From an uncultured delta proteobacterium (GTDB lineage: Bacteria; Desulfobacterota; Binatia; UBA9968), in assembly GCA_963840855.1 (NCBI GenBank), contig CAWJBB010000046.1:64001-128000 (forward strand): DNA of 64,000 nt, given 5' to 3'. The translations under genes and the position numbers were made by a program. The notes beneath the pieces were generated by a model that was given only the letters and a program-made list of their open reading frames with translations, searched no databases and was not told the DNA's origin. Shown one piece after another: positions 1 to 64,000 of this stretch; position 1 is the first letter of the stretch; each line of letters begins with the position of its first letter.

Positions 1-2
1 GA

Positions 3-581
3 TTTCTCGGCGGCTTCCTATTGACGCTGGCGAGCCAAGCCTGCCTCAGCTCGGGGCTCCATTTAATCAAAAACATGATCGTTAGCGGAAAAGCCAATGT
101 CGACGATTTCGTCAATGGCTTCACTGCTTATCTCTGGGATTTGCTGACGGTGGCATTCATCATATGGATTCCGATGAGGATAGCCGCCATGGCTCTCGGG
201 TCCGTCCCAAACGGCGGGCTAATATATTTTCTAATTCAGGTAGTGCTTTATGTTTTGCTCAATCCCGTGCCGGAATTAATCTATCAAACCCGCACCTCAG
301 GGCTGGAACTCCTGAGCGCGAGTTACAACTTCATCGTGGAAAACTGGCTCGAATGGCTGCTGCCCAATATCATCATCACCGCGGTGGGATTTCTTCTGCT
401 GCGCCTTCTTTACGCGTTAGTCTGGGTGTTGCCGGATTTTCTGCAATGGTTCGCCATCGCCTTCGGTTTAGGTTTATTTCTCACCTATTTTATGACCTTT
501 CGCGGTTTTTTGTTCGCCGAGCTGCATGGCACGACGCGGCGCAGCCGGGTGTATCGCCATGCGGCGCGCAGTTCTAAATAG
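3..581 (+). CDS. Integral membrane hypothetical protein, 5' end outside the window
   Basis: Frame is open from the window edge; several hydrophobic helices; stop at 579-581. Confidence 0.7.
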   Translation, partial: FLGGFLLTLASQACLSSGLHLIKNMIVSGKANVDDFVNGFTAYLWDLLTVAFIIWIPMRIAAMALGSVPNGGLIYFLIQVVLYVLLNPVPELIYQTRTSGLELLSASYNFIVENWLEWLLPNIIITAVGFLLLRLLYALVWVLPDFLQWFAIAFGLGLFLTYFMTFRGFLFAELHGTTRRSRVYRHAARSSK

Positions 582-732
582 CAGGCTGTTGAAACGATCT
601 ATCGAAGTGATTGAGCAGCAAAGAGAAAGGGTGGAAGATGGCAATCTTCGATCCTCTATCACGGCCTGGCTGGTCGTCTTGACCTATATAGGTTCTTATG
701 GTGTCTTATTTTGATAACCACGAGTCGAATCC

Positions 733-1998
733 ATGAAAATCACCGGCATCAAAGGCTTCTCGGATGTCTTTCCCGAGGAGGTGGAGTTCTGGCAGCTTGC
801 CGAGGCCGAGGCGCGGCGGGTCTTAAGTGTCTATAATTTCGCCGAGATCCGCATTCCGATTCTCGAAAAGACCGAACTATTCAGCCGCTCCATCGGTGAG
901 ACCACCGACATCGTCGAGAAGGAGATGTATACTTTCGCCGACCACGACGATAACGACGCTCTGCTCACGCTGCGGCCGGAAGGAACCGCCGGGGTCGTGC
1001 GCGCCTACGTCGAATCGGAAATGTATAAATTTGAACCGGTGCGCAAGCTTTACTACATGGGCCCGATGTTTCGGCGCGAGCGCCCGCAGAAGGGGAGACT
1101 GCGCCAGTTTCACCAGATCGGCGCCGAGGCCTTGGGGCGAGGCGACCCGTTCATCGACGCCGAAATCCTGCTGTTGCTCCATGATTATCTCGAGGCTCTG
1201 CAGTTGACTGAGCCCTCGCTCCAACTCAATTCCCTCGGCTGCGCCGACTGCCGCCCCGCGTACCGCGCGCGCTTGTTGGAATTTCTCCGGCAACGGGCGG
1301 CAAGTCTCTGCGCCAATTGCCAGCGACGCATCGAGCGCAATCCGCTGCGCGCGCTGGATTGCAAGGAGGCGGGCTGCATCGCCGCGACGGCGGACGCGCC
1401 GTCGATCATCGATGGACTATGTGCGGCCTGCCGTGAGCATTTCGACGTGGTGCAGCGCCTGCTGCGCGAAACCGGCGTGGCTTACAGCCTCAATCCGCGC
1501 ATGGTGCGGGGCCTCGACTACTATTGCCGCACGACTTTCGAGTGGACGAGCACCCAGCTGGGATCGCAGAGCGCGGTGGCCGCCGGCGGGCGCTACGACG
1601 GTTTGGTCGAGGCGTTAGGCGGACCGGCGATTCCCGGCGTTGGTTTTGCGTTGGGCGTTGAGCGGCTAGTGCTTTTGCTGCGCGCGTCGGAGCCGCGTGA
1701 AGCCACCGGCCCCGGGCTGTTTATCGCTTGGGTCGGCGCCAATGGGCGCGAGTGGGCTTTCCCGTTGGCGCATCGGTTGCGCCAAAGGGGGTTGAGCGTG
1801 GAGTTGGAAGGCGAAGCGCGCAGCTTGAAAAGTCAAATGCGCCGCGCCGACAAACTCAAAGCGCGTTCCGTGTTGATCGTGGGTGACGACGAATTGCAAA
1901 AAGGAAAAGTTATCCTGCGCGACATGGCGAGCAAGCAGCAGGAGGAAATCAGTTTGGCGAACGTCGAGACAGCATTCTTAGCGAAGAAGGTGGGCTGA
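733..1998 (+). CDS. hisS: Histidine--tRNA ligase
   Basis: Motifs [37 protein letters not shown], plus the C-terminal anticodon-binding domain. Confidence 0.98.
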
Positions 1999-3812
1999 TG
2001 GCGACGGAGAGGATCTTTAGCGATCCGTTGGGCGATTGGAAGCGCAGCTTCTACTGCGGCGAACCGCGCGCCGCCGGCGTGGGGAGCGAGCTGGTTCTCG
2101 CCGGCTGGGTTCACTCGCGGCGCGACCATGGGGGGGTTATATTCGTCGACCTGAGAGACCGAACCGGCCTCTGCCAGGTGGTATTCAACCCGGAAGTAGA
2201 CGCGAGCTCCCACGAAAAGGCCAAACAGATCCGCTCCGAAGACGTGATCGCGGTGCGCGGGACGCTTGCGCATCGGACCGTGGAAACGGTGAACCCGAAT
2301 CTCGCCACCGGCGACGTGGAACTAATCGCCGGCGAGCTAAGGCTCCTCAACGCCTCGCAGGTGCCTCCCTTTACCATCGACAATGAGACCGAAGCCAACG
2401 AAAATACCCGGCTCAAGTATCGCTACCTCGATCTTCGCCGTCCTCGCAGCTTGAATCATCTCTTGTTGCGCTATCGCATGACCAAGTTGATCCGCGATTA
2501 TCTCGACGGCAAAGGCTTCATCGATGTGGAGACCCCGGTGTTGACCAAGAGCACGCCGGAAGGGGCGCGCGACTATCTTGTGCCTAGCCGTATTTATCAA
2601 GGGAAGTTTTACGCCCTGCCGCAGTCGCCGCAGTTATTCAAGCAGGTTCTCATGGTCGGCGGCCTGGATCGCTATTTCCAGATCGTCAAGTGTTTCCGCG
2701 ACGAAGATTTACGCGCCGACCGCCAGCCCGAGTTTACCCAGCTGGATATGGAGATGTCCTTCGTGCAACCGGAGGACGTGATGGAAGTCGTTGAAGGGAT
2801 GATTTCGTTGCTCTTCAAAGAGCTGAAGGGCATCGAGTTGAAGCAGCCTTTCCCGCGCATGACCTGGCAAGAGGCAATGGGACGCTTCGGCTCGGACAAG
2901 CCGGACATCCGCTTCGGTCTCGAATTAGTGGATTTTACGAACGCCTTGCGCAATTGCAAGGCGAAGGTTTTCGCGGCGGCCATCGAAAAGGGCGGCGGCG
3001 TCAAAGGCATCCGCATACCCGGCGGCGGAGATCTGTCGCGCAAGGATTTGGATGACATGACGCCGTACGTTGCTACTTTCGGCGCCAAGGGAATCGCCTG
3101 GACCAGGCTCACCGCCGAGGGTTGGCAGTCGCCCATGGCCAAGTTCCTGTCGGAATCCGAACAGAAGGAAATAGAAACAATCGCCGGCGCCACGGTAGGC
3201 GACGTCATACTTTTTTCCGCCGACACCTTCAAGATCGTCAACGACGCCCTCGGCAACCTGCGCTTGCATCTGGGCGAGAAGCTCGGCCTGATTCCGGAAA
3301 ACGAATTTGCGCTGGTCTGGGTGGTCGACTTTCCGCTAATGGAATTCGATGCGCAAGAGAAGCGTTACGTCGCGCTGCACCACCCATTTACCGCGCCGCT
3401 TGACGAAGATTTGTCATTGCTCGATAGCGATGCCGCCAAAACCCGCTCCAAAGCCTACGACCTCGCGCTCAACGGCACGGAGATCGGCGGCGGCAGCGTC
3501 CGTATTCACCAGGCGGAGCTGCAGAAAAAAATTCTCGGCCTGATGGGTATCGGCGCGGAGGAGGCGGAAGCCAAGTTCGGCTTCTTCCTCGAAGCCTTGA
3601 GTTTCGGCGCACCGCCCCACGGCGGCATCGCTTTCGGCATCGACCGTTTAGCTATGCTTTTGAGCGGCGCCAAGTCGTTGCGCGATGTCATCGCGTTTCC
3701 AAAAAGCCAGCGCGCCGTGTGCATGCTTACCGACGCGCCGTCTTCGGTGGATGTGAAGCAGCTGCGCGAGCTTGGCATCCGAGCCATCGCGGCGGACCCG
3801 CAAGCAAAATAA
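1998..3812 (+). CDS. aspS: Aspartate--tRNA ligase
   Basis: [59 protein letters not shown]; TGATG overlap with hisS. Confidence 0.98.
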
Positions 3813-3911
3813 GATCGACAGAGATTGAACCGCAAAGCAAAATTTGGAAATTGAAATGTGAATTTTTCTAACTTAGTTCCTTCGTGGCGGGAAACTGTCT
3901 CATCGTAGAAT

Positions 3912-4580
3912 ATGAAACTAATGATGTCGGCTCTAGCCCTTTTTCCGTTCGTGGCCGCCTGCGGTCTTTCGTCGGGAAACATTCAAAGCAAACAAACCAC
4001 CGACCTGGAGGCGCGCCATATCAGGCGCATCGCCGTGGTTGCGCCAGTAGCGCCGCCAGCCGCGGCGCAGGCCAAGAACCCATTGCTCGGTGAACCGGCT
4101 GAGAAAAAAACTGAGCGCCAGGATCCGGGAGAAGTGCTTATGCGGCTGGTTCACTCGGCGATGGCTGCCACGCCGACATGGCAGATCGTATCGGACAGCG
4201 AGGTAAGGGAAGTCAGCGAAAGCGTCGCGCCGAGCAACGACATGGCTCGTCTTAGAAAGATCGGAGAACTGGTTTATGCCGATGCCGTGCTCACTGGACG
4301 GGTGCTGCGTTACCGTGAAAGGGTGGGAAGCGAGCTCGGTGTCAAAAGCCCGGCATCGGTGGCATTCACTCTCGATTTGATAGACGTGCAGCGCGGCGAC
4401 GTTATCTGGTCCGCGCGATTTGACGAAACTCAGAAAGGGTTGACCGAAAACATCTTGTCGCTGGGCGACATCCGCGAGCGCGGGATTAGATGGTTGACGG
4501 CCGAACAGCTGGCGCAAGATGGCGTAAGAAAAATGGTCAACCAACTGCACCAGGTCATCGGCCGCAGTTCCGCGTCGTAG
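3912..4580 (+). CDS. Putative lipoprotein (LpoB/CsgG/GNA1162-like fold)
   Basis: Lipobox VAAC; 'RRIAVV...ADAVLTGRV...DVIWS' pattern typical of this fold. Confidence 0.65.
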   Translation: MKLMMSALALFPFVAACGLSSGNIQSKQTTDLEARHIRRIAVVAPVAPPAAAQAKNPLLGEPAEKKTERQDPGEVLMRLVHSAMAATPTWQIVSDSEVREVSESVAPSNDMARLRKIGELVYADAVLTGRVLRYRERVGSELGVKSPASVAFTLDLIDVQRGDVIWSARFDETQKGLTENILSLGDIRERGIRWLTAEQLAQDGVRKMVNQLHQVIGRSSAS

Positions 4581-4596
4581 TGAACCGATTGGGAGG

Positions 4597-4672
4597 CGTT
4601 CAAATCGTTCAAGCCGTGGAAACAATCCGGCCAACGATTTGAACGGCTTGAACGATTTGAACTTTTTGAACG
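4597..4672. repeat. Palindromic intergenic repeat built from 9-nt CGTTCAAnn units
   Basis: GTTCAAATCGTTCAAGCCGT (4598-4617) is the exact reverse complement of 4643-4662; lies between convergent genes. Confidence 0.85.
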
Positions 4673-4689
4673 TTGTAACTGGCGTGCCT

Positions 4690-5280
4690 TCACCGCAGCG
4701 CAGCGGCGTTTTCCAGCGACAGGCCGAGCCGTGGTGCAATTTTCTCACCCAACTCCTTAAGTCTCCGCGCGCTGCCGCGGTCGACCAGCACCGAAGCGCC
4801 TCCTTTCAGGCATAACCGCAACGAAGGCACGGGAAAACTTTGTGCCGCCGAGGAGCCCGCCACGGCGAAGCCGCTGTAAACTTGGTCCGATCCCAGCTTG
4901 ACGTTCTCGATGTCGTCGTAGGACAACGTCAGCGAAATGGTTTTGTGAAATTTTCGCTTTGTGAGCGTCACGACATGCGCCGCACTATCGATCACGATCC
5001 TGCGCCGCTGAGCGAGCAGATAGAATGCGACGCAAATCAGCACGAGGTTCATCAATGGAAAATACCAGAGCGATGCGACGCGGCTGGCGAAGCCGTTCAG
5101 GTAAATCGCCTGCACGATGGGAATTGAAACAAATAGCAGCATCAAGGCGATTCCCAGGCAGAGAAACGCCGGGAAGCGCGGCCCCTGCCACAGAAGGCAA
5201 AGCCTCTCGGCGGAATCCTCCACGACACGAAAACCAATGCGGTTGCCGATGGCTTCGAATTCAGCGGGGTTGCCATCCAT
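4690..5280 (-). CDS. Membrane-anchored hypothetical protein (two TM helices plus possible PH-like domain)
   Basis: 196-aa ORF directly downstream of cofH with two hydrophobic segments. Confidence 0.65.
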   Translation of the reverse strand: MDGNPAEFEAIGNRIGFRVVEDSAERLCLLWQGPRFPAFLCLGIALMLLFVSIPIVQAIYLNGFASRVASLWYFPLMNLVLICVAFYLLAQRRRIVIDSAAHVVTLTKRKFHKTISLTLSYDDIENVKLGSDQVYSGFAVAGSSAAQSFPVPSLRLCLKGGASVLVDRGSARRLKELGEKIAPRLGLSLENAAALR

Positions 5281-5306
5281 CGTTTGGCAGGGAGCTTGCC
5301 GTGATG

Positions 5307-6602
5307 TTACGAATTGCGGGCCTTTTGCTCACGATAAAAGTCTCTGAATCGGTAGTCTTTACGTTGAACCAGATTCCGGTAGGATCCGAAGCGTTCGCCT
5401 GCGTTATCCACTTCGTCCAAGAGATCGATGGCGCGATCGTCGGTTTCGAAGACTTTGACCTTCTGGTAAGTTGTTGAACGCTCGGCGGGGATGCGGCCCA
5501 TTTCACGGATCAAATTTCGGAACTGCGACGGTTTCATGAGCTGGCCGTAGCCGGCGCCGGCGGCGGTGGAAATGCTTTCATTGATCAGCGTACCGCCGAA
5601 ATCATTGGCCCCTGCCATGAGCGCGATCTGCGAGAGTTTCGGCCCTTCTTTGACCCAGGAAACTTGCAGGTTGGGAATCCAGTTGTTCAGCATCAGGCGC
5701 GACACCGCGTACATTTTCATCACTTCCGCGCCGCTGGCGCCAGTGCGCAGGCCGGCGATTTTTCCACGGTGATACATCGGCGCCTCTTCGTAGACGAAGC
5801 TCAGCGGCACGAATTCCGTGATGCCGCCGGTGCGTTTTTGAATGTCGCGCAATATACTTAGATGAGTCGCCTTATGGCGCGCCGTCTCAATATGGCCGTA
5901 CATGATCGTCGAAGTTGTCTGGATGCCGACATCGTGGGCCGTCTGGATGAGGTCGATCCACTGGCCGCTTGAAATGCGCCCGGGAGAAATCTGTTGGCGG
6001 ACTTCATCGACGAGAACTTCCGCGGAGGTGCCGGGCAGACTGCCAACGCCGGCATCTTTGAGAGCCGAGAGATAGTCGCGCACGGAAGCGCCGGTGAGCG
6101 TCGATCCATACAGAACTTCCTCGGGTGAAAAGCCATGGATATGCAGAGCGGGCGCGGCGTCCTTCAGCGCGCGGCAAAGATTCACGTAGTGCCAGCCATC
6201 CAAGCCGGGCGCCAGGCCGGCCTGCACGCATACTTCGGTGGCGCCAAGCTCCTGCGCCTCTTTGGCCCGCCGGATGATTTCATCGAAGGGCAGAAAGTAG
6301 CCTTCCTCCGCCAAGTGGCCGCGGCTGAAAGCGCAAAAGCCGCAGGCCTTGACGCAGACGTTGGTGAAATTGATATTGCGATTGATGACATAGGTGACGA
6401 CATCGCCCACGGTCTGGGCGCGCAGATGATCCGCCGCCGCGATCATGGCGAGAAGGTCGGAACCTTCGGCTTCGAAGAGCTCGGTGGCGTCGTCACTGCT
6501 GATATCCTGCCCCGATAAGGCGCGGTCCAAAATCTTTGCCGTGCCTTGGGAAACGGTGGAAAGCAACCGGTCGAGGGACGATGCAAGATGCGGCAAATTC
6601 AT
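5307..6602 (-). CDS. cofH: CofH-family radical SAM protein (FO/F420 synthase subunit 2)
   Basis: NRNINFTNVCVKACGFCAF (CxxxCxxC), PGTSAEVL, TIMYGHIE, QVSWVK, ANDFGGTLINESI; the QxSWVK and GGTLxNESI motifs favour CofH over MqnC. Confidence 0.85.
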   Translation of the reverse strand: MNLPHLASSLDRLLSTVSQGTAKILDRALSGQDISSDDATELFEAEGSDLLAMIAAADHLRAQTVGDVVTYVINRNINFTNVCVKACGFCAFSRGHLAEEGYFLPFDEIIRRAKEAQELGATEVCVQAGLAPGLDGWHYVNLCRALKDAAPALHIHGFSPEEVLYGSTLTGASVRDYLSALKDAGVGSLPGTSAEVLVDEVRQQISPGRISSGQWIDLIQTAHDVGIQTTSTIMYGHIETARHKATHLSILRDIQKRTGGITEFVPLSFVYEEAPMYHRGKIAGLRTGASGAEVMKMYAVSRLMLNNWIPNLQVSWVKEGPKLSQIALMAGANDFGGTLINESISTAAGAGYGQLMKPSQFRNLIREMGRIPAERSTTYQKVKVFETDDRAIDLLDEVDNAGERFGSYRNLVQRKDYRFRDFYREQKARNS

Positions 6603-6738
6603 GGCCGGACTCTATCGTTTCATGTCGTCAAACTCAACAATGCGACTAGAAACAAGAAATCGCGCGAGGCGATTATGGTTGGGGATTTGCTGCAAACGCG
6701 AGACCCGAGACTCTAGACCCGGAACGCGTGAGCGCCTG

Positions 6739-7269
6739 CTAGCGCACCCAATAGCGGACGTATTCGGTGAGAAAACTGAGAGTCGAGAAATCGCCCATGC
6801 GGTCAAGGTAAACCTTGCCGTTGAGATGATCGAACTCATGCTGGATCACCCGCGCGTGAAAATCATTGGCCACGAAGTCAATTGACTTGCCGCTGCGGTC
6901 CCACGCTTCGACGCGGATGCTTTTGTAGCGCGGCACCCGGCCGCGTAGGTCGGGAACGCTCAAGCAGCCTTCCCAATCTTCTTCCATCTCTTCGGTAAGC
7001 GGCGTGATTTTAGGATTCACGAGCACGGTCAAGGGCACATCGGGCTTGTTCGGGTAGCGCGGATTGCCCGCCACTTCGAGAACCGCGATCTGCATCGATT
7101 CATGAACCTGGTCGGCGGCCAACCCGACACCGTCGTATTCCTTCATCGTTACGATCATGTCGTCGATGAACTGCTGCACGCTTTGGGACTGCAACTCCCG
7201 CGACGTCACCGCTTCCGTAACCTGGCGCAACACCGGATGTCCAAGCCGAGCCACTTTGAGGATCGACAT
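6739..7269 (-). CDS. def: Peptide deformylase
   Basis: GVGLAADQ, EGCLS and QHEFDHLNG motifs; true start taken at MSILKVARLGHP (ATG 7269). Confidence 0.95.
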   Translation of the reverse strand: MSILKVARLGHPVLRQVTEAVTSRELQSQSVQQFIDDMIVTMKEYDGVGLAADQVHESMQIAVLEVAGNPRYPNKPDVPLTVLVNPKITPLTEEMEEDWEGCLSVPDLRGRVPRYKSIRVEAWDRSGKSIDFVANDFHARVIQHEFDHLNGKVYLDRMGDFSTLSFLTEYVRYWVR

Positions 7270-7324
7270 GTTCACATTTTTACCATAGCGGTGATTTCCG
7301 CGAAAGGGAGCACGCGGGAGAACG

Positions 7325-7364
7325 GGTTCAAATCGTTCCAGTCGTTCAAACCGTTCAAGACGTT
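7325..7364. repeat. Tandem 9-nt CGTTCAAnn repeat, same family as 4597-4672
   Basis: GTTCAAAT-CGTTCCAGT-CGTTCAAAC-CGTTCAAGA-CGTTT. Confidence 0.8.
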
Positions 7365-7582
7365 TAGCCCCCAATGACATTTCAAGTCCAACAAGTCTTG
7401 AAACTTTAATTGTGGTATTATCATAGGTCTTGATTGACAAGTCGTTGCACGAGCCAGTAGTTTTGGCGTTAGATTGCCGTAATTTATTGGCCGATATACG
7501 CAACATCATTAATTCAAGATACCGGCCCACACCCATGCCCATTCGAGGGTCGGCGCGGCCGATGTGATCGCGATCTAAGCTT

Positions 7583-8374
7583 ATGACGGCTACTACGCAT
7601 AGCGGCATGCTTCGATACTTGAAGCGACGGTCCAGAAGGATCGCCCGGTTCCAATGGAATAGAGCTATGGTCTGGTTCTCGATTTTTGCCGTCGGCGGCT
7701 TCTTCTTGCTCAACGGGATCTATCAGGTTATTCGGAAGCCCGGCGAGCTCTTCGCCCCCGTTAGCGCTTCGTTCTCAAAGAGCCCCGAGTTTACATGGCA
7801 GAGTTATAGATTACTCTTTGAGGAGCATTCCACGAGCATTATTTCAGCTGAGTTTCTTGCCGCCCTCGCCCAAGTGGAAAGTGATGGAAACCCAATCGCC
7901 CGTACCTACTGGCGCTGGCAGTGGTCTTGGAACCCTTTCGAAATTTATCGCCCGGCCTCCAGCGCGCTCGGCATGTTCCAATTCACCGACGGAACCTTCG
8001 CTGAGGCTCGAAAATACTGCATCCGGGATCATAAGGTCGCCGCCGATGGGCCGTGGTATGACGTTCATTCCTGCTGGTTCAATAACTTCTACACCCGAAC
8101 CATACCGAGCCACGCAACCGAAATGACCGCCGCGTACCTGCACCAGAGCGTGGTCGAGCTGCTGGATGCTCGCCCCGTCGCAAGGATCAGCGTGGACCAA
8201 AAGCAAAAACTGGCTGCCGTGATTCATCTTTGCGGAGCGAAGAGGGGAGAGACATTTGTCAGACGCGGCTTTCGGTTAACCCCGGGCGAGCGCTGCGGGA
8301 CTCACAGCCTGCATGGTTATCTCATTAAGATTGACCTGATGAAAAAACGCTTTGGACGATTGCGAGTGGCTTAG
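7583..8374 (+). CDS. Lytic transglycosylase (SLT)-like membrane-anchored protein
   Basis: N-terminal TM helix; ALAQVESDGNP (catalytic Glu) and SALGMFQFT motifs. Confidence 0.8.
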   Translation: MTATTHSGMLRYLKRRSRRIARFQWNRAMVWFSIFAVGGFFLLNGIYQVIRKPGELFAPVSASFSKSPEFTWQSYRLLFEEHSTSIISAEFLAALAQVESDGNPIARTYWRWQWSWNPFEIYRPASSALGMFQFTDGTFAEARKYCIRDHKVAADGPWYDVHSCWFNNFYTRTIPSHATEMTAAYLHQSVVELLDARPVARISVDQKQKLAAVIHLCGAKRGETFVRRGFRLTPGERCGTHSLHGYLIKIDLMKKRFGRLRVA

Positions 8375-8474
8375 CGTTCACTTTGGATCATGATAGTAGT
8401 TCATCCGGAAACGCCGATACGGTGGCTGCCCCGCCTTTACTACAATAACGTTTTATCAATATACTTGCCCTATC

Positions 8475-11400
8475 ATGTCATCCTACCTCCCGCTTTGGTG
8501 CAAGAGTAATTTTTCTTTCCTTGAAGGCGCGAGCCATCCCGACGAATTGGTGGAAGAAGCCTACCGGCTTGGATTGCCGGCGCTTGCGCTCACGGACAGG
8601 GACGGCGTTTACGGCGTCGTGCGCGCGCATGTCAAGGCGCGAGAGATCGGCTCGAAGCTCATCATCGGCTCGGAGCTCACGGTGGCGGATAACTCCACCA
8701 TCGTTCTGCTCGCTCAGGACCGCAATGGTTACGCCAACCTATGCCGCGTGATTACCAAAGGAAGGTTGCGCTCGGAAAAAGGGGAGAGCGTCGTCGGTTG
8801 GGAGGAAATCTGTTCGCATGCGCCGGGTATGATCGCGCTGTGGGGCGGGGATCAGAGCTTGCTGGTGAGCGAGGGCGAACCGGATGTCGCCGCCCGCGCT
8901 CTGCGCGACGCTTTCGGCGACCGCCTCTATGGCATGATCGCGCGGCACCTGCGTGAAGAGGAAGTCCACCAAGAAGCGCGCCTGCGGGAGCGGGCAAAGC
9001 GCTACGGACTTTCACTGATCGCCGCCAACGAAGTTCTCTATCACACGCCGGGGCGCCGCCCGCTGCAAGACGTGCTCACGGCGGTTCGCCATGGGATTCC
9101 CGTCACTTCATGCGGGCGTAAGCTCAAGCCCAACGCGGAGCATTCCCTGAAGTCCCAATATCTTTTCGCCAGGCTTTTCGCCGACGACCCCGGCGCAGTG
9201 GCCCGCACGCAGGACGTGGCCGATCGCTGTTCATTTACTCTCGATGAAATCCGCTATCGTTATCCTTCAGAGACTTTGCCGGACGGCACAACATCGGCTG
9301 AGCGGCTGCGCCGGATAGTTTTCGACGGCGCGCGCGGGCGTTACGGCGGCGCGATACCTCCGGAAGTGGTTCAGCAGCTGGAGAAAGAGTTGGAAGTTAT
9401 CGAGGCGCTCGATTATCCGGGCTACTTTCTCACCATGTGGGAGATTGTCGATTTCTGCCGCGAGCATGACATTCTCTGCCAGGGGCGCGGCTCGGCGGCG
9501 AATTCCGCAGTTTGTTACTGCCTTGGAGTCACTGCCATCGACCCGGTGCTCATGGGACTTCTCTTCGAGCGCTTTATCTCGAAAGAGCGCGCGGAGCCGC
9601 CGGACATCGACCTAGACATTCAGCATGACCGGCGTGAAGAAGTCATTCAATATATCTATGGGAAGTACGGTCGCGAGCGCGCGGCCATGGCCGCCAACGT
9701 CGTGCGCTATCGCGCCCGCTCAGCGCTGCGCGACGTGGGCAAAGCCCTGGGACACTCCGAAACTTCACTGGACCGGGTGGCGAAATTTCTTTCCTCCTAC
9801 GAGCAGGTGCAGCCTGAGACGTTACGAAAACTGGGCCTGGAGCCGGCCAGCGAATCAAACCAGCGGTTGATTCAACTGACCAACGAAATCCTCGATTTTC
9901 CACGCCACCTGTCGATTCACCCCGGCGGTTTTCTATTGGGGCATGAGCCGGTGCACGACATCGTACCTATCGAGAATGCCACCATGGCCGAGCGCACGGT
10001 GATCCAGTGGGACAAAAACGATCTGGAAGAGATCGGCCTGTTTAAAGTTGATTTGCTCGGCTTGGGAGGACTTACGCAACTCGATCTTTGTTTCAAGCTC
10101 CTGCGAGAGCACCGCGGCGTCGAATTAAGCATGGCGACGATCCCGCCGAATGATGCCGCGACCTACGACATGATTTGCCAGAGCGACACGGTGGGTGTGT
10201 TTCAGATAGAAAGCCGCGCGCAGATGGCGATGCTGCCCAGGCTGCGGCCAAAAAATTTTTACGACCTGGTGATCGAAATCAGCATCGTGCGGCCGGGGCC
10301 GATCACCGGCGGTATGGTCCATCCTTATTTGCGCCGCCGCCAGAATAAAGAGGCGGTGGAGTCTCCCCATCCGAGCCTAGATCCAGTGCTGGAAAAGACC
10401 CTCGGCGTGCCGCTCTTCCAAGAGCAGGTAATGCGCCTTGCCATGGTTGCCGCGGATTACACCCCCGGGGAAGCGGACCAGCTCAGGCGCGACATGGCCG
10501 CATGGCATCGCACGGGGAGAATGGAGCGCCATCGCGAGCGCTTGATCACACGCATGCGCGCAAAGGGCATCGCGCCCGAGTTCGCCGAACGGGTCTTCGA
10601 GCAGATACGCGGCTTCGGCGAGTATGGTTTTCCCGAAAGCCATGCGGCGAGTTTCGCCTTGATCGCCTACGCGACGGCGTGGCTCAAGTGTCACTACCCG
10701 GCCGAGTTCGCCTGCGCGCTACTCAACGCTCAACCCATGGGATTTTACGCGCCGGCCACCATCGTTGAGGACGCCAAGCGCCACGGCGTTGTCGTTCTTC
10801 CCGTCGATCTGCAACACAGCGATTGGCACTGTGCGATGGAAAGCCCCACGAAAAGCGCCGGCGGCTTCGCCGTGCGTATGGGACTTCGCTACGTGAAGGG
10901 CGTCGGGGAAGGGGACTGGGAGATCATTTTCCGAGCGCGCCGGACCGCGCCGTTTGCTTCCCTCGATGATTTTGCCCGCCGTGCGCGGCTGCACGAAAAC
11001 GTCCTCGGCGTGCTCGCCGAAGCGGGGGCTTTCGACAGCTTCGGCGTTGACCGGCGCAACGCGCTCTGGGAGCTGCGCCGGCTCGCGCACGCGCGTGGCG
11101 AATCCTTGCCGCTCGCGGCGCGGCAGCAAAGTCCAGACTTCGATCTCTTGACCCCATTCGAAGAAGTCGGCTGGGATTATCGCACGTCGTCGCATAGCGC
11201 GCGGCGCCACCCCCTGGAGCCTTTGCGCGCCGCGCTGGACGCTCAAGGCCTTCCGGACGCGCGTGCCGTTGCGCAAATGGCCAACGGCGGGAAAGTCAAT
11301 TATGCGGGGCTGGTGATCTGCCGCCAGCGCCCCGGCACGGCCGGCGGCGTGGTCTTTATGACCTTGGAGGATGAATCCGGTTTCGTTAACGTCGTGATCT

Positions 11401-11570
11401 GGGAGAGCGTGTTTCAGCGCTACGCGGTGCTCGCCAAAACCGTAAGCTTCCTGGGAATCACCGGCACGCTGCAAGTGGAAGACAACGTTGTTCATCTCGT
11501 GGCGGAACGGCTTTGGAAACCGCAACTAAGCTTGCGGCCCTCAGCGCCGGCGAGCCGCGACTTTCATTGA
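8475..11570 (+). CDS. dnaE2: Error-prone DNA polymerase III alpha (DnaE2/ImuC)
   Basis: PHP domain ([12 protein letters not shown]), [36 protein letters not shown], diagnostic C-terminal SRDFH. Confidence 0.97.
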
Positions 11571-11707
11571 GTGTATTCAATGGGCCGCGGTATTTAATCC
11601 TGTTAGAAACGGTGCATAATAAAACTCGCCTCGGCGTTGAATACCTCTGTCGCGTTGTGGTTGCCGTCGTAGGTTCCCTGAAAGAAATAACGGCGTCACT
11701 CTAAACT

Positions 11708-12838
11708 ATGCCATCGCCGCAAAATCCGCCGCAGCTATACTCAGGCGATAACGCCACGTCCGCCGCGTTACGGGCGAGGGTTGCTTGTCCGATATGCAAT
11801 ACGGAGGGTGCGCCCCGGCTATTTCTTGCCAAGGACCGCGTTCATCATCTCCCCGGGACCTTTGGCATCCATCGCTGCGCTCAGTGCCACGCCCATTTTG
11901 TCCAGCCCTCGCTGAGTGAGGAGGGTCTTGCCGGCTATTATCCCGAAGACTACGGCCGTTATCGCGTCGCCAAATCTCTCGGTAAAAAAAACTACACGGG
12001 ATGGCATCGCTTCGTCTTGGAGCATCGATATGGTTACCCCAAATCTCATGGCACCGGGAGCAATGCTTTACAGCGCGCGGTGGCATTTCTGCTTTCAGGG
12101 TTCACCGCTAAGAACGTAATTCCCTATCGCGGTGACGGCAGAATTCTCGACATTGGGGTGGGTGGCGGATCGTATCTCTACCGGTTAAAGCAATGGGGCT
12201 GGGAGACCTACGGCGTAGAACGGAGCGCGACGGGAGCGCGCCAAGCGCAGAGCCTCGGGCTTGCGGTGCATCATGGAACCCTCGCCGAAGCGCGCTTTCC
12301 AAATTCTTTTTTTGATGCCGTTCGCTTGAGTAACGTGCTGGAGCATTTGCCGGATCCGCTAACCGTGTTCGAAGAAATCGATCGCATCCTCAAACCCGAC
12401 GGCCTCGTCTATGTAACCGTTCCCAACACCCAGAGCCTCGTTTTTTGGCTGTTTCGGGAAAATTGGTACGCGCTCGACGCGCCGCGCCATGTGATCTCCT
12501 ATTGTCCATCTACATTAGAAACCCTCTGCGACGCCACCGGTTTCGAGATCGTGGGCATGCTATTTACCGCCGGCCCGTTCAATTTCGTTCGTAGCCTCAC
12601 ATTGTTTTTTGAAGAAGGCGGCAGGCGCTGGCCGATATGGATTCGCCGCATTCGTTGGGAGCGGAGCAGGTTCGTCAGGCGCGCTTTGAAACCATTTTTC
12701 TTTTTCGTCGATGCCGCGGGCTACGGCGATTTTCTGCACGCGACCCTGCGCAAAAAACCTGCTCTAGTCATCAACGCAGCAAAGGTATTTGAAAAACCTC
12801 ACAGCGACGGCCGAGTGGTAAATGCGGTGGCGCGCTAA
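11708..12838 (+). CDS. Class I SAM-dependent methyltransferase with N-terminal Zn-binding motif
   Basis: CPIC...CAQC; ILDIGVGGG; VLEHLPDP; LKPDG. Confidence 0.9.
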   Translation: MPSPQNPPQLYSGDNATSAALRARVACPICNTEGAPRLFLAKDRVHHLPGTFGIHRCAQCHAHFVQPSLSEEGLAGYYPEDYGRYRVAKSLGKKNYTGWHRFVLEHRYGYPKSHGTGSNALQRAVAFLLSGFTAKNVIPYRGDGRILDIGVGGGSYLYRLKQWGWETYGVERSATGARQAQSLGLAVHHGTLAEARFPNSFFDAVRLSNVLEHLPDPLTVFEEIDRILKPDGLVYVTVPNTQSLVFWLFRENWYALDAPRHVISYCPSTLETLCDATGFEIVGMLFTAGPFNFVRSLTLFFEEGGRRWPIWIRRIRWERSRFVRRALKPFFFFVDAAGYGDFLHATLRKKPALVINAAKVFEKPHSDGRVVNAVAR

Positions 12839-12890
12839 AATGCTGTATTGATTGCGGTCGCCAATCATCACATTAGCGGACGGATTCTCC

Positions 12891-13238
12891 TCAGAACGTT
12901 TCTTTTCCGGTGGCGCATTCATAGCCGTAGATCAAGGTTCCATCCGGGGCCCTCACGGTCATGTTGCCACTTCCTCGACTGACGTAATGGAAGTACGCAC
13001 CGGGCATCAGATCGACGATGAACGAAATGGTCGTTTTGTCGATATAGACTTCACGGGCGAGTATGCCATTGTGAACGATGGCGTTTTTAAGGGTGTCTAT
13101 TTTGAAGCTCAACGTCATGCTGTATTCGCGATGAACACAGACGAGATCGAATGTTTCCGCAAGCGCAAACCTCGGCTGGAGGAACAACTGACAGACTACC
13201 ATCCAGCAACTTAGGCGCAGTATTGCCAAAGAGTTCAT
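12891..13238 (-). CDS. Small secreted hypothetical protein
   Basis: Signal-peptide-like N-terminus (FALA), paired Cys. Confidence 0.5.
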   Translation of the reverse strand: MNSLAILRLSCWMVVCQLFLQPRFALAETFDLVCVHREYSMTLSFKIDTLKNAIVHNGILAREVYIDKTTISFIVDLMPGAYFHYVSRGSGNMTVRAPDGTLIYGYECATGKETF

Positions 13239-13474
13239 ATTTTTATTAGACGCTCCGTCAAAGCCTACGTTAATTCAATCAATGGTCGTCGCCGACTAGA
13301 TGTATGGTCCAGTGGTTTCACTCATGTCAGAAGAGGTTACTTGCCCGGAAAGCCGCTCCAAGCGATGGCAGGAATAATCGCTGATCCGCTCAAAGTCAAA
13401 CGGTCAAAAGCGAAGCCTCTTTATTTGCAATCGAGAGGCCGTTTCCATTTCATCTATTTCGGCAATGAAAGATC

Positions 13475-13497
13475 TGGCGTCCCTGAGGGGATTTGAA
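13475..13497 (-). repeat. att fossil: degenerate copy of the tRNA-Glu 3' end
   Basis: TGGCGTCCCTGAGGGGATTTGAA matches 30139-30161 at 21 of 23 positions. Confidence 0.85.
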
Positions 13498-13642
13498 AGC
13501 ACTGAGGAATAATCCCGAAAGTCATTCCGTTTATTTATTTTTCAGGTTGTTCAGTATTAGACAGACATCACAGAAGGCCCCTGGGTATTGTTCGCCCAGT
13601 GACAGCTACGGTTAGTAAATAATACTCTCGTAGGAGGAGAAT

Positions 13643-13939
13643 ATGGGTAGTAAATTATATGTTGGTGGTTTGACTTATTCCGTGACGAGCGAGCGTTTAG
13701 GGGAACTTTTCTCGGCGCACGGTGCGGTGGAATCGGCGAATGTAATCTCGGATAAGTTCACGGGTCAATCACGAGGCTTCGGCTTTGTCGAGATGAGTTC
13801 AGGCAGGGAGGCGCAGAGCGCTATATCAGCGCTGAACGGCACGCAATTCGAGGGACGCACCCTAACGGTTAATGAGGCCAAGCCAATGGCGAAGCGTGAC
13901 AACTTCGGAGGCGACCAAGGAAGAGGTAACCGTCGATAG
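13643..13939 (+). CDS. RRM RNA-binding protein
   Basis: KLYVGGL (RNP2), SRGFGFVEM (RNP1), G/R-rich tail; AGGAGG RBS. Confidence 0.95.
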   Translation: MGSKLYVGGLTYSVTSERLGELFSAHGAVESANVISDKFTGQSRGFGFVEMSSGREAQSAISALNGTQFEGRTLTVNEAKPMAKRDNFGGDQGRGNRR

Positions 13940-14033
13940 CTTTTTGCAGGAAAAATCATTCCCCTGTACGGTCGCAAAATCTTGCGGTGCGAGAGGTGCG
14001 AGCTTCGTGGGTTCGATCGCCGATGACCGAATC

Positions 14034-14252
14034 ATGGTCGAAAGATATAAACACCATCTAATCGTCGCTTCTGTTACTCCCGATGAAAGCACGGGAAAAT
14101 ATACTTCAGTTGCAACTATCTCTTGGCAAGAAGGCGGACACCGCGGGCTACACTTTCTCGACCACTCGTCACATCGTTATGACGATGCCAATTCCGCTAT
14201 TCAGTACGCGCTCGCCGCACCGAAAATATGGATTGAAGAAAAACTAAAATAG
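14034..14252 (+). CDS. Small hypothetical protein
   Basis: ORF MVERYKHHLIVAS...WIEEKLK with globular composition. Confidence 0.55.
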   Translation: MVERYKHHLIVASVTPDESTGKYTSVATISWQEGGHRGLHFLDHSSHRYDDANSAIQYALAAPKIWIEEKLK

Positions 14253-14313
14253 TCAGGCCATTTGTCAGAAACTCGCTTGCAATAGCATACGGAAGCGATC
14301 CAGGTCCCAGGCC

Positions 14314-14571
14314 GTGAAAATACTCGTCGATATTTCCATGGAATATTACGAGCAGATGGTGAATCGGGTCGCTGAGCATTCTCACCTCCATTCCATCCTG
14401 ATGAACGGCGTAATGGTCCACGACTATCAAACCGGAGTACGAAGAAGAGTCGTGAAAATCCTGTGTAACAAGGTCGACGCCGCAATGCTTCGCGACGCCA
14501 CGATAACGCTTTGCCCGCAAGCCTTCGCCGAATTGGAACAAAGCATCAAACTCTCTCGCGAGATATCGTAG
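14314..14571 (+). CDS. Small hypothetical protein
   Basis: 85-aa ORF co-directional with its neighbours. Confidence 0.55.
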   Translation: MKILVDISMEYYEQMVNRVAEHSHLHSILMNGVMVHDYQTGVRRRVVKILCNKVDAAMLRDATITLCPQAFAELEQSIKLSREIS

Positions 14572-14975
14572 GCCGCTCATCAGAACAAAGCCGGAAGCCC
14601 GCTGGCAATGCTCAATGCCTCGCTGAACGCAATCACGCGGATGGTTCACCTATGAAGAAGTTGAAGGCCGGGCGTATTCCGAAGACTCGTTACCGGATAA
14701 TATGTGAAGATAGACCCCGACACACTTATAGTAGTGTTAACAGATTGTTTACAGAGAATTTCGGAACCTACCAAAAACCTGCAAGTGCTTGATTTTTTGG
14801 CGTCCCTAACTGTTCCTACTTGGAACCAGCTAATAATCTGGCTGCGAGAGCTGGAATTGGTGCGGAATCAAACTGCCGCGTAGTTAAAAGCGGATGGATA
14901 CGCCGATCAATTTTGAGCTAATCAACATCCTTTAGTAGATTTGAACCATAGCAAAAGGGAACGGAGTCTGCAGGA

Positions 14976-15401
14976 ATGGAGTCGGAAGACAAGCAGATTG
15001 TAGCCAATCGTGAGAATGCTCAACGTTCTACAGGCCCCAAGACGCCGGAAGGTAAGTCGGCATCAAGCCAGAATGCCGTTAAACACGGCCTACTAGTGAA
15101 AATCCCCGTGTTGCCTTGGGTGGAGAGCCAAGCGGATTGGGATGAGCATTGCCAGCAGCTGCAAAGGTGCCTGACGCCAACTGGCTGTCTCGAAACGGTC
15201 CTGGTCGAGAAAGTCGCTCTGCAACTATGGCGGCTGAAGCGTTTAGCGCTCTACGAGCGTGAGGTCACGGCGATTAGCCTGGAATCTGTCAAAGAGTCTC
15301 ATCTGAAGGCTGAAGGTGACATTGACGAGGATCCTCCGGCTTATGAAACGAGCACGCCCATTGCCGCTGCGAGGCAGGCGGTTAAACGATTGGAGATCGA
15401 A
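14976..15401 (+). pseudogene. Mobile-element hypothetical protein (ANRENAQRSTGPKTPEGK family), truncated by an IS fragment
   Basis: Conserved N-terminal motif; after ~15400 the ORF only reads the antisense strand of the transposase fragment. Confidence 0.7.
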
Positions 15402-15852
15402 TTAGGCTTCGTAGTCGGTCTTGATAGTCGAGGAGATAGCTTTGATATAGCTGTAGTTGTACGAGTGCAGAGGGACGTGTTTATCCACAATGAGCTTTTT
15501 TTCGATGGAAAGTTCTTTGACTATGTTCTTTTCGATGGCAGGAGAGATCCCCCGCGTGGGATTCCGCCGAGCGTAGTTGATGGAGAAAGAGGAGGGACCT
15601 TGTTGATAACGTTTGACCAACTCCCAGAACCGTCGCGGTTTGATTCCCAGCACTTCCTGAATGTAAGGCCGTTTGATTTCTCCTTTGAGGTAACGGGATA
15701 ACAATTCCTTGACCTGACTGTCGGTGAACCTTTTGTGTAGTTGAGCCATAGCATGCCCCCCTTTTTTGAGGTTCATGCTAGGGGGTTTTTAGGTGTGCAC
15801 TTTTAAACTTTAAATCCCTCTAAAACTGTGCACTTTTAATTCTTAAATGACA
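15402..15852 (-). mobile_element. Truncated IS (IS481/ISNCY-like): terminus plus transposase N-terminus
   Basis: HTH-like start MAQLHKRFTDSQVKELL...LGIKPRRF; end reads 5'-TGTCA on the minus strand at 15852; TGTGCACTTTTAA repeated at 15794 and 15827; no DDE domain. Confidence 0.7.
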
Positions 15853-15868
15853 CTGTAGAATTTTCAGC

Positions 15869-15897
15869 TTGACAATGTACATCTCTTACAGTATACA
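15869..15897 (+). promoter_or_regulatory. Sigma70-like promoter
   Basis: TTGACA-17 nt-TATACA upstream of 16178. Confidence 0.5.
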
Positions 15898-16177
15898 GCG
15901 TCATCTCATTTGCACATCCTAAAGACCTGACCCCCCTCCAAGCCACCGCAAGATCAGGGTCTGCTCTGTCTTTTCTGTACGGCCGTTTGGGTTCTCGAAG
16001 GCGGATTACCTGATGCTCGACGGGGAAAACCTTTTTTCTCAGCGGCTGGTTCTAACAGTAATTCCGCGTGACTCCCTGCAAAGTTTGCCAGTTTTTTAAA
16101 TACACTCCAACAAATATGGTCAAAAGTAAACTCGCGTGATCCTAAAGATCACCCAAAGAAAAGGAGAGGTAAGACAT

Positions 16178-17460
16178 ATGAAAGCCAAGTTGATAGAAAC
16201 ATTTCTCGTCGTCTTTGTAGTAACGCTAGGCTTGTCCGTAGCTCGGGCAGATCAAGCGCAGCAATACCCTGCAGACGCAACTTTCACCACTCTCATTACG
16301 ACTCCGTTAGGTATCGAAGGGTTAACCGGTGACAACTCCGGGAATTTATATACTGTAGGGCGTCACGTAAACGTACCCGCAGAACAGGGATTGCCCTGCC
16401 CCGTCTGGAAAATCAATTTAACTAGCCCTTCGCTCGAGGTCGGTTGGCAATATCCCAGCCCCCAGCACCAGTACTGTGTGCGCTCCATCGCGGACTAGCG
16501 TTAAATGCCGCAGGCGACATTTTCGTTTCCGACAATGGGAAATAGAATTTCATTCACGTTTTACTCCCAATGCTGTTTCCCCTCCAACTGCAAATAGTTT
16601 ATGCCACAGGGGTCCCTGGCACCAACGGACTTGCCTTTGACCGCCATGGTAACCTCTGGACCGGGGACGGAACAACTGGCCAAGGGCGTGTCTGGAAGAT
16701 TTCCCCAGCGGGAATCGTTACGGAGAAATTCCGCATTCAGCCGATGTCGAATGAAGTGAATTTGGCGGAGGATGGTGTCGGTGGAGTCGGGCGCGACGTG
16801 CGAACTTTGCCGCCGGGGACTATCAGGGTTACACTAGACAGCCGCAGCGCCTTTAATACCGCGGGATCTCAGCCGCTCGTGGCCAATGGGCTGGCGTTCA
16901 ATCGAGATGGCGATCTCTTTGTCGCGGATACCGCAAGAGGAGCGCTGTGGCAGGTGAAGTTCAATACGGACGGGACCCTTAAAAGCCATCTTGGTTGCGA
17001 TGAGACGTTCCTTGACAACACGCTTTGCCTAAACCACATCTTTCTCGCGGATCCTCGCCTTGAAGGAGTTGACGGCATTGCTTTGGACCAAAACGGAAAT
17101 ATCTGGGCCTCGGTCAATGAGCGAAACGCGATCGCTATCTTTGGAAAGGGCGTAGCGGCGGAAGTTTTCCGAAACCCAGTGAATCGAAATACTGGGCTGA
17201 GAAATTCTTGCCAGCCCGCTGGCAGTTGTCCATCGCCTTCAGCAACAGACACAGACGATAGAAGAATCCTGGAATCTCCGACCAGCCCGTTTCTCCTCGG
17301 AAACCGATTCTGCACAGCGAATAGCGATGGTAACCGGCGGGATAACTCTCCAAACACCGCCGGTGAGATTAATTCTTCAGGCCCTGTGGGTTTGAGAGGC
17401 AAGATCTCCTGCATGGATCAGCCCTTGACTTCTCCTGGATTAGAATTGCCCATTGAGTAG
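16178..17460 (+). pseudogene. Secreted beta-propeller (SMP-30/gluconolactonase-like), frameshifted
   Basis: Signal peptide and GIEGLTGD in one frame; NGLAFD, DGIALD repeats continue in another frame after breaks at ~16440-16570. Confidence 0.8.
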
Positions 17461-17807
17461 AATCGTTCTCCCTCAAAAAATGAGGCTCCCGGGGAATCTT
17501 TCGAGTGCTGGCAGGGTAAGGTATGACAGAAAGCGGTTCGGGGAGCCTTATTTTGCTTTCAAATTCGAGAGCCAGTAAACGACGAGAATAACCGGATGGG
17601 AATTCTGGTATTACCGACGACCGTTTATCCTCAATCCGCTAGGTGTAAGAACCAATGCATGAAAACGGTAGAGGCTCCACTCACGACGGATATCGTATCC
17701 TGAAGAAATGTTATCGTGGCCGTAGTTTAGAACGAGTGGATTGGCATCGTTGATAAGGACTCTAACTTGGTTGACTTCCGTTTCGTTCAGTAAGCCCATC
17801 GACAAGG

Positions 17808-18869
17808 TTACTTGCCGCGGGTGGGCGCTACAACCGGCGCTGTTTTATAAAGTCGATCGATAAATCCCGAGCTGTCCAATTCCCTAATAAATGTTGAGTT
17901 GATAAATTGCTCCGGCCGCGCCGACTGGGCTTTTGGGTTTTGGGCCGACAATTCCCGAAGCATAATCTCGATGCCCCGACGCGTTGGATATGGCTTCTCG
18001 GGGATCAGGGCAAGCCCAACTCCCTCGTAGGTCTCGAGCAGAGCGCCCGGATCATTTAGCTTGAGACGCTTTTGCAGCAGCGCGAGCGCCTCGGTGCGAT
18101 GGGTCTTAAAGTAGTGAATGCCCTCCACATAGGCGGTCAAGACCTTTTTTACCAGGTCAGGACGGGACTTGATCGTCGATTGTGTCCCTGCCAGCACGGT
18201 CGCTTGGTATTCAAGCCCCAACGATTGTAGGTCTGTCAGAACCGGAAAGCCCATTTCCTTCGCCTTTATCGTAAGGGGCACTTCCAGCATCACGCCGTGA
18301 ATTTTGCCGGTCTTGAGAGCGGAGAAGCGCTCCGGCTGACTACCGATTTCAATTATCCCTACGTCCTTTTCTGGAACCAACCCGTATCTGTCGAGCGCAT
18401 AGCGCGTGGCGAAATCCGAGGAGGAGCCCCTTCGGCTCACCGCTACGGTCTTTCCTTTGAGTTGATCGGGCCGTTTAATTTCCTTGCCAACGATGAACTG
18501 ATAGTTCATCGTGTTCTGCAAACCGGCAAGAATCGTGAGCCCCGAGCCCTGCAAACCGCTTTCAAGCACCGGCAGTCCGGAAATCTGTCCGAATTGGACC
18601 TCCCCCGTGAGCAATGCTTGCACCCCCGGGGGGCCGCCCACAACATGCACCATTTCGACGTCCAATCCATGCTTGCGGAAAAACCCGCCCTCGTAGGCTG
18701 CCCAGCCCGACGCCTGGTTACCGGATAACCCCGCATAGACGATTCTGATCCGTTCGAGCGGTGGATCGGAAGATTTTTCAGCTGTGTAACCCGGACGGGA
18801 CAAGAAAGACAGAACCAGTCCGACCAGAGCCAATCCTGCATACCCGCGTGCGTAGTGTGGATTAGCCAT
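17808..18869 (-). CDS. NitT/TauT (SsuA/THI5-like) ABC substrate-binding protein
   Basis: GFFRKHGLDVE, LKGKTVAVSRRGSSSD, KPYPT motifs. Confidence 0.9.
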   Translation of the reverse strand: MANPHYARGYAGLALVGLVLSFLSRPGYTAEKSSDPPLERIRIVYAGLSGNQASGWAAYEGGFFRKHGLDVEMVHVVGGPPGVQALLTGEVQFGQISGLPVLESGLQGSGLTILAGLQNTMNYQFIVGKEIKRPDQLKGKTVAVSRRGSSSDFATRYALDRYGLVPEKDVGIIEIGSQPERFSALKTGKIHGVMLEVPLTIKAKEMGFPVLTDLQSLGLEYQATVLAGTQSTIKSRPDLVKKVLTAYVEGIHYFKTHRTEALALLQKRLKLNDPGALLETYEGVGLALIPEKPYPTRRGIEIMLRELSAQNPKAQSARPEQFINSTFIRELDSSGFIDRLYKTAPVVAPTRGK

Positions 18870-19017
18870 TTTTGCCTCCTATCGAGCCGATTCAGCAAAG
18901 AGGTAGGTTATGGATGCCTGGCTCTCTTTCTCCTGTAGCAGGGCATCGATTGCAAGTCAAATAAGTCGCTCTTAATGTCAAGTCTTTGATTTAAGAATTT
19001 TAGTTGTCACTCGTTTC

Positions 19018-20691
19018 ATGTTATCCTATTCGGAATCGATCGAGGCTGCAAAAAATCGAAGGGGTGCGGAGAAAACGGACTTGCCGAGCACGGTGGAGGC
19101 CCTGCACCGCTTTCGAGCTTTATCGGGCATGTCCCTAATGCGTAGTTGGGTTTTTTGGCGGGCCGGCGCGAGGTTTGACCGGTCGTGGTTGCCAAGTCTC
19201 ATCGTCGTTGGCGGTATCGCAACGACTATGGCGCTCTCCGTTTCCATCGATAATCAGGAACTGGACCACATCAGGCGCACCATTGACGGCGAGGCCGCGG
19301 CGGTATCCAGAGCTATCCAGAGCACCATCACATGGCACTTCCAATCGCTGCTTCGAATCGCCAAGCGGTGGGAATTCCGTAAGCCATCGATGATCGAATG
19401 GGATGATGACGCCAGACTAGTGCGTGAACATTCCTATGGCTTTGAATTTATTGATTGGGTGGATGCATCATATAAGACGCAATGGTCGGTTTATACGGGT
19501 GGGCGGAAGTCCATCGATACAGACGGCGCGTTTGACGAACCACTGAAAATAGTCCTGGAGAAAGCGCGGCAACGCCAGACGATAATCGTCAGTCGAGTCA
19601 TCGATCTTCCGCCCAAAGGCAAAGGGGTATTGATTTATGTGCCGCTCTTTACCGGTCCCGACCGCGCTAGCTTCGACGGTTTTATCGCCGCTGCCCTGAG
19701 CGTCCCCGCCACGATGACCGGGCTTCTGGACGTTAACCTCTTGCGCCGATACGAGCTTGAGATCTTCGAGGGCGAGACCTTGATTTACACCATGCCCGGC
19801 GCCCAGGGAACCACAAAGAATAGATGGCAACAAGAAGCGGATTTAAAACTCTACGGCGTCGTCTGGTTCGGATCGGTTTGGACGGTTCGCCTGTGGCCGA
19901 CGCCGACCTGGCTCAACGAAATGCATTCGTCGCTCGACAAAATAACGCTCATTACGGGTTTGGGCCTGACCGGGCTTTTAGCCCTCTTGAGTTACTATTT
20001 CAAACTGGCGCGCGAGCGTGAGCGCCAACTCCAGACTGCCAACATCAAACTGCGCAACGAAGACGCTATCAAGAACTCGCTGCGCGAGAAGGAAGTCCTG
20101 CTCAAAGAGATTCACCATCGGGTGAAAAACAATCTGCAGATCATCTCTAGTCTGCTCGATTTACAGACCGGCACGGTGAAGGACCCCCGGGTGCTGCAGT
20201 CATTTCAGGAGAGCCAGCACCGCATCCGCTCGATGGCCCTAATCCACGAGAAACTGTATCAATCGCCGGATCTGGCGGAGGTGGATTTTGCCGACTACCT
20301 GCGCAGTCTGATCGCTTATTTAGTGCGCGCCTATCACATCAGCGAGGCGCAGGTGACGCTGAAGCTGGATACCGAGCCGGTGCGTCTGCGCATCGACACG
20401 GCGATACCGTGCGGGTTGATTCTCAACGAGCTGGTGTCCAATGCGCTTAAGCACGCATTTCCCAACGGCCGGCGCGGAGAGATCGACGTGACGGTGCGGG
20501 CGGAGAAGCCGGAAAGGGCGTCATTGTGGGTGAGCGACAACGGTGTGGGATTGCCGGATGGGATGGATTGGCGGGCGGCGCCGTCGCTGGGGTTGAGGTT
20601 GGTGCATACCTTGACCCAGCAGCTCCATGGCACCCTAGAGGTGGAGACGGCGAACGGAGCCACGTTTCGCCTGAGCTTTCCCCTAACCTGA
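19018..20691 (+). CDS. Membrane sensor histidine kinase (CHASE-like sensor, HisKA_2, HATPase)
   Basis: [12 protein letters not shown]-box, [17 protein letters not shown]; two TM segments; start position uncertain. Confidence 0.92.
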
Positions 20692-20721
20692 AGAGAGAGG
20701 CATTGCAGCGGGCGTTAAACT

Positions 20722-20870
20722 CCTGAGCCAAATCGGCCACCACCCCATCCGCTCCGGGAGCGGGTTATTGCAGCTTCGGGCTGAACTTTTACTCTTGCGT
20801 CGGGTGCCCGCGTTTTCCATGGCTTGCCCCTTGGTTGTCGAATGTCTACTAACCAACGAACTCCCTAGTA
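20722..20870 (+). repeat. 149-nt direct repeat, copy 1
   Basis: Ungapped homology to 21469-21617 (period 747 nt). Confidence 0.95.
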
Positions 20871-21617
20871 GTTGGGCGAGGGTGGCGGGCGCATCACTGA
20901 AAGGAAGTTCCTTTCGTATCTCCGGCTAACTCAAAAATAGGGGCGATGTTCGGCTAAGATACACATCCGCCTTTATCTCCCCACGCCGAAAGGGGTGGTA
21001 TAAGCTTCGGGGTACCTCATACGGAAAGCTGGGTAATTTTTCGCCGGGTCTCACCTAATCTTTTCCGTGTCGTAAGGAACGTTCGCAGGGCTCAAAGCTC
21101 GGCAATTGTCTAACCCAGCTGTACTCGGAAAGCGGGCAGTGATATTGGAGCAGGTAACGATCCCGACCCTCGGCAGATGGAATTGTTGCGGCATTGACGG
21201 GTTGAGATAATCGCGCCAGGGTGGCAACGCATCAGCGAAACGACCCCCGATATTCTTTGAATTCTCACCAGCGCGCGCCAAGTCCATGTTTGACATAGGC
21301 CCGCGTGATCGTCGCTACAACGAGACGATGACCAAGGCCGCATTGTTGGCTATTTGTTGTGGCGCGAACAACAATAAGAAACGTTGCAATCTATCAAGGA
21401 GTTCGTAAGTATCTGGACATCGGCGCCTTGAGACCAAGGGACAAACCCTTCCAAGCGCGGGCAATGGGCCTGAGCCATATCGGCCACCGCCCGATCCGCT
21501 CCGAAGGCGGGTTATTGCAGCTTCGGGCTGAACTCTTACTGTTGCGTCGGGTGCCCGCGCTTTCCAGGGCTCGTCCCTTGGTCGTCGAATGTCTACTAAC
21601 CAACGAACTCCTTAGTA
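20871..21617 (+). ncRNA. Candidate large structured non-coding RNA unit (family unassigned)
   Basis: No credible ORF; more than 12 manually paired helices with G-U pairs and GNRA loops on the + strand; long rod 21396-21613. Confidence 0.55.
21469..21617 (+). repeat. 149-nt direct repeat, copy 2
   Basis: Homologous to 20722-20870. Confidence 0.95.
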
Positions 21618-21719
21618 ATACTTCGGCCACGGACATTTGCAACCGCGGGCTCAGGCTTCACGCCGGCAGCGAAGAGGTTTGTTCGAGATGAACAACTCTA
21701 ACTCCCAGTTGCAGCAGGG

Positions 21720-21918
21720 CAGTGAAAAGAGCATTATCGGTCATTGAGCGAGGGCACTAAAGGCTACGCCATCTTCATGGTGGATCCCCAGGGGCATGTG
21801 GTCAGCTGGAATTCTGGAGCCGAGCGCTGAGAGTGGCGCACGCCTTGATCCAGTAGCTGCATGGCACCCTAGAGATCGAGACGGCGAACGGAGCCACGTT
21901 TCGCCCGGGCTTTCCCAT
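21720..21918 (+). pseudogene. Remnant of a second histidine kinase (PAS fragment fused to HATPase tail)
   Basis: Translates to YAIFMVDPQGHVVSWNSGAER (PAS start), followed by a near-copy of 20600-20683. Confidence 0.75.
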
Positions 21919-21945
21919 GCATTAGGAGAAAGAAAAGGAGAACGC

Positions 21946-23961
21946 ATGGAGAGCGCACAGATTCTGGTCGTCGAAGACGAAGGCATCGTGGGGTGGCATC
22001 TTGCCCAGCGTCTGCAAGGCCTGGGGCATACGGTGCCGATGGTGGTAGCCTCCGGCCCAGAGGCGGTCCGTCAAGCAGCGGCTATACGACCGGACCTGGT
22101 GTTAATGGACATCCATCTAGATGGGGAGATGGACGGGATCGAAGCCGCCGCACAGATCCGTTCGCAGAGCGATATTCCTGTCGTCTATCTTACAGCCTAC
22201 GCAGATGAGCCCACGCTCGAACGGGCCAAGATCACGGAGCCCTTTGGCTATGTGCTGAAACCCTTCGAAGAACGGGAGCTGCAGATCACCATCGAGATGG
22301 CGCTCTACAAACACCGCATGGAGCGCAGGCTCAGAGAGCGCGAACAGTGGCTGGCCACCATCTTGACCAGCATCGGCGATGCTGTCCTGGCCACAGATCT
22401 GCAGAGCCGCGTGACGTTTATGAATCCGGTGGCTGAGGCGCTGACTGGGTGGAAGAAGGAAGACGCTCTCGGGCGCGCGATCACGGATGTCTGTTCGCTC
22501 AATGACGAAACCGCCCAGCATCCGCTAGAGCACCCGGTCATACAGGCGCTCCGGGAAGGAACCGTAGTGGGAATGAGCAATCATGTGTCTCTGCGCGCCC
22601 CGGATGGCAGAGTCACCCCTGTTGCGGACACTGCGGCGCCCATCTACGATGAGAAGCACAACATTACTGGCGCCGTGCTGCTGTTTCAGGACATGAGCGT
22701 CCGTAGGCGGGCGGAGGAAGCGCTTCAGGCAGAGATGCAAATTGCCACGGCCCTGGCGCAAGTGGGACAAGAGTTGATTGCCGCGCTCGATACCCCCGCA
22801 GTGCTTAACCGCCTCTGTCAACTCACCGCCGAAGTGCTGGGGTGCGAGTACAGTCATACATGGCTCTGGCAATCCCAAGAAGACGCCTACGTGCCGGTCA
22901 CCGGGTGGGGCGATTCATCTGAGCAGTGGGAGGTGCTGCGCGTGCTCCGGCTAACGCGGGTGCAGCTGCGGGACACTCGGTTAGCAGGATTGGAAGAGGG
23001 GGAGCTGGTTGAGATCGAAGCCTCATCTCATAATCTACCCTTGACGGCGCTTTCCGGGCAGTCCGGCGTGAGTCGCATGCTCTGTATTGCGCTGCGGCGA
23101 GGGAACGATCTGCTGGGGATCCAGACCGCTGGCTATCGGCGACAGCAAGCGCCCTTTACGCCCACGCAAGAACGCATGGCCCGGGGTATCGCCCAGTTAG
23201 CTTCCCTGGCCCTCGATAATGCGTGCTTGCTGGAGGAGGCGGAGCGAGCCAATCACCTGAAGTCGAACTTTCTGGCGACCATCTCGCATGAGTTGCGCAC
23301 CCCCCTCAGCATCATCATGGGCTATACCGAACTGCTGCTGGAAGGTGGATTTGGCCCCCTCGCAGCTGAGCAGTCTAGGTCGTTGCGCAAGGTAGACCAG
23401 AGCGCACGAGAGTTACTGGAACTGATCGTCGCCATGCTCAATATCAGCCGCCTGCAGATGGGTCGACTGCCAATCGAAGTGACGGAGGTACCCATAGCTG
23501 ATCTACTCGCGGAGCTGGAAGCAGAGCTGACGGCGCGGGGAGACAAGCCGGAGTTGCGCTTGATCTGGCAGGTTGCGCCAGACCTCCCGTCACTGTCCAC
23601 GGATCGGACCAAACTAAAAATCATTCTCAAGAATCTGCTCGCTAATGCGATAAAGTTCACGGATGTTGGCGAGGTGCGCGTGACGGTCAAAGCGGAGAAC
23701 GAGGGCATCGAGTTTAGCGTAAGTGATACAGGCACCGGAATTGCGCCGGAGGTTCTGCCGATCATTTTTGAGCCTTTCCGCCAGGGAGAGTCGGCGATGA
23801 CGCGCCAATATGGAGGTCTCGGCGTGGGGCTCTACGTAGTACGGCGATTGGTGGAAACGTTGCAGGGCTCGGTATTAGTCAGAAGTGAAGTTGGCAAGGG
23901 CTCGAGCTTCCGGGTCTGGCTGCCATCGAGAGCCCGGGAATCGGCGGTATCGCCAGGTTAA
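21946..23961 (+). CDS. Hybrid REC-PAS-GAF-histidine kinase
   Basis: ILVVEDE, DLVLMDI, PAS (SIGDAVLATD), ISHELRTPL, NAIKFT, GGLGVGL; AAGGAG RBS before ATG 21946. Confidence 0.93.
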   Translation: MESAQILVVEDEGIVGWHLAQRLQGLGHTVPMVVASGPEAVRQAAAIRPDLVLMDIHLDGEMDGIEAAAQIRSQSDIPVVYLTAYADEPTLERAKITEPFGYVLKPFEERELQITIEMALYKHRMERRLREREQWLATILTSIGDAVLATDLQSRVTFMNPVAEALTGWKKEDALGRAITDVCSLNDETAQHPLEHPVIQALREGTVVGMSNHVSLRAPDGRVTPVADTAAPIYDEKHNITGAVLLFQDMSVRRRAEEALQAEMQIATALAQVGQELIAALDTPAVLNRLCQLTAEVLGCEYSHTWLWQSQEDAYVPVTGWGDSSEQWEVLRVLRLTRVQLRDTRLAGLEEGELVEIEASSHNLPLTALSGQSGVSRMLCIALRRGNDLLGIQTAGYRRQQAPFTPTQERMARGIAQLASLALDNACLLEEAERANHLKSNFLATISHELRTPLSIIMGYTELLLEGGFGPLAAEQSRSLRKVDQSARELLELIVAMLNISRLQMGRLPIEVTEVPIADLLAELEAELTARGDKPELRLIWQVAPDLPSLSTDRTKLKIILKNLLANAIKFTDVGEVRVTVKAENEGIEFSVSDTGTGIAPEVLPIIFEPFRQGESAMTRQYGGLGVGLYVVRRLVETLQGSVLVRSEVGKGSSFRVWLPSRARESAVSPG

Positions 23962-23987
23962 CCAGGTTAAATAGAAGCGCTCGACTG

Positions 23988-25094
23988 ATGGAACAAGCCC
24001 GGATCATGGTTGTTGAAGATGAAGGCATCGTGGCGTGGCATCTTGCCCAGCAATTGCAGAATATGGGCCATAGTGTGCCGGCGGTGGTCTCGTCCGGCGC
24101 GGACGCGGTCCAGCAAGCGGCGGCCTTACACCTTGATCTGGTCTTGATGGATATCCATCTGCAGGGAGAGATCGACGGGATCGAAGCCGCCGCGCAGATC
24201 CGCGCTCAGGGTGACATACCTGTTGTCTATCTCACCGCCTACGCGGACGAAGCCACCCTTGAACGGGCCAAGATCACCGGACCCTTTGGTTATGTGCTGA
24301 AACCCTTCGAAGAACGGGAACTGCGCGCGACCATCGAGATGGTGCTTTTCAAGCACCGAATGGAAAAAAACCTGAACCAACAACGGGCCGAGTTTCTCGC
24401 CATGCTGACCCATGACATCAAGAATCCGCTTTCGGTGATCTTGGGGTATACGGAAATGCTCAATGAGCTGGTGAAAGCTGGCGATTTGACGAAGGCGGCA
24501 GATATTTCCGCCATAATGAAAAGCAACGTGCTGACCGTGCATTCCCTGGTAAGCAACTATCTATATCTTTCCACGCGAGAGGCAGGACACCTGCACGTCG
24601 TCCGCAAGCCCATGGCTATCAATGATATCTTGCAGCAAGTGGCGCAGCACTACGCGGCCGAGGCCCAACGGCGAAATCATCGCCTGCAACTCGAGTTAGC
24701 AGAGAACTTACCTTCCCTGGAGGGTAACCCCGAAGCGTTGGAGCGGGTTTTTGCCAACCTGCTGGATAATGCCATGAAGTTCATGGCTGCGCCGGGAATA
24801 GTGACACTCGGATCCAAGTTTTGCGGGGGTGAGGTCGTAATCACAGTTGCCGACACTGGGCCCGGGATTTCCCGGGAAGAGCTTCCCCTGATGTTTGAAA
24901 AATACCAGCGCGCATCGAAGGATCAATTCCGTAAGGGTTCGGGACTGGGACTATTCATCGCCCAGGAGCTAATCAAAGAGCACGGAGGCCGGATCGAAGT
25001 CACGAGCATCCTCGGTGAGGGTACGTGCTTTACGATCTGCTTGCCTGTCGTCACCCCAGACGCTGGCCAACTGCAGCTAACGCAGAGCGCTTGA
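23988..25094 (+). CDS. REC-histidine kinase
   Basis: REC domain near-identical to the previous gene; THDIKNPL, NAMKF, GSGLGL. Confidence 0.93.
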   Translation: MEQARIMVVEDEGIVAWHLAQQLQNMGHSVPAVVSSGADAVQQAAALHLDLVLMDIHLQGEIDGIEAAAQIRAQGDIPVVYLTAYADEATLERAKITGPFGYVLKPFEERELRATIEMVLFKHRMEKNLNQQRAEFLAMLTHDIKNPLSVILGYTEMLNELVKAGDLTKAADISAIMKSNVLTVHSLVSNYLYLSTREAGHLHVVRKPMAINDILQQVAQHYAAEAQRRNHRLQLELAENLPSLEGNPEALERVFANLLDNAMKFMAAPGIVTLGSKFCGGEVVITVADTGPGISREELPLMFEKYQRASKDQFRKGSGLGLFIAQELIKEHGGRIEVTSILGEGTCFTICLPVVTPDAGQLQLTQSA

Positions 25095-25728
25095 TGGAGC
25101 CGAAACCAAAAGCTCCGCTATTCGCCGATGTCCAGCAACACGCCGTCCGGATCGGCGAACACATGCTTTCCGAGCGGGCAACTCTGTAGGTCCTTTTCCA
25201 AATCTGCACCGCTTCTTCCCATTGTGATTTTGCGGGGAGCGGATTCGGGAAAATTCTTGTTAAAGCTTTTGCATGCGTCGCTTACGATGGTGATTCTCAT
25301 TCATGAAAAAACAGATCGATAAATAAATCACGAATGCGAAATCCATTGGGACCGCCTAAGCCACTCGCCTGGGCGTCCGCCTGGGCTGCGGCACGAGAGC
25401 GCGCGATCGATCGCCGTCGCCATGGCTTCTCCGTCAGCATTATTGCGTCTGACGGACAAACGGGCCCTGAGCGAGCCGCTCATGCGGACGAGAAGCGGTC
25501 TTAAGATCTAAACATCGCCGCGATTTTCAAAGATCGGAAAAAATGACCCTCCGCCGGTTTCAATTATAAATAGTTACCTCGTTCACTTCTTTTGTGAAAA
25601 GCGAAATTTTTCGTGCGCCTGTTCTTGGCACAACGATTGCTCGAATTTTAATACCGGGGTTGCATTGCGAGTTGGTTCCTACGCCTATTGTGCTCGAATA
25701 GCAGTAACTCCTGCAGGAGACATTAACG

Positions 25729-26340
25729 ATGAAACTTACGTTGAGCGTTATCAAAGCCGACATCGGCTCTGTCGGCGGCCATATCTGTCCGTCGCAACGT
25801 CTCGTCCAGACAGTGCGCGGCTTTGTCAGCGAGCATGGATCAAAGCTCCTGCTCGATAGCTACGTCAGCTACACCGGCGACGACATCGCGATCGTGAGCA
25901 CCCATGCTCCGACATCGGCAGCATCGCGGCGCCGAAGAAACCCTGGCGGCGCATGTCGATAGCTTTTTTAGAGACCGCATCGCGCACGGTATCCCAGAAC
26001 GGATGCGCGAAGGCATCTACGGGCTCGGTCATTTTACCCTTGTGCATGGCGAAGGCGGCGCAGCTTACTACAGGCGGCCCATTGAAGTAACTGATGCCGG
26101 AATTGAGCGCCACCGGCATAAGCGGCATCTGGTGCGAGCCGCGCATGGAGCCTGCCACATAAGGGCCGGTTACGTAAGGCGCGAGCACCTCGCCGGTGGC
26201 TGGAAAATCTTTCTGCACGCGCACCAGCATTACCGGATCGTCTTTGCCCGTGTATTTGCCGGCGATGTTATGCAGCCGCGATGTTGACACCGCGGCGGCT
26301 TGTTCTCCGGTGCTGCGCGACCACGCTGTCGCGAAGCGGG
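25729..26340. pseudogene. Fructose-1,6-bisphosphate aldolase/phosphatase (class V FBPase), broken and partly inverted
   Basis: + strand 25729-~25906 gives MKLTLSVIKADIGSVGGH...GDDIAI; - strand ~26340-25907 gives RLHNIAGKYTGKDDP...MRGSHQMPLMPV...GPP...RRQGFFGAAMLPMSE. Confidence 0.9.
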
Positions 26341-26610
26341 ACCCTTCGCAAAGAAGTTGCGCTTTAAAAACAAGCTGGTCAGTTTAGCTGCACTTGGTTT
26401 TGGATCACGATGGGTATCTGCCTTGTTTTGCGGTGGTCACGGACGAGTAGGGAACAGCTGGCCCGACGCTACTCCACCTACGCCCGATTCCGGTCGAGGG
26501 CGACTGAACTGTCGCGCGATCCGGTATCGTTCGACACCTCGCCGGGCCGGGTGTGGGTTATAGAGGCAAGACCGTCTCGTGCACAATCTGTTGTAAAATT
26601 CTGTGACCAC

Positions 26611-26659
26611 TTGACTAGATCTGGTGTTTGAGCGTATAAGTTAGTTAATCTAACTAACT
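26611..26659 (+). promoter_or_regulatory. Promoter with overlapping palindromic operator
   Basis: TTGACT-18 nt-TATAAG, then AGTTAGTTA-atc-TAACTAACT (26639-26659). Confidence 0.75.
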
Positions 26660-26672
26660 AGAAGGCCGCTAC

Positions 26673-26966
26673 TTGGAATCATTCGGGAAAATTCTAAAGA
26701 AGCTCAGGATGGAGAAGGGGTTGACGCTGCGCCAGTTGGCCGCCGCTGTCGACAGTAACTTTGCTTACCTAAGCCAATTGGAAGCTGACCTGGCAAAACC
26801 GGGTGAAGAACTGGTGAAGCGGATCGCCAAGTACTTCGGCGAGGACGAAGAGCGACTAATATTTTTGGCTCGTGGCATACCTGCGCAGATTCAAGAAATA
26901 AAAGACAAATTTCCGAATATCGCGCCGTCATATTTCAGAAAGGCAGCGAAGAAAGAGGAAAAATGA
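26673..26966 (+). CDS. XRE-family HTH regulator (ImmR-like)
   Basis: LKKLRMEKGLTLRQLAAAVDSNFAYLSQLE. Confidence 0.9.
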   Translation: MESFGKILKKLRMEKGLTLRQLAAAVDSNFAYLSQLEADLAKPGEELVKRIAKYFGEDEERLIFLARGIPAQIQEIKDKFPNIAPSYFRKAAKKEEK

Positions 26967-27841
26967 TTCCTTACCTTCGACGAGAACTGATACGGCAACA
27001 CGCCACCGAGGCTAGAAGCCTCTACGAGAAACGAATCGGACGACCGGTTAACTATCCTCTCAACGTAGAGGATTTTTTTTATGCGCTGTTTGGCTTGGAG
27101 ACGGTCTACGACACGGAGGGCAAACTGAACGGGCTCGGGGACGGAATTATCGGATGCCTTTTTCCGGACGGACACCGATCGCCGTTCGGTGGGAAAGACA
27201 AGATCATAGCGGTTAATTTAACGTCCGCGGCTGGGTTTGACCCGGCTGTATTCAGTGAACGGCATACCATCGCCCATGAGGGAATGGGCCACTACGTGTT
27301 GCACTTTCTCAAAGGGGTGACCGCGATGACCGTAGAACGTCCCACCTATTGCCGGACCGGTGGCAAGAAAGACCCAATGGAGTGGCAATCCGATTTCGCA
27401 GCGGGCGAACTTATTCAACCGGCGGATAAAATCGCTTGGCTACTCGACGGCAAGCAGCCCGGAGAAATCGTCAATCTGGAACTCTACGAAGAGAACTATC
27501 GGGAGTATTTCGGCGCCAATCGTATGATGATGGAAGCGCGACTCAAAGCGCTGGATTACAAGCTGCTGAACGCGAAATATCCCTGGGCCGATTACGCAAA
27601 GGAACAAAAACACGGGGTATCAAAACTGCAGCAGGAAAGGGATCGACCGCGAGATACTCATAGGCCGCGTGCAAGTTTTGACGATATATTTGGAAAGCCT
27701 GTTTTTAGCTCTTTCGATAAAGACTTCTCGTCAATCTTTGGTGACGCGACAACGTTGAAGCCAGGTTGGAAAAGCAACCTCGACCGAATGGTTAAGTCGG
27801 AGATTTATCAGAATCGAAAGGGCAAACCGAATGGGCGCTAA
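26963..27841 (+). CDS. ImmA/IrrE-family metallo-endopeptidase
   Basis: RHTIAHEGMGHYVLH and EWQSDFAAGELI motifs; ATGA-coupled to the XRE gene. Confidence 0.85.
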   Translation: MIPYLRRELIRQHATEARSLYEKRIGRPVNYPLNVEDFFYALFGLETVYDTEGKLNGLGDGIIGCLFPDGHRSPFGGKDKIIAVNLTSAAGFDPAVFSERHTIAHEGMGHYVLHFLKGVTAMTVERPTYCRTGGKKDPMEWQSDFAAGELIQPADKIAWLLDGKQPGEIVNLELYEENYREYFGANRMMMEARLKALDYKLLNAKYPWADYAKEQKHGVSKLQQERDRPRDTHRPRASFDDIFGKPVFSSFDKDFSSIFGDATTLKPGWKSNLDRMVKSEIYQNRKGKPNGR

Positions 27842-28181
27842 GCTAACCGTCAAGCCTGGGAGCGGAGAGAGCGTACTGACTGCGGCAGAGCTTAAAGTCC
27901 TCGAAGCGGTTCGCCAAGAGGAGTTCAGTAAGGTTACGATCCATAAACGCCAAGGGAAAATTCTCAATATCGAGACTGAAGAGGATATTCCGCCAAGCGA
28001 TTTGGACGATAAAACCGGAGCTGTCATCGTGCGGAACATGGCGGATTACGAGTCCGTAACCCTTAGTAAGCATCAAGGCAAAACAGTTAAAGCGCGACGA
28101 ACTAGACCAATGCCACTTACCGAACAGGAGAACAGAACGGCAGAGTCCTCACGGGCAGGGGTCGATAAGACAAAACGATAA
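27831..28181 (+). CDS. Hypothetical protein with an internally duplicated beta motif
   Basis: FSKVTIHKRQGKI and YESVTLSKHQGKT; operonic position. Confidence 0.65.
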   Translation: MGAKLTVKPGSGESVLTAAELKVLEAVRQEEFSKVTIHKRQGKILNIETEEDIPPSDLDDKTGAVIVRNMADYESVTLSKHQGKTVKARRTRPMPLTEQENRTAESSRAGVDKTKR

Positions 28182-28309
28182 AGTGCGGTTCGCGGCGACA
28201 GCATGATCCTGAGCCGCGGCACAAATCGAAGCATAAACTTACCGCGTCGGCAGTGCGAACCTGAGAGGCGGCCAAGACGGAGCATACGAGATGCTGAAAG
28301 GCTCTTTTC

Positions 28310-28648
28310 ATGTTCAGTTTGGAACGCTGCCGAAGCATCCTCGGGCGTGAGTGCGCGCTAGATGACGAGCAACTGACCAGGCTCCGTGACCAGCTTTATG
28401 GGTTGGCCGATGTCGTTACCGAGGAATTACGTGTTCAAAGAGAAATCTATGGAGATGTCGAATCGGAAGATTCGGGTCCAGCAGATTATCGGGCGGCGTT
28501 AAAGCTGCTGCCAGAAAACGAGCGAGATGATGTCGAAGAACGAGCGGCGATTACCGAGTTTGAGGGTGGCGCGGACCGAGACGAGGCCGAACGAAAAGCC
28601 ATTCTCGGATCACTCCAAACCCGAAGTGAAAAGAAAGACCGAAACTAA
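28310..28648 (+). CDS. Hypothetical protein preceding the recombinase (possible directionality factor)
   Basis: 112-aa ORF overlapping the recombinase start; the role is an inference from position. Confidence 0.6.
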   Translation: MFSLERCRSILGRECALDDEQLTRLRDQLYGLADVVTEELRVQREIYGDVESEDSGPADYRAALKLLPENERDDVEERAAITEFEGGADRDEAERKAILGSLQTRSEKKDRN

Positions 28649-30179
28649 TAGCGCCGCAAAGGCTGTCATTTACTGCCGGGTCTCAACCAAGGAGGAAACT
28701 CAGAACCTGAGTCTACCAACACAACAAAAGATGTGCCGTGAGTATTGCGATAAACAGGGGTTGTCCGTGGCCCGGGTGTTTGTCGAGGAGGGCGAGTCGG
28801 CGAAAACAAGGGACCGGACTCAGCTCCGCGAATTACTTGATTACTGCCGCGAAAAAAGGGGGCTTATCCAGCACGTAGTTGTTTATCGAGTGGACCGATT
28901 TGCACGACAGCAACATGACCACGTAATCCTTCGAGCGCAACTGATGAAATTCGGCGTTACGTTAAAATCTGCTACGGAGCCAGTAAGCGAAGATTCAACT
29001 GGCAAGCTGATGGAGAATATTCTTTCGTCGTTTGCGCAATTCGATAATGATGTTCGATCTGAGCGCACGGTTGCTGGTATGAAGGCGGCGTTGATGGAAG
29101 GACGTTGGACTTTTGGGGCTCCGATTGGATATCGCCGAAAGCTCGATAGTGTGGGACGAGAGACGCTTGAGCCAGACCCTACGAGCGGTCCGTTGGTGAA
29201 AATGGCTTTCGAGCTTTACGCTACCGGGTTGCACTCGAAGAGTGAGGTTTTGCGGAAGATAACTGCAATGGGCTTGCGCACCCGGAACGGCAAGAAACTT
29301 ACGGCTCAGACTTTTCAAGAATTGCTGCGCAAGTCGATCTATGCCGGTCTGATTTCGGTACGGAGTTGGGGGATTGAGCGCGTGAAAGGTGATTTTGAGC
29401 CACTCGTATCAGTGGATCTATTTGACCGAGTGCAGGACGTATTGGATGGGCGAGCACTAGCGGTCACGCCACACCAACGCAATCACCAAGACTTTTCCCT
29501 AAGACGTTTTACAAGCTGCGCGGACTGCGGGCTGCCGATCACGGGCAGTTGGTCAAAAGGCCGAGCACAGCGTTACGCCTATTATCGGTGCCGAAATTCC
29601 AAATGCCTAACTGTCAAAGTCTCAAAGGATCAGTTCGAGCGAGAGTTCGCGGAGTTTTTAAGCGGTATGCGGCCGAGAGCTGAATATGTGCGGCTATTCC
29701 GTGAGATCGTCTTGGACGTATGGAAGCGCAAGCAGGGCGACGCGAAGGGGGTTAGCGCCGCCATAGAGCAACGTATTAAGGAGATCGAAGGCAAACGCCA
29801 AAAGCTTCTTGACGCGCACGTCTATCAGAAAACGCTTGATGCTGAACTCTACAGACGCGAAGATGACCGACTGTCGCAGGAGATCGCGCTAGCTCGAATG
29901 GAGTTGCATGAAGCTCAAATCGAGCAGATAGACATCGAAGGCGTGCTTGGATTTGCGGAGACGGTCATCCTCGATGCGCGTCGCGTGTGGATAGAAGGAA
30001 CGTTAGATCAGCGCCAGCGACTTCAAAAAGTACTTTTCCCGAAGGGTGTGAGCTATTCAAACCAGACTGGATTTGGAACCACAGAAACGAGTTTGTTTTT
30101 CAGGTGGTTAGCGCTCGTGCAGGAGAAAAAAGATGGTTTGGCGTCCCCGACGGGATTTGAACCCGTGTTATCGGCGTGA
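28626..30179 (+). CDS. Large serine recombinase (resolvase, recombinase, Zn ribbon, coiled coil)
   Basis: YCRVST catalytic Ser, YRVDRFAR, CADCG...YYRCRNSKC; GTG start 28626 preferred; last 13 codons overlap tRNA-Glu antisense. Confidence 0.95.
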   Translation: MKRKTETNSAAKAVIYCRVSTKEETQNLSLPTQQKMCREYCDKQGLSVARVFVEEGESAKTRDRTQLRELLDYCREKRGLIQHVVVYRVDRFARQQHDHVILRAQLMKFGVTLKSATEPVSEDSTGKLMENILSSFAQFDNDVRSERTVAGMKAALMEGRWTFGAPIGYRRKLDSVGRETLEPDPTSGPLVKMAFELYATGLHSKSEVLRKITAMGLRTRNGKKLTAQTFQELLRKSIYAGLISVRSWGIERVKGDFEPLVSVDLFDRVQDVLDGRALAVTPHQRNHQDFSLRRFTSCADCGLPITGSWSKGRAQRYAYYRCRNSKCLTVKVSKDQFEREFAEFLSGMRPRAEYVRLFREIVLDVWKRKQGDAKGVSAAIEQRIKEIEGKRQKLLDAHVYQKTLDAELYRREDDRLSQEIALARMELHEAQIEQIDIEGVLGFAETVILDARRVWIEGTLDQRQRLQKVLFPKGVSYSNQTGFGTTETSLFFRWLALVQEKKDGLASPTGFEPVLSA

Positions 30180-30216
30180 AAGGCCGGTGTCCTGGGCCGG
30201 GCTAGACGACGGGGAC
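30139..30216 (-). tRNA. tRNA-Glu(TTC)
   Basis: Cloverleaf GTCCCCG...CGGGGAC-G-CCA; anticodon loop CTTTCAC; T-loop TTCAAAT. Confidence 0.97.
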
Positions 30217-30220
30217 GCGG

Positions 30221-30296
30221 TGGTGAGCCGTGCTGGATTCGAACCAGCGACCCTCTGCTTAAAAGGCAGATGCTCTACCGCCTGAGCTAACGGCTC
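30221..30296 (-). tRNA. tRNA-Lys(TTT)
   Basis: GAGCCGT...ACGGCTC-A-CCA; anticodon loop CTTTTAA; T-loop TTCGAAT. Confidence 0.98.
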
Positions 30297-30318
30297 GCTG
30301 GCGTGAGTTGAAGCAATT

Positions 30319-30347
30319 TTAATAGCGGGAATAGGGCGGTAAGTCAA
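30319..30347 (-). promoter_or_regulatory. Sigma70 promoter of the tRNA-Lys-Glu operon
   Basis: TTGACT-17 nt-TATTAA on the minus strand. Confidence 0.75.
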
Positions 30348-30561
30348 TAAATCCGCGCCATGTTTACGCCACGTTGTGATTCATCAAGCGCGTGTTGATC
30401 GCCACATCAGCCGGTAAATTGGCAAACAGGAGTTATCTCATTGTGACCCTAAACAGGGAGGGCGAGAGGACTGAGAAAGCCAGTTTTCAGTGATTGCCGG
30501 AATTATCAACCAGCGCTATAAAGGCTACAGCGATTTCGGTCTTTCTCGGAAGGAAAAGCAA

Positions 30562-31872
30562 GTGAAGACAAAACGAGTGCTGTCGATTTTTGTTTTGGTG
30601 ATTCTATATATAATCTCTGGCGTTTCAATCGCCTCTGGGCAAAGTAACCCGGCGTATATTCAATTTTCGCCTGGTGAAGTGAAGGGCGCTCTCTACAAGC
30701 CCGACTCCGGACCGGCGCCTCATGTGGGCATACTCGTGATGCATCGTACATCGAACGTTATGGCAAGTTTGGCCTGTACGGAGCCGGCAAAGAGAGGGTT
30801 CATGGTCCTCTGCATGAACCCGCGTTCAGATAATAACGAAGCTTTGGTCAGATGGGAAACCATCGCATTGGACGTGAGGTCGGGAGTCAATTTTCTTAGA
30901 AAACAACCAGGCATCACGAAGGTTCTACTTCTGGGTGGCAGCGGAGGAGGGCCGACGATGAGCTTTTATCAGGCGGTGGCGGAAAAGGGTCCTTCTTACT
31001 GCCAGGGGCCTAACAAGCTCGTCCAATGCGGCAATGATCTTGCCAATCTACCTCGTGCCGATGGGATCATATTCAGGGATGCGCATCCGGGAAATCCAGT
31101 GAACGGCATAAGGAGCCTGAATCCGGCGATTATCAACGAGGGTCGACCCGATCAAAAGAATCCCGAGCTGGATCCTTTTAGTCCGGAGAACGGGTATAAC
31201 CCGAAAGGACCATCGAATTATTCCGAGTCGTTCAAGAAAAAATATTTCAAGGCGCAGGCAGACCGGATGAACAGGTTAATCGACGACGCGCTGAGGAAGG
31301 TCGCACTGATGAAGGAAGGCAAATACCATTACCCCGATGACGATGCTTTCGTCGTCGTCGGCGGCGCCGGAGCGCGACTCATGGAGATGGACTTGAGCAT
31401 CCATCACAGTACGGTGAGGCCGCAAAAATTACTGAAGAACGACGGCAGCATCGTAACGGAGATCGTGAAAAGTGTTCGGCGGGCCAATCCATCACTGGCC
31501 AGCCAAAGCGCGACTTTCGAGAACGGGACGCGGTTCTTGACGGTAAGATCCTTTCTAAGCGCGAATGCGACACGGGGCACTGATTCCATGGATGGAATCG
31601 ATGATTGCTCCACCAACAATTCTACCCCCTGCGCCCTCCGCAGTATTTCGGTACCGGTGCTCATTGGCGCCATGGGGGCACACTACTTCATACGGGATAA
31701 CGAGATGCATTATGAAGTTGCGGCAAGCGCCGATAAGGATTTCATTGTGATCGAGGGGGCGACTCATGGAATCACGCCATGCGTCCGCTGCGAACAAACT
31801 CCGGGGCAGTACTCGAACAGCGTCAAGAATTTTTTTGACTACGTGGCCAAATGGGTCAACGCCCGGTTCTGA
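30562..31872 (+). CDS. Secreted alpha/beta hydrolase
   Basis: Signal peptide; GGSGGG nucleophile elbow; C-terminal EGATH. Confidence 0.8.
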   Translation: MKTKRVLSIFVLVILYIISGVSIASGQSNPAYIQFSPGEVKGALYKPDSGPAPHVGILVMHRTSNVMASLACTEPAKRGFMVLCMNPRSDNNEALVRWETIALDVRSGVNFLRKQPGITKVLLLGGSGGGPTMSFYQAVAEKGPSYCQGPNKLVQCGNDLANLPRADGIIFRDAHPGNPVNGIRSLNPAIINEGRPDQKNPELDPFSPENGYNPKGPSNYSESFKKKYFKAQADRMNRLIDDALRKVALMKEGKYHYPDDDAFVVVGGAGARLMEMDLSIHHSTVRPQKLLKNDGSIVTEIVKSVRRANPSLASQSATFENGTRFLTVRSFLSANATRGTDSMDGIDDCSTNNSTPCALRSISVPVLIGAMGAHYFIRDNEMHYEVAASADKDFIVIEGATHGITPCVRCEQTPGQYSNSVKNFFDYVAKWVNARF

Positions 31873-31896
31873 TTTCCGTTGGAAGGGTCGGCGCCA

Positions 31897-32823
31897 ATGG
31901 AAACTGTAAGACTTGCCTACCGCGATGTAGACCGATTGCCGGTCATCCATTGCATTAAAGAAATGGCTCTCCAGCACTACGGCGTCGACGTTCGTGATTT
32001 ACAAATCAAGGACTACGACGAGTTTGAATCCGCAATCTTCGCTGATGCGGCAGACATCCTCATCGATCACGTGGAATTCCTGTACAAAGAAGCGGCAAAG
32101 GGAAAGAAGGTTACATTCTTTTGCGCGCCAAAGATTGTGCGGGGATTACAGCTCGTAGTGCCGAAGGACCTAGAGGAGCTTGAAGTGTTTGCGGGAAAGA
32201 CCATGGCTGTGCGAGACTCAGGCCGGCCGCACGCCATTAATCTATGGCTAAGAATGGTGGGATTGGAAAGCAAGGTAACGGTTGTGATCGTCAAGGATGA
32301 TGAAGTTGGACGCTGGAGTCAGTGGAAGAAAGTCGCCAGCGGAGAATGTATCGCTTCCTTTATCGATCCGCTTTACGTCTCTGACGCCTTGCAGGCGGGC
32401 CTAAAAGTTCTCGCAGTGCCGGATATCCCCGTAGTCGGGCATTACGCTCAGGCATGCACATCAGACTTCGCTCGCGAAAAATCGTCGCTACTGAGGTCGT
32501 ATGTGAAGGCGGTGATCCATGCACTTTGCCTGATGAAGTATGACAAACCTGGAGCCCTCAGAATTGTGTCCGGAGAGCCGATGAAGCGCATGCGCATCGA
32601 TGATCCACAGATCATGGGGCGGCACTTCGCTGCGATTGTGGAGAAGCTGCAAGTGAAGCCTTATCCGACGCCGGAAGCGATTAGCAATACCTACGAGATT
32701 GCGGTGAAGGAGTACGGCGCCGCCGGAATAAACCCAATGACCCTGTGGGACCTGCACTGGGTAAAAGAACTGGACGATGAGGGATTTATCGACGGTTTGT
32801 TGAAATGCATCGAGCCACAGTGA
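31897..32823 (+). CDS. TauT-like ABC substrate-binding protein
   Basis: GKTMAV, KPYPTPEAI, ELDDEGFID; same family as 17808-18869. Confidence 0.8.
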   Translation: METVRLAYRDVDRLPVIHCIKEMALQHYGVDVRDLQIKDYDEFESAIFADAADILIDHVEFLYKEAAKGKKVTFFCAPKIVRGLQLVVPKDLEELEVFAGKTMAVRDSGRPHAINLWLRMVGLESKVTVVIVKDDEVGRWSQWKKVASGECIASFIDPLYVSDALQAGLKVLAVPDIPVVGHYAQACTSDFAREKSSLLRSYVKAVIHALCLMKYDKPGALRIVSGEPMKRMRIDDPQIMGRHFAAIVEKLQVKPYPTPEAISNTYEIAVKEYGAAGINPMTLWDLHWVKELDDEGFIDGLLKCIEPQ

Positions 32824-33026
32824 GGTTTTGTGATGATGCGTTCCAACCGAAGGCGCCCAGCTCAACCGCGCTAAAAAGTCGCAACCGCCCCTCAACGTCG
32901 TATATAGGGTGAGATTCTTGACGGAAAATTTTCACTTTGATATTTATCAAAAGATTTATTTCAACTAGTCAAAGGGATTCACTGCAGCGTCGCTGGCCGC
33001 GAATTTCGTACCGTTAGGAGAAAACG

Positions 33027-34172
33027 ATGGAACAGGCGCGATTTTTTTCAGCCGACTCGCATGTTAATGAGCCGCCCGCCGCGTGGGAGCGTATTCCAAA
33101 AAATCTGCGCGCCCATGGCCCGCACTTTGTCCAAGATCCGCAGGGTCGCAAAGGCTTGTATATGGTATTTGACGGCCATGAGCCCGACCCGGTCGGAATG
33201 ACTTTTACCGCGGGGGTTCAGAAAGACGGCGGCGGCGTTCGCAAGATGATCGAAAATTTTACCTGGGAAACCTGGCGCGGACCCTGGGATCCGGTGGCGC
33301 GACTGGGCGATATGGACCTCGACGGCGTCAAGATGGAGGTTCTGTATCCCAGCATGGCGCGCAATTTTTACAGCCTCAAGGGCGAAGAGGTGCCGCTGCA
33401 GCAGGCGGGACTGCAGTCCTATAACGACTGGCTGCGCGAGTACTGCCTGGCAGCGCCTGACAGGCTCGTCGGTCTGGGGCTTCTGTCCGCTCTCGATGTC
33501 GATTGGTCCATCGAAGAGATGAAACGCTGCGCTAAACTCGGGCACAAGGGCGTGGTGCTGCCGTCGGGCCTCCCCGAAGGGAAGAGCTACGCTGATCCGG
33601 AGTTCGATCCACTGTGGACGGCCGCCCAGGACATGGACTTCCCGGTGCATTTTCACGTCAACATTCTGCAGGGCAGCGATCGCATGGCGGCGCGGTTAAA
33701 AGTCATCAGCAAGTTACAGCAGGGGCGAAATGCCGTTAAACGCGGCATCTTGGAACCTTTGAATTTGGTCACCGACTTGGTTTTTGGCGGCGTATTGAAC
33801 CGATTTCCCAAACTTCGCTTCGTGTTAGCAGAGTACGAGCTGTCCTGGCTCTTTCCCTTCTTCACCAAAATGGACGGCTCCGTGGCCCGAGCGCGCTCCG
33901 AAACCCCGGAATCCGCGACCATCGAGGCCCTGCCCAGCGAATCCATCAGACGGCAAGTTTACGTCACCTTCCAGGATGATCGGGTTGGTGTTCTCGGGTC
34001 GGAGGCTCTCAACCTGACGGACAACGTCATGTGGGCGAGCGACTATCCTCACGGCGGTGCCACCTGGCCCCACTCGAAAGAGATCGTCAAAGCCCAGTTC
34101 GCAGGCGTCTCCGACGAAGTCGAGAAAAAACTTACCTGGAAAAACGCGGCGAAATTTTACGGCGTTGAATAA
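33027..34172 (+). CDS. Amidohydrolase_2 family protein
   Basis: SADSH, PVHFH, MWASDYPH, NAAKFY. Confidence 0.93.
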   Translation: MEQARFFSADSHVNEPPAAWERIPKNLRAHGPHFVQDPQGRKGLYMVFDGHEPDPVGMTFTAGVQKDGGGVRKMIENFTWETWRGPWDPVARLGDMDLDGVKMEVLYPSMARNFYSLKGEEVPLQQAGLQSYNDWLREYCLAAPDRLVGLGLLSALDVDWSIEEMKRCAKLGHKGVVLPSGLPEGKSYADPEFDPLWTAAQDMDFPVHFHVNILQGSDRMAARLKVISKLQQGRNAVKRGILEPLNLVTDLVFGGVLNRFPKLRFVLAEYELSWLFPFFTKMDGSVARARSETPESATIEALPSESIRRQVYVTFQDDRVGVLGSEALNLTDNVMWASDYPHGGATWPHSKEIVKAQFAGVSDEVEKKLTWKNAAKFYGVE

Positions 34173-34208
34173 TGCAGCGCGCGGCTATGCACACGAATTA
34201 ATAGGACC

Positions 34209-35264
34209 ATGAGGGGGACTATATTGGTCGCGGCTATCGTAGTGTGCGCTGCCGTGGTTGTTTCCGCCTCGGCATTTGCCCAGACTGAGGGATTCTACAA
34301 GGGCAAAACGCTGCAAATAATCGTTGCCTCGGGCCCGGGCGCTGGCAACGACATCCAGACGCGCATTTTCGCCAGACACGCGGCGAGACATCTGCCCGGT
34401 AACCCGAATATAATCGTCGAGAATATGGCAGGCGCTGGCGGCCTGAGAGCGCGCAATCACGTCTACAACCTCGTCAAGCCTGATGGTTTGACCATCGCGC
34501 AGATTATCAGGGGTACGGAGCTCCAGGAAGCGGTCGGCGATCCCGGGGTGAAATATAAGTCCGATCGATTTAACTGGCTTGGCAACTTGAGCACCGGAGA
34601 CGCGGTGTGCATCGCGCGCATCGACCGTGCGGGATTAACGCTTCAAGAAGCCGTTAAGCGTTCCGCGGGAAACCCCCTGCGTAATGCTGAGTCTGGCAAC
34701 ACGACCATTGGCGCAGTGGCAGCGCTGCTGATCAAAGAATTCAGCGGGATTAATTTGAATGTTGTCGCTGGCTATCCCGGAGGCTCTGCGATGGATCTCG
34801 CCATCGAGAGAGGCGAGGCTGACATGCGTTGCGGTCTGATCTGGAGTTCGGCCAAGGCGCGTCACTCTGACTGGTTCAAGCAGCTCGGAGCGAAGAAACC
34901 TTTCGCGACGGTGATGGTCCAGATTGCCGACAAACGACTTCCCGAGCTGGCCGATGTGCCAACCCTTGTGGAACTGGCGCCGGATCCCAGCTGGCGCGCC
35001 GTCGCTGAAACCATCACGTTTACCTACGAGAATGCCTATCCCATGCTCGCCCCTCCGGGAATGCCCGAACCCTTGGTCAAAATGTTGCGCAAAGCCTTTT
35101 GGGATACGGTGCAGGATCCGCAGTATATCGCCGAAGCAAAAAAGGCGGGATTCGATGATAACGAGCCTTTGCCGGGAGAAAGGGTGCAGGGCGTGGTGAG
35201 GCGAATACTGGACATTCCCGACGAGGCGAAGTCCCGGCTGCGCAAGCTCCTCGGCCTCCACTAA
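34209..35264 (+). CDS. Tripartite tricarboxylate transporter (Bug/TctC-like) substrate-binding protein
   Basis: FYKGKTL, HLPGNPNIIVENMAGAGG, KPDGLTI, GYPG, LAIERGE. Confidence 0.9.
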   Translation: MRGTILVAAIVVCAAVVVSASAFAQTEGFYKGKTLQIIVASGPGAGNDIQTRIFARHAARHLPGNPNIIVENMAGAGGLRARNHVYNLVKPDGLTIAQIIRGTELQEAVGDPGVKYKSDRFNWLGNLSTGDAVCIARIDRAGLTLQEAVKRSAGNPLRNAESGNTTIGAVAALLIKEFSGINLNVVAGYPGGSAMDLAIERGEADMRCGLIWSSAKARHSDWFKQLGAKKPFATVMVQIADKRLPELADVPTLVELAPDPSWRAVAETITFTYENAYPMLAPPGMPEPLVKMLRKAFWDTVQDPQYIAEAKKAGFDDNEPLPGERVQGVVRRILDIPDEAKSRLRKLLGLH

Positions 35265-35371
35265 GGCGTTAATTGGCTGACAGACATAGGCAACCAAGAG
35301 CGAGACTTGTCTGGACAGAATCGACTCGCCCCAGGTCTTTAATTTTGCACCTCAGTATGCGATTTAGCTAC

Positions 35372-35413
35372 TATGCCCCCGTAGCTCAGGTGGATAGAGC
35401 ACAGGATTCCTAA
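35372..35413 (+). repeat. Left att site: exact copy of the 5' half of tRNA-Arg(CCT)
   Basis: 42-bp identity with 54685-54726, ending at the 3' edge of the anticodon loop. Confidence 0.97.
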
Positions 35414-35530
35414 GCGTGCTCATCCGTTAAACTGAGTTCACTCCAGTTAATTTCAGCTAAGAAAATCAAGGTTCGAGTTGTGTTGAATGCAGTTGAGTTG
35501 AGTTGTGTTTGGCACGGGCGTGGCACAACA

Positions 35531-35872
35531 TCACTTAAACGGGAACACAAATACTTGATCGAACACGAGGCTCGCGTTAATCACACGAAAGCCAACAAAG
35601 TTTCCAGTTTGGCAAGCTGGTGTCAACAGGGCGATTGTAGCCACATCGGTCGTGAACCAAGTGCTGTTGTCCTCCCTAGCAACGAAAACAAACACGCCAG
35701 AAAAAGTTGCACAGGAAGACGCGTGATAGAAGTTAAAGCCAATAACAATCGCCTGTGTAGCGGGCCCCTCACTCGGTTCCCCCTTACCAAGTGTACCGTG
35801 TGGTTCGGAACTTTGAGCCGCCGCAATGCCAAGAGAACCAAGGACTAAAATCACTGCCAATACGATAGGCAT
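35531..35872 (-). CDS. Small secreted hypothetical protein
   Basis: Signal peptide, AAGGAGG RBS. Confidence 0.65.
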   Translation of the reverse strand: MPIVLAVILVLGSLGIAAAQSSEPHGTLGKGEPSEGPATQAIVIGFNFYHASSCATFSGVFVFVAREDNSTWFTTDVATIALLTPACQTGNFVGFRVINASLVFDQVFVFPFK

Positions 35873-36514
35873 GTTTGCCTCCTTTGAAAAATATAGTCTT
35901 TTGCCTCTACCATGCCCCGGCAGGGTGTCTGTCTAATATTGAACCAATGCTGAAAAGAATTATTACGAGTCCTGCGCGGGGCAGGCACACCCAGGGAGTA
36001 GGCAAACAAGTGAGAGTGATTTTTTATGGCTGATATTCACGAAACCAACCCGCTCCGCTTTCTAAGTTCAACTAAAGTTAACATCCCGCTTGAAGTCGCG
36101 TCATTATTTCATACAGCACAGGATTTCTTAACCTGTGGCGTCGAAAAATATCAACGAATCTAAGGGCTTTAAAAACGCTGTGCCAAACCGTGCCGACGAT
36201 AAGCCGGGAATCGAATTGAATCAGATCGAGTCAACCGTATCTCTTGAGCCCCGGAAAAAGCACCCATTCGGCAGAAACGCCCCTGGCGAAGTGACTCCAG
36301 GCCCGGCCCGGCATTTAAATATTCGATTTCGTCGTCATATAGCGGTGCCATGACCTCGCAACCAAATTTTTCAAAAAACATCAGCGTGGCAAGGAGCCTT
36401 ATTCATGAAACCCGCTCGCGGCGCACGTCAGAGAGGATCTAAAGACGCTGGGCCTTCCACATCACGTCAAGAGCACGAGTATTGGCGACCTGTTAAACGA
36501 GACCGCCGAGGAAC

Positions 36515-36781
36515 ATGAAGGCGGATAGCGCAAATGGGTTCGGCCAAACAGGATCGTTCGCCAGCGAGCCGTTAACGACTAGTGAGGGGCATTCTGGCAG
36601 GTGTCAGAACCCGTTCTGCAATTCCATCATTGAGCCTTTGCCGGATGGTGAATGGCGTAGGACAGAGCGGCGCTACTGTTGCGACCGTTGCCGAACTGAC
36701 GGCCATGTCTTGAGGCGGGCCAAGGCGATGATTGCCGAAGTTGGAATTGTCAAGTTTAACTCGTTCCTGGAAAAGTTTTAG
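36515..36781 (+). CDS. Small Zn-finger protein
   Basis: CQNPFC...RRYCCDRC. Confidence 0.6.
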   Translation: MKADSANGFGQTGSFASEPLTTSEGHSGRCQNPFCNSIIEPLPDGEWRRTERRYCCDRCRTDGHVLRRAKAMIAEVGIVKFNSFLEKF

Positions 36782-36887
36782 CGGCGCTTCATTTCTTATG
36801 TTGAAACAGCATTCAGTCTTGAAATCATAGGAAGAAGCAAAATCCAATTGGTGCCGATGTCCGAAAATGTCCCAGTAGGTTACGTCA

Positions 36888-37882
36888 TTAGTCTCTATTT
36901 TGACCCTCCCGCACAACCTCACGCGGGTCTTGGTCTTCGCGCAAGCCGACGAAAGCGGATTGCCGTAGATGCCCATCCGGCGTCCACTCGGCAAACTCAA
37001 TGTGGGCGACCGCTTCGGGCCTTACCCATTTGCAGTTTTTCATCTCTTCCTTCGTCAAGGCCCACTGTGTGCGCTTGCGCTCTGGCAGATTCGCAAATGG
37101 GCAGGTGGCAATTTCTAGTCCCCTGAGCTTGGCTGCTACCGCACGTCGGGTGTGCGGAACAAAGCCGTTTCGCACCTTGCCCGCATATAGCAGTGTGCCG
37201 TCTTGATAGTACCCGACGATGATGGAATCGATGGGGTTGCCGGAAACGTATCCGCCGATTACGAGTTCTTGGCCTCGGTTGATGCGATACTTGAGCCACG
37301 CACCGCTTCGTTTGCCGGATTCATAATACGAATCCCTCCGCTTCGCGAGGATTCCTCGAAGCCTAACTGTTTGGCGACGCGCACCAACTCGGTAGGCGTG
37401 GCATCTATCGTTTCTGACAGCTTTATGAGGGAATCTTTGCTCCTGACTTTTTCAAATATTTCATCAAGGACCTTTCGCCGCTCCTCAAGCGGTACGTTCA
37501 ATAAGTTCTTGCCCCGGCAGATGAGAACGTCGAAGGCGTAAAAGAGCAGCGCCTGTGCTTGTGAGCGGTGGTGCTGAATCAGATTGAATGAGACCCGACC
37601 GCTTTCATCGACTGCCACAACTTCGCCATCGAGCAACGTATCGGCTGGCAGCCGTTCGCAGGCGCGGGCAATATGCGGGAATTGGGCGGTGAAGAGATTT
37701 CCTCTCCGTGACCAAAGCGTTACGCCATCGTTGCGTTTACCAGCAAGGCATCGGTAGCCGTCGAATTTTACCTCATAAAGCCAGTCCTGGCCGTCGGGAA
37801 GCTGTCGCACCGCAAGCGCATACATCGGCTCGATGAAGCGGACGGCGGCTTCCGGCTGGCTGCTACGTTTGACTCTTCGCAT
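36888..37882 (-). pseudogene. ligD: LigD-type ATP-dependent DNA ligase, frameshifted
   Basis: EVKFDGYR, LDGEVV, YAFDVL; the OB domain (WVRPEAVAHIEFAEWT...LREDQDP) lies in another frame after ~37345. Confidence 0.88.
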
Positions 37883-37996
37883 TCATGCGCCGACAGTCGG
37901 GCGCGCCTGGTAACGAATTACCGACCCATTGCGGCCCGCCTGGCAAACGGTGATTCAATCCGCGAATTTGGCTGACGGGATCGATTTTAGCTCGTC

Positions 37997-38848
37997 CTAG
38001 TTATTATTGCCCGCGTCCGTGCCACCTGTGTAAGGAACGGCGACTCCGCTCGTCAGATTGTCCCGAAATTTTCCGCTTTGGACGGTGAACTCAATCCCCG
38101 ACGCCATGTTTGTAATGCGATTGTTAACGACCAACACATCAGACCCCGCAACGATAATACCCCCGGTGCGGGGCCTGGGAGGCGATATAGTATTGCTGAG
38201 GCGATTATTTTCTACGACGGCGTTATCGGCATTAACTGCAATCGCAAATGCGCCTCCAGTTCCTTGTGCGTTGGTGTCAGTCACGTCATTGTTGAGAGCG
38301 CGGACACCAGAACCGGAGAGAAATATGCCCGTGGACGAAGAACCTGGCAGGGACACGTTGCCTGGTCCCGTGCTTACGATCATGTTGTTGCGAATGATGC
38401 TGTGCCGGTTGCTAACACGGATACCTACCGATGTATTGAGGTCAACGCGGACATTTTCTATGACACACACAGAGCCGAAGCTGATGTTAATGGCAGTAAA
38501 AAATCCCCGCACCGTTCCGTTCTTGACCGTGATGTTATTGCGTAAAAACGCGAAAATCCCTTGAGCCTGTGTTCCTATATTTTCCGATGTCAGTTCGGTC
38601 AATCCTCCAAGAGTAAACCCGTTTAAGTCTATCACGACGTTGTCCGCCGCGATATTGATGGCATTGACAGTGGTGATCGGCGTGCTCAGGTCACGTTGGA
38701 GACAGTAAGCGCCCGGTATGGTGATAGTCACGGGGAGAAAGTCAATTTCGGTACAGTTTTCAGTCTGTGCTGAGGCAGTCGTCGCGCCAACTGCTACAAG
38801 CAAGGAACCACACAGAAAAGCCGCAGCTAATCGTCCTAAACTCTTCAT
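37997..38848 (-). CDS. Secreted right-handed beta-helix repeat protein
   Basis: ITIPGAYCL, VIDLNGFTL, NITVKNGTVRGF, N/G-rich repeats. Confidence 0.85.
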   Translation of the reverse strand: MKSLGRLAAAFLCGSLLVAVGATTASAQTENCTEIDFLPVTITIPGAYCLQRDLSTPITTVNAINIAADNVVIDLNGFTLGGLTELTSENIGTQAQGIFAFLRNNITVKNGTVRGFFTAINISFGSVCVIENVRVDLNTSVGIRVSNRHSIIRNNMIVSTGPGNVSLPGSSSTGIFLSGSGVRALNNDVTDTNAQGTGGAFAIAVNADNAVVENNRLSNTISPPRPRTGGIIVAGSDVLVVNNRITNMASGIEFTVQSGKFRDNLTSGVAVPYTGGTDAGNNN

Positions 38849-39550
38849 AGCGAACCTCCTTTAGACCAGAATGGTGAGGAGACTAACTATCGTCGTCGCG
38901 GCTGTCAATGAGAAAAGACTTCCGATGGGACGGGTGGCGTATGACAAGCGAGCAGCAATCCAGTTTCACTCGCAGCGGTAGTCGTACATAGCGTAATGCT
39001 GGCAGAATCGCAGATACTCAACTCGGCTGGAGAATTGGGACTGCTCGTAGACCAAGCGCGGGAAGGGGCCTGTCGAGCAACCGGCGAAAACAGCGGCGCT
39101 AAGAGCTACGGCAAGAACCATCGATGTAATATTCATGGTATTTTCCTTTCATCAAGCGGAGTGAATCAAATGAAAAACAAGATAAAACCCTAGAGCCGAA
39201 TAGACTATCGCTACGAAGGTCAAGCCCCGAAGCGGCACCATCGGTCGGTAACGACCAATCGAATACAATATAACGAGCAGAGCACAGACAAAGACCTTCC
39301 AATAGATCAACGCCCACAAGAGCCCCCAGGCGTCAATCGCGGCACTCACGAACGGGTTTAATTCGGCTTCGCCGCGAAACGTATGGCCTTTTATCCCTAA
39401 AGCCTGGAAGCAATCAAGCCTCGGAGAGATCGCCGAGGATTGACGGCGGTATAAAAGTTGTGGCACTAAACCGCGGACCCGCACGTAGGTTTGAACTGAA
39501 GCCACCTTGCGCGGACTTGGCGACTGAATGGTATCAGAAATTGACCGGGG

Positions 39551-39889
39551 TTATTTCTTGGCGGCTCTCTTCGCGGCCCAGTAGGCCCTCAATTTCGCGG
39601 ACAACTTTGCTCTCGTGGCCCGACTAAATGTCGTTTTCCTGGCTTTGGCAGCGGTTCTGCCGAAACGCGTTGCTGGTTTGGCTCGACGAAGGTTCGCCCA
39701 TCTCGCTTTTTGCGCAGCCGCAATCTTCCTTTTCACAGACGCGCTTATGGTCCGCTTTTTCGTCGAGTCACCTGCAGAGTTGCTTGACACACCGAGGATG
39801 CGGCCGAGCTCCTTGCTGAGCTTCTCGATTCGTTCTTTGATCGCGGCAGCCCGTTTAAGCTGGTTGACGGTCAGGTCGTATAGGTCCAT
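39551..39889 (-). CDS. Basic histone-like/nucleoid-associated protein
   Basis: N-terminal coiled coil plus two KRKIAAAQKARWA-type K/R/A-rich repeats. Confidence 0.7.
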   Translation of the reverse strand: MDLYDLTVNQLKRAAAIKERIEKLSKELGRILGVSSNSAGDSTKKRTISASVKRKIAAAQKARWANLRRAKPATRFGRTAAKARKTTFSRATRAKLSAKLRAYWAAKRAAKK

Positions 39890-40037
39890 GCGGCAAGTAA
39901 GTATTCAAAAGCCGACAGAAATCAAGGGAAGTAAGACATTAATTTGCGCCAATGGTGATCTAACCGATGTCTGTGTCGGGATTTGTTAGAAGGAGAATTC
40001 AGTTCAATCCTGGCAGCGCCGCTTGCTTTTCTGCCCA

Positions 40038-40166
40038 TCACCTGATCACCTTATCCGCTCTCACCAGCACATTTGGCGGAATCGTCAGGCCGATCTGCTT
40101 TGCGGTCTTGAGATTTATCACCAGCTCGAACTTTGTCGGCTGCTCCACAGGCAGGTCGCCTGGCTT
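40038..40166 (-). pseudogene. C-terminal fragment of an ABC_sub_bind protein
   Basis: [42 protein letters not shown]. Confidence 0.85.
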
Positions 40167-40228
40167 GCAGTGGAGATGTGATGAGTTAGCATGAACAGAG
40201 CAATCCATCATTAATGCGGAGGTGATCT

Positions 40229-40540
40229 ATGCGATTTCTAGTCAAGGTGAACATTCCTGTCGAAGCCGGGAACAGGGCTGCGAAGGCGGGAAAGCTCGGC
40301 ACAACCATCCAATCTATACTGGCGGATTTGAAGCCCGAGGCCGTGTATTTCACGGACGACAATGGTCAACGGACGGCGTTTCTCTTCCTCGAAATGCAGG
40401 ACGCTTCGCTGATCCCCGCAATTGCGGAGCCGTGGTTCCTCGCGTTCAATGCGAGCATTGAGATTCACCCGGTGATGGTACCTGACGACCTTGCTAAGGC
40501 TGGAGGCGCGATCGAGCAAGCAGTCAAGAAATACGGCTGA
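40229..40540 (+). CDS. Small ferredoxin-like alpha/beta protein (DUF3303/GYD-like)
   Basis: KPEAVYF...IAEPWF...PVM; GGAGG RBS. Confidence 0.75.
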   Translation: MRFLVKVNIPVEAGNRAAKAGKLGTTIQSILADLKPEAVYFTDDNGQRTAFLFLEMQDASLIPAIAEPWFLAFNASIEIHPVMVPDDLAKAGGAIEQAVKKYG

Positions 40541-40999
40541 TTGATCGGCGCCATCTAACCGCCGCGGGAGCCGATAATTGAGTATGCTGTTTTACTTAGT
40601 GACGACTCAACGCCATAGCGTTAGCCTTGAGATTGAAGTGAACGACGCAACGGACAAATCTCACAGGATTGAGTCGATGGAGAAATCAAGTTCGACGCCG
40701 AGAAAGCGGCTTTAAACTGGTTCGTGTACACTTCGACGGTTGGGACCTTTGGGGAATCAGGGGAAAGGTCAGGCTAGTATGGGGGATTCTGCTGAAAAAC
40801 CCTATCCTGATTTCGGGACAAGATCGAGAGTGTTCTCGGTTTCGACTGCCATGTCGATAAGTTCCTTTGGCGGCGTTCCCCACGTAACCAGCGCGCGATT
40901 GGACAAGGTAAGACCAAAAGATGTTTTTTTCTCTGACACGCCGTGAGCATAGGAAGAGGCCGCGTCATCTTTCAAGCGCTGCCTGTGCCGCTTTATAGA

Positions 41000-43696
41000 T
41001 CAGTTGTAGGGGATCATCTTGGATGATGTTCGTGAGTGTTCAATTAGAGACCCGACCTTTTCAACGAGGTCATCGACCGAATATGGTTTGTAAATGCAGT
41101 CCTTCACGCCGGCCTGGAAGAGTTCTGATTTCACTTGCGGCTCTAGATAACCGGTTGTGATGATAATCCTTATCCCCGGGTTTTGCTCCTTCAGCTCATG
41201 AATCACGTCAAAGCCGGTAATTTTGGGCAAGCCGAGATCGAGCACCACGATATCAATCTCTTCTTTATGATGGTGATAAAGATCTATCGCTTCTTCGCCG
41301 TCCATAGCAGTCAGGGTTTGGTAGCCCGCTTTCGACAAGACCTCTCTCAAAAGGCGAACCAGCGCCTCTTCGTCTTCGACCACGAGAACGGTTCCTCGAC
41401 CACTAGCGTATTTTCGACTGGCGCCTTCCCTTTTCACTATCTCATCAACCGACGATTTTCCTTCCGCCCGAAGCACCGGCAAATAGAGCCGAAACGTGGT
41501 GCCGCCTCCAGGCTTACTTTCCACATCGATGAAACCATTATGCTCTTTGACGATGCCGTAGACGATTGCGAGTCCCAGCCCCGTCCCTTCACCGATTCCT
41601 TTAGTAGTGAAGAACGGCTCGAAAATTCGCTCCCGGACTTCTTCTTTCATTCCCATCCCGGTATCGCTGATCACAATTGAGACATACGACTCCGTGCCGG
41701 CTTCGAGGCGGTGCTCCCGCGCTTTGTTTTCGTCGATCCTTTCCGTTCTGACTGTGAGTTTCCCGCCTGCCAGCATGGCGTCGCGCGCATTGACGCAAAT
41801 ATTGAGCAGCGCTTGGCTCAATTGATTTGAATCTGCCATTACCGACGGCAGCCCAGGGTCAAGATCCAATGCGACGTCAATAATTTTGGGAAACGATTGT
41901 TTGATCAGTTCGCTGATCGTCAAAACGAAGTCGTTGGCATCGATGGGAGCTAACTGCGCTTTCGTCCTGCGCGCCACGGTCAAAAGTTGCCGCACCATGG
42001 ACGTGCCGCGTTTGATTTGTTGGTCGATGGTTTTCAAACTTTTGTCAATCTCCTGCTCGGTTAACTGTTCCTCGCCGATGAGCTCAGCGTAACCTTGGAT
42101 AATAGTGAGGATATTGTTGAAATCATGCGCGATGCCGCCGGCCAGCGTCCCGATGCTTTCCATTTTTTGCGCGTGGCGGAGTTGCTCTTCAAGTTTTTTT
42201 TGCTCCTCGAAGGTTCTTAATAGAGCCGCGTTGGCTTGCTTCAAATCGGCCGTGCGCTCCTGAACTCGCCTTTCGAGCTCTTCGTTGGCTTTGACCAAAT
42301 CGCTTTTTGCTTGACGCACGAGTTCGTCCGCATGCTTTCGCTCCATAAACTGGCCGATCTGGCCGCCGATATCGCTGACCATTTGCAGGAAGCGATCGTC
42401 CGGTTCCCTAATCTCGCGGCTGAAGCATTCGATGACCCCAAGGGTCTTGTCTCCCAGTTTGATCGGGAAGCCAAAGGCACTATGTAGCCCCTCTTTGATC
42501 GCTACCGGCGCGCGTCTGAGATTGCTGTCCGTCGCCACATCGGGGATCCAGACCGCCCTGCCGGTGCTCCAAACTCGGCCTGGCAAATCAGTTTCACGAG
42601 TAAACCTGCCTTCTCTAGTGACGGCCTCGAACTGCGATGCTTGTATTGACGGCGGATGCCACACCTCAAAGCAGCGCAATTCACCGCTAGCTCGATCCAT
42701 GCTCCAAACGGCGCCCAGATCACATCCGGACCGTTCGCATAACACCTGGACGATTTTGGCGGCAGCCTCTTTGAGAGCTGGAGATTCTGCCAAGATACGG
42801 CTCACTGCATCTTGAACCTCTAGAAGATGCTCGGCCCGCCGGCCCTCGGAAATGACTGCAGCAAGCACCAACGCCGCAATGGCGATAGTGCCCATAAAGG
42901 ATTGCAGGTGCAGCAGCGATTCATTAGGGCTTGCATGGGCAAACGGACCAACGCCATTTAGCGTCCCGGCCAACGCGATCGCAGAGATGATAAACGCCGA
43001 AGTCACGGCGCCGCGCTGACCGAACCGGAACGCCGCCCACAAAAGCGGCAAGAGCAGTATGTATTCCGAGCTAGAAGGGATGCCTAGTAAAAACACAAGG
43101 TAGGCAAGCAAGATCAGCGATAGCAGCAAACCTGCAGCCTCAACGATCCATTTGGTTTTCAATTGAAAATAAGGCGGTGTCAGCCAAATCAGCAGGATGG
43201 GGGTAACGATCAAATCGCCGACTGCATCGCCCAGCCACCAGGTGAACCAGATGGCTGCGTACTGATTCCAGTGAGCGAAGCCACCCAGGGTCAAGCTGGT
43301 GACGCCGAAGGTCGCGCTAACCGCGGTGCTCAGAATCGGAGCGAGCAGGACGAACTTGAAAATGTTTCTCGCTCGTTCAAAGGCTTTCGTGCCATTGGCG
43401 AAGCGATTGATCGCCCAAGCGCCTAAAAGCGCCTCGAGCGTGTTACCGGCGGCAATGCCAAGTGTGGTTGCCACCGACCCTTGCGTGGTGATGTTCACCA
43501 GAAAGGCGCCGAGAAAAATTCCCGGCCAAAGTTTATATCCCCAGAGGAGCAGTGCCGCCAAAGCTAACCCGGTCGGGGGCCAAACCGCAGAGGCACTCGC
43601 GTGTATATACGCCCATGAAAGCCCGAGCTTGCCGGCGCAGAAATAAACCGCGGCGAGCGCCAAAATCTCTGTCAACGTGCGGAACCCTGATCTCAT
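41000..43696 (-). CDS. MASE1-GAF hybrid histidine kinase with REC domain
   Basis: [13 protein letters not shown] (MASE1), [26 protein letters not shown]. Confidence 0.93.
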
Positions 43697-43782
43697 GTTT
43701 ACATCTTTGCCTGTGGCCCGCAGGAGCTTATTTGTAGAGAAAATCTCGATCTCAATTGCTGTTTGGAGCGAAAGACGGACAC

Positions 43783-44088
43783 TTACCGACGGCGCTCGTA
43801 AACTTTCCTACCGCTCGCGCTGTAGTGATAACGACCGCCACGCGGTCCAATGTATGTAACTAGAGCTTCCTGTGAACTAGACTTTCGCTCGCTCAAACTC
43901 GACTTGGATTTATCCGGTGATTCCGTTTCAGTGGCTTGGGCACGATGGCAATGATAACCGCCGTTCTTTCTGTCATGATGGCAGCCCTTTGCGTCAAGGC
44001 CTCCGCCGTGCGGGTAAGCCGGAAGTGCTAGAAACAACAAGAACAAAAAGTTAACAACAGACCAAAGGCACAACGAAGCTGGTTTCAT
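43783..44088 (-). CDS. YHYH-domain secreted protein
   Basis: HGGGLDAKGCHHDRKNGGYHCH and GPRGGRY. Confidence 0.85.
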   Translation of the reverse strand: MKPASLCLWSVVNFLFLLFLALPAYPHGGGLDAKGCHHDRKNGGYHCHRAQATETESPDKSKSSLSERKSSSQEALVTYIGPRGGRYHYSASGRKVYERRR

Positions 44089-44804
44089 AGAGCCTGCTTT
44101 CGCTAAGTTGGCACACGTGAACAGTCGATTCTTATTTTTGGAATCGGAATCTTAAAATTTTTCTACCCTAATCGCCCAAGGGAAGGGCGAAGAAAAGGGG
44201 GAACTAACTTCTCGGTTTTTAGCTTCAGCAACCCGCTGCATGTCCGCAATCTTCTGTCCGTACACTGCCGTAGCATCTACGGACAACTTCTGAACATCTC
44301 GGGCAGTGAGCAAGAATCAGTTGCCCCCAAATCGCCAGCGTTGCGCGATCGGCAGCATGGTCTTTCTCTAGAGGTCAGAGATTTGTCAAAGCCCAGGTTT
44401 CACGAGGGGTAGTGGTTCGAGTGGATACTCTAACCAGAGTATCAAAAAATTAAAAAAATTCTCTAGTTTATATTGACATCTCATGACAAAGTGTTGCCTG
44501 TTGGCGCCAAATACGGCCCGGATCAGCACCCCATCTCCCTAACGACCCGCAGCCTATCTCCGTCAAAAACCAAACCGTTAGGATTGGAAAACGATGCCAA
44601 AGAACCCCGTGGCACAAAGGCAACCGCCGAGCTGGATGTCGGAGTAGAGGGCGCTTACCGCCCTTGGGGCGGCCGTCGATTACGCATTAGAGAGCCCGCC
44701 GGGATAACATCGTTGTTCGGATCCACGACCGGAAAGACAAGGGGTGTCTTTTTTACACACCCACGGTGTCGAAAAAGCCACCTTATCAATCTCCAGCGCG
44801 CAGA

Positions 44805-45467
44805 TCATTGATTCACTGATTGCTTCTTTATCATGGCAGCCTGCACCGAATCATAGTAGGTGCTCTTCTTGTCCTGCGGCTTTGCGTCTTCATGCTCCTT
44901 GGATAGTGGAACAGCTAAAACCCACAACACAGGCTTATCCTTAAGCAGGGGCTTGTCCCGATAAAATTTCGTCACCGCCTCAGCAAGATCGCCAAACGTG
45001 TGTCCTGCAATCACTGCCTCAATGCGTCCAGACAGTTTTGATTCAGCTTCCTGTGGTGCAGTGAAGCTGCTTGAGCCAAACTGATAATCCAAATTTCTAT
45101 TTTGCTTCTGAGCGTCCACCTCTTGGCTGGTAACAGCGTGAATGTTACCGAGTGCCATAGCGATTTCGCTAACCCCTCTTAGATACATAAGTCGGGCCAA
45201 CAGACCGTTTTCCATCCACCATTTGCCGTCTACCATTCCCACTACCGTTGAATTGCCCTTTTTATGTGCTTCCTCAATATCCTGTTTGTCTTTAGTGACG
45301 ACGCGATCAATGAGTGATTCGATAGACAATGTCACCGATTCAGGTATCTCGATAGTCTTTTGTGCCGTATTTGAAGGGTACTGTTGGGTTATCCGGTCGC
45401 AACCTAATTGGATGAGAGCAAAACTCAGAGCCAGACAAAACTCTACGAGCGATCGAACGAACTTCAT
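44805..45467 (-). CDS. Putative lipoprotein
   Basis: Lipobox QLGC; 220 aa. Confidence 0.6.
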   Translation of the reverse strand: MKFVRSLVEFCLALSFALIQLGCDRITQQYPSNTAQKTIEIPESVTLSIESLIDRVVTKDKQDIEEAHKKGNSTVVGMVDGKWWMENGLLARLMYLRGVSEIAMALGNIHAVTSQEVDAQKQNRNLDYQFGSSSFTAPQEAESKLSGRIEAVIAGHTFGDLAEAVTKFYRDKPLLKDKPVLWVLAVPLSKEHEDAKPQDKKSTYYDSVQAAMIKKQSVNQ

Positions 45468-45605
45468 TGGGATACCTTCTGTAAAATAAACGGCCTCTCC
45501 ACGCCCCGATCAGCGAATGTTCATATCGTGGGTGGATTGGCGCACCTATATCGTAGCCGAGCGGACATGTTAGTGGCGTTGAACTCTAGGTTCATCCGCC
45601 GCGCT

Positions 45606-45920
45606 TCAAAGACCGGTGCATTGATAGGGGACTTTGACTATCCAACGATAACAGTCACCGCCCGATGCGTGAACGCACTGCCTCGTGGTTCCGCCGAACG
45701 CATGGGCATTTTCATAGCCCCATGCGCGGCACCTTTCTGCCGCCGTGGCAGCGGCGACATTTCTATCGACTTCCGGCTTCTCGAACATGCCGTACTCAAA
45801 ACCCATGCTCACGGTCCCGTCTGCGCGACTTCCGCCAAGCGGAACCATATCTTTTTGAACCGTACATCCGGCGCTGAGCATGAGCAGCATTGCTGCCATG
45901 ACGAGCTTGCGTCTTGTCAT
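45606..45920 (-). CDS. YecR-like lipoprotein
   Basis: SAGC lipobox; GGSRADGTV, RCRAWGY, AFGG, YQC. Confidence 0.85.
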   Translation of the reverse strand: MTRRKLVMAAMLLMLSAGCTVQKDMVPLGGSRADGTVSMGFEYGMFEKPEVDRNVAAATAAERCRAWGYENAHAFGGTTRQCVHASGGDCYRWIVKVPYQCTGL

Positions 45921-46717
45921 TTTTTTCTCCTTTTCAACTGGACTCGCACGTTTGCATCGTGCAGCTCGCGCTCGGCGAGTTTTTGCACGCGCTCTGGGGT
46001 GAGGTAAGTTTCGGCGTCTTTGAGCGTAGCTGAGCAATTCAGGTGCCAGTTTTTTCGCAACGGGTCTTTAGAGGGAACTATGAGGAATGCGGGGCTACCA
46101 CTATCGCCGCGCGGCTATAGCAAACTGGAAGGTCGTCGTAATCAACGCAGGAATGAGAAAGGGTTTTTCGTATCGCCGGACGGCGATAGCAGCGTACAGG
46201 GGTTGTTGGGACTTGAGGCCGTACTTTTTGACGAGGCGGAAGAGAGCGTTCTGGTTCATCTTTAACAGAACCGCCGCCTTATAGACGTTGCCTTCGGTCA
46301 GAGCCAGGGCCGTTAGAACCCCAGTGACTTAGATTTCGGTCCTGTTAAATAAACACGTTGGAACCGCCGACCCGGTGATGAAATAGCCTTTGTAGTCTTC
46401 CATAGCCGCCCGTCTATTATCGTCCAGCGGGCGGATGGTCAAGGCCCCCCTGCGCTGTCAAAGGGCCTCTTCCATGGTAAACATATTGAGAAACATTTTA
46501 CTGCAGGCGGAGGAGGGTTGGGGATGTGTTCTTTAACTCGGCTTGCCCTTCCGCTGAAAGCCGGGAGACCGACAGAAGGCAGCGATGCCACAGAAGAAAG
46601 CCGATCGCCTACAGCCTGAAAAATACGTAGGCAGCATTCGCGACCCAAACTATTCGTACGAAGAAAACCATTACGTTCTGACGCATTTTTTTCACGCTGG
46701 CCCTCACCCTCTGACGA

Positions 46718-47257
46718 GTGGAGTTTATAAACGTTGGGGGCACGGTCAGAGTGGAGACTCCCTTTTCACTATCGAGGAAAAGGAGGATCTCGCACGTTCT
46801 TACGCCAAGGAAATTGACCGGGTTCTCGGGCCCCCTTTTTCTCCAGAGGCAGGTTGCATTGACAGACCCCCCGCAAAGCCGCAAATTGAAGTCGAAAGGA
46901 AACCCGAAGGTGGACCCCCTAACGAACGCATACCTGCAGTGGATGTGCGACAACCAACCGGATTACGTCCGGGAGTTACTCCAGAAAAACCAGATAGGGG
47001 AACTGGACCGGGTGTTAGCCCTATCGGTGGACCCGGCGTGGAGGTTTTACCACCAGAGGAGGGCGGAGGGAAAGGAATACTCGGAGGCGATCGACCTGGC
47101 GATGGAGGCGTTGATACCGAGAGAAAACCCGGAACTGGGCGACCAGGAAGAGATGAGCCAAGAGGACCAGCAGTTAGTCAGGAAGAAACTCGAACGGAGA
47201 CAGGAGATCTGGGATTGGTTAACCGGGCTGCAAAGCCAACGACCCGGACAGGCGTAA
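46718..47257 (+). CDS. Hypothetical helical protein, nested out of frame within ORF 46585-47760
   Basis: Globular composition (YLQWMCDNQPDYVRELLQ...); start uncertain. Confidence 0.5.
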   Translation: MEFINVGGTVRVETPFSLSRKRRISHVLTPRKLTGFSGPLFLQRQVALTDPPQSRKLKSKGNPKVDPLTNAYLQWMCDNQPDYVRELLQKNQIGELDRVLALSVDPAWRFYHQRRAEGKEYSEAIDLAMEALIPRENPELGDQEEMSQEDQQLVRKKLERRQEIWDWLTGLQSQRPGQA

Positions 47258-47868
47258 ACCACGCCCCTGGATTTCCGGCCTCTTGTCAGCTTGCCACGTT
47301 TCATTTCTCAGTTCCGCCCGGCACCGTCGGCGGTGGTATTTCAATGGGCAGCACTTCCTCGTCGGGACGAAGGGGTCTAAATCGCGCGGTTTCGGCGGGA
47401 TTTGGTGGATTCCACGTGATTGCCTGCCAAGCGCACTCGGCGGGAGTCATTAAGGCCATCTTGCGCCGTAGCGCAATTGTCACACGGTTCGATTGGTCGT
47501 TTAAGTTCTCCAAGATGCTCGTGCCTGCATCCAGGCCCTCTGGCCGCATGGTTTTAATCAGATCCAGTGCCAGCCGCCTAGCTTCACGAGAGTCGGCGCG
47601 CGCCTTCTCAATCAGGTACGGTCTTTGTCTCGCCTCTAGAATCCCGCACGGATGCGGCGAACCGAAAGAAGAACCATGTGAGGGCAAGGTAGGCCGCTAT
47701 AATTCCCACCATGCCGACGAACAAATGCTTCATTGTAATTTTGCCCATGGGTCCGCGTGAGCCTTAAACCATGGCGGGCATTCTCCCCCCGGAAACCAGC
47801 CCAGGTCAACCTCAAATTCTGTTATTGATTTCTACCACCAAAAACTTCAAAGTCGCTTTGTAACCCAC

Positions 47869-47974
47869 GGGGTCTAGGGTAGCGCACCCGAAAAGCCGGT
47901 TAAAGGATGAACGCCAGTTCATCCCCTCCTGCCGGCCTGACCCCTTCATGAAAGCAGGAGGCCGTCAAGGAGGG
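47869..47974 (+). ncRNA. Structured leader RNA with downstream target repeats (element B)
   Basis: GGGGTC/GACCCC, GGGT/ACCC, GCCGG/CCGGC, GGATGAAC/GTTCATCC; CCTCCTGC complements 47954-47961, and CCCTCCT complements 47968-47974. Confidence 0.65.
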
Positions 47975-47978
47975 CGGG

Positions 47979-48737
47979 ATGAAAACAACCAAGAATACAT
48001 TCGATGTAGAATCTGCTTTTGTCTGGGGCCCTTGGCAAAAACAGATCCAAGAAACCTTCGACAAGGCCGGACCCATCATCGAAAAACTCTCGCCTGAGAT
48101 TGACCCAGGATATATTTATTACCTACTTCGAGAGCAGACTTATATCGCCATGAACAGGGCCAATGCTGACCAGCGGAAAATTGAACAATCGTGGGTCAAG
48201 TTATGTCATGCACTAGAGACCTTTCTGTCATGCGCTTTCGGTAGTAAACCTTTGCGAGAAATCGAGCGAGCTTTGGCGGAAGCCGCGGGAGAAGAGAAGG
48301 CAAAGCTGAAGCTACAGGTGAGACCAGAAGAACTAGCCCCTACGCCCTCTAAAGAAATGCTGAAGGCATTGAATAGCTATGCAGATGAACTCGGACTTCT
48401 GCGCTACAAGTGGGTGGTTAGCGAAGACCGGGCAGGTGGTAGACCACCTGCTGAGTGGACTAATGACGTGGCTTTTGCCATGGAAGTGCACTTTACTGCG
48501 AAGTTGGGAACGCCGCAGCGAAGGGTTATCAGTCAACTCCTCTTCTGTGCCCCCGCGGCGGCCTCCATATCCATGGAACAAAAACAGATTCGCCAGAGAC
48601 TTTCTAAGAAAAGAAGAGAAAACAAAAAGCCCATATTGTCTAACATGGCCTACGATCTAGAACGTCCCTACCGCGAATGGGTTGAAGCAGGAGCTAAAGG
48701 ACCGTGTCCCTCTTTTTGTCCACCGGTCAATTTTTAG
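47979..48737 (+). CDS. Hypothetical protein, first gene of the element B operon
   Basis: 252-aa ORF with AGGAGG RBS; GGRP motif and basic C-terminus. Confidence 0.7.
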   Translation: MKTTKNTFDVESAFVWGPWQKQIQETFDKAGPIIEKLSPEIDPGYIYYLLREQTYIAMNRANADQRKIEQSWVKLCHALETFLSCAFGSKPLREIERALAEAAGEEKAKLKLQVRPEELAPTPSKEMLKALNSYADELGLLRYKWVVSEDRAGGRPPAEWTNDVAFAMEVHFTAKLGTPQRRVISQLLFCAPAAASISMEQKQIRQRLSKKRRENKKPILSNMAYDLERPYREWVEAGAKGPCPSFCPPVNF

Positions 48738-48925
48738 AAAGCCCACGTCTGATACTCGGTTATCTGAGGAAACTTTCACAAAACTCGCCACGAACCTGCA
48801 CCAAAAATACGCGCAACCAAGACAAAAATAGGGAGCGATAAACCAGTTAGGGTTTATCGCATCGTGACAAAGGGGCTGAGAGTGGTCAAACTGCTCTCAG
48901 CTTTTTTATTTTCACGAGGTGAAAG

Positions 48926-49105
48926 ATGATTGAAGAACCCATCGACCCCGAAGGTGCGGCCAAGGTGCTCGGGATCAAAACGATCACCGTATACAAGTGG
49001 GTGCATGAACGGAAGATCCCCTTCCTTAAAGTCGGCGGCGCTCTGAGGTTTCGGCCTTCGGCGCTTGAGGAGTGGCTGCGCCAACGCGAATTTTCACCGA
49101 AATAA
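48926..49105 (+). CDS. Excisionase-like HTH_17 protein (not in the ORF track)
   Basis: MIEEPIDPEGAAKVLGIKTITVYKWVHERKIPFLKVGGALRFRPSALEEWL; GAGGTG RBS. Confidence 0.9.
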   Translation: MIEEPIDPEGAAKVLGIKTITVYKWVHERKIPFLKVGGALRFRPSALEEWLRQREFSPK

Positions 49106-49164
49106 AGACAGCAGCGCCCCGGACATGCTGGCAGGCAGCCGAGGCGCGAAAAGGAGAGAATGCG

Positions 49165-49350
49165 ATGCAACAGATCAATAGCACAAACACGAACGGTGAT
49201 TCAATTCCAGCACCACGGGCACGCTGTATCGTCGAGTTTCTCGAGGGCGATACCAGTCGGCCGCCCATCGTTTATCCACTGGGGGGTTGCGACGAGATCG
49301 ACATGGCGATGTGCGATGCGATCTTGGAGAGGTGGGGAGCGCGGGAATGA
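49165..49350 (+). CDS. Small hypothetical protein
   Basis: AAGGAG RBS; ATGA overlap with rep. Confidence 0.55.
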   Translation: MQQINSTNTNGDSIPAPRARCIVEFLEGDTSRPPIVYPLGGCDEIDMAMCDAILERWGARE

Positions 49351-50183
49351 GCGTCAAAGTCATGACCCGCGTCTGGGAATATTCCCAGGCCAAACACTCG
49401 GAGCTTCTTATAATGCTCGCGCTGGCCGACTGGTCCGACGATGCCGGCGCGAGTTATCCGTCAATCCCAAAACTAGCCCGTAAGGCGAGACTCACAGGGC
49501 GCCAGACCAGGCGGGCACTCAATGAACTGGAAACTATAGGTGAGATTCACCGGAACAGGAGCAACGGTGGCCGGGATCGTCCAAATCACTACCTCATAAT
49601 CCTCACTGAAAACCCTGACAAAATTACCCTGAAAAAAATACAGGGTAAAAATTACCCTGAAAAAAACGACCAAGAAACCCTAGTAAAAATGTCAGGGGCT
49701 CTTATACGTCATAGAACCGTCAATAAGAAAGAGAGCACGGAATCAGACAAGCTGATTCCTGATTCTCTTTCCACCAAATCGAAGAGAAAACTTACCCGGC
49801 CGGCGCCTGACGATCGGGTTAAACCGTTCTTGACTTGGTTCGCCGAAGAGTACGAGAGGCGCATCGGCGGACCGTACGCCCCCAAGTGGGGTAAGGATGG
49901 CAAGCTCATCAAAGAGCTTCCTCCGGCTTTCGACCTGCCGAGGCTTAAAGACCTGGCCGTTCGCTTCTTTGAGTCTCCAGATCCATGGGTCCGGCAAAAC
50001 GGCGGGTTCACCGTTGGCGTTTTCATTAGTCAGATAAACAAGATCAGTTCCACCGGACCCGGCAGCAACGGCCACACCAAGCCCACCGAAGTGAAAGACT
50101 TGGACAACGGCATGGTTGAGGTCGATGGGCGGTCTATGGATCGGCGGACATACGAAAGGCGATATGGAAGCACAATCAACTGA
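49347..50183 (+). CDS. Phage-type replication initiator (N-terminal HTH) with internal origin
   Basis: LIMLALADWSDDAGASYPSIPKLARKARL; ACCCTG repeats at 49608-49698. Confidence 0.85.
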   Translation: MSVKVMTRVWEYSQAKHSELLIMLALADWSDDAGASYPSIPKLARKARLTGRQTRRALNELETIGEIHRNRSNGGRDRPNHYLIILTENPDKITLKKIQGKNYPEKNDQETLVKMSGALIRHRTVNKKESTESDKLIPDSLSTKSKRKLTRPAPDDRVKPFLTWFAEEYERRIGGPYAPKWGKDGKLIKELPPAFDLPRLKDLAVRFFESPDPWVRQNGGFTVGVFISQINKISSTGPGSNGHTKPTEVKDLDNGMVEVDGRSMDRRTYERRYGSTIN

Positions 50184-51006
50184 ATCGGCCAAGTTTGTTA
50201 CCCAGGACGAAGCCCGTACCCGGTGGCTCAAATCTTTAGAGGCGCGCGACCATCGCCGCTATTTCAAATCAGGGTTCAAGGCACACGAGCAATCTGTAGG
50301 TGCATTCCTGCGCGGCTCATTCAATCTTTTTGCTGCGCGTCCAGGCGTCGGGAAAACTGCTTTCTTGTTCGCCCTCGCCTATCGCCAGGTGTTGGCCGGC
50401 GTAAGGGCTTATTTCTGCAATCTCGAAATGGGCGCCGAGCAAATGTGGAACCGGCTGGCATGTCTCCATGATGAGTCTCTAACGCTGCGCGAATTGAACG
50501 AAGGCGAAATAACCGACAACCGCGTCCAATACTTGACGGCGCTATCCGAAAAGCTGGCGGGGTTCTCGCCGTTGTTTTTCGAGAGCACCGAACTTAGGGC
50601 GCTGATTGCGGCGACCCAAGCGGAAATCAAGCCGTCGTCCGACTCGATCCTCTTTGTTGATTATATCGGCCTATTCACTGACAAGCGTTTAGGCCCGCAA
50701 GAGCGTTATTGGCTAATATCCGAATGCGCGAAGGCTCTAAAACTTCTCGCCCGTCAATTGGACATTCCCATCATCGCGGCTGTGCAACTCAACCGGCAGC
50801 TAGAAAACCGCAAAGATAAGACACCGACGCTGGCAGACTTAAGAGATTCGGGCGAACTCGAAAACCACGCTGATTCAGTATTCGCATTGACCCGCGAGGA
50901 TCGCGGCGTGTTGGAAATTGATTGCTTAAAAAATCGTCACGGTCCGCTTGCATCGTATTCCCTCCGATTCGACGGCCCGCGGGTGGCGCTGGAGGAATTT
51001 GATTGA
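50164..51006 (+). CDS. DnaB-like helicase (C-terminal ATPase domain only)
   Basis: ARPGVGKT, LEM, VDYIGL, QLNR, DLRDSGELENHAD, KNRHGP. Confidence 0.92.
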   Translation: MEAQSTESAKFVTQDEARTRWLKSLEARDHRRYFKSGFKAHEQSVGAFLRGSFNLFAARPGVGKTAFLFALAYRQVLAGVRAYFCNLEMGAEQMWNRLACLHDESLTLRELNEGEITDNRVQYLTALSEKLAGFSPLFFESTELRALIAATQAEIKPSSDSILFVDYIGLFTDKRLGPQERYWLISECAKALKLLARQLDIPIIAAVQLNRQLENRKDKTPTLADLRDSGELENHADSVFALTREDRGVLEIDCLKNRHGPLASYSLRFDGPRVALEEFD

Positions 51007-51755
51007 TGCAATTCACCGCGCCTTACGCCCTAATCGGCGACAGTGCAAACCTTGCGTTGCATCTTCACCCGGATCATCTGGCAGACTTGCGAGCGTCAGG
51101 CCTGCGCGATGAGACAATCCGCGCCGCCGGCGTCTATTCGCTCGCGCCACGATTCATTGAGCACTTTTTCGGGAGTGTACCAGCCGAGGTTCAAACCGCG
51201 CTTTGCTTTCCTTATCCGGGCGGCGACTTCGCTCGGATCAAGCTCTTTCCCGCGTTAGGTAAGATGAAATATTCCCAACCGCCCAAAACTGGCGCCCGGC
51301 TTTACCTCCCCTTCGAGGTGAAGGACGGCTCGTTGTACGTGTGTGAAGGCGAGAAAAAGACGTTGGCCGCACATCAGGCCAGCATGAACGCGGCCGGGAT
51401 TGGTGGGCTTTGGAATTGGCTGACGAAAGGTGAGCCCATTGATGACCTAAAACTTATCGAGTGGGACGGCCGTGACGTTATCATCATTCCAGATTCTGAC
51501 GTGTTTCAACGCCAAGACTTACTTAGAGCGGTTTATGCCCTGGGCCGCGAGCTGAGAGGGCGCGGGGCGTCGGTCAGCGTCGCCGAGATCCCGCAACCGG
51601 GACAGGAGAAGATCGGACTTGATGACTACTTTGTGGCGGGCGGGCGCGTCGATGATCTGCAAACGTGCACTCTTGGCGGGCAAACCTTCCGGTCAGCGTC
51701 ATTCTGGTATGGGCAATGGAAAATAAAAACGGCGACATTAGCGACAGCGGCGTGA
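51003..51755 (+). CDS. DUF3854/TOPRIM primase-like protein
   Basis: KYSQP, CEGEKK, GIGGLWNW, PDSD, KIGLDDY. Confidence 0.88.
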   Translation: MMQFTAPYALIGDSANLALHLHPDHLADLRASGLRDETIRAAGVYSLAPRFIEHFFGSVPAEVQTALCFPYPGGDFARIKLFPALGKMKYSQPPKTGARLYLPFEVKDGSLYVCEGEKKTLAAHQASMNAAGIGGLWNWLTKGEPIDDLKLIEWDGRDVIIIPDSDVFQRQDLLRAVYALGRELRGRGASVSVAEIPQPGQEKIGLDDYFVAGGRVDDLQTCTLGGQTFRSASFWYGQWKIKTATLATAA

Positions 51756-51799
51756 GGAGCAGGCGGCAACATAGGCGAGCGCAAGGAAGGGAAAAACCA

Positions 51800-52264
51800 A
51801 TGGAGGACGTGACTATGACTGACGCACAGGAGCTTTGGCTGATTGCCGAGAGGCGGAGAGCCTATGCTAAGAACGTGACGGCGCACGAGGTAGATTATAA
51901 CGTTGACGATGATGGGCTTGCGCACATCGTGGAGGACTCGATCAGCGAGTTTATCAGGTGTTGGTATACGTTCTACATCGAAGGCCAGACTTGCCGCCGT
52001 GATGCCGCTGTACTCGATTGGGCACCAATACGAGCGATGACGGCGGCGCTTCTCATGAATCCAGAGCGTCTACGCCGGGTCATCGAAGAGTTTCAAAAGA
52101 GGCACAAGTACAGGGAGGACGAGCTGTTCGACCCGGTAGTGGCGTTGATCAGCGAGAAGCTACTGGACGCAGCAGGTGCGATAAACGATGGTAATGAATG
52201 GACGGTGCCGCAGGATGTCATGGAGAAGCTGCGAGAAAATGCGCACCCAACGGTGCGGCATTGA
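51800..52264 (+). CDS. Hypothetical protein
   Basis: Operonic ORF with helical composition. Confidence 0.6.
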   Translation: MEDVTMTDAQELWLIAERRRAYAKNVTAHEVDYNVDDDGLAHIVEDSISEFIRCWYTFYIEGQTCRRDAAVLDWAPIRAMTAALLMNPERLRRVIEEFQKRHKYREDELFDPVVALISEKLLDAAGAINDGNEWTVPQDVMEKLRENAHPTVRH

Positions 52265-52356
52265 AAGCGGCGAGGGATGACTAGGCGGCGAATAGGCGGG
52301 CACTTTCTGAAGCCGATCCCGATTAAGCCTAACCAACGAAAAACCAACGAAAACCG

Positions 52357-52659
52357 ATGAAATTTCAGAGGGGCAACAAACTAGCCGCAGGCGGCCGACG
52401 CGATCCGGCAGGCGGGCGGCCTACAAGGGCAGCTCTCGAAGCGCAGGAAGCTAGACTCGCCGTCTGGCAAAAGGAATTGGAGAAAAACGAATTGATACTT
52501 GCGCGGCGCTACATCAAGCGAGCCATGAAATCAGACCGGGTTTTGATCGACGCTCGCAAGGCGACCGTACCGGATGCCAAGAAGGAGATCGAGCATTCCG
52601 GCGAGGTAGGCGTTCGGCCGTGGCTTGTCGATGCCTACGAGCCAAAGAAAAAGAAATGA
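52357..52659 (+). CDS. Terminase small subunit-like protein
   Basis: KFQRGNKLAAGG...GGRP N-terminus and KEIEHSGEV C-terminus. Confidence 0.6.
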   Translation: MKFQRGNKLAAGGRRDPAGGRPTRAALEAQEARLAVWQKELEKNELILARRYIKRAMKSDRVLIDARKATVPDAKKEIEHSGEVGVRPWLVDAYEPKKKK

Positions 52660-52852
52660 GGATGATTGCTCTTATTGGTCTGGGCCAGTTTTACGCGCCA
52701 AGCGCACAGATCGACTGCGACGCCGACCCGATAGCCCATGAGCGATAGATCGTCGTTTATGTACAGTGTGCACGCCGCAGAAATGCATCATTTGAAGGAA
52801 TGCTTCGCAATCAAATCATCGACGCCATGAAGGGTGGGCATAAGCGACTTCT

Positions 52853-53206
52853 ATGATCGAGCAAACCCTAAACCCGTTTGACCCGTTCTTCGAGAAGATC
52901 CGGGAAATTGTCCGCGAGGAGTTAAAGGCGGCCGGGAACGGGAACGGACACGGGGGCAATATTACCGAGACAGACAAAAAGGAACTGCAACGCTTGAAGG
53001 CTTTGGCGGCTGGAAAGGCGGCAGTCCAGGCAGGCGCATTGCTTACCGCCGAGCAATTGGCCGCGATGTTACAGGTCGACAAAGCGACGGTGTACGAACG
53101 AGTGAAGAAAAAAGCTATCCCTTTCTATCAGGCCGGGCGCTTTGTGCGATTCAATCTCGATGAAGTTTTAGAGAGTCAACGAAATAAAAACGACAATCCT
53201 TCTTGA
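52853..53206 (+). CDS. Excisionase-family HTH protein
   Basis: LLTAEQLAAMLQVDKATVYERVKKKAIPFYQAGRFVRF. Confidence 0.88.
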   Translation: MIEQTLNPFDPFFEKIREIVREELKAAGNGNGHGGNITETDKKELQRLKALAAGKAAVQAGALLTAEQLAAMLQVDKATVYERVKKKAIPFYQAGRFVRFNLDEVLESQRNKNDNPS

Positions 53207-53238
53207 CGGACTGTAAGTATTATGCTTATAGTGGGTTT

Positions 53239-53427
53239 GTGACTGGCAGGGACTTCAAGAAGATGCGGCTTGCGAAAGGCTACAGTCAATCACAGTTAGC
53301 GCGTGAACTGGACGTGCATGTGGTGACGGTTTCAAAGTGGGAGAGGGGAGTTGTACCGATCCCGCGCATGGCCGAGCTGGCGCTTTCGTCCTTAAAGCCC
53401 AGGTCAAAACCAAAGAAGGGGGTTTAG
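53239..53427 (+). CDS. XRE/Cro-like HTH, probably leaderless
   Basis: RLAKGYSQSQLARELDVHVVTVSKWERG; GTG lies 6 nt after TTGACG-18 nt-TATAGT. Confidence 0.85.
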   Translation: MTGRDFKKMRLAKGYSQSQLARELDVHVVTVSKWERGVVPIPRMAELALSSLKPRSKPKKGV

Positions 53428-53429
53428 CT

Positions 53430-54607
53430 ATGGCAGCAGTTTACAAAGTGGGCAAGAAGTGGCGCGCGGACTTTACCGACAAGGAAGGCTTTCGCCACCG
53501 CCAGAGGTTCAAAACGAAGGGGGAGGCGGACGCCTATCTCACCGAGAAAAAGTCGGAGCTTAAAGACGGCACCTATGTTTCACCCAAAGACATACCGACC
53601 TATGGTGCTCTAGCGGATTCGTGGATTGCGGGCAGGATCGAGCAGTCACGGACACCGGGGGCGGGCTATCGGCCGTCAACCCTGGCGCAGTGGCAAACCC
53701 ATGTTGCGCACATGAAAGCGTGTTTTGGCGAAAACAAGAAAGTTAACGACATCGACGCGCAGGCAATTGAAAGGGCAATCGGCAAACTCCGGCTTGCGAA
53801 AGAGCAGGGCGGCCGCGGGCTATCGGTCAAGACCGTGGGCAAGGTGCTTACCACCATGAGCCGGATCTTCAAGTTTGGGATCCGCAATAAATGCGGTATC
53901 CAGACCGATCCGACAAAGCTTATCGAGAAGGTAAAGGACAGTTCTGGCGAGCAGACAGAAACGGGCGAGCGGCTGAATGTCTTACATGAAGTCACGGAAA
54001 AGGAAGTGCTCACGCCCGAGGAAGCCAAGCGCGTGATCTTGGCGGCCAAGCCGGGGCTTTACAGGACTATCATTCAGACAGCGATCTACACCGGCGCAAG
54101 GATCAGCGAGCTCCTGGCGCTAAAATGGCCGGACGTGCACCTTGATGGCAGCGTTATCGACATTCGCCGAAGCGTATCAACGGCAAAGGTGAAAGGGGAG
54201 ATAACGCAAGAAAAGTACCGCTGGTTTGATCCCAAGACGAAGCGCGGGGTTAGAGAAATACCGATCCCCCCGCAGTTAGTCGCGGCGCTCAAGGAATGGA
54301 AAGAGAGGGGTCCGAAGAGCCGGCTTGATTTGGTATTCTGTAACGGGTTTGGCGAACCCTGCGAACGAACCGGAATGGGGCGCTATGGGCTAAAGCCGGC
54401 GCTTAAGCAGGCGGGTATTGATAAGGCGGTTACGCCGCACGGACTGAGACACACCTATGCGTCAATGCTCATTCTGCTCAAGAGACCGATAACGGAAATC
54501 TCTCACTACCTGGGCCACGCGGATGTTTCAATCACGATGCGCATTTCTTGAAGCCGAAGAAACAGGACACGATGAGCGACTTGGAAAGGCTTATCGAGAA
54601 TGGCTAG
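53430..54607 (+). pseudogene. Tyrosine integrase with a frameshift that removes the catalytic Tyr
   Basis: TGARISE, PKTK, HGLRHTYAS, LGHAD; ends ITMRIS* at 54551, while HFLKPKKQ...IENG* continues in another frame to 54607. Confidence 0.9.
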
Positions 54608-54687
54608 CCAAAAGTTCTTTGGCACAGTTAGGCACAGTTTGACACAGAAGGGGAAAAATATAATTGTAAGTAGCTGATATTGCTTAT

Positions 54688-54761
54688 GCCCCCGTAGCTC
54701 AGGTGGATAGAGCACAGGATTCCTAATCCTGGGGCCGCGTGTTCGAGTCACGCCGGGGGCA
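54688..54761 (+). tRNA. tRNA-Arg(CCT), CCA not encoded
   Basis: GCCCCCG...CGGGGGC-A; anticodon loop TTCCTAA; T-loop TTCGAGT. Confidence 0.97.
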
Positions 54762-54784
54762 TTTCTAAGTAATCAAATCTCAAG

Positions 54785-54817
54785 GGGAAAGCTGGAAACA
54801 GCTTTCCCTTTTCTTTT
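54785..54817 (+). terminator. Intrinsic terminator after tRNA-Arg
   Basis: GGGAAAGCTG-GAAA-CAGCTTTCCC followed by a T-tract. Confidence 0.9.
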
Positions 54818-54999
54818 GTCCAAGCGTCCAATGTCTCTAAAATGTCTCTATGGCGGCGCCCGGGCGCCCTTAGGCGGCGGTTTTCGTCGTTTATGGTGCT
54901 CCGGTAGCTACGTGTGGCTAAAACTTTGAGCTTGTCTGAGATACTCGCCAAGGACAACGACACGCCGGCCAACCGCAATGGCGCCGCGGATGGTGGACA

Positions 55000-55239
55000 A
55001 TGACAAATATTGAATTCGCTCAAGCATGGACACGCAAGCTTGAAGCGTTGGGAATCGTCCTGAATAACGGCATCGTGCTGACCGGCCCGGCAAGGTTCGT
55101 CGAGCGCCCGCTTCATCCACACCCGAGCCGTGGAAGGAAGAAAATTCACGCTTCTGGCTACGCGAGACTCAAAGCACACCGGTGGAGAAAGTCAGGCATC
55201 CGGATAAAGGTCACGGATGATAACGAAATAGGTTTGTAA
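55000..55239 (+). CDS. Small basic hypothetical protein
   Basis: 79-aa ORF with GGTGGA RBS-like site. Confidence 0.45.
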   Translation: MTNIEFAQAWTRKLEALGIVLNNGIVLTGPARFVERPLHPHPSRGRKKIHASGYARLKAHRWRKSGIRIKVTDDNEIGL

Positions 55240-55703
55240 CTACCGAGATTGAAAGGAGAAAAAAGGGCCATTTTTCGCGTATGGCTATAACACCATTAAC
55301 CGGGGATTTTCGTTATCATTGAGGGCTCAACTGGCCACCATAGCTTAGTAGGACACAAATGGGCTTCTCCCGGAAGCATCAAAATTGCGGCGATGAATAT
55401 CAGACCGGTAAAGGTACCAGGCCATGAGCCTTTCGAAACGATCAGGGAAAAAATCCAGAATTGACGGCATTTAGGGAAAGATCGCCGAAGCGCCGTCCAG
55501 GTTTCATTTCGTTTATTTCCCTCTTGCCCTTCAAAGCTGTCAATCGAATGTCACCCATTGTCAAGACAAGCACGGCCGTTTAAAATGATTATTTCGGAAC
55601 CATGACCCAAGCAGATGCAAAAGAGGCACTAGAGAGATTTAACCGGGTACAGGGGGCATGAGCAGGAAGAAAATAGGTCCGAAATGGAGGAGAAAGGAAT
55701 CTA

Positions 55704-56765
55704 ATGAAGATATTCTTGGGTTTGGGTTTGGCGGCGGCGGTATTCCTAGCGAGCAGCGCCGGGGCAGCAGAGATTCCTCACAAGTTCAGGATTTTGGATA
55801 TTAAGATACCGGGGCAGGCTTGGCCCCGCGCAGCCCTGGTAGATATTAACAAGTGGGGCAAAGTGCTTGCCCACACGCCAATGTTAAACGGCGACACGGT
55901 GAGCATTTTGAGCGACGGCAAGACATCACACAAGCCTTTCGGCTGTAAGAAAGAAGCGGGCGAGACTCTAAGTTATACCTACGCAACAGCTTTGAATGAT
56001 AAGAACTATTCGGTAGGTAATTGTTATCTCTGGAATCCTACAACGGAAAGCTATCGGACGATTGCATTTCTGGCGACTCCGACAGGCCGGATAGTGGATC
56101 TGACGAGTCTCAATGTCGCGTACCAAGCTTTTAGCTTTTTACAACCACAAGGCATGAGTCCCGGCAGCCAATACATTACGGGGAATTTTTATAACGGCGT
56201 GGACTCATTTCCACATTGCTTCTTGATCGACAGAGTTGCGGGATCTTTTACCGACATCGCTTTTCCATCTCCGATACCGACGGCAGACGTGAATAGCAAC
56301 TGCGTTGGCGTCAATAAATTCGGACAGGTTCTTGGGGAATATGTCGCTAATGACCTAGCGACAAACGAGAGCTTGGAACACGGCTTTTTCCTATGGGACA
56401 AAGGCGTTTTTTCAATTCCATTGCCCTTGAGCCACGATATTGATGGCGGGCCATACACTATCGCTTATGACATAGAAGGGGATACTGACGCCCTTCTAGG
56501 ACTTTACAATGGCAACGACGGCACAGGGTATGCGGTTTTCTTCTTCGATGACGGGGTTAGCTACGGCATCGCCGAGCCCGCTAATTGGGCCGTAAATGAT
56601 CTTGGCGGCATGAGCACTCGGGGAACATTCGTCGGCAATGTCACAATTTTCAAAGGGCTAGATAAATTTTGTATGGAAGTTGTTGGCGACCCGGATTATT
56701 GCGCCATTGAAGAAAGCCACGGGTTTGTCGCCACGCCGGCGCCTATCAAGGTCGCTTCAAAGTGA
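55704..56765 (+). CDS. Secreted beta-repeat protein (HAF-repeat-like)
   Basis: Signal peptide; repeats DINKWGKV, ALNDKNYSVG, GVNKFGQVLG, HGF. Confidence 0.75.
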   Translation: MKIFLGLGLAAAVFLASSAGAAEIPHKFRILDIKIPGQAWPRAALVDINKWGKVLAHTPMLNGDTVSILSDGKTSHKPFGCKKEAGETLSYTYATALNDKNYSVGNCYLWNPTTESYRTIAFLATPTGRIVDLTSLNVAYQAFSFLQPQGMSPGSQYITGNFYNGVDSFPHCFLIDRVAGSFTDIAFPSPIPTADVNSNCVGVNKFGQVLGEYVANDLATNESLEHGFFLWDKGVFSIPLPLSHDIDGGPYTIAYDIEGDTDALLGLYNGNDGTGYAVFFFDDGVSYGIAEPANWAVNDLGGMSTRGTFVGNVTIFKGLDKFCMEVVGDPDYCAIEESHGFVATPAPIKVASK

Positions 56766-56902
56766 AGCTGCGAGGCCAGTTCGAGACAATAGGTGAAAAC
56801 GCAATCGAGTTTTTCAACAGGGTTTCAAGGAGTGGCTAATCGTGAGTAAAATCGTTCATATAAGGCGTAAAGCTTGGAACCCGCAAAACCAAAGGAGAAC
56901 CT

Positions 56903-57280
56903 ATGGCAGACGGACCGGGCGGTAGATTCACGAAGGGTCATAAACTTGCCAAAGGCGGGCTAAGGGATCCGCCTGGAGGCAGGCCAACCAAGGCGGAAGT
57001 GGCGCGCCGAGAATCGCTCAAGGAGGTTCTAGAACGTCTACGCGAGGAAGAGGCGAACACGTTAGCGGCCAGATACTACGAGATGGCCAAAGATGATCCG
57101 GCGACCATGCGGCACGCGGTTGACAAGGTTTTGCCCAACGCAAAGCAAGAGATAGGCGTTACCGGCGATGTCAACGTGGGCCTCAACCGCGAATCGATCA
57201 TCGCCTTGATGGCGACCAAGGAAGGGCGCGAGGCTGCATTGGCTATCACTAAGGCGCTGGCGGGGCAATCTAAGCCGTAA
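56903..57280 (+). CDS. Terminase small subunit-like protein, paralog of 52357-52659
   Basis: RFTKGHKLAKGGLRDPPGGRPT versus KFQRGNKLAAGGRRDPAGGRPT; PNAKQEI versus PDAKKEI. Confidence 0.6.
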   Translation: MADGPGGRFTKGHKLAKGGLRDPPGGRPTKAEVARRESLKEVLERLREEEANTLAARYYEMAKDDPATMRHAVDKVLPNAKQEIGVTGDVNVGLNRESIIALMATKEGREAALAITKALAGQSKP

Positions 57281-57388
57281 TGGAACCCGCCCAACGTTTA
57301 CCATACCGGCAATTATTAAAGCGGCGGCGGCAGAACGGCGAATGCTTCGAGTGCTTTTGCGGCAGTGGGCGGAGCAAGTGAAAAAAGT

Positions 57389-57607
57389 CTACTCTCTTAC
57401 TCGAAGGCAAGCAGTAGTAGAAGTGGTAGTAGCGCAAATCCATACGCGACCAGTCCAGTTGTCCATAACGTAAACCCCCGTATGACCCTCCGGGGTTATG
57501 ACGGCGGCCGTCATTCGATAACGAAAATCCAACGCAATAAGAAAAAGCATAATAATCGCTAAAGCCAAGACGAGCGCCTTCAATCTATCCAAAAGTTTTT
57601 CCTCCAT
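57389..57607 (-). CDS. Small membrane protein
   Basis: One TM helix plus MDNWTGRVWIC. Confidence 0.6.
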   Translation of the reverse strand: MEEKLLDRLKALVLALAIIMLFLIALDFRYRMTAAVITPEGHTGVYVMDNWTGRVWICATTTSTTACLRVRE

Positions 57608-57671
57608 GCCATACTCTCTTCAAAACATCTATTATTTGGACGCCCATTTTGTCCATGCTCTAAGCGCCTCT

Positions 57672-57884
57672 TCAATCGCCTTTGTGTCGCCGGTAGAGTG
57701 TTAGCCAGACGAGCCCGCAGATGATCCAGATTGCAAGCACAATGCTGACTTTCTCGACAATCCGGATCACAACGATCCCAGCTCCATACATCCGAACTTC
57801 AAGACCATCGGGCCAACCGACCATCAGAGTGACGATCGAAAGCAATCCGCCTACCCACAAAATTATCAGCTGGCCCCGTTTCAT
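57672..57884 (-). CDS. Small two-TM membrane protein
   Basis: Two hydrophobic helices. Confidence 0.6.
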   Translation of the reverse strand: MKRGQLIILWVGGLLSIVTLMVGWPDGLEVRMYGAGIVVIRIVEKVSIVLAIWIICGLVWLTLYRRHKGD

Positions 57885-57995
57885 CTAGAAGGCCGAGATG
57901 ATTTCCACTGTTCCGACGAACAAATGTTTCATTTTGTAATCTTGCCCACTGGGCTGCGTGCGCCTTAACCGATGGCACGCGCGACGGACGGCAGA

Positions 57996-58412
57996 TCAAA
58001 CGTCGTCATCGTGCCTCCATTCATCGTAGAGTCGGGCTCGCTCGTCTCTGGCCTTATCGATGCAGCGCAATACGATAGCGGCGCAAAGCCAGTAAAGTAC
58101 CGCCGCAAGTATACATCCGATGACCCCCGCTTCCTTACCGAATATTATGCCCACGAGGAAGCCGAGCATGAAAACTACAAAAACCCCAACGACGATCTCT
58201 CCCGAGAAGTGTGCGTCCGGTTCGAAGCGATCATCCAGATTGTGATATTTCTCTCTGAGCTTGATCCGCTCTTGCGCGCTGAGGTATCCAAAACGAATAA
58301 GCCGGCGCCGATCAAACTCACCTCTAAGGTGTCGTTGTTCCAGATCCGCCTTTTCTTCTTGCGTTAGTTCAGACCACGGTTTCATATGCCAGAATCTCCC
58401 AAGGGAGATCAT
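57996..58412 (-). CDS. Two-TM membrane protein
   Basis: GGAGG RBS; central hydrophobic hairpin. Confidence 0.6.
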   Translation of the reverse strand: MISLGRFWHMKPWSELTQEEKADLEQRHLRGEFDRRRLIRFGYLSAQERIKLREKYHNLDDRFEPDAHFSGEIVVGVFVVFMLGFLVGIIFGKEAGVIGCILAAVLYWLCAAIVLRCIDKARDERARLYDEWRHDDDV

Positions 58413-58536
58413 TCACGACTGTCTAACACCTCCATGAATAGCCGGGTCGCATTCTCGCGCAGGAAAGCAATCCCCGTCAAACGCATTTTTCGTTGCTTTT
58501 CCAGCCCAAATCCTTACATTGGGGAAGTGCATTCCT

Positions 58537-58632
58537 GGGGTCTAGGCTGATCACCGAAACGGCCCGGAGATTCTCACACGCCGGGCCTGGCCTCTTTCTC
58601 TGCCAAAGGTGTGAGAGAAACAGTGTGAGAGG
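58537..58632 (+). ncRNA. Structured leader RNA with downstream target repeats (element C)
   Basis: GGGGTC/GGCCTC, GGCCCGG/CCGGGCC; loop TCTCACAC complements GTGTGAGA at 58609-58616 and 58623-58630. Confidence 0.65.
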
Positions 58633-58896
58633 ATGTCAAAACCTCCAAGCAAAGCGACCAAGCGTCGCACTCGAAAACCGCTCGATGCAAGCGAGTTCTC
58701 AGACCGCCAACTATTGATCCATTGGGGCCGTGTTCTACAGAGCCAGCAACTGTGGCTCGCGCAAATTATTCAAAGCCTCGGCGCACCGCTACTGCCAGGT
58801 ATACCCGAACGGCTCCGCCAGAACCTGTCTCGTGAACACTTGAGAGCTTGGCTGAATGATGGGGTTTCCGCTGAACTTAATCAGTGGGCTGCTTAA
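58633..58896 (+). CDS. Small hypothetical protein directly after the leader RNA
   Basis: ATG is 2 nt after the second target repeat; may be a frameshifted N-terminus of the next ORF. Confidence 0.5.
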   Translation: MSKPPSKATKRRTRKPLDASEFSDRQLLIHWGRVLQSQQLWLAQIIQSLGAPLLPGIPERLRQNLSREHLRAWLNDGVSAELNQWAA

Positions 58897-59647
58897 GGCA
58901 TCTAACGAAGAAAGTTCAGTCAGGAAAGAGATAGCGGGAAGGCTGACAGGTGCGGTCGTGTCCAGATTGATCGATGTCCGCGGCGAGAAGGTCGGAAGGA
59001 GCGATAGCTTGCCGGATAACCTAAGAGAGATACGGCGGGCCTTCATGGTAGACAGGATTAAGGCAAAGCAATCCATACCTGATGATGAGGATGCCAGGAG
59101 CGATGTGTTTCTCGACGCCTGGACTGAGCTTAATCGACAGGCTGAGTCGATAATAAAAACTTCATGGCCCTTGCCGACAGCAGAAAGCGCCTTTGAAGCT
59201 GACTTATATGAGCGATGGCAAACAGACGTGCTATCGGCCTTGAAAAACCGCTGGATTGCTTTCCTTCCAATCTTGGTGGAACGAGAAGCGGTAAACTACA
59301 TGCCAGCAAGAATCAAGATGGATCAAATCGACAGGGCACGGTCTAAGGCAGCAAAGAAACGGAAAGGCATCGAAGTCGAGTATGATGAGACATTACACGA
59401 GGAGCCTTTGATGCCTGCCGGCGATAATTCAGAAGAAACCAAGCTCTTAGAATCAGAAGGTGTACGAAAACGGCTAAAAAAACTGGATGAGGCGGCAGAT
59501 AGATATGCCCCAGAAACGGGCCGAGCTATTCGATTGATTTTAAGAGAAGGTTATAGCCAAAAAAGAGCAGCCGAAGCTGAAGGCATCCCAGAATCTACCT
59601 TGAGTGAGAGGATCATAAGAGAAGAAATCGAAAAAAGTGACCTCTAA
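58856..59647 (+). CDS. Regulator with C-terminal HTH (sigma region 4/Psq-like)
   Basis: EGYSQKRAAEAEGIPESTLSERI. Confidence 0.65.
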   Translation: MMGFPLNLISGLLKASNEESSVRKEIAGRLTGAVVSRLIDVRGEKVGRSDSLPDNLREIRRAFMVDRIKAKQSIPDDEDARSDVFLDAWTELNRQAESIIKTSWPLPTAESAFEADLYERWQTDVLSALKNRWIAFLPILVEREAVNYMPARIKMDQIDRARSKAAKKRKGIEVEYDETLHEEPLMPAGDNSEETKLLESEGVRKRLKKLDEAADRYAPETGRAIRLILREGYSQKRAAEAEGIPESTLSERIIREEIEKSDL

Positions 59648-59760
59648 CCCGTCCCATCAATCTTTTTCTCTGCCTATAAATCCTTCTTAAATCAATCGGT
59701 TATCCTAGCACCGGATTTCCCCTTCTGTTTTTCGAGTATCTATATCAGGAGGAGAAATTC

Positions 59761-59961
59761 ATGCTTGTCATTGAAATCGACCCGGCCGGAGGACAAATCG
59801 CTCAAGTGTTCGTGCGAGCGGCCAGCGTTGAAGCCGAGGATGCCGCGCTTCGCGCTTGGCAGAGCGTTAGGCCACTCGTCGACGCCATCGACCTTAAGTT
59901 GAGGCAAGACAACTCGCCGCGAACTATTACGGCTTCCCGGCCACTGGAGGCCGGGTTGTGA
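59761..59961 (+). CDS. Small hypothetical protein
   Basis: AGGAGG RBS; GTGA overlap with rep. Confidence 0.6.
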   Translation: MLVIEIDPAGGQIAQVFVRAASVEAEDAALRAWQSVRPLVDAIDLKLRQDNSPRTITASRPLEAGL

Positions 59962-60737
59962 GCGTAAAAATCATGGCTAAAGTCTGGGCAAGTTCACACC
60001 GCAAGGACGGCGAGCTTCTTGTCATGCTTGCCCTGGCGGACTTTTCAAACGATGCCGGCGAGAGCTGGCCGTCAATCCCGACGCTCGCGCAGAAGGCTCG
60101 ACTAACTGAGCGGCAAACACGACGCGTCTTAAGGAAACTCGAAGAAGCTGGAGAGATCCGCCGAGTAAAGAGCAACGGCGGCCGGAATCGGCGGAATCAC
60201 TACTTCATTACCCTCACTGAAAACCCTGATAATATTACAGGGAAAGAATTACAGGGTAAAAATAACCCTGTTATTGGCGACACTAAACCCCTGACGCCCA
60301 TGTCAGGGGCATTAAACCATCATAGAACCGTCAATAAGAGCGGCGCTAAAGCGCCTTGTGATTCTTCTCCATCCCGAAGGGAAAGAAAGAATACCCGCGG
60401 CGCCAGCATCCCGCCCGAGCTTCAAGCCGCCGTTTCCCGCATCGTCGCCAAAATCAACGAACTGGGTGGCACTCGCTACCATGACGACAGCCCGGACGCT
60501 CTCCACAATTTGATTGCCCGTTTGCGCGATGGCCGGACCGAGGCCGAGTGCCTGGCCGTGGTAGAAGGCCGCCACGCGGCATGGGCGGACAAAAAAGAGA
60601 TGCAAGAGTATTTCCGCCCGAGCACGCTATTTGCCGCGGTGCACTTCGAGGATTATTTGCAGGCCGCGCAGAGACAGAGCAACGGCGCCGCCGAATCCAA
60701 CCCCGAACGGCGAAAGGAACTTTTTATCAATGCCTGA
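59958..60737 (+). CDS. Phage-type replication initiator with internal origin and conserved phage C-terminal domain
   Basis: LVMLALADFSNDAGESWPSIPTLA; CCCTG/CAGGG repeats at 60220-60309; YFRPSTLFAAVHFEDYL. Confidence 0.88.
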   Translation: MSVKIMAKVWASSHRKDGELLVMLALADFSNDAGESWPSIPTLAQKARLTERQTRRVLRKLEEAGEIRRVKSNGGRNRRNHYFITLTENPDNITGKELQGKNNPVIGDTKPLTPMSGALNHHRTVNKSGAKAPCDSSPSRRERKNTRGASIPPELQAAVSRIVAKINELGGTRYHDDSPDALHNLIARLRDGRTEAECLAVVEGRHAAWADKKEMQEYFRPSTLFAAVHFEDYLQAAQRQSNGAAESNPERRKELFINA

Positions 60738-61602
60738 GAAGACTGCCCTGGAATACGTGGCGATGGCCGATGCCGTGCGCGATTTCGCCAAAGGCATGGA
60801 CGCGCAGACCGAAGACGACTTTTTCCCTACCGGGTTTCGGTCGCATGATTTAGCCCTCGGGCGGCTGCGCCGCGGATCCCTGACTTTTGTTGGCGCCAGG
60901 ACATCGATGGGGAAAACCGCCCTCATGCTCAATATGGCGCTGGCGCAGATGAAAGCGGGCGTACAAGTCTATTTCTTCACGCTCGAGATGCCGCGAAACG
61001 ATATGATTGCCCGCCTTGTGAGTATCGCAACCGGCATTCCCCTTTTGGATATCCTGCAAAATCGTGTTGACGAGAAACAGGTACGCGAGATCGGCGGCGC
61101 CCTACCGATTCTATCGCCGCTTCCTGGGAATTGGACCGAAGAGGGAAACCTAAAACGAATCGGCGAACTGTTCAGCCGGATTGAACCGAAGAGCAGAAGC
61201 ATCGTTTACGTCGACTTCCTGGGGCTTGTGCAAGTATCGGGACTAGACGCAACGCAGCAATACGCTGTGACGACCGAAGCCGGGTTATCGCTGAAGCGCG
61301 CCGCGATGGGGCTTCAGATTCCCGTGGTGGCCGGGGTGCAATTGAATCGCCAAGTCGAAGCCCGAAAAGAAAAGCATCCGCTTTTGTCAGACTTCAGGGA
61401 TAGCGGCCGGCTCGAAGAGATTGGCGATGTCTGCCTTGGGCTCTATCGCCCGGGCTTTTATGACAAGAACGCAGACACGGAGCTTCAGGTTTTTTGCCTG
61501 AAGAACCGTAACGGCCCGCGCGTCAACTATGTTTTGGAATGGTACGGACCATGCGCCAGGGCGACAGAGAAGCACAAACTGTCATGGCCGGAGGTTGCGT
61601 AG
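60730..61602 (+). CDS. DnaB-like helicase (C-terminal domain)
   Basis: ARTSMGKT, LEM, VDFLGL, QLNR, DFRDSG, KNRNGP. Confidence 0.92.
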   Translation: MPEKTALEYVAMADAVRDFAKGMDAQTEDDFFPTGFRSHDLALGRLRRGSLTFVGARTSMGKTALMLNMALAQMKAGVQVYFFTLEMPRNDMIARLVSIATGIPLLDILQNRVDEKQVREIGGALPILSPLPGNWTEEGNLKRIGELFSRIEPKSRSIVYVDFLGLVQVSGLDATQQYAVTTEAGLSLKRAAMGLQIPVVAGVQLNRQVEARKEKHPLLSDFRDSGRLEEIGDVCLGLYRPGFYDKNADTELQVFCLKNRNGPRVNYVLEWYGPCARATEKHKLSWPEVA

Positions 61603-61606
61603 GTCG

Positions 61607-62359
61607 ATGCAATTCCAGGCGCCATACTCTCTTGTGCCTTTCGGTGAGCTTGCCTTACGCTTTCATCCGGACCACCTAGCCGACTTGCGGGCGTCGGGCT
61701 TGAGCGATGACACGATCCGGGCGGCCGGCGTGTATTCGATTCGCCCGCGCGACATCGCATTGTTTTTCAATTTGCGCCGCGGTGTCCCCTCTGAGATTGA
61801 AAGCGCTCTTTGTTTTCCGTACCAGGGCAGCGACTTCGCCCGACTGAAACTTTTTCCGCCAGTCGGAAAAATGAAATACTCGCAACCGCCAAAGACCGGC
61901 GCGCGTTTATACATGCCGTTTAAAATCGGCGACGGTCCCCTCTACGTTTGCGAAGGCGAGAAAAAAACCCTCGCGGCGTATCAGGCTGGGCTCAACGCAG
62001 GTGGCATCGGCGGCGTCTGGAATTGGCTAAGCGCCGGGCAACCTATCGACGATTTACGGTTGATTGACTGGGACGGGCGCGAAGTAACGCTGATTCCTGA
62101 TTCCGATGTATTCAACCGCCCGGACTTGCTTCGCGCCGTCTACGCCTTAGGGCGCGAGCTGCAATCCCAAAGCGCCCGCGTTTATGTTGCGCAGATCCCA
62201 CAAACCGGCTCGGCAAAAGTCGGGTTTGATGACTACTTAGTTTCGGGCGGCAAGGTTAATACCCTTGAAGTCTTTTCCTTGAGCCACAGCATTTTCAGGC
62301 GGCTTAGTTTTTGGCACAGCGAATGGAAATTCAAGAGAGCGCTAAGAGAGGCGGCATGA
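61607..62359 (+). CDS. DUF3854/TOPRIM primase-like protein, close paralog of 51003-51755
   Basis: HPDHLADLRASGL, KYSQPPKTGARLY, CEGEKK, PDSD. Confidence 0.88.
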   Translation: MQFQAPYSLVPFGELALRFHPDHLADLRASGLSDDTIRAAGVYSIRPRDIALFFNLRRGVPSEIESALCFPYQGSDFARLKLFPPVGKMKYSQPPKTGARLYMPFKIGDGPLYVCEGEKKTLAAYQAGLNAGGIGGVWNWLSAGQPIDDLRLIDWDGREVTLIPDSDVFNRPDLLRAVYALGRELQSQSARVYVAQIPQTGSAKVGFDDYLVSGGKVNTLEVFSLSHSIFRRLSFWHSEWKFKRALREAA

Positions 62360-62480
62360 TGGCGGCGGGGAATCGTAGAGACACCATAGAGACACAGGTC
62401 AAAAAGGCCAATGAAAACGCGGGCACAAAGCAGGGCGCAATATAAGCAATCCTGGGGCATTCGACGCGGGCGGGCGTGAA

Positions 62481-62771
62481 ATGAGCGAGCAAGCTAACAA
62501 TAGAATGCTTGTGACGTTGACGGTTGACGAACTGCGCGAGGTTATCCGGGCGGAAGTAGCGGCATCGAAAACAGCCGTTAAGCTACTTTATACGACCGAT
62601 GAAGCCGCCGAGCTTTGCAACGTCAAGCCGTCATGGTTGGCATGGGCCGCTAGAAACGGAAAGGTAAACTGCCGGCGCCTGGGACATAACGTGAGATTCG
62701 CCATTGTAGACTTAGAAGAGCTAATCGAGCAATCAAGGGCCGCGGGTGAAGAGGCGGAAAGAAAGTGCTAG
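62481..62771 (+). CDS. Excisionase-family HTH protein
   Basis: LYTTDEAAELCNVKPSWL...RLGHNVRF. Confidence 0.85.
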   Translation: MSEQANNRMLVTLTVDELREVIRAEVAASKTAVKLLYTTDEAAELCNVKPSWLAWAARNGKVNCRRLGHNVRFAIVDLEELIEQSRAAGEEAERKC

Positions 62772-62894
62772 CACTCAAGGCCGCCAGAGCAGGTGGTCTT
62801 TCCTTGACAACCCCGTAGCAGTTGAGGTAAGCGAGGGCATTATTATAATGCCGACCGATTCTGGTTAGGCAATATCTGTGATCCAGTTTCTTTG

Positions 62895-62930
62895 AGCCCG
62901 ACCGGCTTCGTGCTAGTCGGGCTTTGTATT
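62895..62930 (+). terminator. Probable intrinsic terminator
   Basis: AGCCCGAC...GTCGGGCT stem followed by TTGTATT. Confidence 0.65.
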
Positions 62931-63092
62931 TAAGAGGGGATGCCCATGTTTGCCAGAGGCCCTCCGTTTATATAGAGAAAAGATTTTTTATCGTCGGCAT
63001 CTCTAAGAAGAGTCGGTGGGAGTACGATTCATTTACTTCTTTGCGCGAGCGGCTCAGTATGAGGCGCACCCACCATAACGCTTTAAAGGAGG

Positions 63093-63980
63093 ATGCTCAT
63101 GGAGACTATAGAAAGTTTGCGTGACCGCTTAGAGGTATTAGAAAATCAGACCCATGCCCTTGCAGACCAGACACGTGCTGCTGAACGACGACTGCATTGT
63201 TGGCGACGGATTGCATATGGCTTGCTGATAGTGGGGCTGGTGAGCTTGCCACTGGCGTCGGGCATCACGGCGCAAGACGAATCGTCCGAGTATAGGGGGA
63301 TGAGGAAACGCCTCGCCGCCCTTGAGTACAAGCTCCAGTATATCAGTGGCGGTCCCAATGAGGTTGTCATCACTGGAGCGAACCTGCGGATCGTGAATGG
63401 CCTCGGCGCCACGCAAACCACCAACGGCTTGGGCAACCTGATCGTGGGCTATAACGAGCCGCGTCGAGTAGGGTTTCCGACCGTGCGCACGGGCTCGCAC
63501 AATGTTGTGGTAGGAGAAGCGCACAACTTCTCCCGCTTCGGAGGGATGGTGGTCGGGTTTCAGAATGAGATTAGCGGCGACTTCTCGTCCGTGAGTGGGG
63601 GGCTGGAGAACACGGCCAGTGGTGACTGGTCGTCGGTTAGCGGGGGACCTCACAACAGCGCCATCGGAACCTATTCGTCTGTCAGCGGAGGGCACGATAA
63701 CACCGCTAGCGGCCCCGGCGCCTCCGTGACTGGGGGGAGGAACAATACCGCCAGTGGCATTGAGGCCGTGGTTAGTGGGGGCCCTTTCAATACGGCCAGT
63801 GGCCACTGGTCGTCGGTTAGCGGGGGGCAGCAGAACACGGCTAGAGGAGAACGGTCCTCCATCAGCGGCGGGGAAGGCAACGAGGCGAGCGGGTTCGTCT
63901 CCTCGGTCAGCGGCGGACTCCAAAGGACCGCTCCCGGGACAAACAACTGGGCGGCTGGCCCCCTCTTCGCCGCGCAGTAA
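63093..63980 (+). CDS. Membrane-anchored 14-aa repeat protein (adhesin-head-like beta solenoid)
   Basis: Coiled coil, TM helix, NGLGNLIVGYNE, then SVSGGxxNTASGxx repeats. Confidence 0.8.
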   Translation: MLMETIESLRDRLEVLENQTHALADQTRAAERRLHCWRRIAYGLLIVGLVSLPLASGITAQDESSEYRGMRKRLAALEYKLQYISGGPNEVVITGANLRIVNGLGATQTTNGLGNLIVGYNEPRRVGFPTVRTGSHNVVVGEAHNFSRFGGMVVGFQNEISGDFSSVSGGLENTASGDWSSVSGGPHNSAIGTYSSVSGGHDNTASGPGASVTGGRNNTASGIEAVVSGGPFNTASGHWSSVSGGQQNTARGERSSISGGEGNEASGFVSSVSGGLQRTAPGTNNWAAGPLFAAQ

Positions 63981-64000
63981 GGAGTTGGCGCACAAGTGAA

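What the first reader, a model, noticed from the sequence alone, without database searches (positions are those of the whole stretch)
47869..58635. Conserved RNA scaffold with a swappable guide loop matched to twin downstream targets, one code per element
Seen: both elements carry, ahead of the operon leading to rep, a leader starting GGGGTCTAGG, then a small hairpin, CCGAAA, a GCC(C)GG/CCGG(G)C helix and closure by CCTG-(A/G)CC. The enclosed single strand differs: CCCTCCTGC in B (47924-47932) and TTCTCACAC in C (58571-58579). In each case its complement occurs twice just downstream: GCAGGAGG 47954 and AGGAGGG 47968 before ATG 47979; GTGTGAGA 58609 and 58623 before ATG 58633. Guide and targets therefore co-vary on a fixed scaffold. 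Established: P1/P7 C4 and P4 CI RNAs are processed cloverleaf antisense RNAs whose loops pair with repeated targets to give element-specific immunity. Inference: an RNA-coded, orthogonal immunity or translation switch that lets related satellites coexist at one tRNA; potentially reprogrammable.
Basis: partly seen in the sequence, partly recalled or inferred. Interest (0 to 1): 0.82.

Follow-up and report, generated by a model that had tools for sequence, protein, structure and literature searches.

The report
Leader RNA with address-coded loop
Two neighbouring mobile elements each start their replication operon with a small folded RNA whose loop matches two sites just downstream, one on the ribosome-binding site; this pairing changes in step across many relatives, including E. 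coli phage satellites, which gives a testable function to an orphan RNA family.

Summary
The scaffold is not a C4/IsrK RNA: no such Rfam match appears even at E<=10. It belongs with the orphan Rfam motif int-alpA (RF02996): copy B scores 34.4 bits against a cut-off of 35.8, copy C gets no hit, and relatives score above the cut-off. Across 77 unique homologous loci, 60 have two or more sites complementary to the P3 loop, at fixed offsets. On an alignment not fitted to these pairings, guide:T1 is 83% paired and guide:T2 78%, and 0 of 500 shuffles reach the observed covariation. There are about 19 code classes. T2 ends a median 5 nt before the start codon, where a ribosome-binding site lies. The same logic holds in classical int-alpA RNAs (28 of 31 loci, 18 loops), which include an E. 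coli element with capsid genes. B and C flank one rebuilt tRNA-Arg and carry different codes. My best reading is a self-targeting antisense repressor of translation that works like P1 c4 or P4 CI. Action in trans, immunity, and the satellite status of B and C are untested. I found no publication describing this logic.

The parts
47825..47853 (+). Weak promoter-like site of B (TTGATT, 17 nt, CAAAGT); the -10 hexamer ends 15 nt before P1
   Evidence: 7 of 12 matches. The stricter scan found no + strand promoter. Across loci the motif is enriched at this distance (15 of 70 against 3.2 shuffled).
47869..47944 (+). Scaffold of B: P1 47869-47874 with 47939-47944; P2 47877-47880 with 47886-47889; P3 47895-47899 with 47932-47936; extra hairpin 47905-47924 inside the P3 loop
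   Evidence: z = -4.4; RF02996 34.4 bits; R1 50.7 bits; helix covariation.
47924..47932 (+). Guide of B, CCCTCCTGC
   Evidence: Duplex energy with T1 is -16.3 and with T2 -14.1 kcal/mol.
47954..47961 (+). Target 1 of B, GCAGGAGG
   Evidence: column counts.
47968..47974 (+). Target 2 of B, AGGAGGG, at Shine-Dalgarno position; 4 nt separate it from ATG 47979
   Evidence: column counts.
47979..48737 (+). First ORF of B (252 aa), no known family
49287..54551 (+). Rest of B's operon: HTH_36 / O-like initiator 49287-50183; DnaB_C helicase 50116-51006; DUF3854 primase-like 51003-51755; HTH_17 52853-53206; integrase 53337-54551
54687..54762 (+). tRNA-Arg(CCT) between B and C, rebuilt from halves supplied by the two elements
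35372..35418 (+). Displaced copy of the tRNA 5' half, the left boundary of the 19.3-kb insertion that ends in B
   Evidence: repeat family D3, 96% identical.
58493..58520 (+). Weak promoter-like site of C (TTGCTT, 16 nt, TACATT); the -10 hexamer ends 16 nt before P1
   Evidence: 7 of 12 matches. Not found by the stricter scan.
58537..58594 (+). Scaffold of C: P1 58537-58542 with 58589-58594 (two G-U pairs); P2 58545-58546 with 58554-58555; P3 58561-58567 with 58581-58587; loop 58568-58580
   Evidence: R1 48.6 bits; no Rfam hit at E<=10; fold alone not significant.
58571..58579 (+). Guide of C, TTCTCACAC
58609..58617 (+). Target 1 of C, GTGTGAGAG
   Evidence: duplex energy -14.3 kcal/mol.
58623..58631 (+). 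Target 2 of C, GTGTGAGAG, abutting ATG 58633
   Evidence: duplex energy -13.5 kcal/mol.
58633..64000 (+). C's operon: 87-aa ORF 58633-58896; 263-aa HTH ORF 58856-59647; HTH_36 + Phg_2220_C initiator 59958-60737; DnaB_C 60631-61602; DUF3854 61529-62359. It runs past the window's end to an integrase at L193:2804-3982.

Best explanation
Each element begins its replication, excision and integration operon with an int-alpA-type leader RNA. This is a three-helix scaffold (P1 closing helix, P2 small hairpin, P3) with conserved junction bases CUAG, CGAAAAG and CCUG. The scaffold displays a variable 7-13 nt loop, the guide. The guide base-pairs with two copies of its complement on the same transcript. 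T1 lies about 11 nt after P1. T2 lies about 14 nt further on, over the Shine-Dalgarno sequence of the first ORF, and often sits in the loop of a small hairpin, which would allow a loop-loop contact. Pairing with T2 blocks ribosome binding. That represses the first ORF and, through coupling or polarity, the initiator, helicase and primase genes behind it. T1 is a second docking site, analogous to seqA/seqC of P4 or a1b1/a2b2 of P1. It either raises avidity or competes with T2 for the guide made in cis, so that full repression needs extra guide RNA from other copies; that would amount to copy-number or immunity sensing. Shown: the scaffold helices, the guide-T1 and guide-T2 covariation, the fixed geometry, and the position of T2 at the ribosome-binding site. 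Inferred: the sign of regulation (repression), action in trans, release of a short RNA, and the role of T1.
For: Scaffold helices on a MAFFT alignment of 63 loci: P1 97%, P2 97% and P3 96% of cells paired; 12 of 16 pairs show changes on both sides; 0 of 500 shuffles reach the observed values; slid partners give 30-58%. Sites: 60 of 77 unique loci have at least 2 sites of 6 or more pairs (Watson-Crick plus G-U) complementary to the loop within 80 nt. Geometry: T1 offset has median 11 nt (5th-95th percentile 9-15); T1-to-T2 spacing has median 14 nt; the gap from T2 end to the start codon has median 5 nt, found in 55 of 66 loci. On alignment A5 (75 loci, fitted only to P1-P4): guide:T1 is 83.1% paired against 34-52% when slid, with 38 cells changed on both sides against 14.3 shuffled (0 of 500); guide:T2 is 77.6% paired against 39-70% when slid, with 31 cells against 15.2 (0 of 500). 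Own against foreign guides: mean Watson-Crick score 12.1 against 5.7, and the own guide is strictly best in 8 of 19 classes (binomial P = 2.6e-6). Leader repeats defined without reference to the guide: the reverse complement lies in the own loop in 34 of 69 loci, against 66 of 1242 foreign comparisons (5.3%) and 2 cases elsewhere in the own scaffold. Second clade: 13 of 13 classical loci scanned exceed the RF02996 cut-off; 28 of 31 unique loci have both sites; the own loop is strictly best in 6 of 18 (P = 3e-4); the T2-to-start gap has mode 6 nt. Homologous first ORFs carry different codes. B and C cognate duplexes are -13.5 to -16.3 kcal/mol, cross pairs -4.1 to -7.7. Published analogues: P4 CI RNA pairs with two sites and keeps replication genes off (PMC4825925, passages read).
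Against: There are no expression data: no listed sequencing run is RNA. So no 5' or 3' end, no evidence of a short RNA and no evidence of repression. No intrinsic terminator follows the scaffold (0 found; only 6 of 66 loci have a run of 4 or more T within 8 nt after P1). The commonest code (44 of 77 loci) is essentially the generic anti-Shine-Dalgarno string, which would be unspecific in trans. B's T2 pairs no better with its own guide than with shuffled guides (549 of 1000). Between 4 and 17 of 77 loci lack one or both sites, depending on the criterion. Co-resident copies share a code in 2 of 5 cases. The hairpin around T2 is only modestly above control (83% against 64 +/- 5%; 96% against 78 +/- 7% with a maximum of 96%) and is missing in copy C's class. 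The G-U against A-C test of RNA-level selection is inconclusive (3 against 1). The IsrK precedent shows that a similar layout can activate rather than repress. Counts include two loci (L003, L004) from unpublished genomes.
Confidence: 0.5

Rival explanations
1. Cis-only riboregulator. The guide toggles between T1 (a decoy, leaving the ribosome-binding site free) and T2 (ribosome-binding site blocked) within one molecule, in response to an unknown protein, ligand or folding kinetics. No RNA is released and there is no immunity between elements.
For: Everything lies within about 110 nt of one transcript. No terminator follows P1. The commonest code is a generic anti-Shine-Dalgarno string, which is specific only through proximity. 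The highly conserved junction bases CUAG, CGAAAAG and CCUG in both clades suggest a binding surface for a factor. Co-resident copies with the same code exist.
Against: Codes have diversified well beyond the Shine-Dalgarno core (GUGUGAGA, AAUCGGG, CGGAGCG). That is easier to explain if specificity between molecules matters, although neutral compensatory drift could also do it. The closest known systems with one guide and two targets act in trans.
Confidence: 0.25
2. Activator. The guide, in cis or in trans, opens the small hairpin that holds the ribosome-binding site and the spacer to the start codon, and so turns translation on, as IsrK does for anrP.
For: In many loci the 3' strand of the T2 hairpin fills the spacer up to the start codon. 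IsrK is a leader RNA that also exists as a short RNA, and it activates in trans (PMC4825925).
Against: The guide pairs with the Shine-Dalgarno bases themselves (T2 ends a median 5 nt before the start), which should exclude the ribosome. Copy C's class has no hairpin to open.
Confidence: 0.1
3. DNA-level sites. The two direct repeats, about one helical turn apart, plus one inverted copy are binding sites for one element-encoded DNA-binding protein. They co-vary because the protein's specificity evolves.
For: Start-to-start spacing of 11 nt (classical) and 13-14 nt (this clade) is near one helical turn. The G-U against A-C test does not exclude this reading.
Against: The inverted copy always lies in the loop of P3, a helix with compensatory changes inside a scaffold with strong RNA covariation. 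T2 keeps a Shine-Dalgarno distance to the start codon in both clades. The sites lie about 50-100 nt downstream of the likely promoter, not over it. G-U pairs occur in P1 and in the guide-target columns, for example UG in 14 cells at one pair.
Confidence: 0.05
4. Coincidence: pyrimidine-rich loops and purine-rich ribosome-binding regions match by composition alone.
For: B's T2 site is matched equally well by shuffled guides. With G-U pairs allowed, shuffled guides score 9.4 against 13.0 for own guides, and only 14 of 77 loci beat 99% of shuffles.
Against: Covariation on an unfitted alignment; own against foreign guides; codes unlike any Shine-Dalgarno sequence; fixed geometry in two clades.
Confidence: 0.02

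Closest known systems
int-alpA RNA motif (Rfam RF02996; from Weinberg et al. 2017, PMC5737381)
   Same: It has the same three-helix scaffold and junction bases (alignment). Relatives in the same family of genomes score above the cut-off. Classical members show the same loop and twin-target logic.
   Different: B scores 34.4 bits, under the 35.8 cut-off, because of a 20-nt hairpin inside the P3 loop. C gets no hit at E<=10. Here the RNA is not next to int or an alpA-like gene; it heads an operon that ends in them about 5 kb later. No function is given for the motif in anything I could read: the 2017 main text has 0 occurrences of 'alpA' and the supplements are closed. The Rfam model ends inside T1 and does not include T2.
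P4 CI RNA (immunity RNA of satellite phage P4)
   Same: It is made from the leader of the operon that holds the replication genes of an integrative element. One guide (seqB) has two complementary sites on the same transcript. It keeps the replication genes off (PMC4825925 passage).
   Different: P4's sites flank the RNA (seqA upstream, seqC downstream), whereas here both are downstream. P4 acts by transcription termination, whereas here T2 lies on the ribosome-binding site. The scaffold is different: no match to Rfam C4-clan models. That P4 CI is processed by RNase P is my recollection, not a result of any call.
P1/P7 c4 antisense RNA
   Same: It is encoded upstream of its own targets in one operon, its target covers the ribosome-binding site of the first gene (icd), and its target sets are repeated. 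These details of c4 are recalled; one search gave only a search listing.
   Different: c4 uses two loops (a', b') and a cloverleaf; here there is one loop on a three-way junction. No Rfam C4, c4-2 or c4-a1b1 match.
IsrK of Salmonella Gifsy-1
   Same: It is a leader RNA that is also a short RNA and acts on its own read-through mRNA in cis and in trans.
   Different: IsrK activates translation by opening a structure. It has a Rho-independent terminator, and none is seen here.

Membership tests
Rfam int-alpA (RF02996) | Covariance-model score at or above the curated gathering score (35.8 bits) | tested here: not met
   B scores 34.4 bits, E = 1.9e-5. C has no match at E<=10. Relatives in the same family of genomes score 35.4-45.8 bits, and 7 of 90 genomes are over the cut-off, two of them unpublished. 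A clade model built from those relatives scores B at 50.7 bits and C at 48.6 bits.
Rfam int-alpA (RF02996) | Three helices: P1 closing, P2 after CUAG, P3 after CGAAAAG, closed by CCUG | tested here: met
   Helices are 96-97% paired with compensatory changes.
Rfam int-alpA (RF02996) | Location between an integrase gene and an alpA-type gene (implied by the family name; recalled) | tested here: not met
   In B the RNA (47869) lies 4.9 kb upstream of the HTH_17 gene (52853) and 5.4 kb upstream of int (53337), at the head of the same operon. In E. coli NZ_CP054407.1 the RNA directly follows int.
C4 antisense RNA clan (C4, c4-2, c4-a1b1, IsrK in Rfam) | Match to any of the family covariance models | tested here: not met
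   The whole window at gathering score gave only 3 tRNAs. Both regions at E<=10 against all 4227 models gave no C4-type match.
C4 antisense RNA clan | Exposed loop(s) complementary to repeated targets on the same transcript, one over a ribosome-binding site | tested here: met
   Here there is one loop, not two.
C4 antisense RNA clan / P4 CI | Processing to a short stable RNA (RNase P), and action in trans giving immunity | not testable with these tools
   No RNA-seq holder was listed. This needs a Northern blot or RACE, and genetics.
Phage satellite (PICI / cf-PICI / P4-like) | An integrase plus a replication module, together with dependence on a helper phage (capsid or packaging genes, or hijacking genes) | tested here: inconclusive
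   The int, xis-like, initiator, helicase and primase-like genes are present. No capsid, terminase or packaging family was found in the ORFs scanned. The E. coli element with the classical RNA has capsid and protease genes.

The most novel reading that the evidence does not exclude
int-alpA RNAs are the immunity or incompatibility determinants of a very wide set of integrative replicons, from E. coli capsid-forming satellites to elements of uncultured deltaproteobacteria-type lineages. Each element carries a short RNA 'address' (at least 19 plus 18 distinct codes seen here). Through a two-site titration (T1 taken in cis, T2 closed only by surplus guide RNA), the address senses the copy number of same-code elements and shuts their replication operon. 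It ignores other codes, which allows tandem residence at one tRNA. The address would be reprogrammable by changing three short strings.
Probability: 0.25. Interest if true: 0.85.

Novelty: new variant of a known kind. Interest (0 to 1): 0.7.

Why it matters
It gives a concrete, testable mechanism to an RNA family that has sat in Rfam without a function. The family occurs in E. coli phage-satellite-type elements, where genetics is easy. How Gram-negative satellites of this type keep their replication genes silent is, as far as I recall, not settled. An RNA that covers the ribosome-binding site of the first early gene would be one answer. The natural diversity of codes on one scaffold is also a ready-made set of candidate orthogonal translational regulators. 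None of this is shown experimentally.

Tried and rejected
Rfam C4/IsrK membership: rejected.

Expression: the look-up of sequencing runs listed no RNA holder, and every share was 0.10 or less. Read laying was therefore not used. This says nothing about expression.

First scoring scheme (G-U allowed, unequal guide lengths) separated own from shuffled or foreign guides poorly. It was replaced by equal-length, Watson-Crick-only scoring.

The exact-substring test of leader repeats under-counts, because the repeats often run past the paired core.

Two-site duplexfold on whole leaders bridged both B sites with one internal loop and was discarded in favour of per-site folding.

G-U against A-C test: the first version was confounded by conserved helix flanks (A-C 54 against G-U 29 in this clade) and then crashed. 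The interior-only version gave 3 G-U, 1 A-C and 3 other, which is inconclusive.

Divergent gene as a protein repressor: the ORFs upstream of B and C are not homologous. The small ORFs are hydrophobic, not HTH proteins.

First ORFs: no Pfam family in 9 of 10 tested, with one weak MerR hit below the cut-off.

Code avoidance between co-resident copies: only 5 pairs (3 differ, 2 share a code), about what class frequencies predict. I drew no conclusion.

Literature: searches for 'int-alpA', the 2017 paper, P4 CI, c4, PICI with alpA and small RNA, and phage satellite with antisense RNA found no description of this logic. Supplements were closed, so the 2017 supplement may already note a pseudoknot or the downstream match.

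Full report
**1. The observation**

- Copy B: the scaffold spans 47869-47944, the guide CCCTCCTGC lies at 47924-47932, and the targets lie at 47954 and 47968 before ATG 47979.
- Copy C: the scaffold spans 58537-58594, the guide TTCTCACAC lies at 58571-58579, and the targets lie at 58609 and 58623 before ATG 58633.

The 82-nt B scaffold folds into the drawn three-helix shape (z = -4.4, 0 of 200 shuffles as good). C on its own does not stand out (z = -0.4). B carries an extra 20-nt hairpin (47905-47924) inside the loop, which no other of the 75 aligned loci has.

**2. What the scaffold is**

At gathering score Rfam finds only three tRNAs in the window. A permissive scan of all 4227 families gives int-alpA (RF02996) for B at 34.4 bits (cut-off 35.8, E = 1.9e-5) and nothing relevant for C. 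No C4, c4-2, c4-a1b1 or IsrK match appears.

In 90 genomes of the same family, G000 included, RF02996 matches 11 at E<=0.01, and 7 of those are over the cut-off. Two of the 11, G018 and G040, are unpublished. I built a clade model, R1, from 12 published copies. It scores B at 50.7 bits and C at 48.6 bits, and it finds exactly these two copies in the window's own genome. It matches 15 of 123 genomes of the order and 6 of 151 sampled in the class.

**3. More copies**

I used a pattern that fixes scaffold bases and leaves the loop and everything downstream free. It found 1 viral stretch, 10 genome stretches and 102 metagenome stretches, of which 80 were returned as loci. R1 confirmed 71 of these 91 loci; the other 20 are chance or sub-threshold matches. 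Public titles of the confirmed genome hits read Deltaproteobacteria, Binatia and Desulfobacteraceae MAGs.

Together with the earlier hits this gives 93 matches, 80 of them unique, and 77 with at least 80 nt downstream.

**4. Guide and targets co-vary**

- In 60 of 77 loci the loop has at least two complementary sites (6 or more pairs, Watson-Crick plus G-U) within 80 nt. A further 13 loci have one site and 4 have none.
- There are 38 distinct 11-nt guides in 19 classes. Examples are CCCTCCTGC, TTCTCACAC, TTCTCCCAC, CTTCTCGC, ACTCTCA, TTTCCTCA, CGCTCCG, GCTTCC, CCCACCCCG, ACTCCGCA and GACTCTGCA.
- With equal-length guides and Watson-Crick-only scoring, own guides score 12.1 and foreign guides 5.7. 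The own guide is strictly the best of 19 in 8 classes (P = 2.6e-6). Several of the other classes are beaten only by near-identical codes.
- When the twin targets are defined purely as a direct repeat in the leader, the reverse complement lies in the own loop in 34 of 69 loci. It lies in foreign loops in 5.3% of 1242 comparisons, and elsewhere in the own scaffold twice.

For a formal count I built R2 from scaffold plus leader, with only P1-P4 as structure (63 published loci), and realigned 75 loci to it. Counted on those columns:

| Pairing | Cells paired | With partners slid | Cells changed on both sides | Shuffle mean | Shuffles reaching observed |
|---|---|---|---|---|---|
| guide:T1 | 83.1% | 34-52% | 38 | 14.3 | 0 of 500 |
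| guide:T2 | 77.6% | 39-70% | 31 | 15.2 | 0 of 500 |

The two measures that count pairs or pair types did not exceed the shuffles (344, 89, 423 and 210 of 500). The shuffle control also ignores relatedness. So the slid controls and the class-level test carry the weight.

The scaffold helices themselves are 96-97% paired, with compensatory changes.

**5. Geometry**

- T1 starts a median 11 nt after P1.
- T2 starts a median 14 nt after T1.
- T2 ends a median 5 nt before a start codon in 55 of 66 loci (44 ATG, 6 GTG, 5 TTG). T2 is therefore at the Shine-Dalgarno position.
- The linker after P1 is G-poor (7% G) and U-rich, but it is not a terminator: a run of 4 or more T occurs in 6 of 66 loci.
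- A stem of 4 or more base pairs flanks T2 in 83% of loci, against 64 +/- 5% with shuffled flanks. It is absent in copy C's class.
- A sigma-70-like motif ends 8-18 nt before P1 in 15 of 70 loci, against 3.2 +/- 1.6 shuffled. B and C reach only 7 of 12 matches, and the stricter scan finds no + strand promoter there.

**6. The gene regulated**

The first ORFs are diverse (31-455 aa, mostly 190-300) and have no family. One homologous cluster of 8 carries three different codes, so the code is not tied to the gene.

In the window, the genes that follow are an O-like initiator, a DnaB-like helicase and a primase-like DUF3854. In B an HTH_17 gene and the integrase come after these. C's integrase lies just past the window's end.

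**7. The two elements**

The 5' half of tRNA-Arg(CCT) is repeated at 35372-35418. Its 3' half is repeated after C's integrase, at L193:4117-4159. The shared core is the anticodon loop, ATTCCTAA. So a 19.3-kb insertion ending in B and the 11.4-kb element C lie on either side of one rebuilt tRNA.

Their integrases are 29% identical, their helicases 35%, and their first ORFs are unrelated. Predicted cognate guide-target duplexes are -13.5 to -16.3 kcal/mol and cross pairs -4.1 to -7.7.

I found no capsid or packaging gene, so 'satellite' is not shown for these two elements.

**8. The classical family behaves the same way**

A pattern taken from the Rfam consensus (P3 = GCGGG/CCCGC, loop free) found 44 viral-contig loci, 31 of them unique, with 18 distinct loops. 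All 13 that I scanned exceed the RF02996 cut-off, at 42-67 bits.

- 28 of 31 unique loci have both sites.
- The own loop is strictly best in 6 of 18 (P = 3e-4).
- Site spacing is modally 11 nt, and the gap from T2 to the start codon is modally 6 nt.

One such locus is 97-98% identical to three E. coli chromosomes over 800 nt. In NZ_CP054407.1 the RNA directly follows the integrase gene of an element with a KilAC antirepressor, an Icd-like gene, a DUF927 primase-type gene, a major capsid protein and a prohead protease. By recall, that is the layout of a capsid-forming PICI.

**9. Mechanism**

Shown: an RNA scaffold, and two RNA-level complementarities that are maintained through sequence change, one of them on the ribosome-binding site.

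Inferred: pairing blocks initiation on the first ORF and thereby holds down the replication operon.

The layout has one guide, two copies of the target on the same transcript, the head of a replication operon, and an integrative element. That is closest to P4 CI RNA and to P1 c4 (for P4; c4 details are recalled). It works like them but is not a member of their family.

Three things are undecided: whether it acts in trans, whether it represses or (like IsrK) activates, and what T1 does. The generic anti-Shine-Dalgarno nature of the commonest code, the lack of a terminator, and the same-code co-residents argue for a mainly cis action. The spread of non-Shine-Dalgarno codes and the precedents argue for specificity between molecules.

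A DNA-site reading is unlikely, because the inverted copy always sits in the loop of a co-varying RNA helix and T2 keeps Shine-Dalgarno spacing. However, my wobble test could not exclude it.

**10. Novelty**

The scaffold is a known, functionally orphan Rfam motif, and the mechanism class is known. The link between them, the twin-target architecture and the breadth of codes were not found in print. The searches were made; the supplements of the 2017 paper could not be read.

Verdict: a real feature, a new variant of a known kind, and directly testable in E. coli.

Noticed in passing
window 35372-35418, 54687-54762; L193:4117-4159: tRNA-Arg(CCT) appears to be rebuilt from a 5' half supplied by the left-hand insertion and a 3' half supplied by element C. 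The displaced chromosomal halves lie at the two outer ends, and the shared core ATTCCTAA is the anticodon loop.
   Followed up: partly
window 47780-47809 (-) and 58451-58480 (-): Both elements have a promoter-like site on the opposite strand, at the same distance upstream of the scaffold and with near-identical hexamers (TTGACC/TTGACG, 18 nt, GAGAAT). It would drive small hydrophobic ORFs (47608-47748, 46 aa; 57996-58412, 138 aa; 57672-57884, 70 aa). A 44-nt stretch is 82% conserved between 47691-47734 and 57890-57933.
   Followed up: partly
window 47905-47924: Copy B alone, of 75 aligned loci, has an 8-bp hairpin inserted in the P3 loop just 5' of the guide. This is why it falls under the Rfam cut-off.
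   Followed up: yes
L084:1531-1643 and L084:2393-2500; L089:3821-3946 and L089:4782-4883: Two metagenome contigs carry two scaffolds 860-960 nt apart on one strand. On L084 the codes differ. On L089 the code is the same, and the first copy has lost T2 and its ORF start.
   Followed up: no
window 35419-47800: The 19.3-kb insertion carries cargo unrelated to replication: an ATP-dependent DNA-ligase-like gene (37259-37882), a NosD-like gene (37997-38848), a MASE1-GAF hybrid histidine kinase (41000-43696) and a YecR-like lipoprotein (45606-46037). Whether this is one element or an older element plus B was not resolved.
   Followed up: partly
window 46585-47760 (+): A 391-aa ORF with no family overlaps the conserved minus-strand small ORF and promoter-like site. 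It is Gly/Pro/Arg-rich and may not be a real gene.
   Followed up: no
L010, L011, L072, L093, L115 (CM hits): These scaffolds score well but have no detectable targets downstream. They may be decayed copies or stand-alone guide genes.
   Followed up: no
window 49620-49666: There is an exact 19-nt tandem repeat (AAAATTACCCTGAAAAAAA, 28 nt apart) inside B's initiator gene. It could be an iteron or origin-like feature.
   Followed up: no
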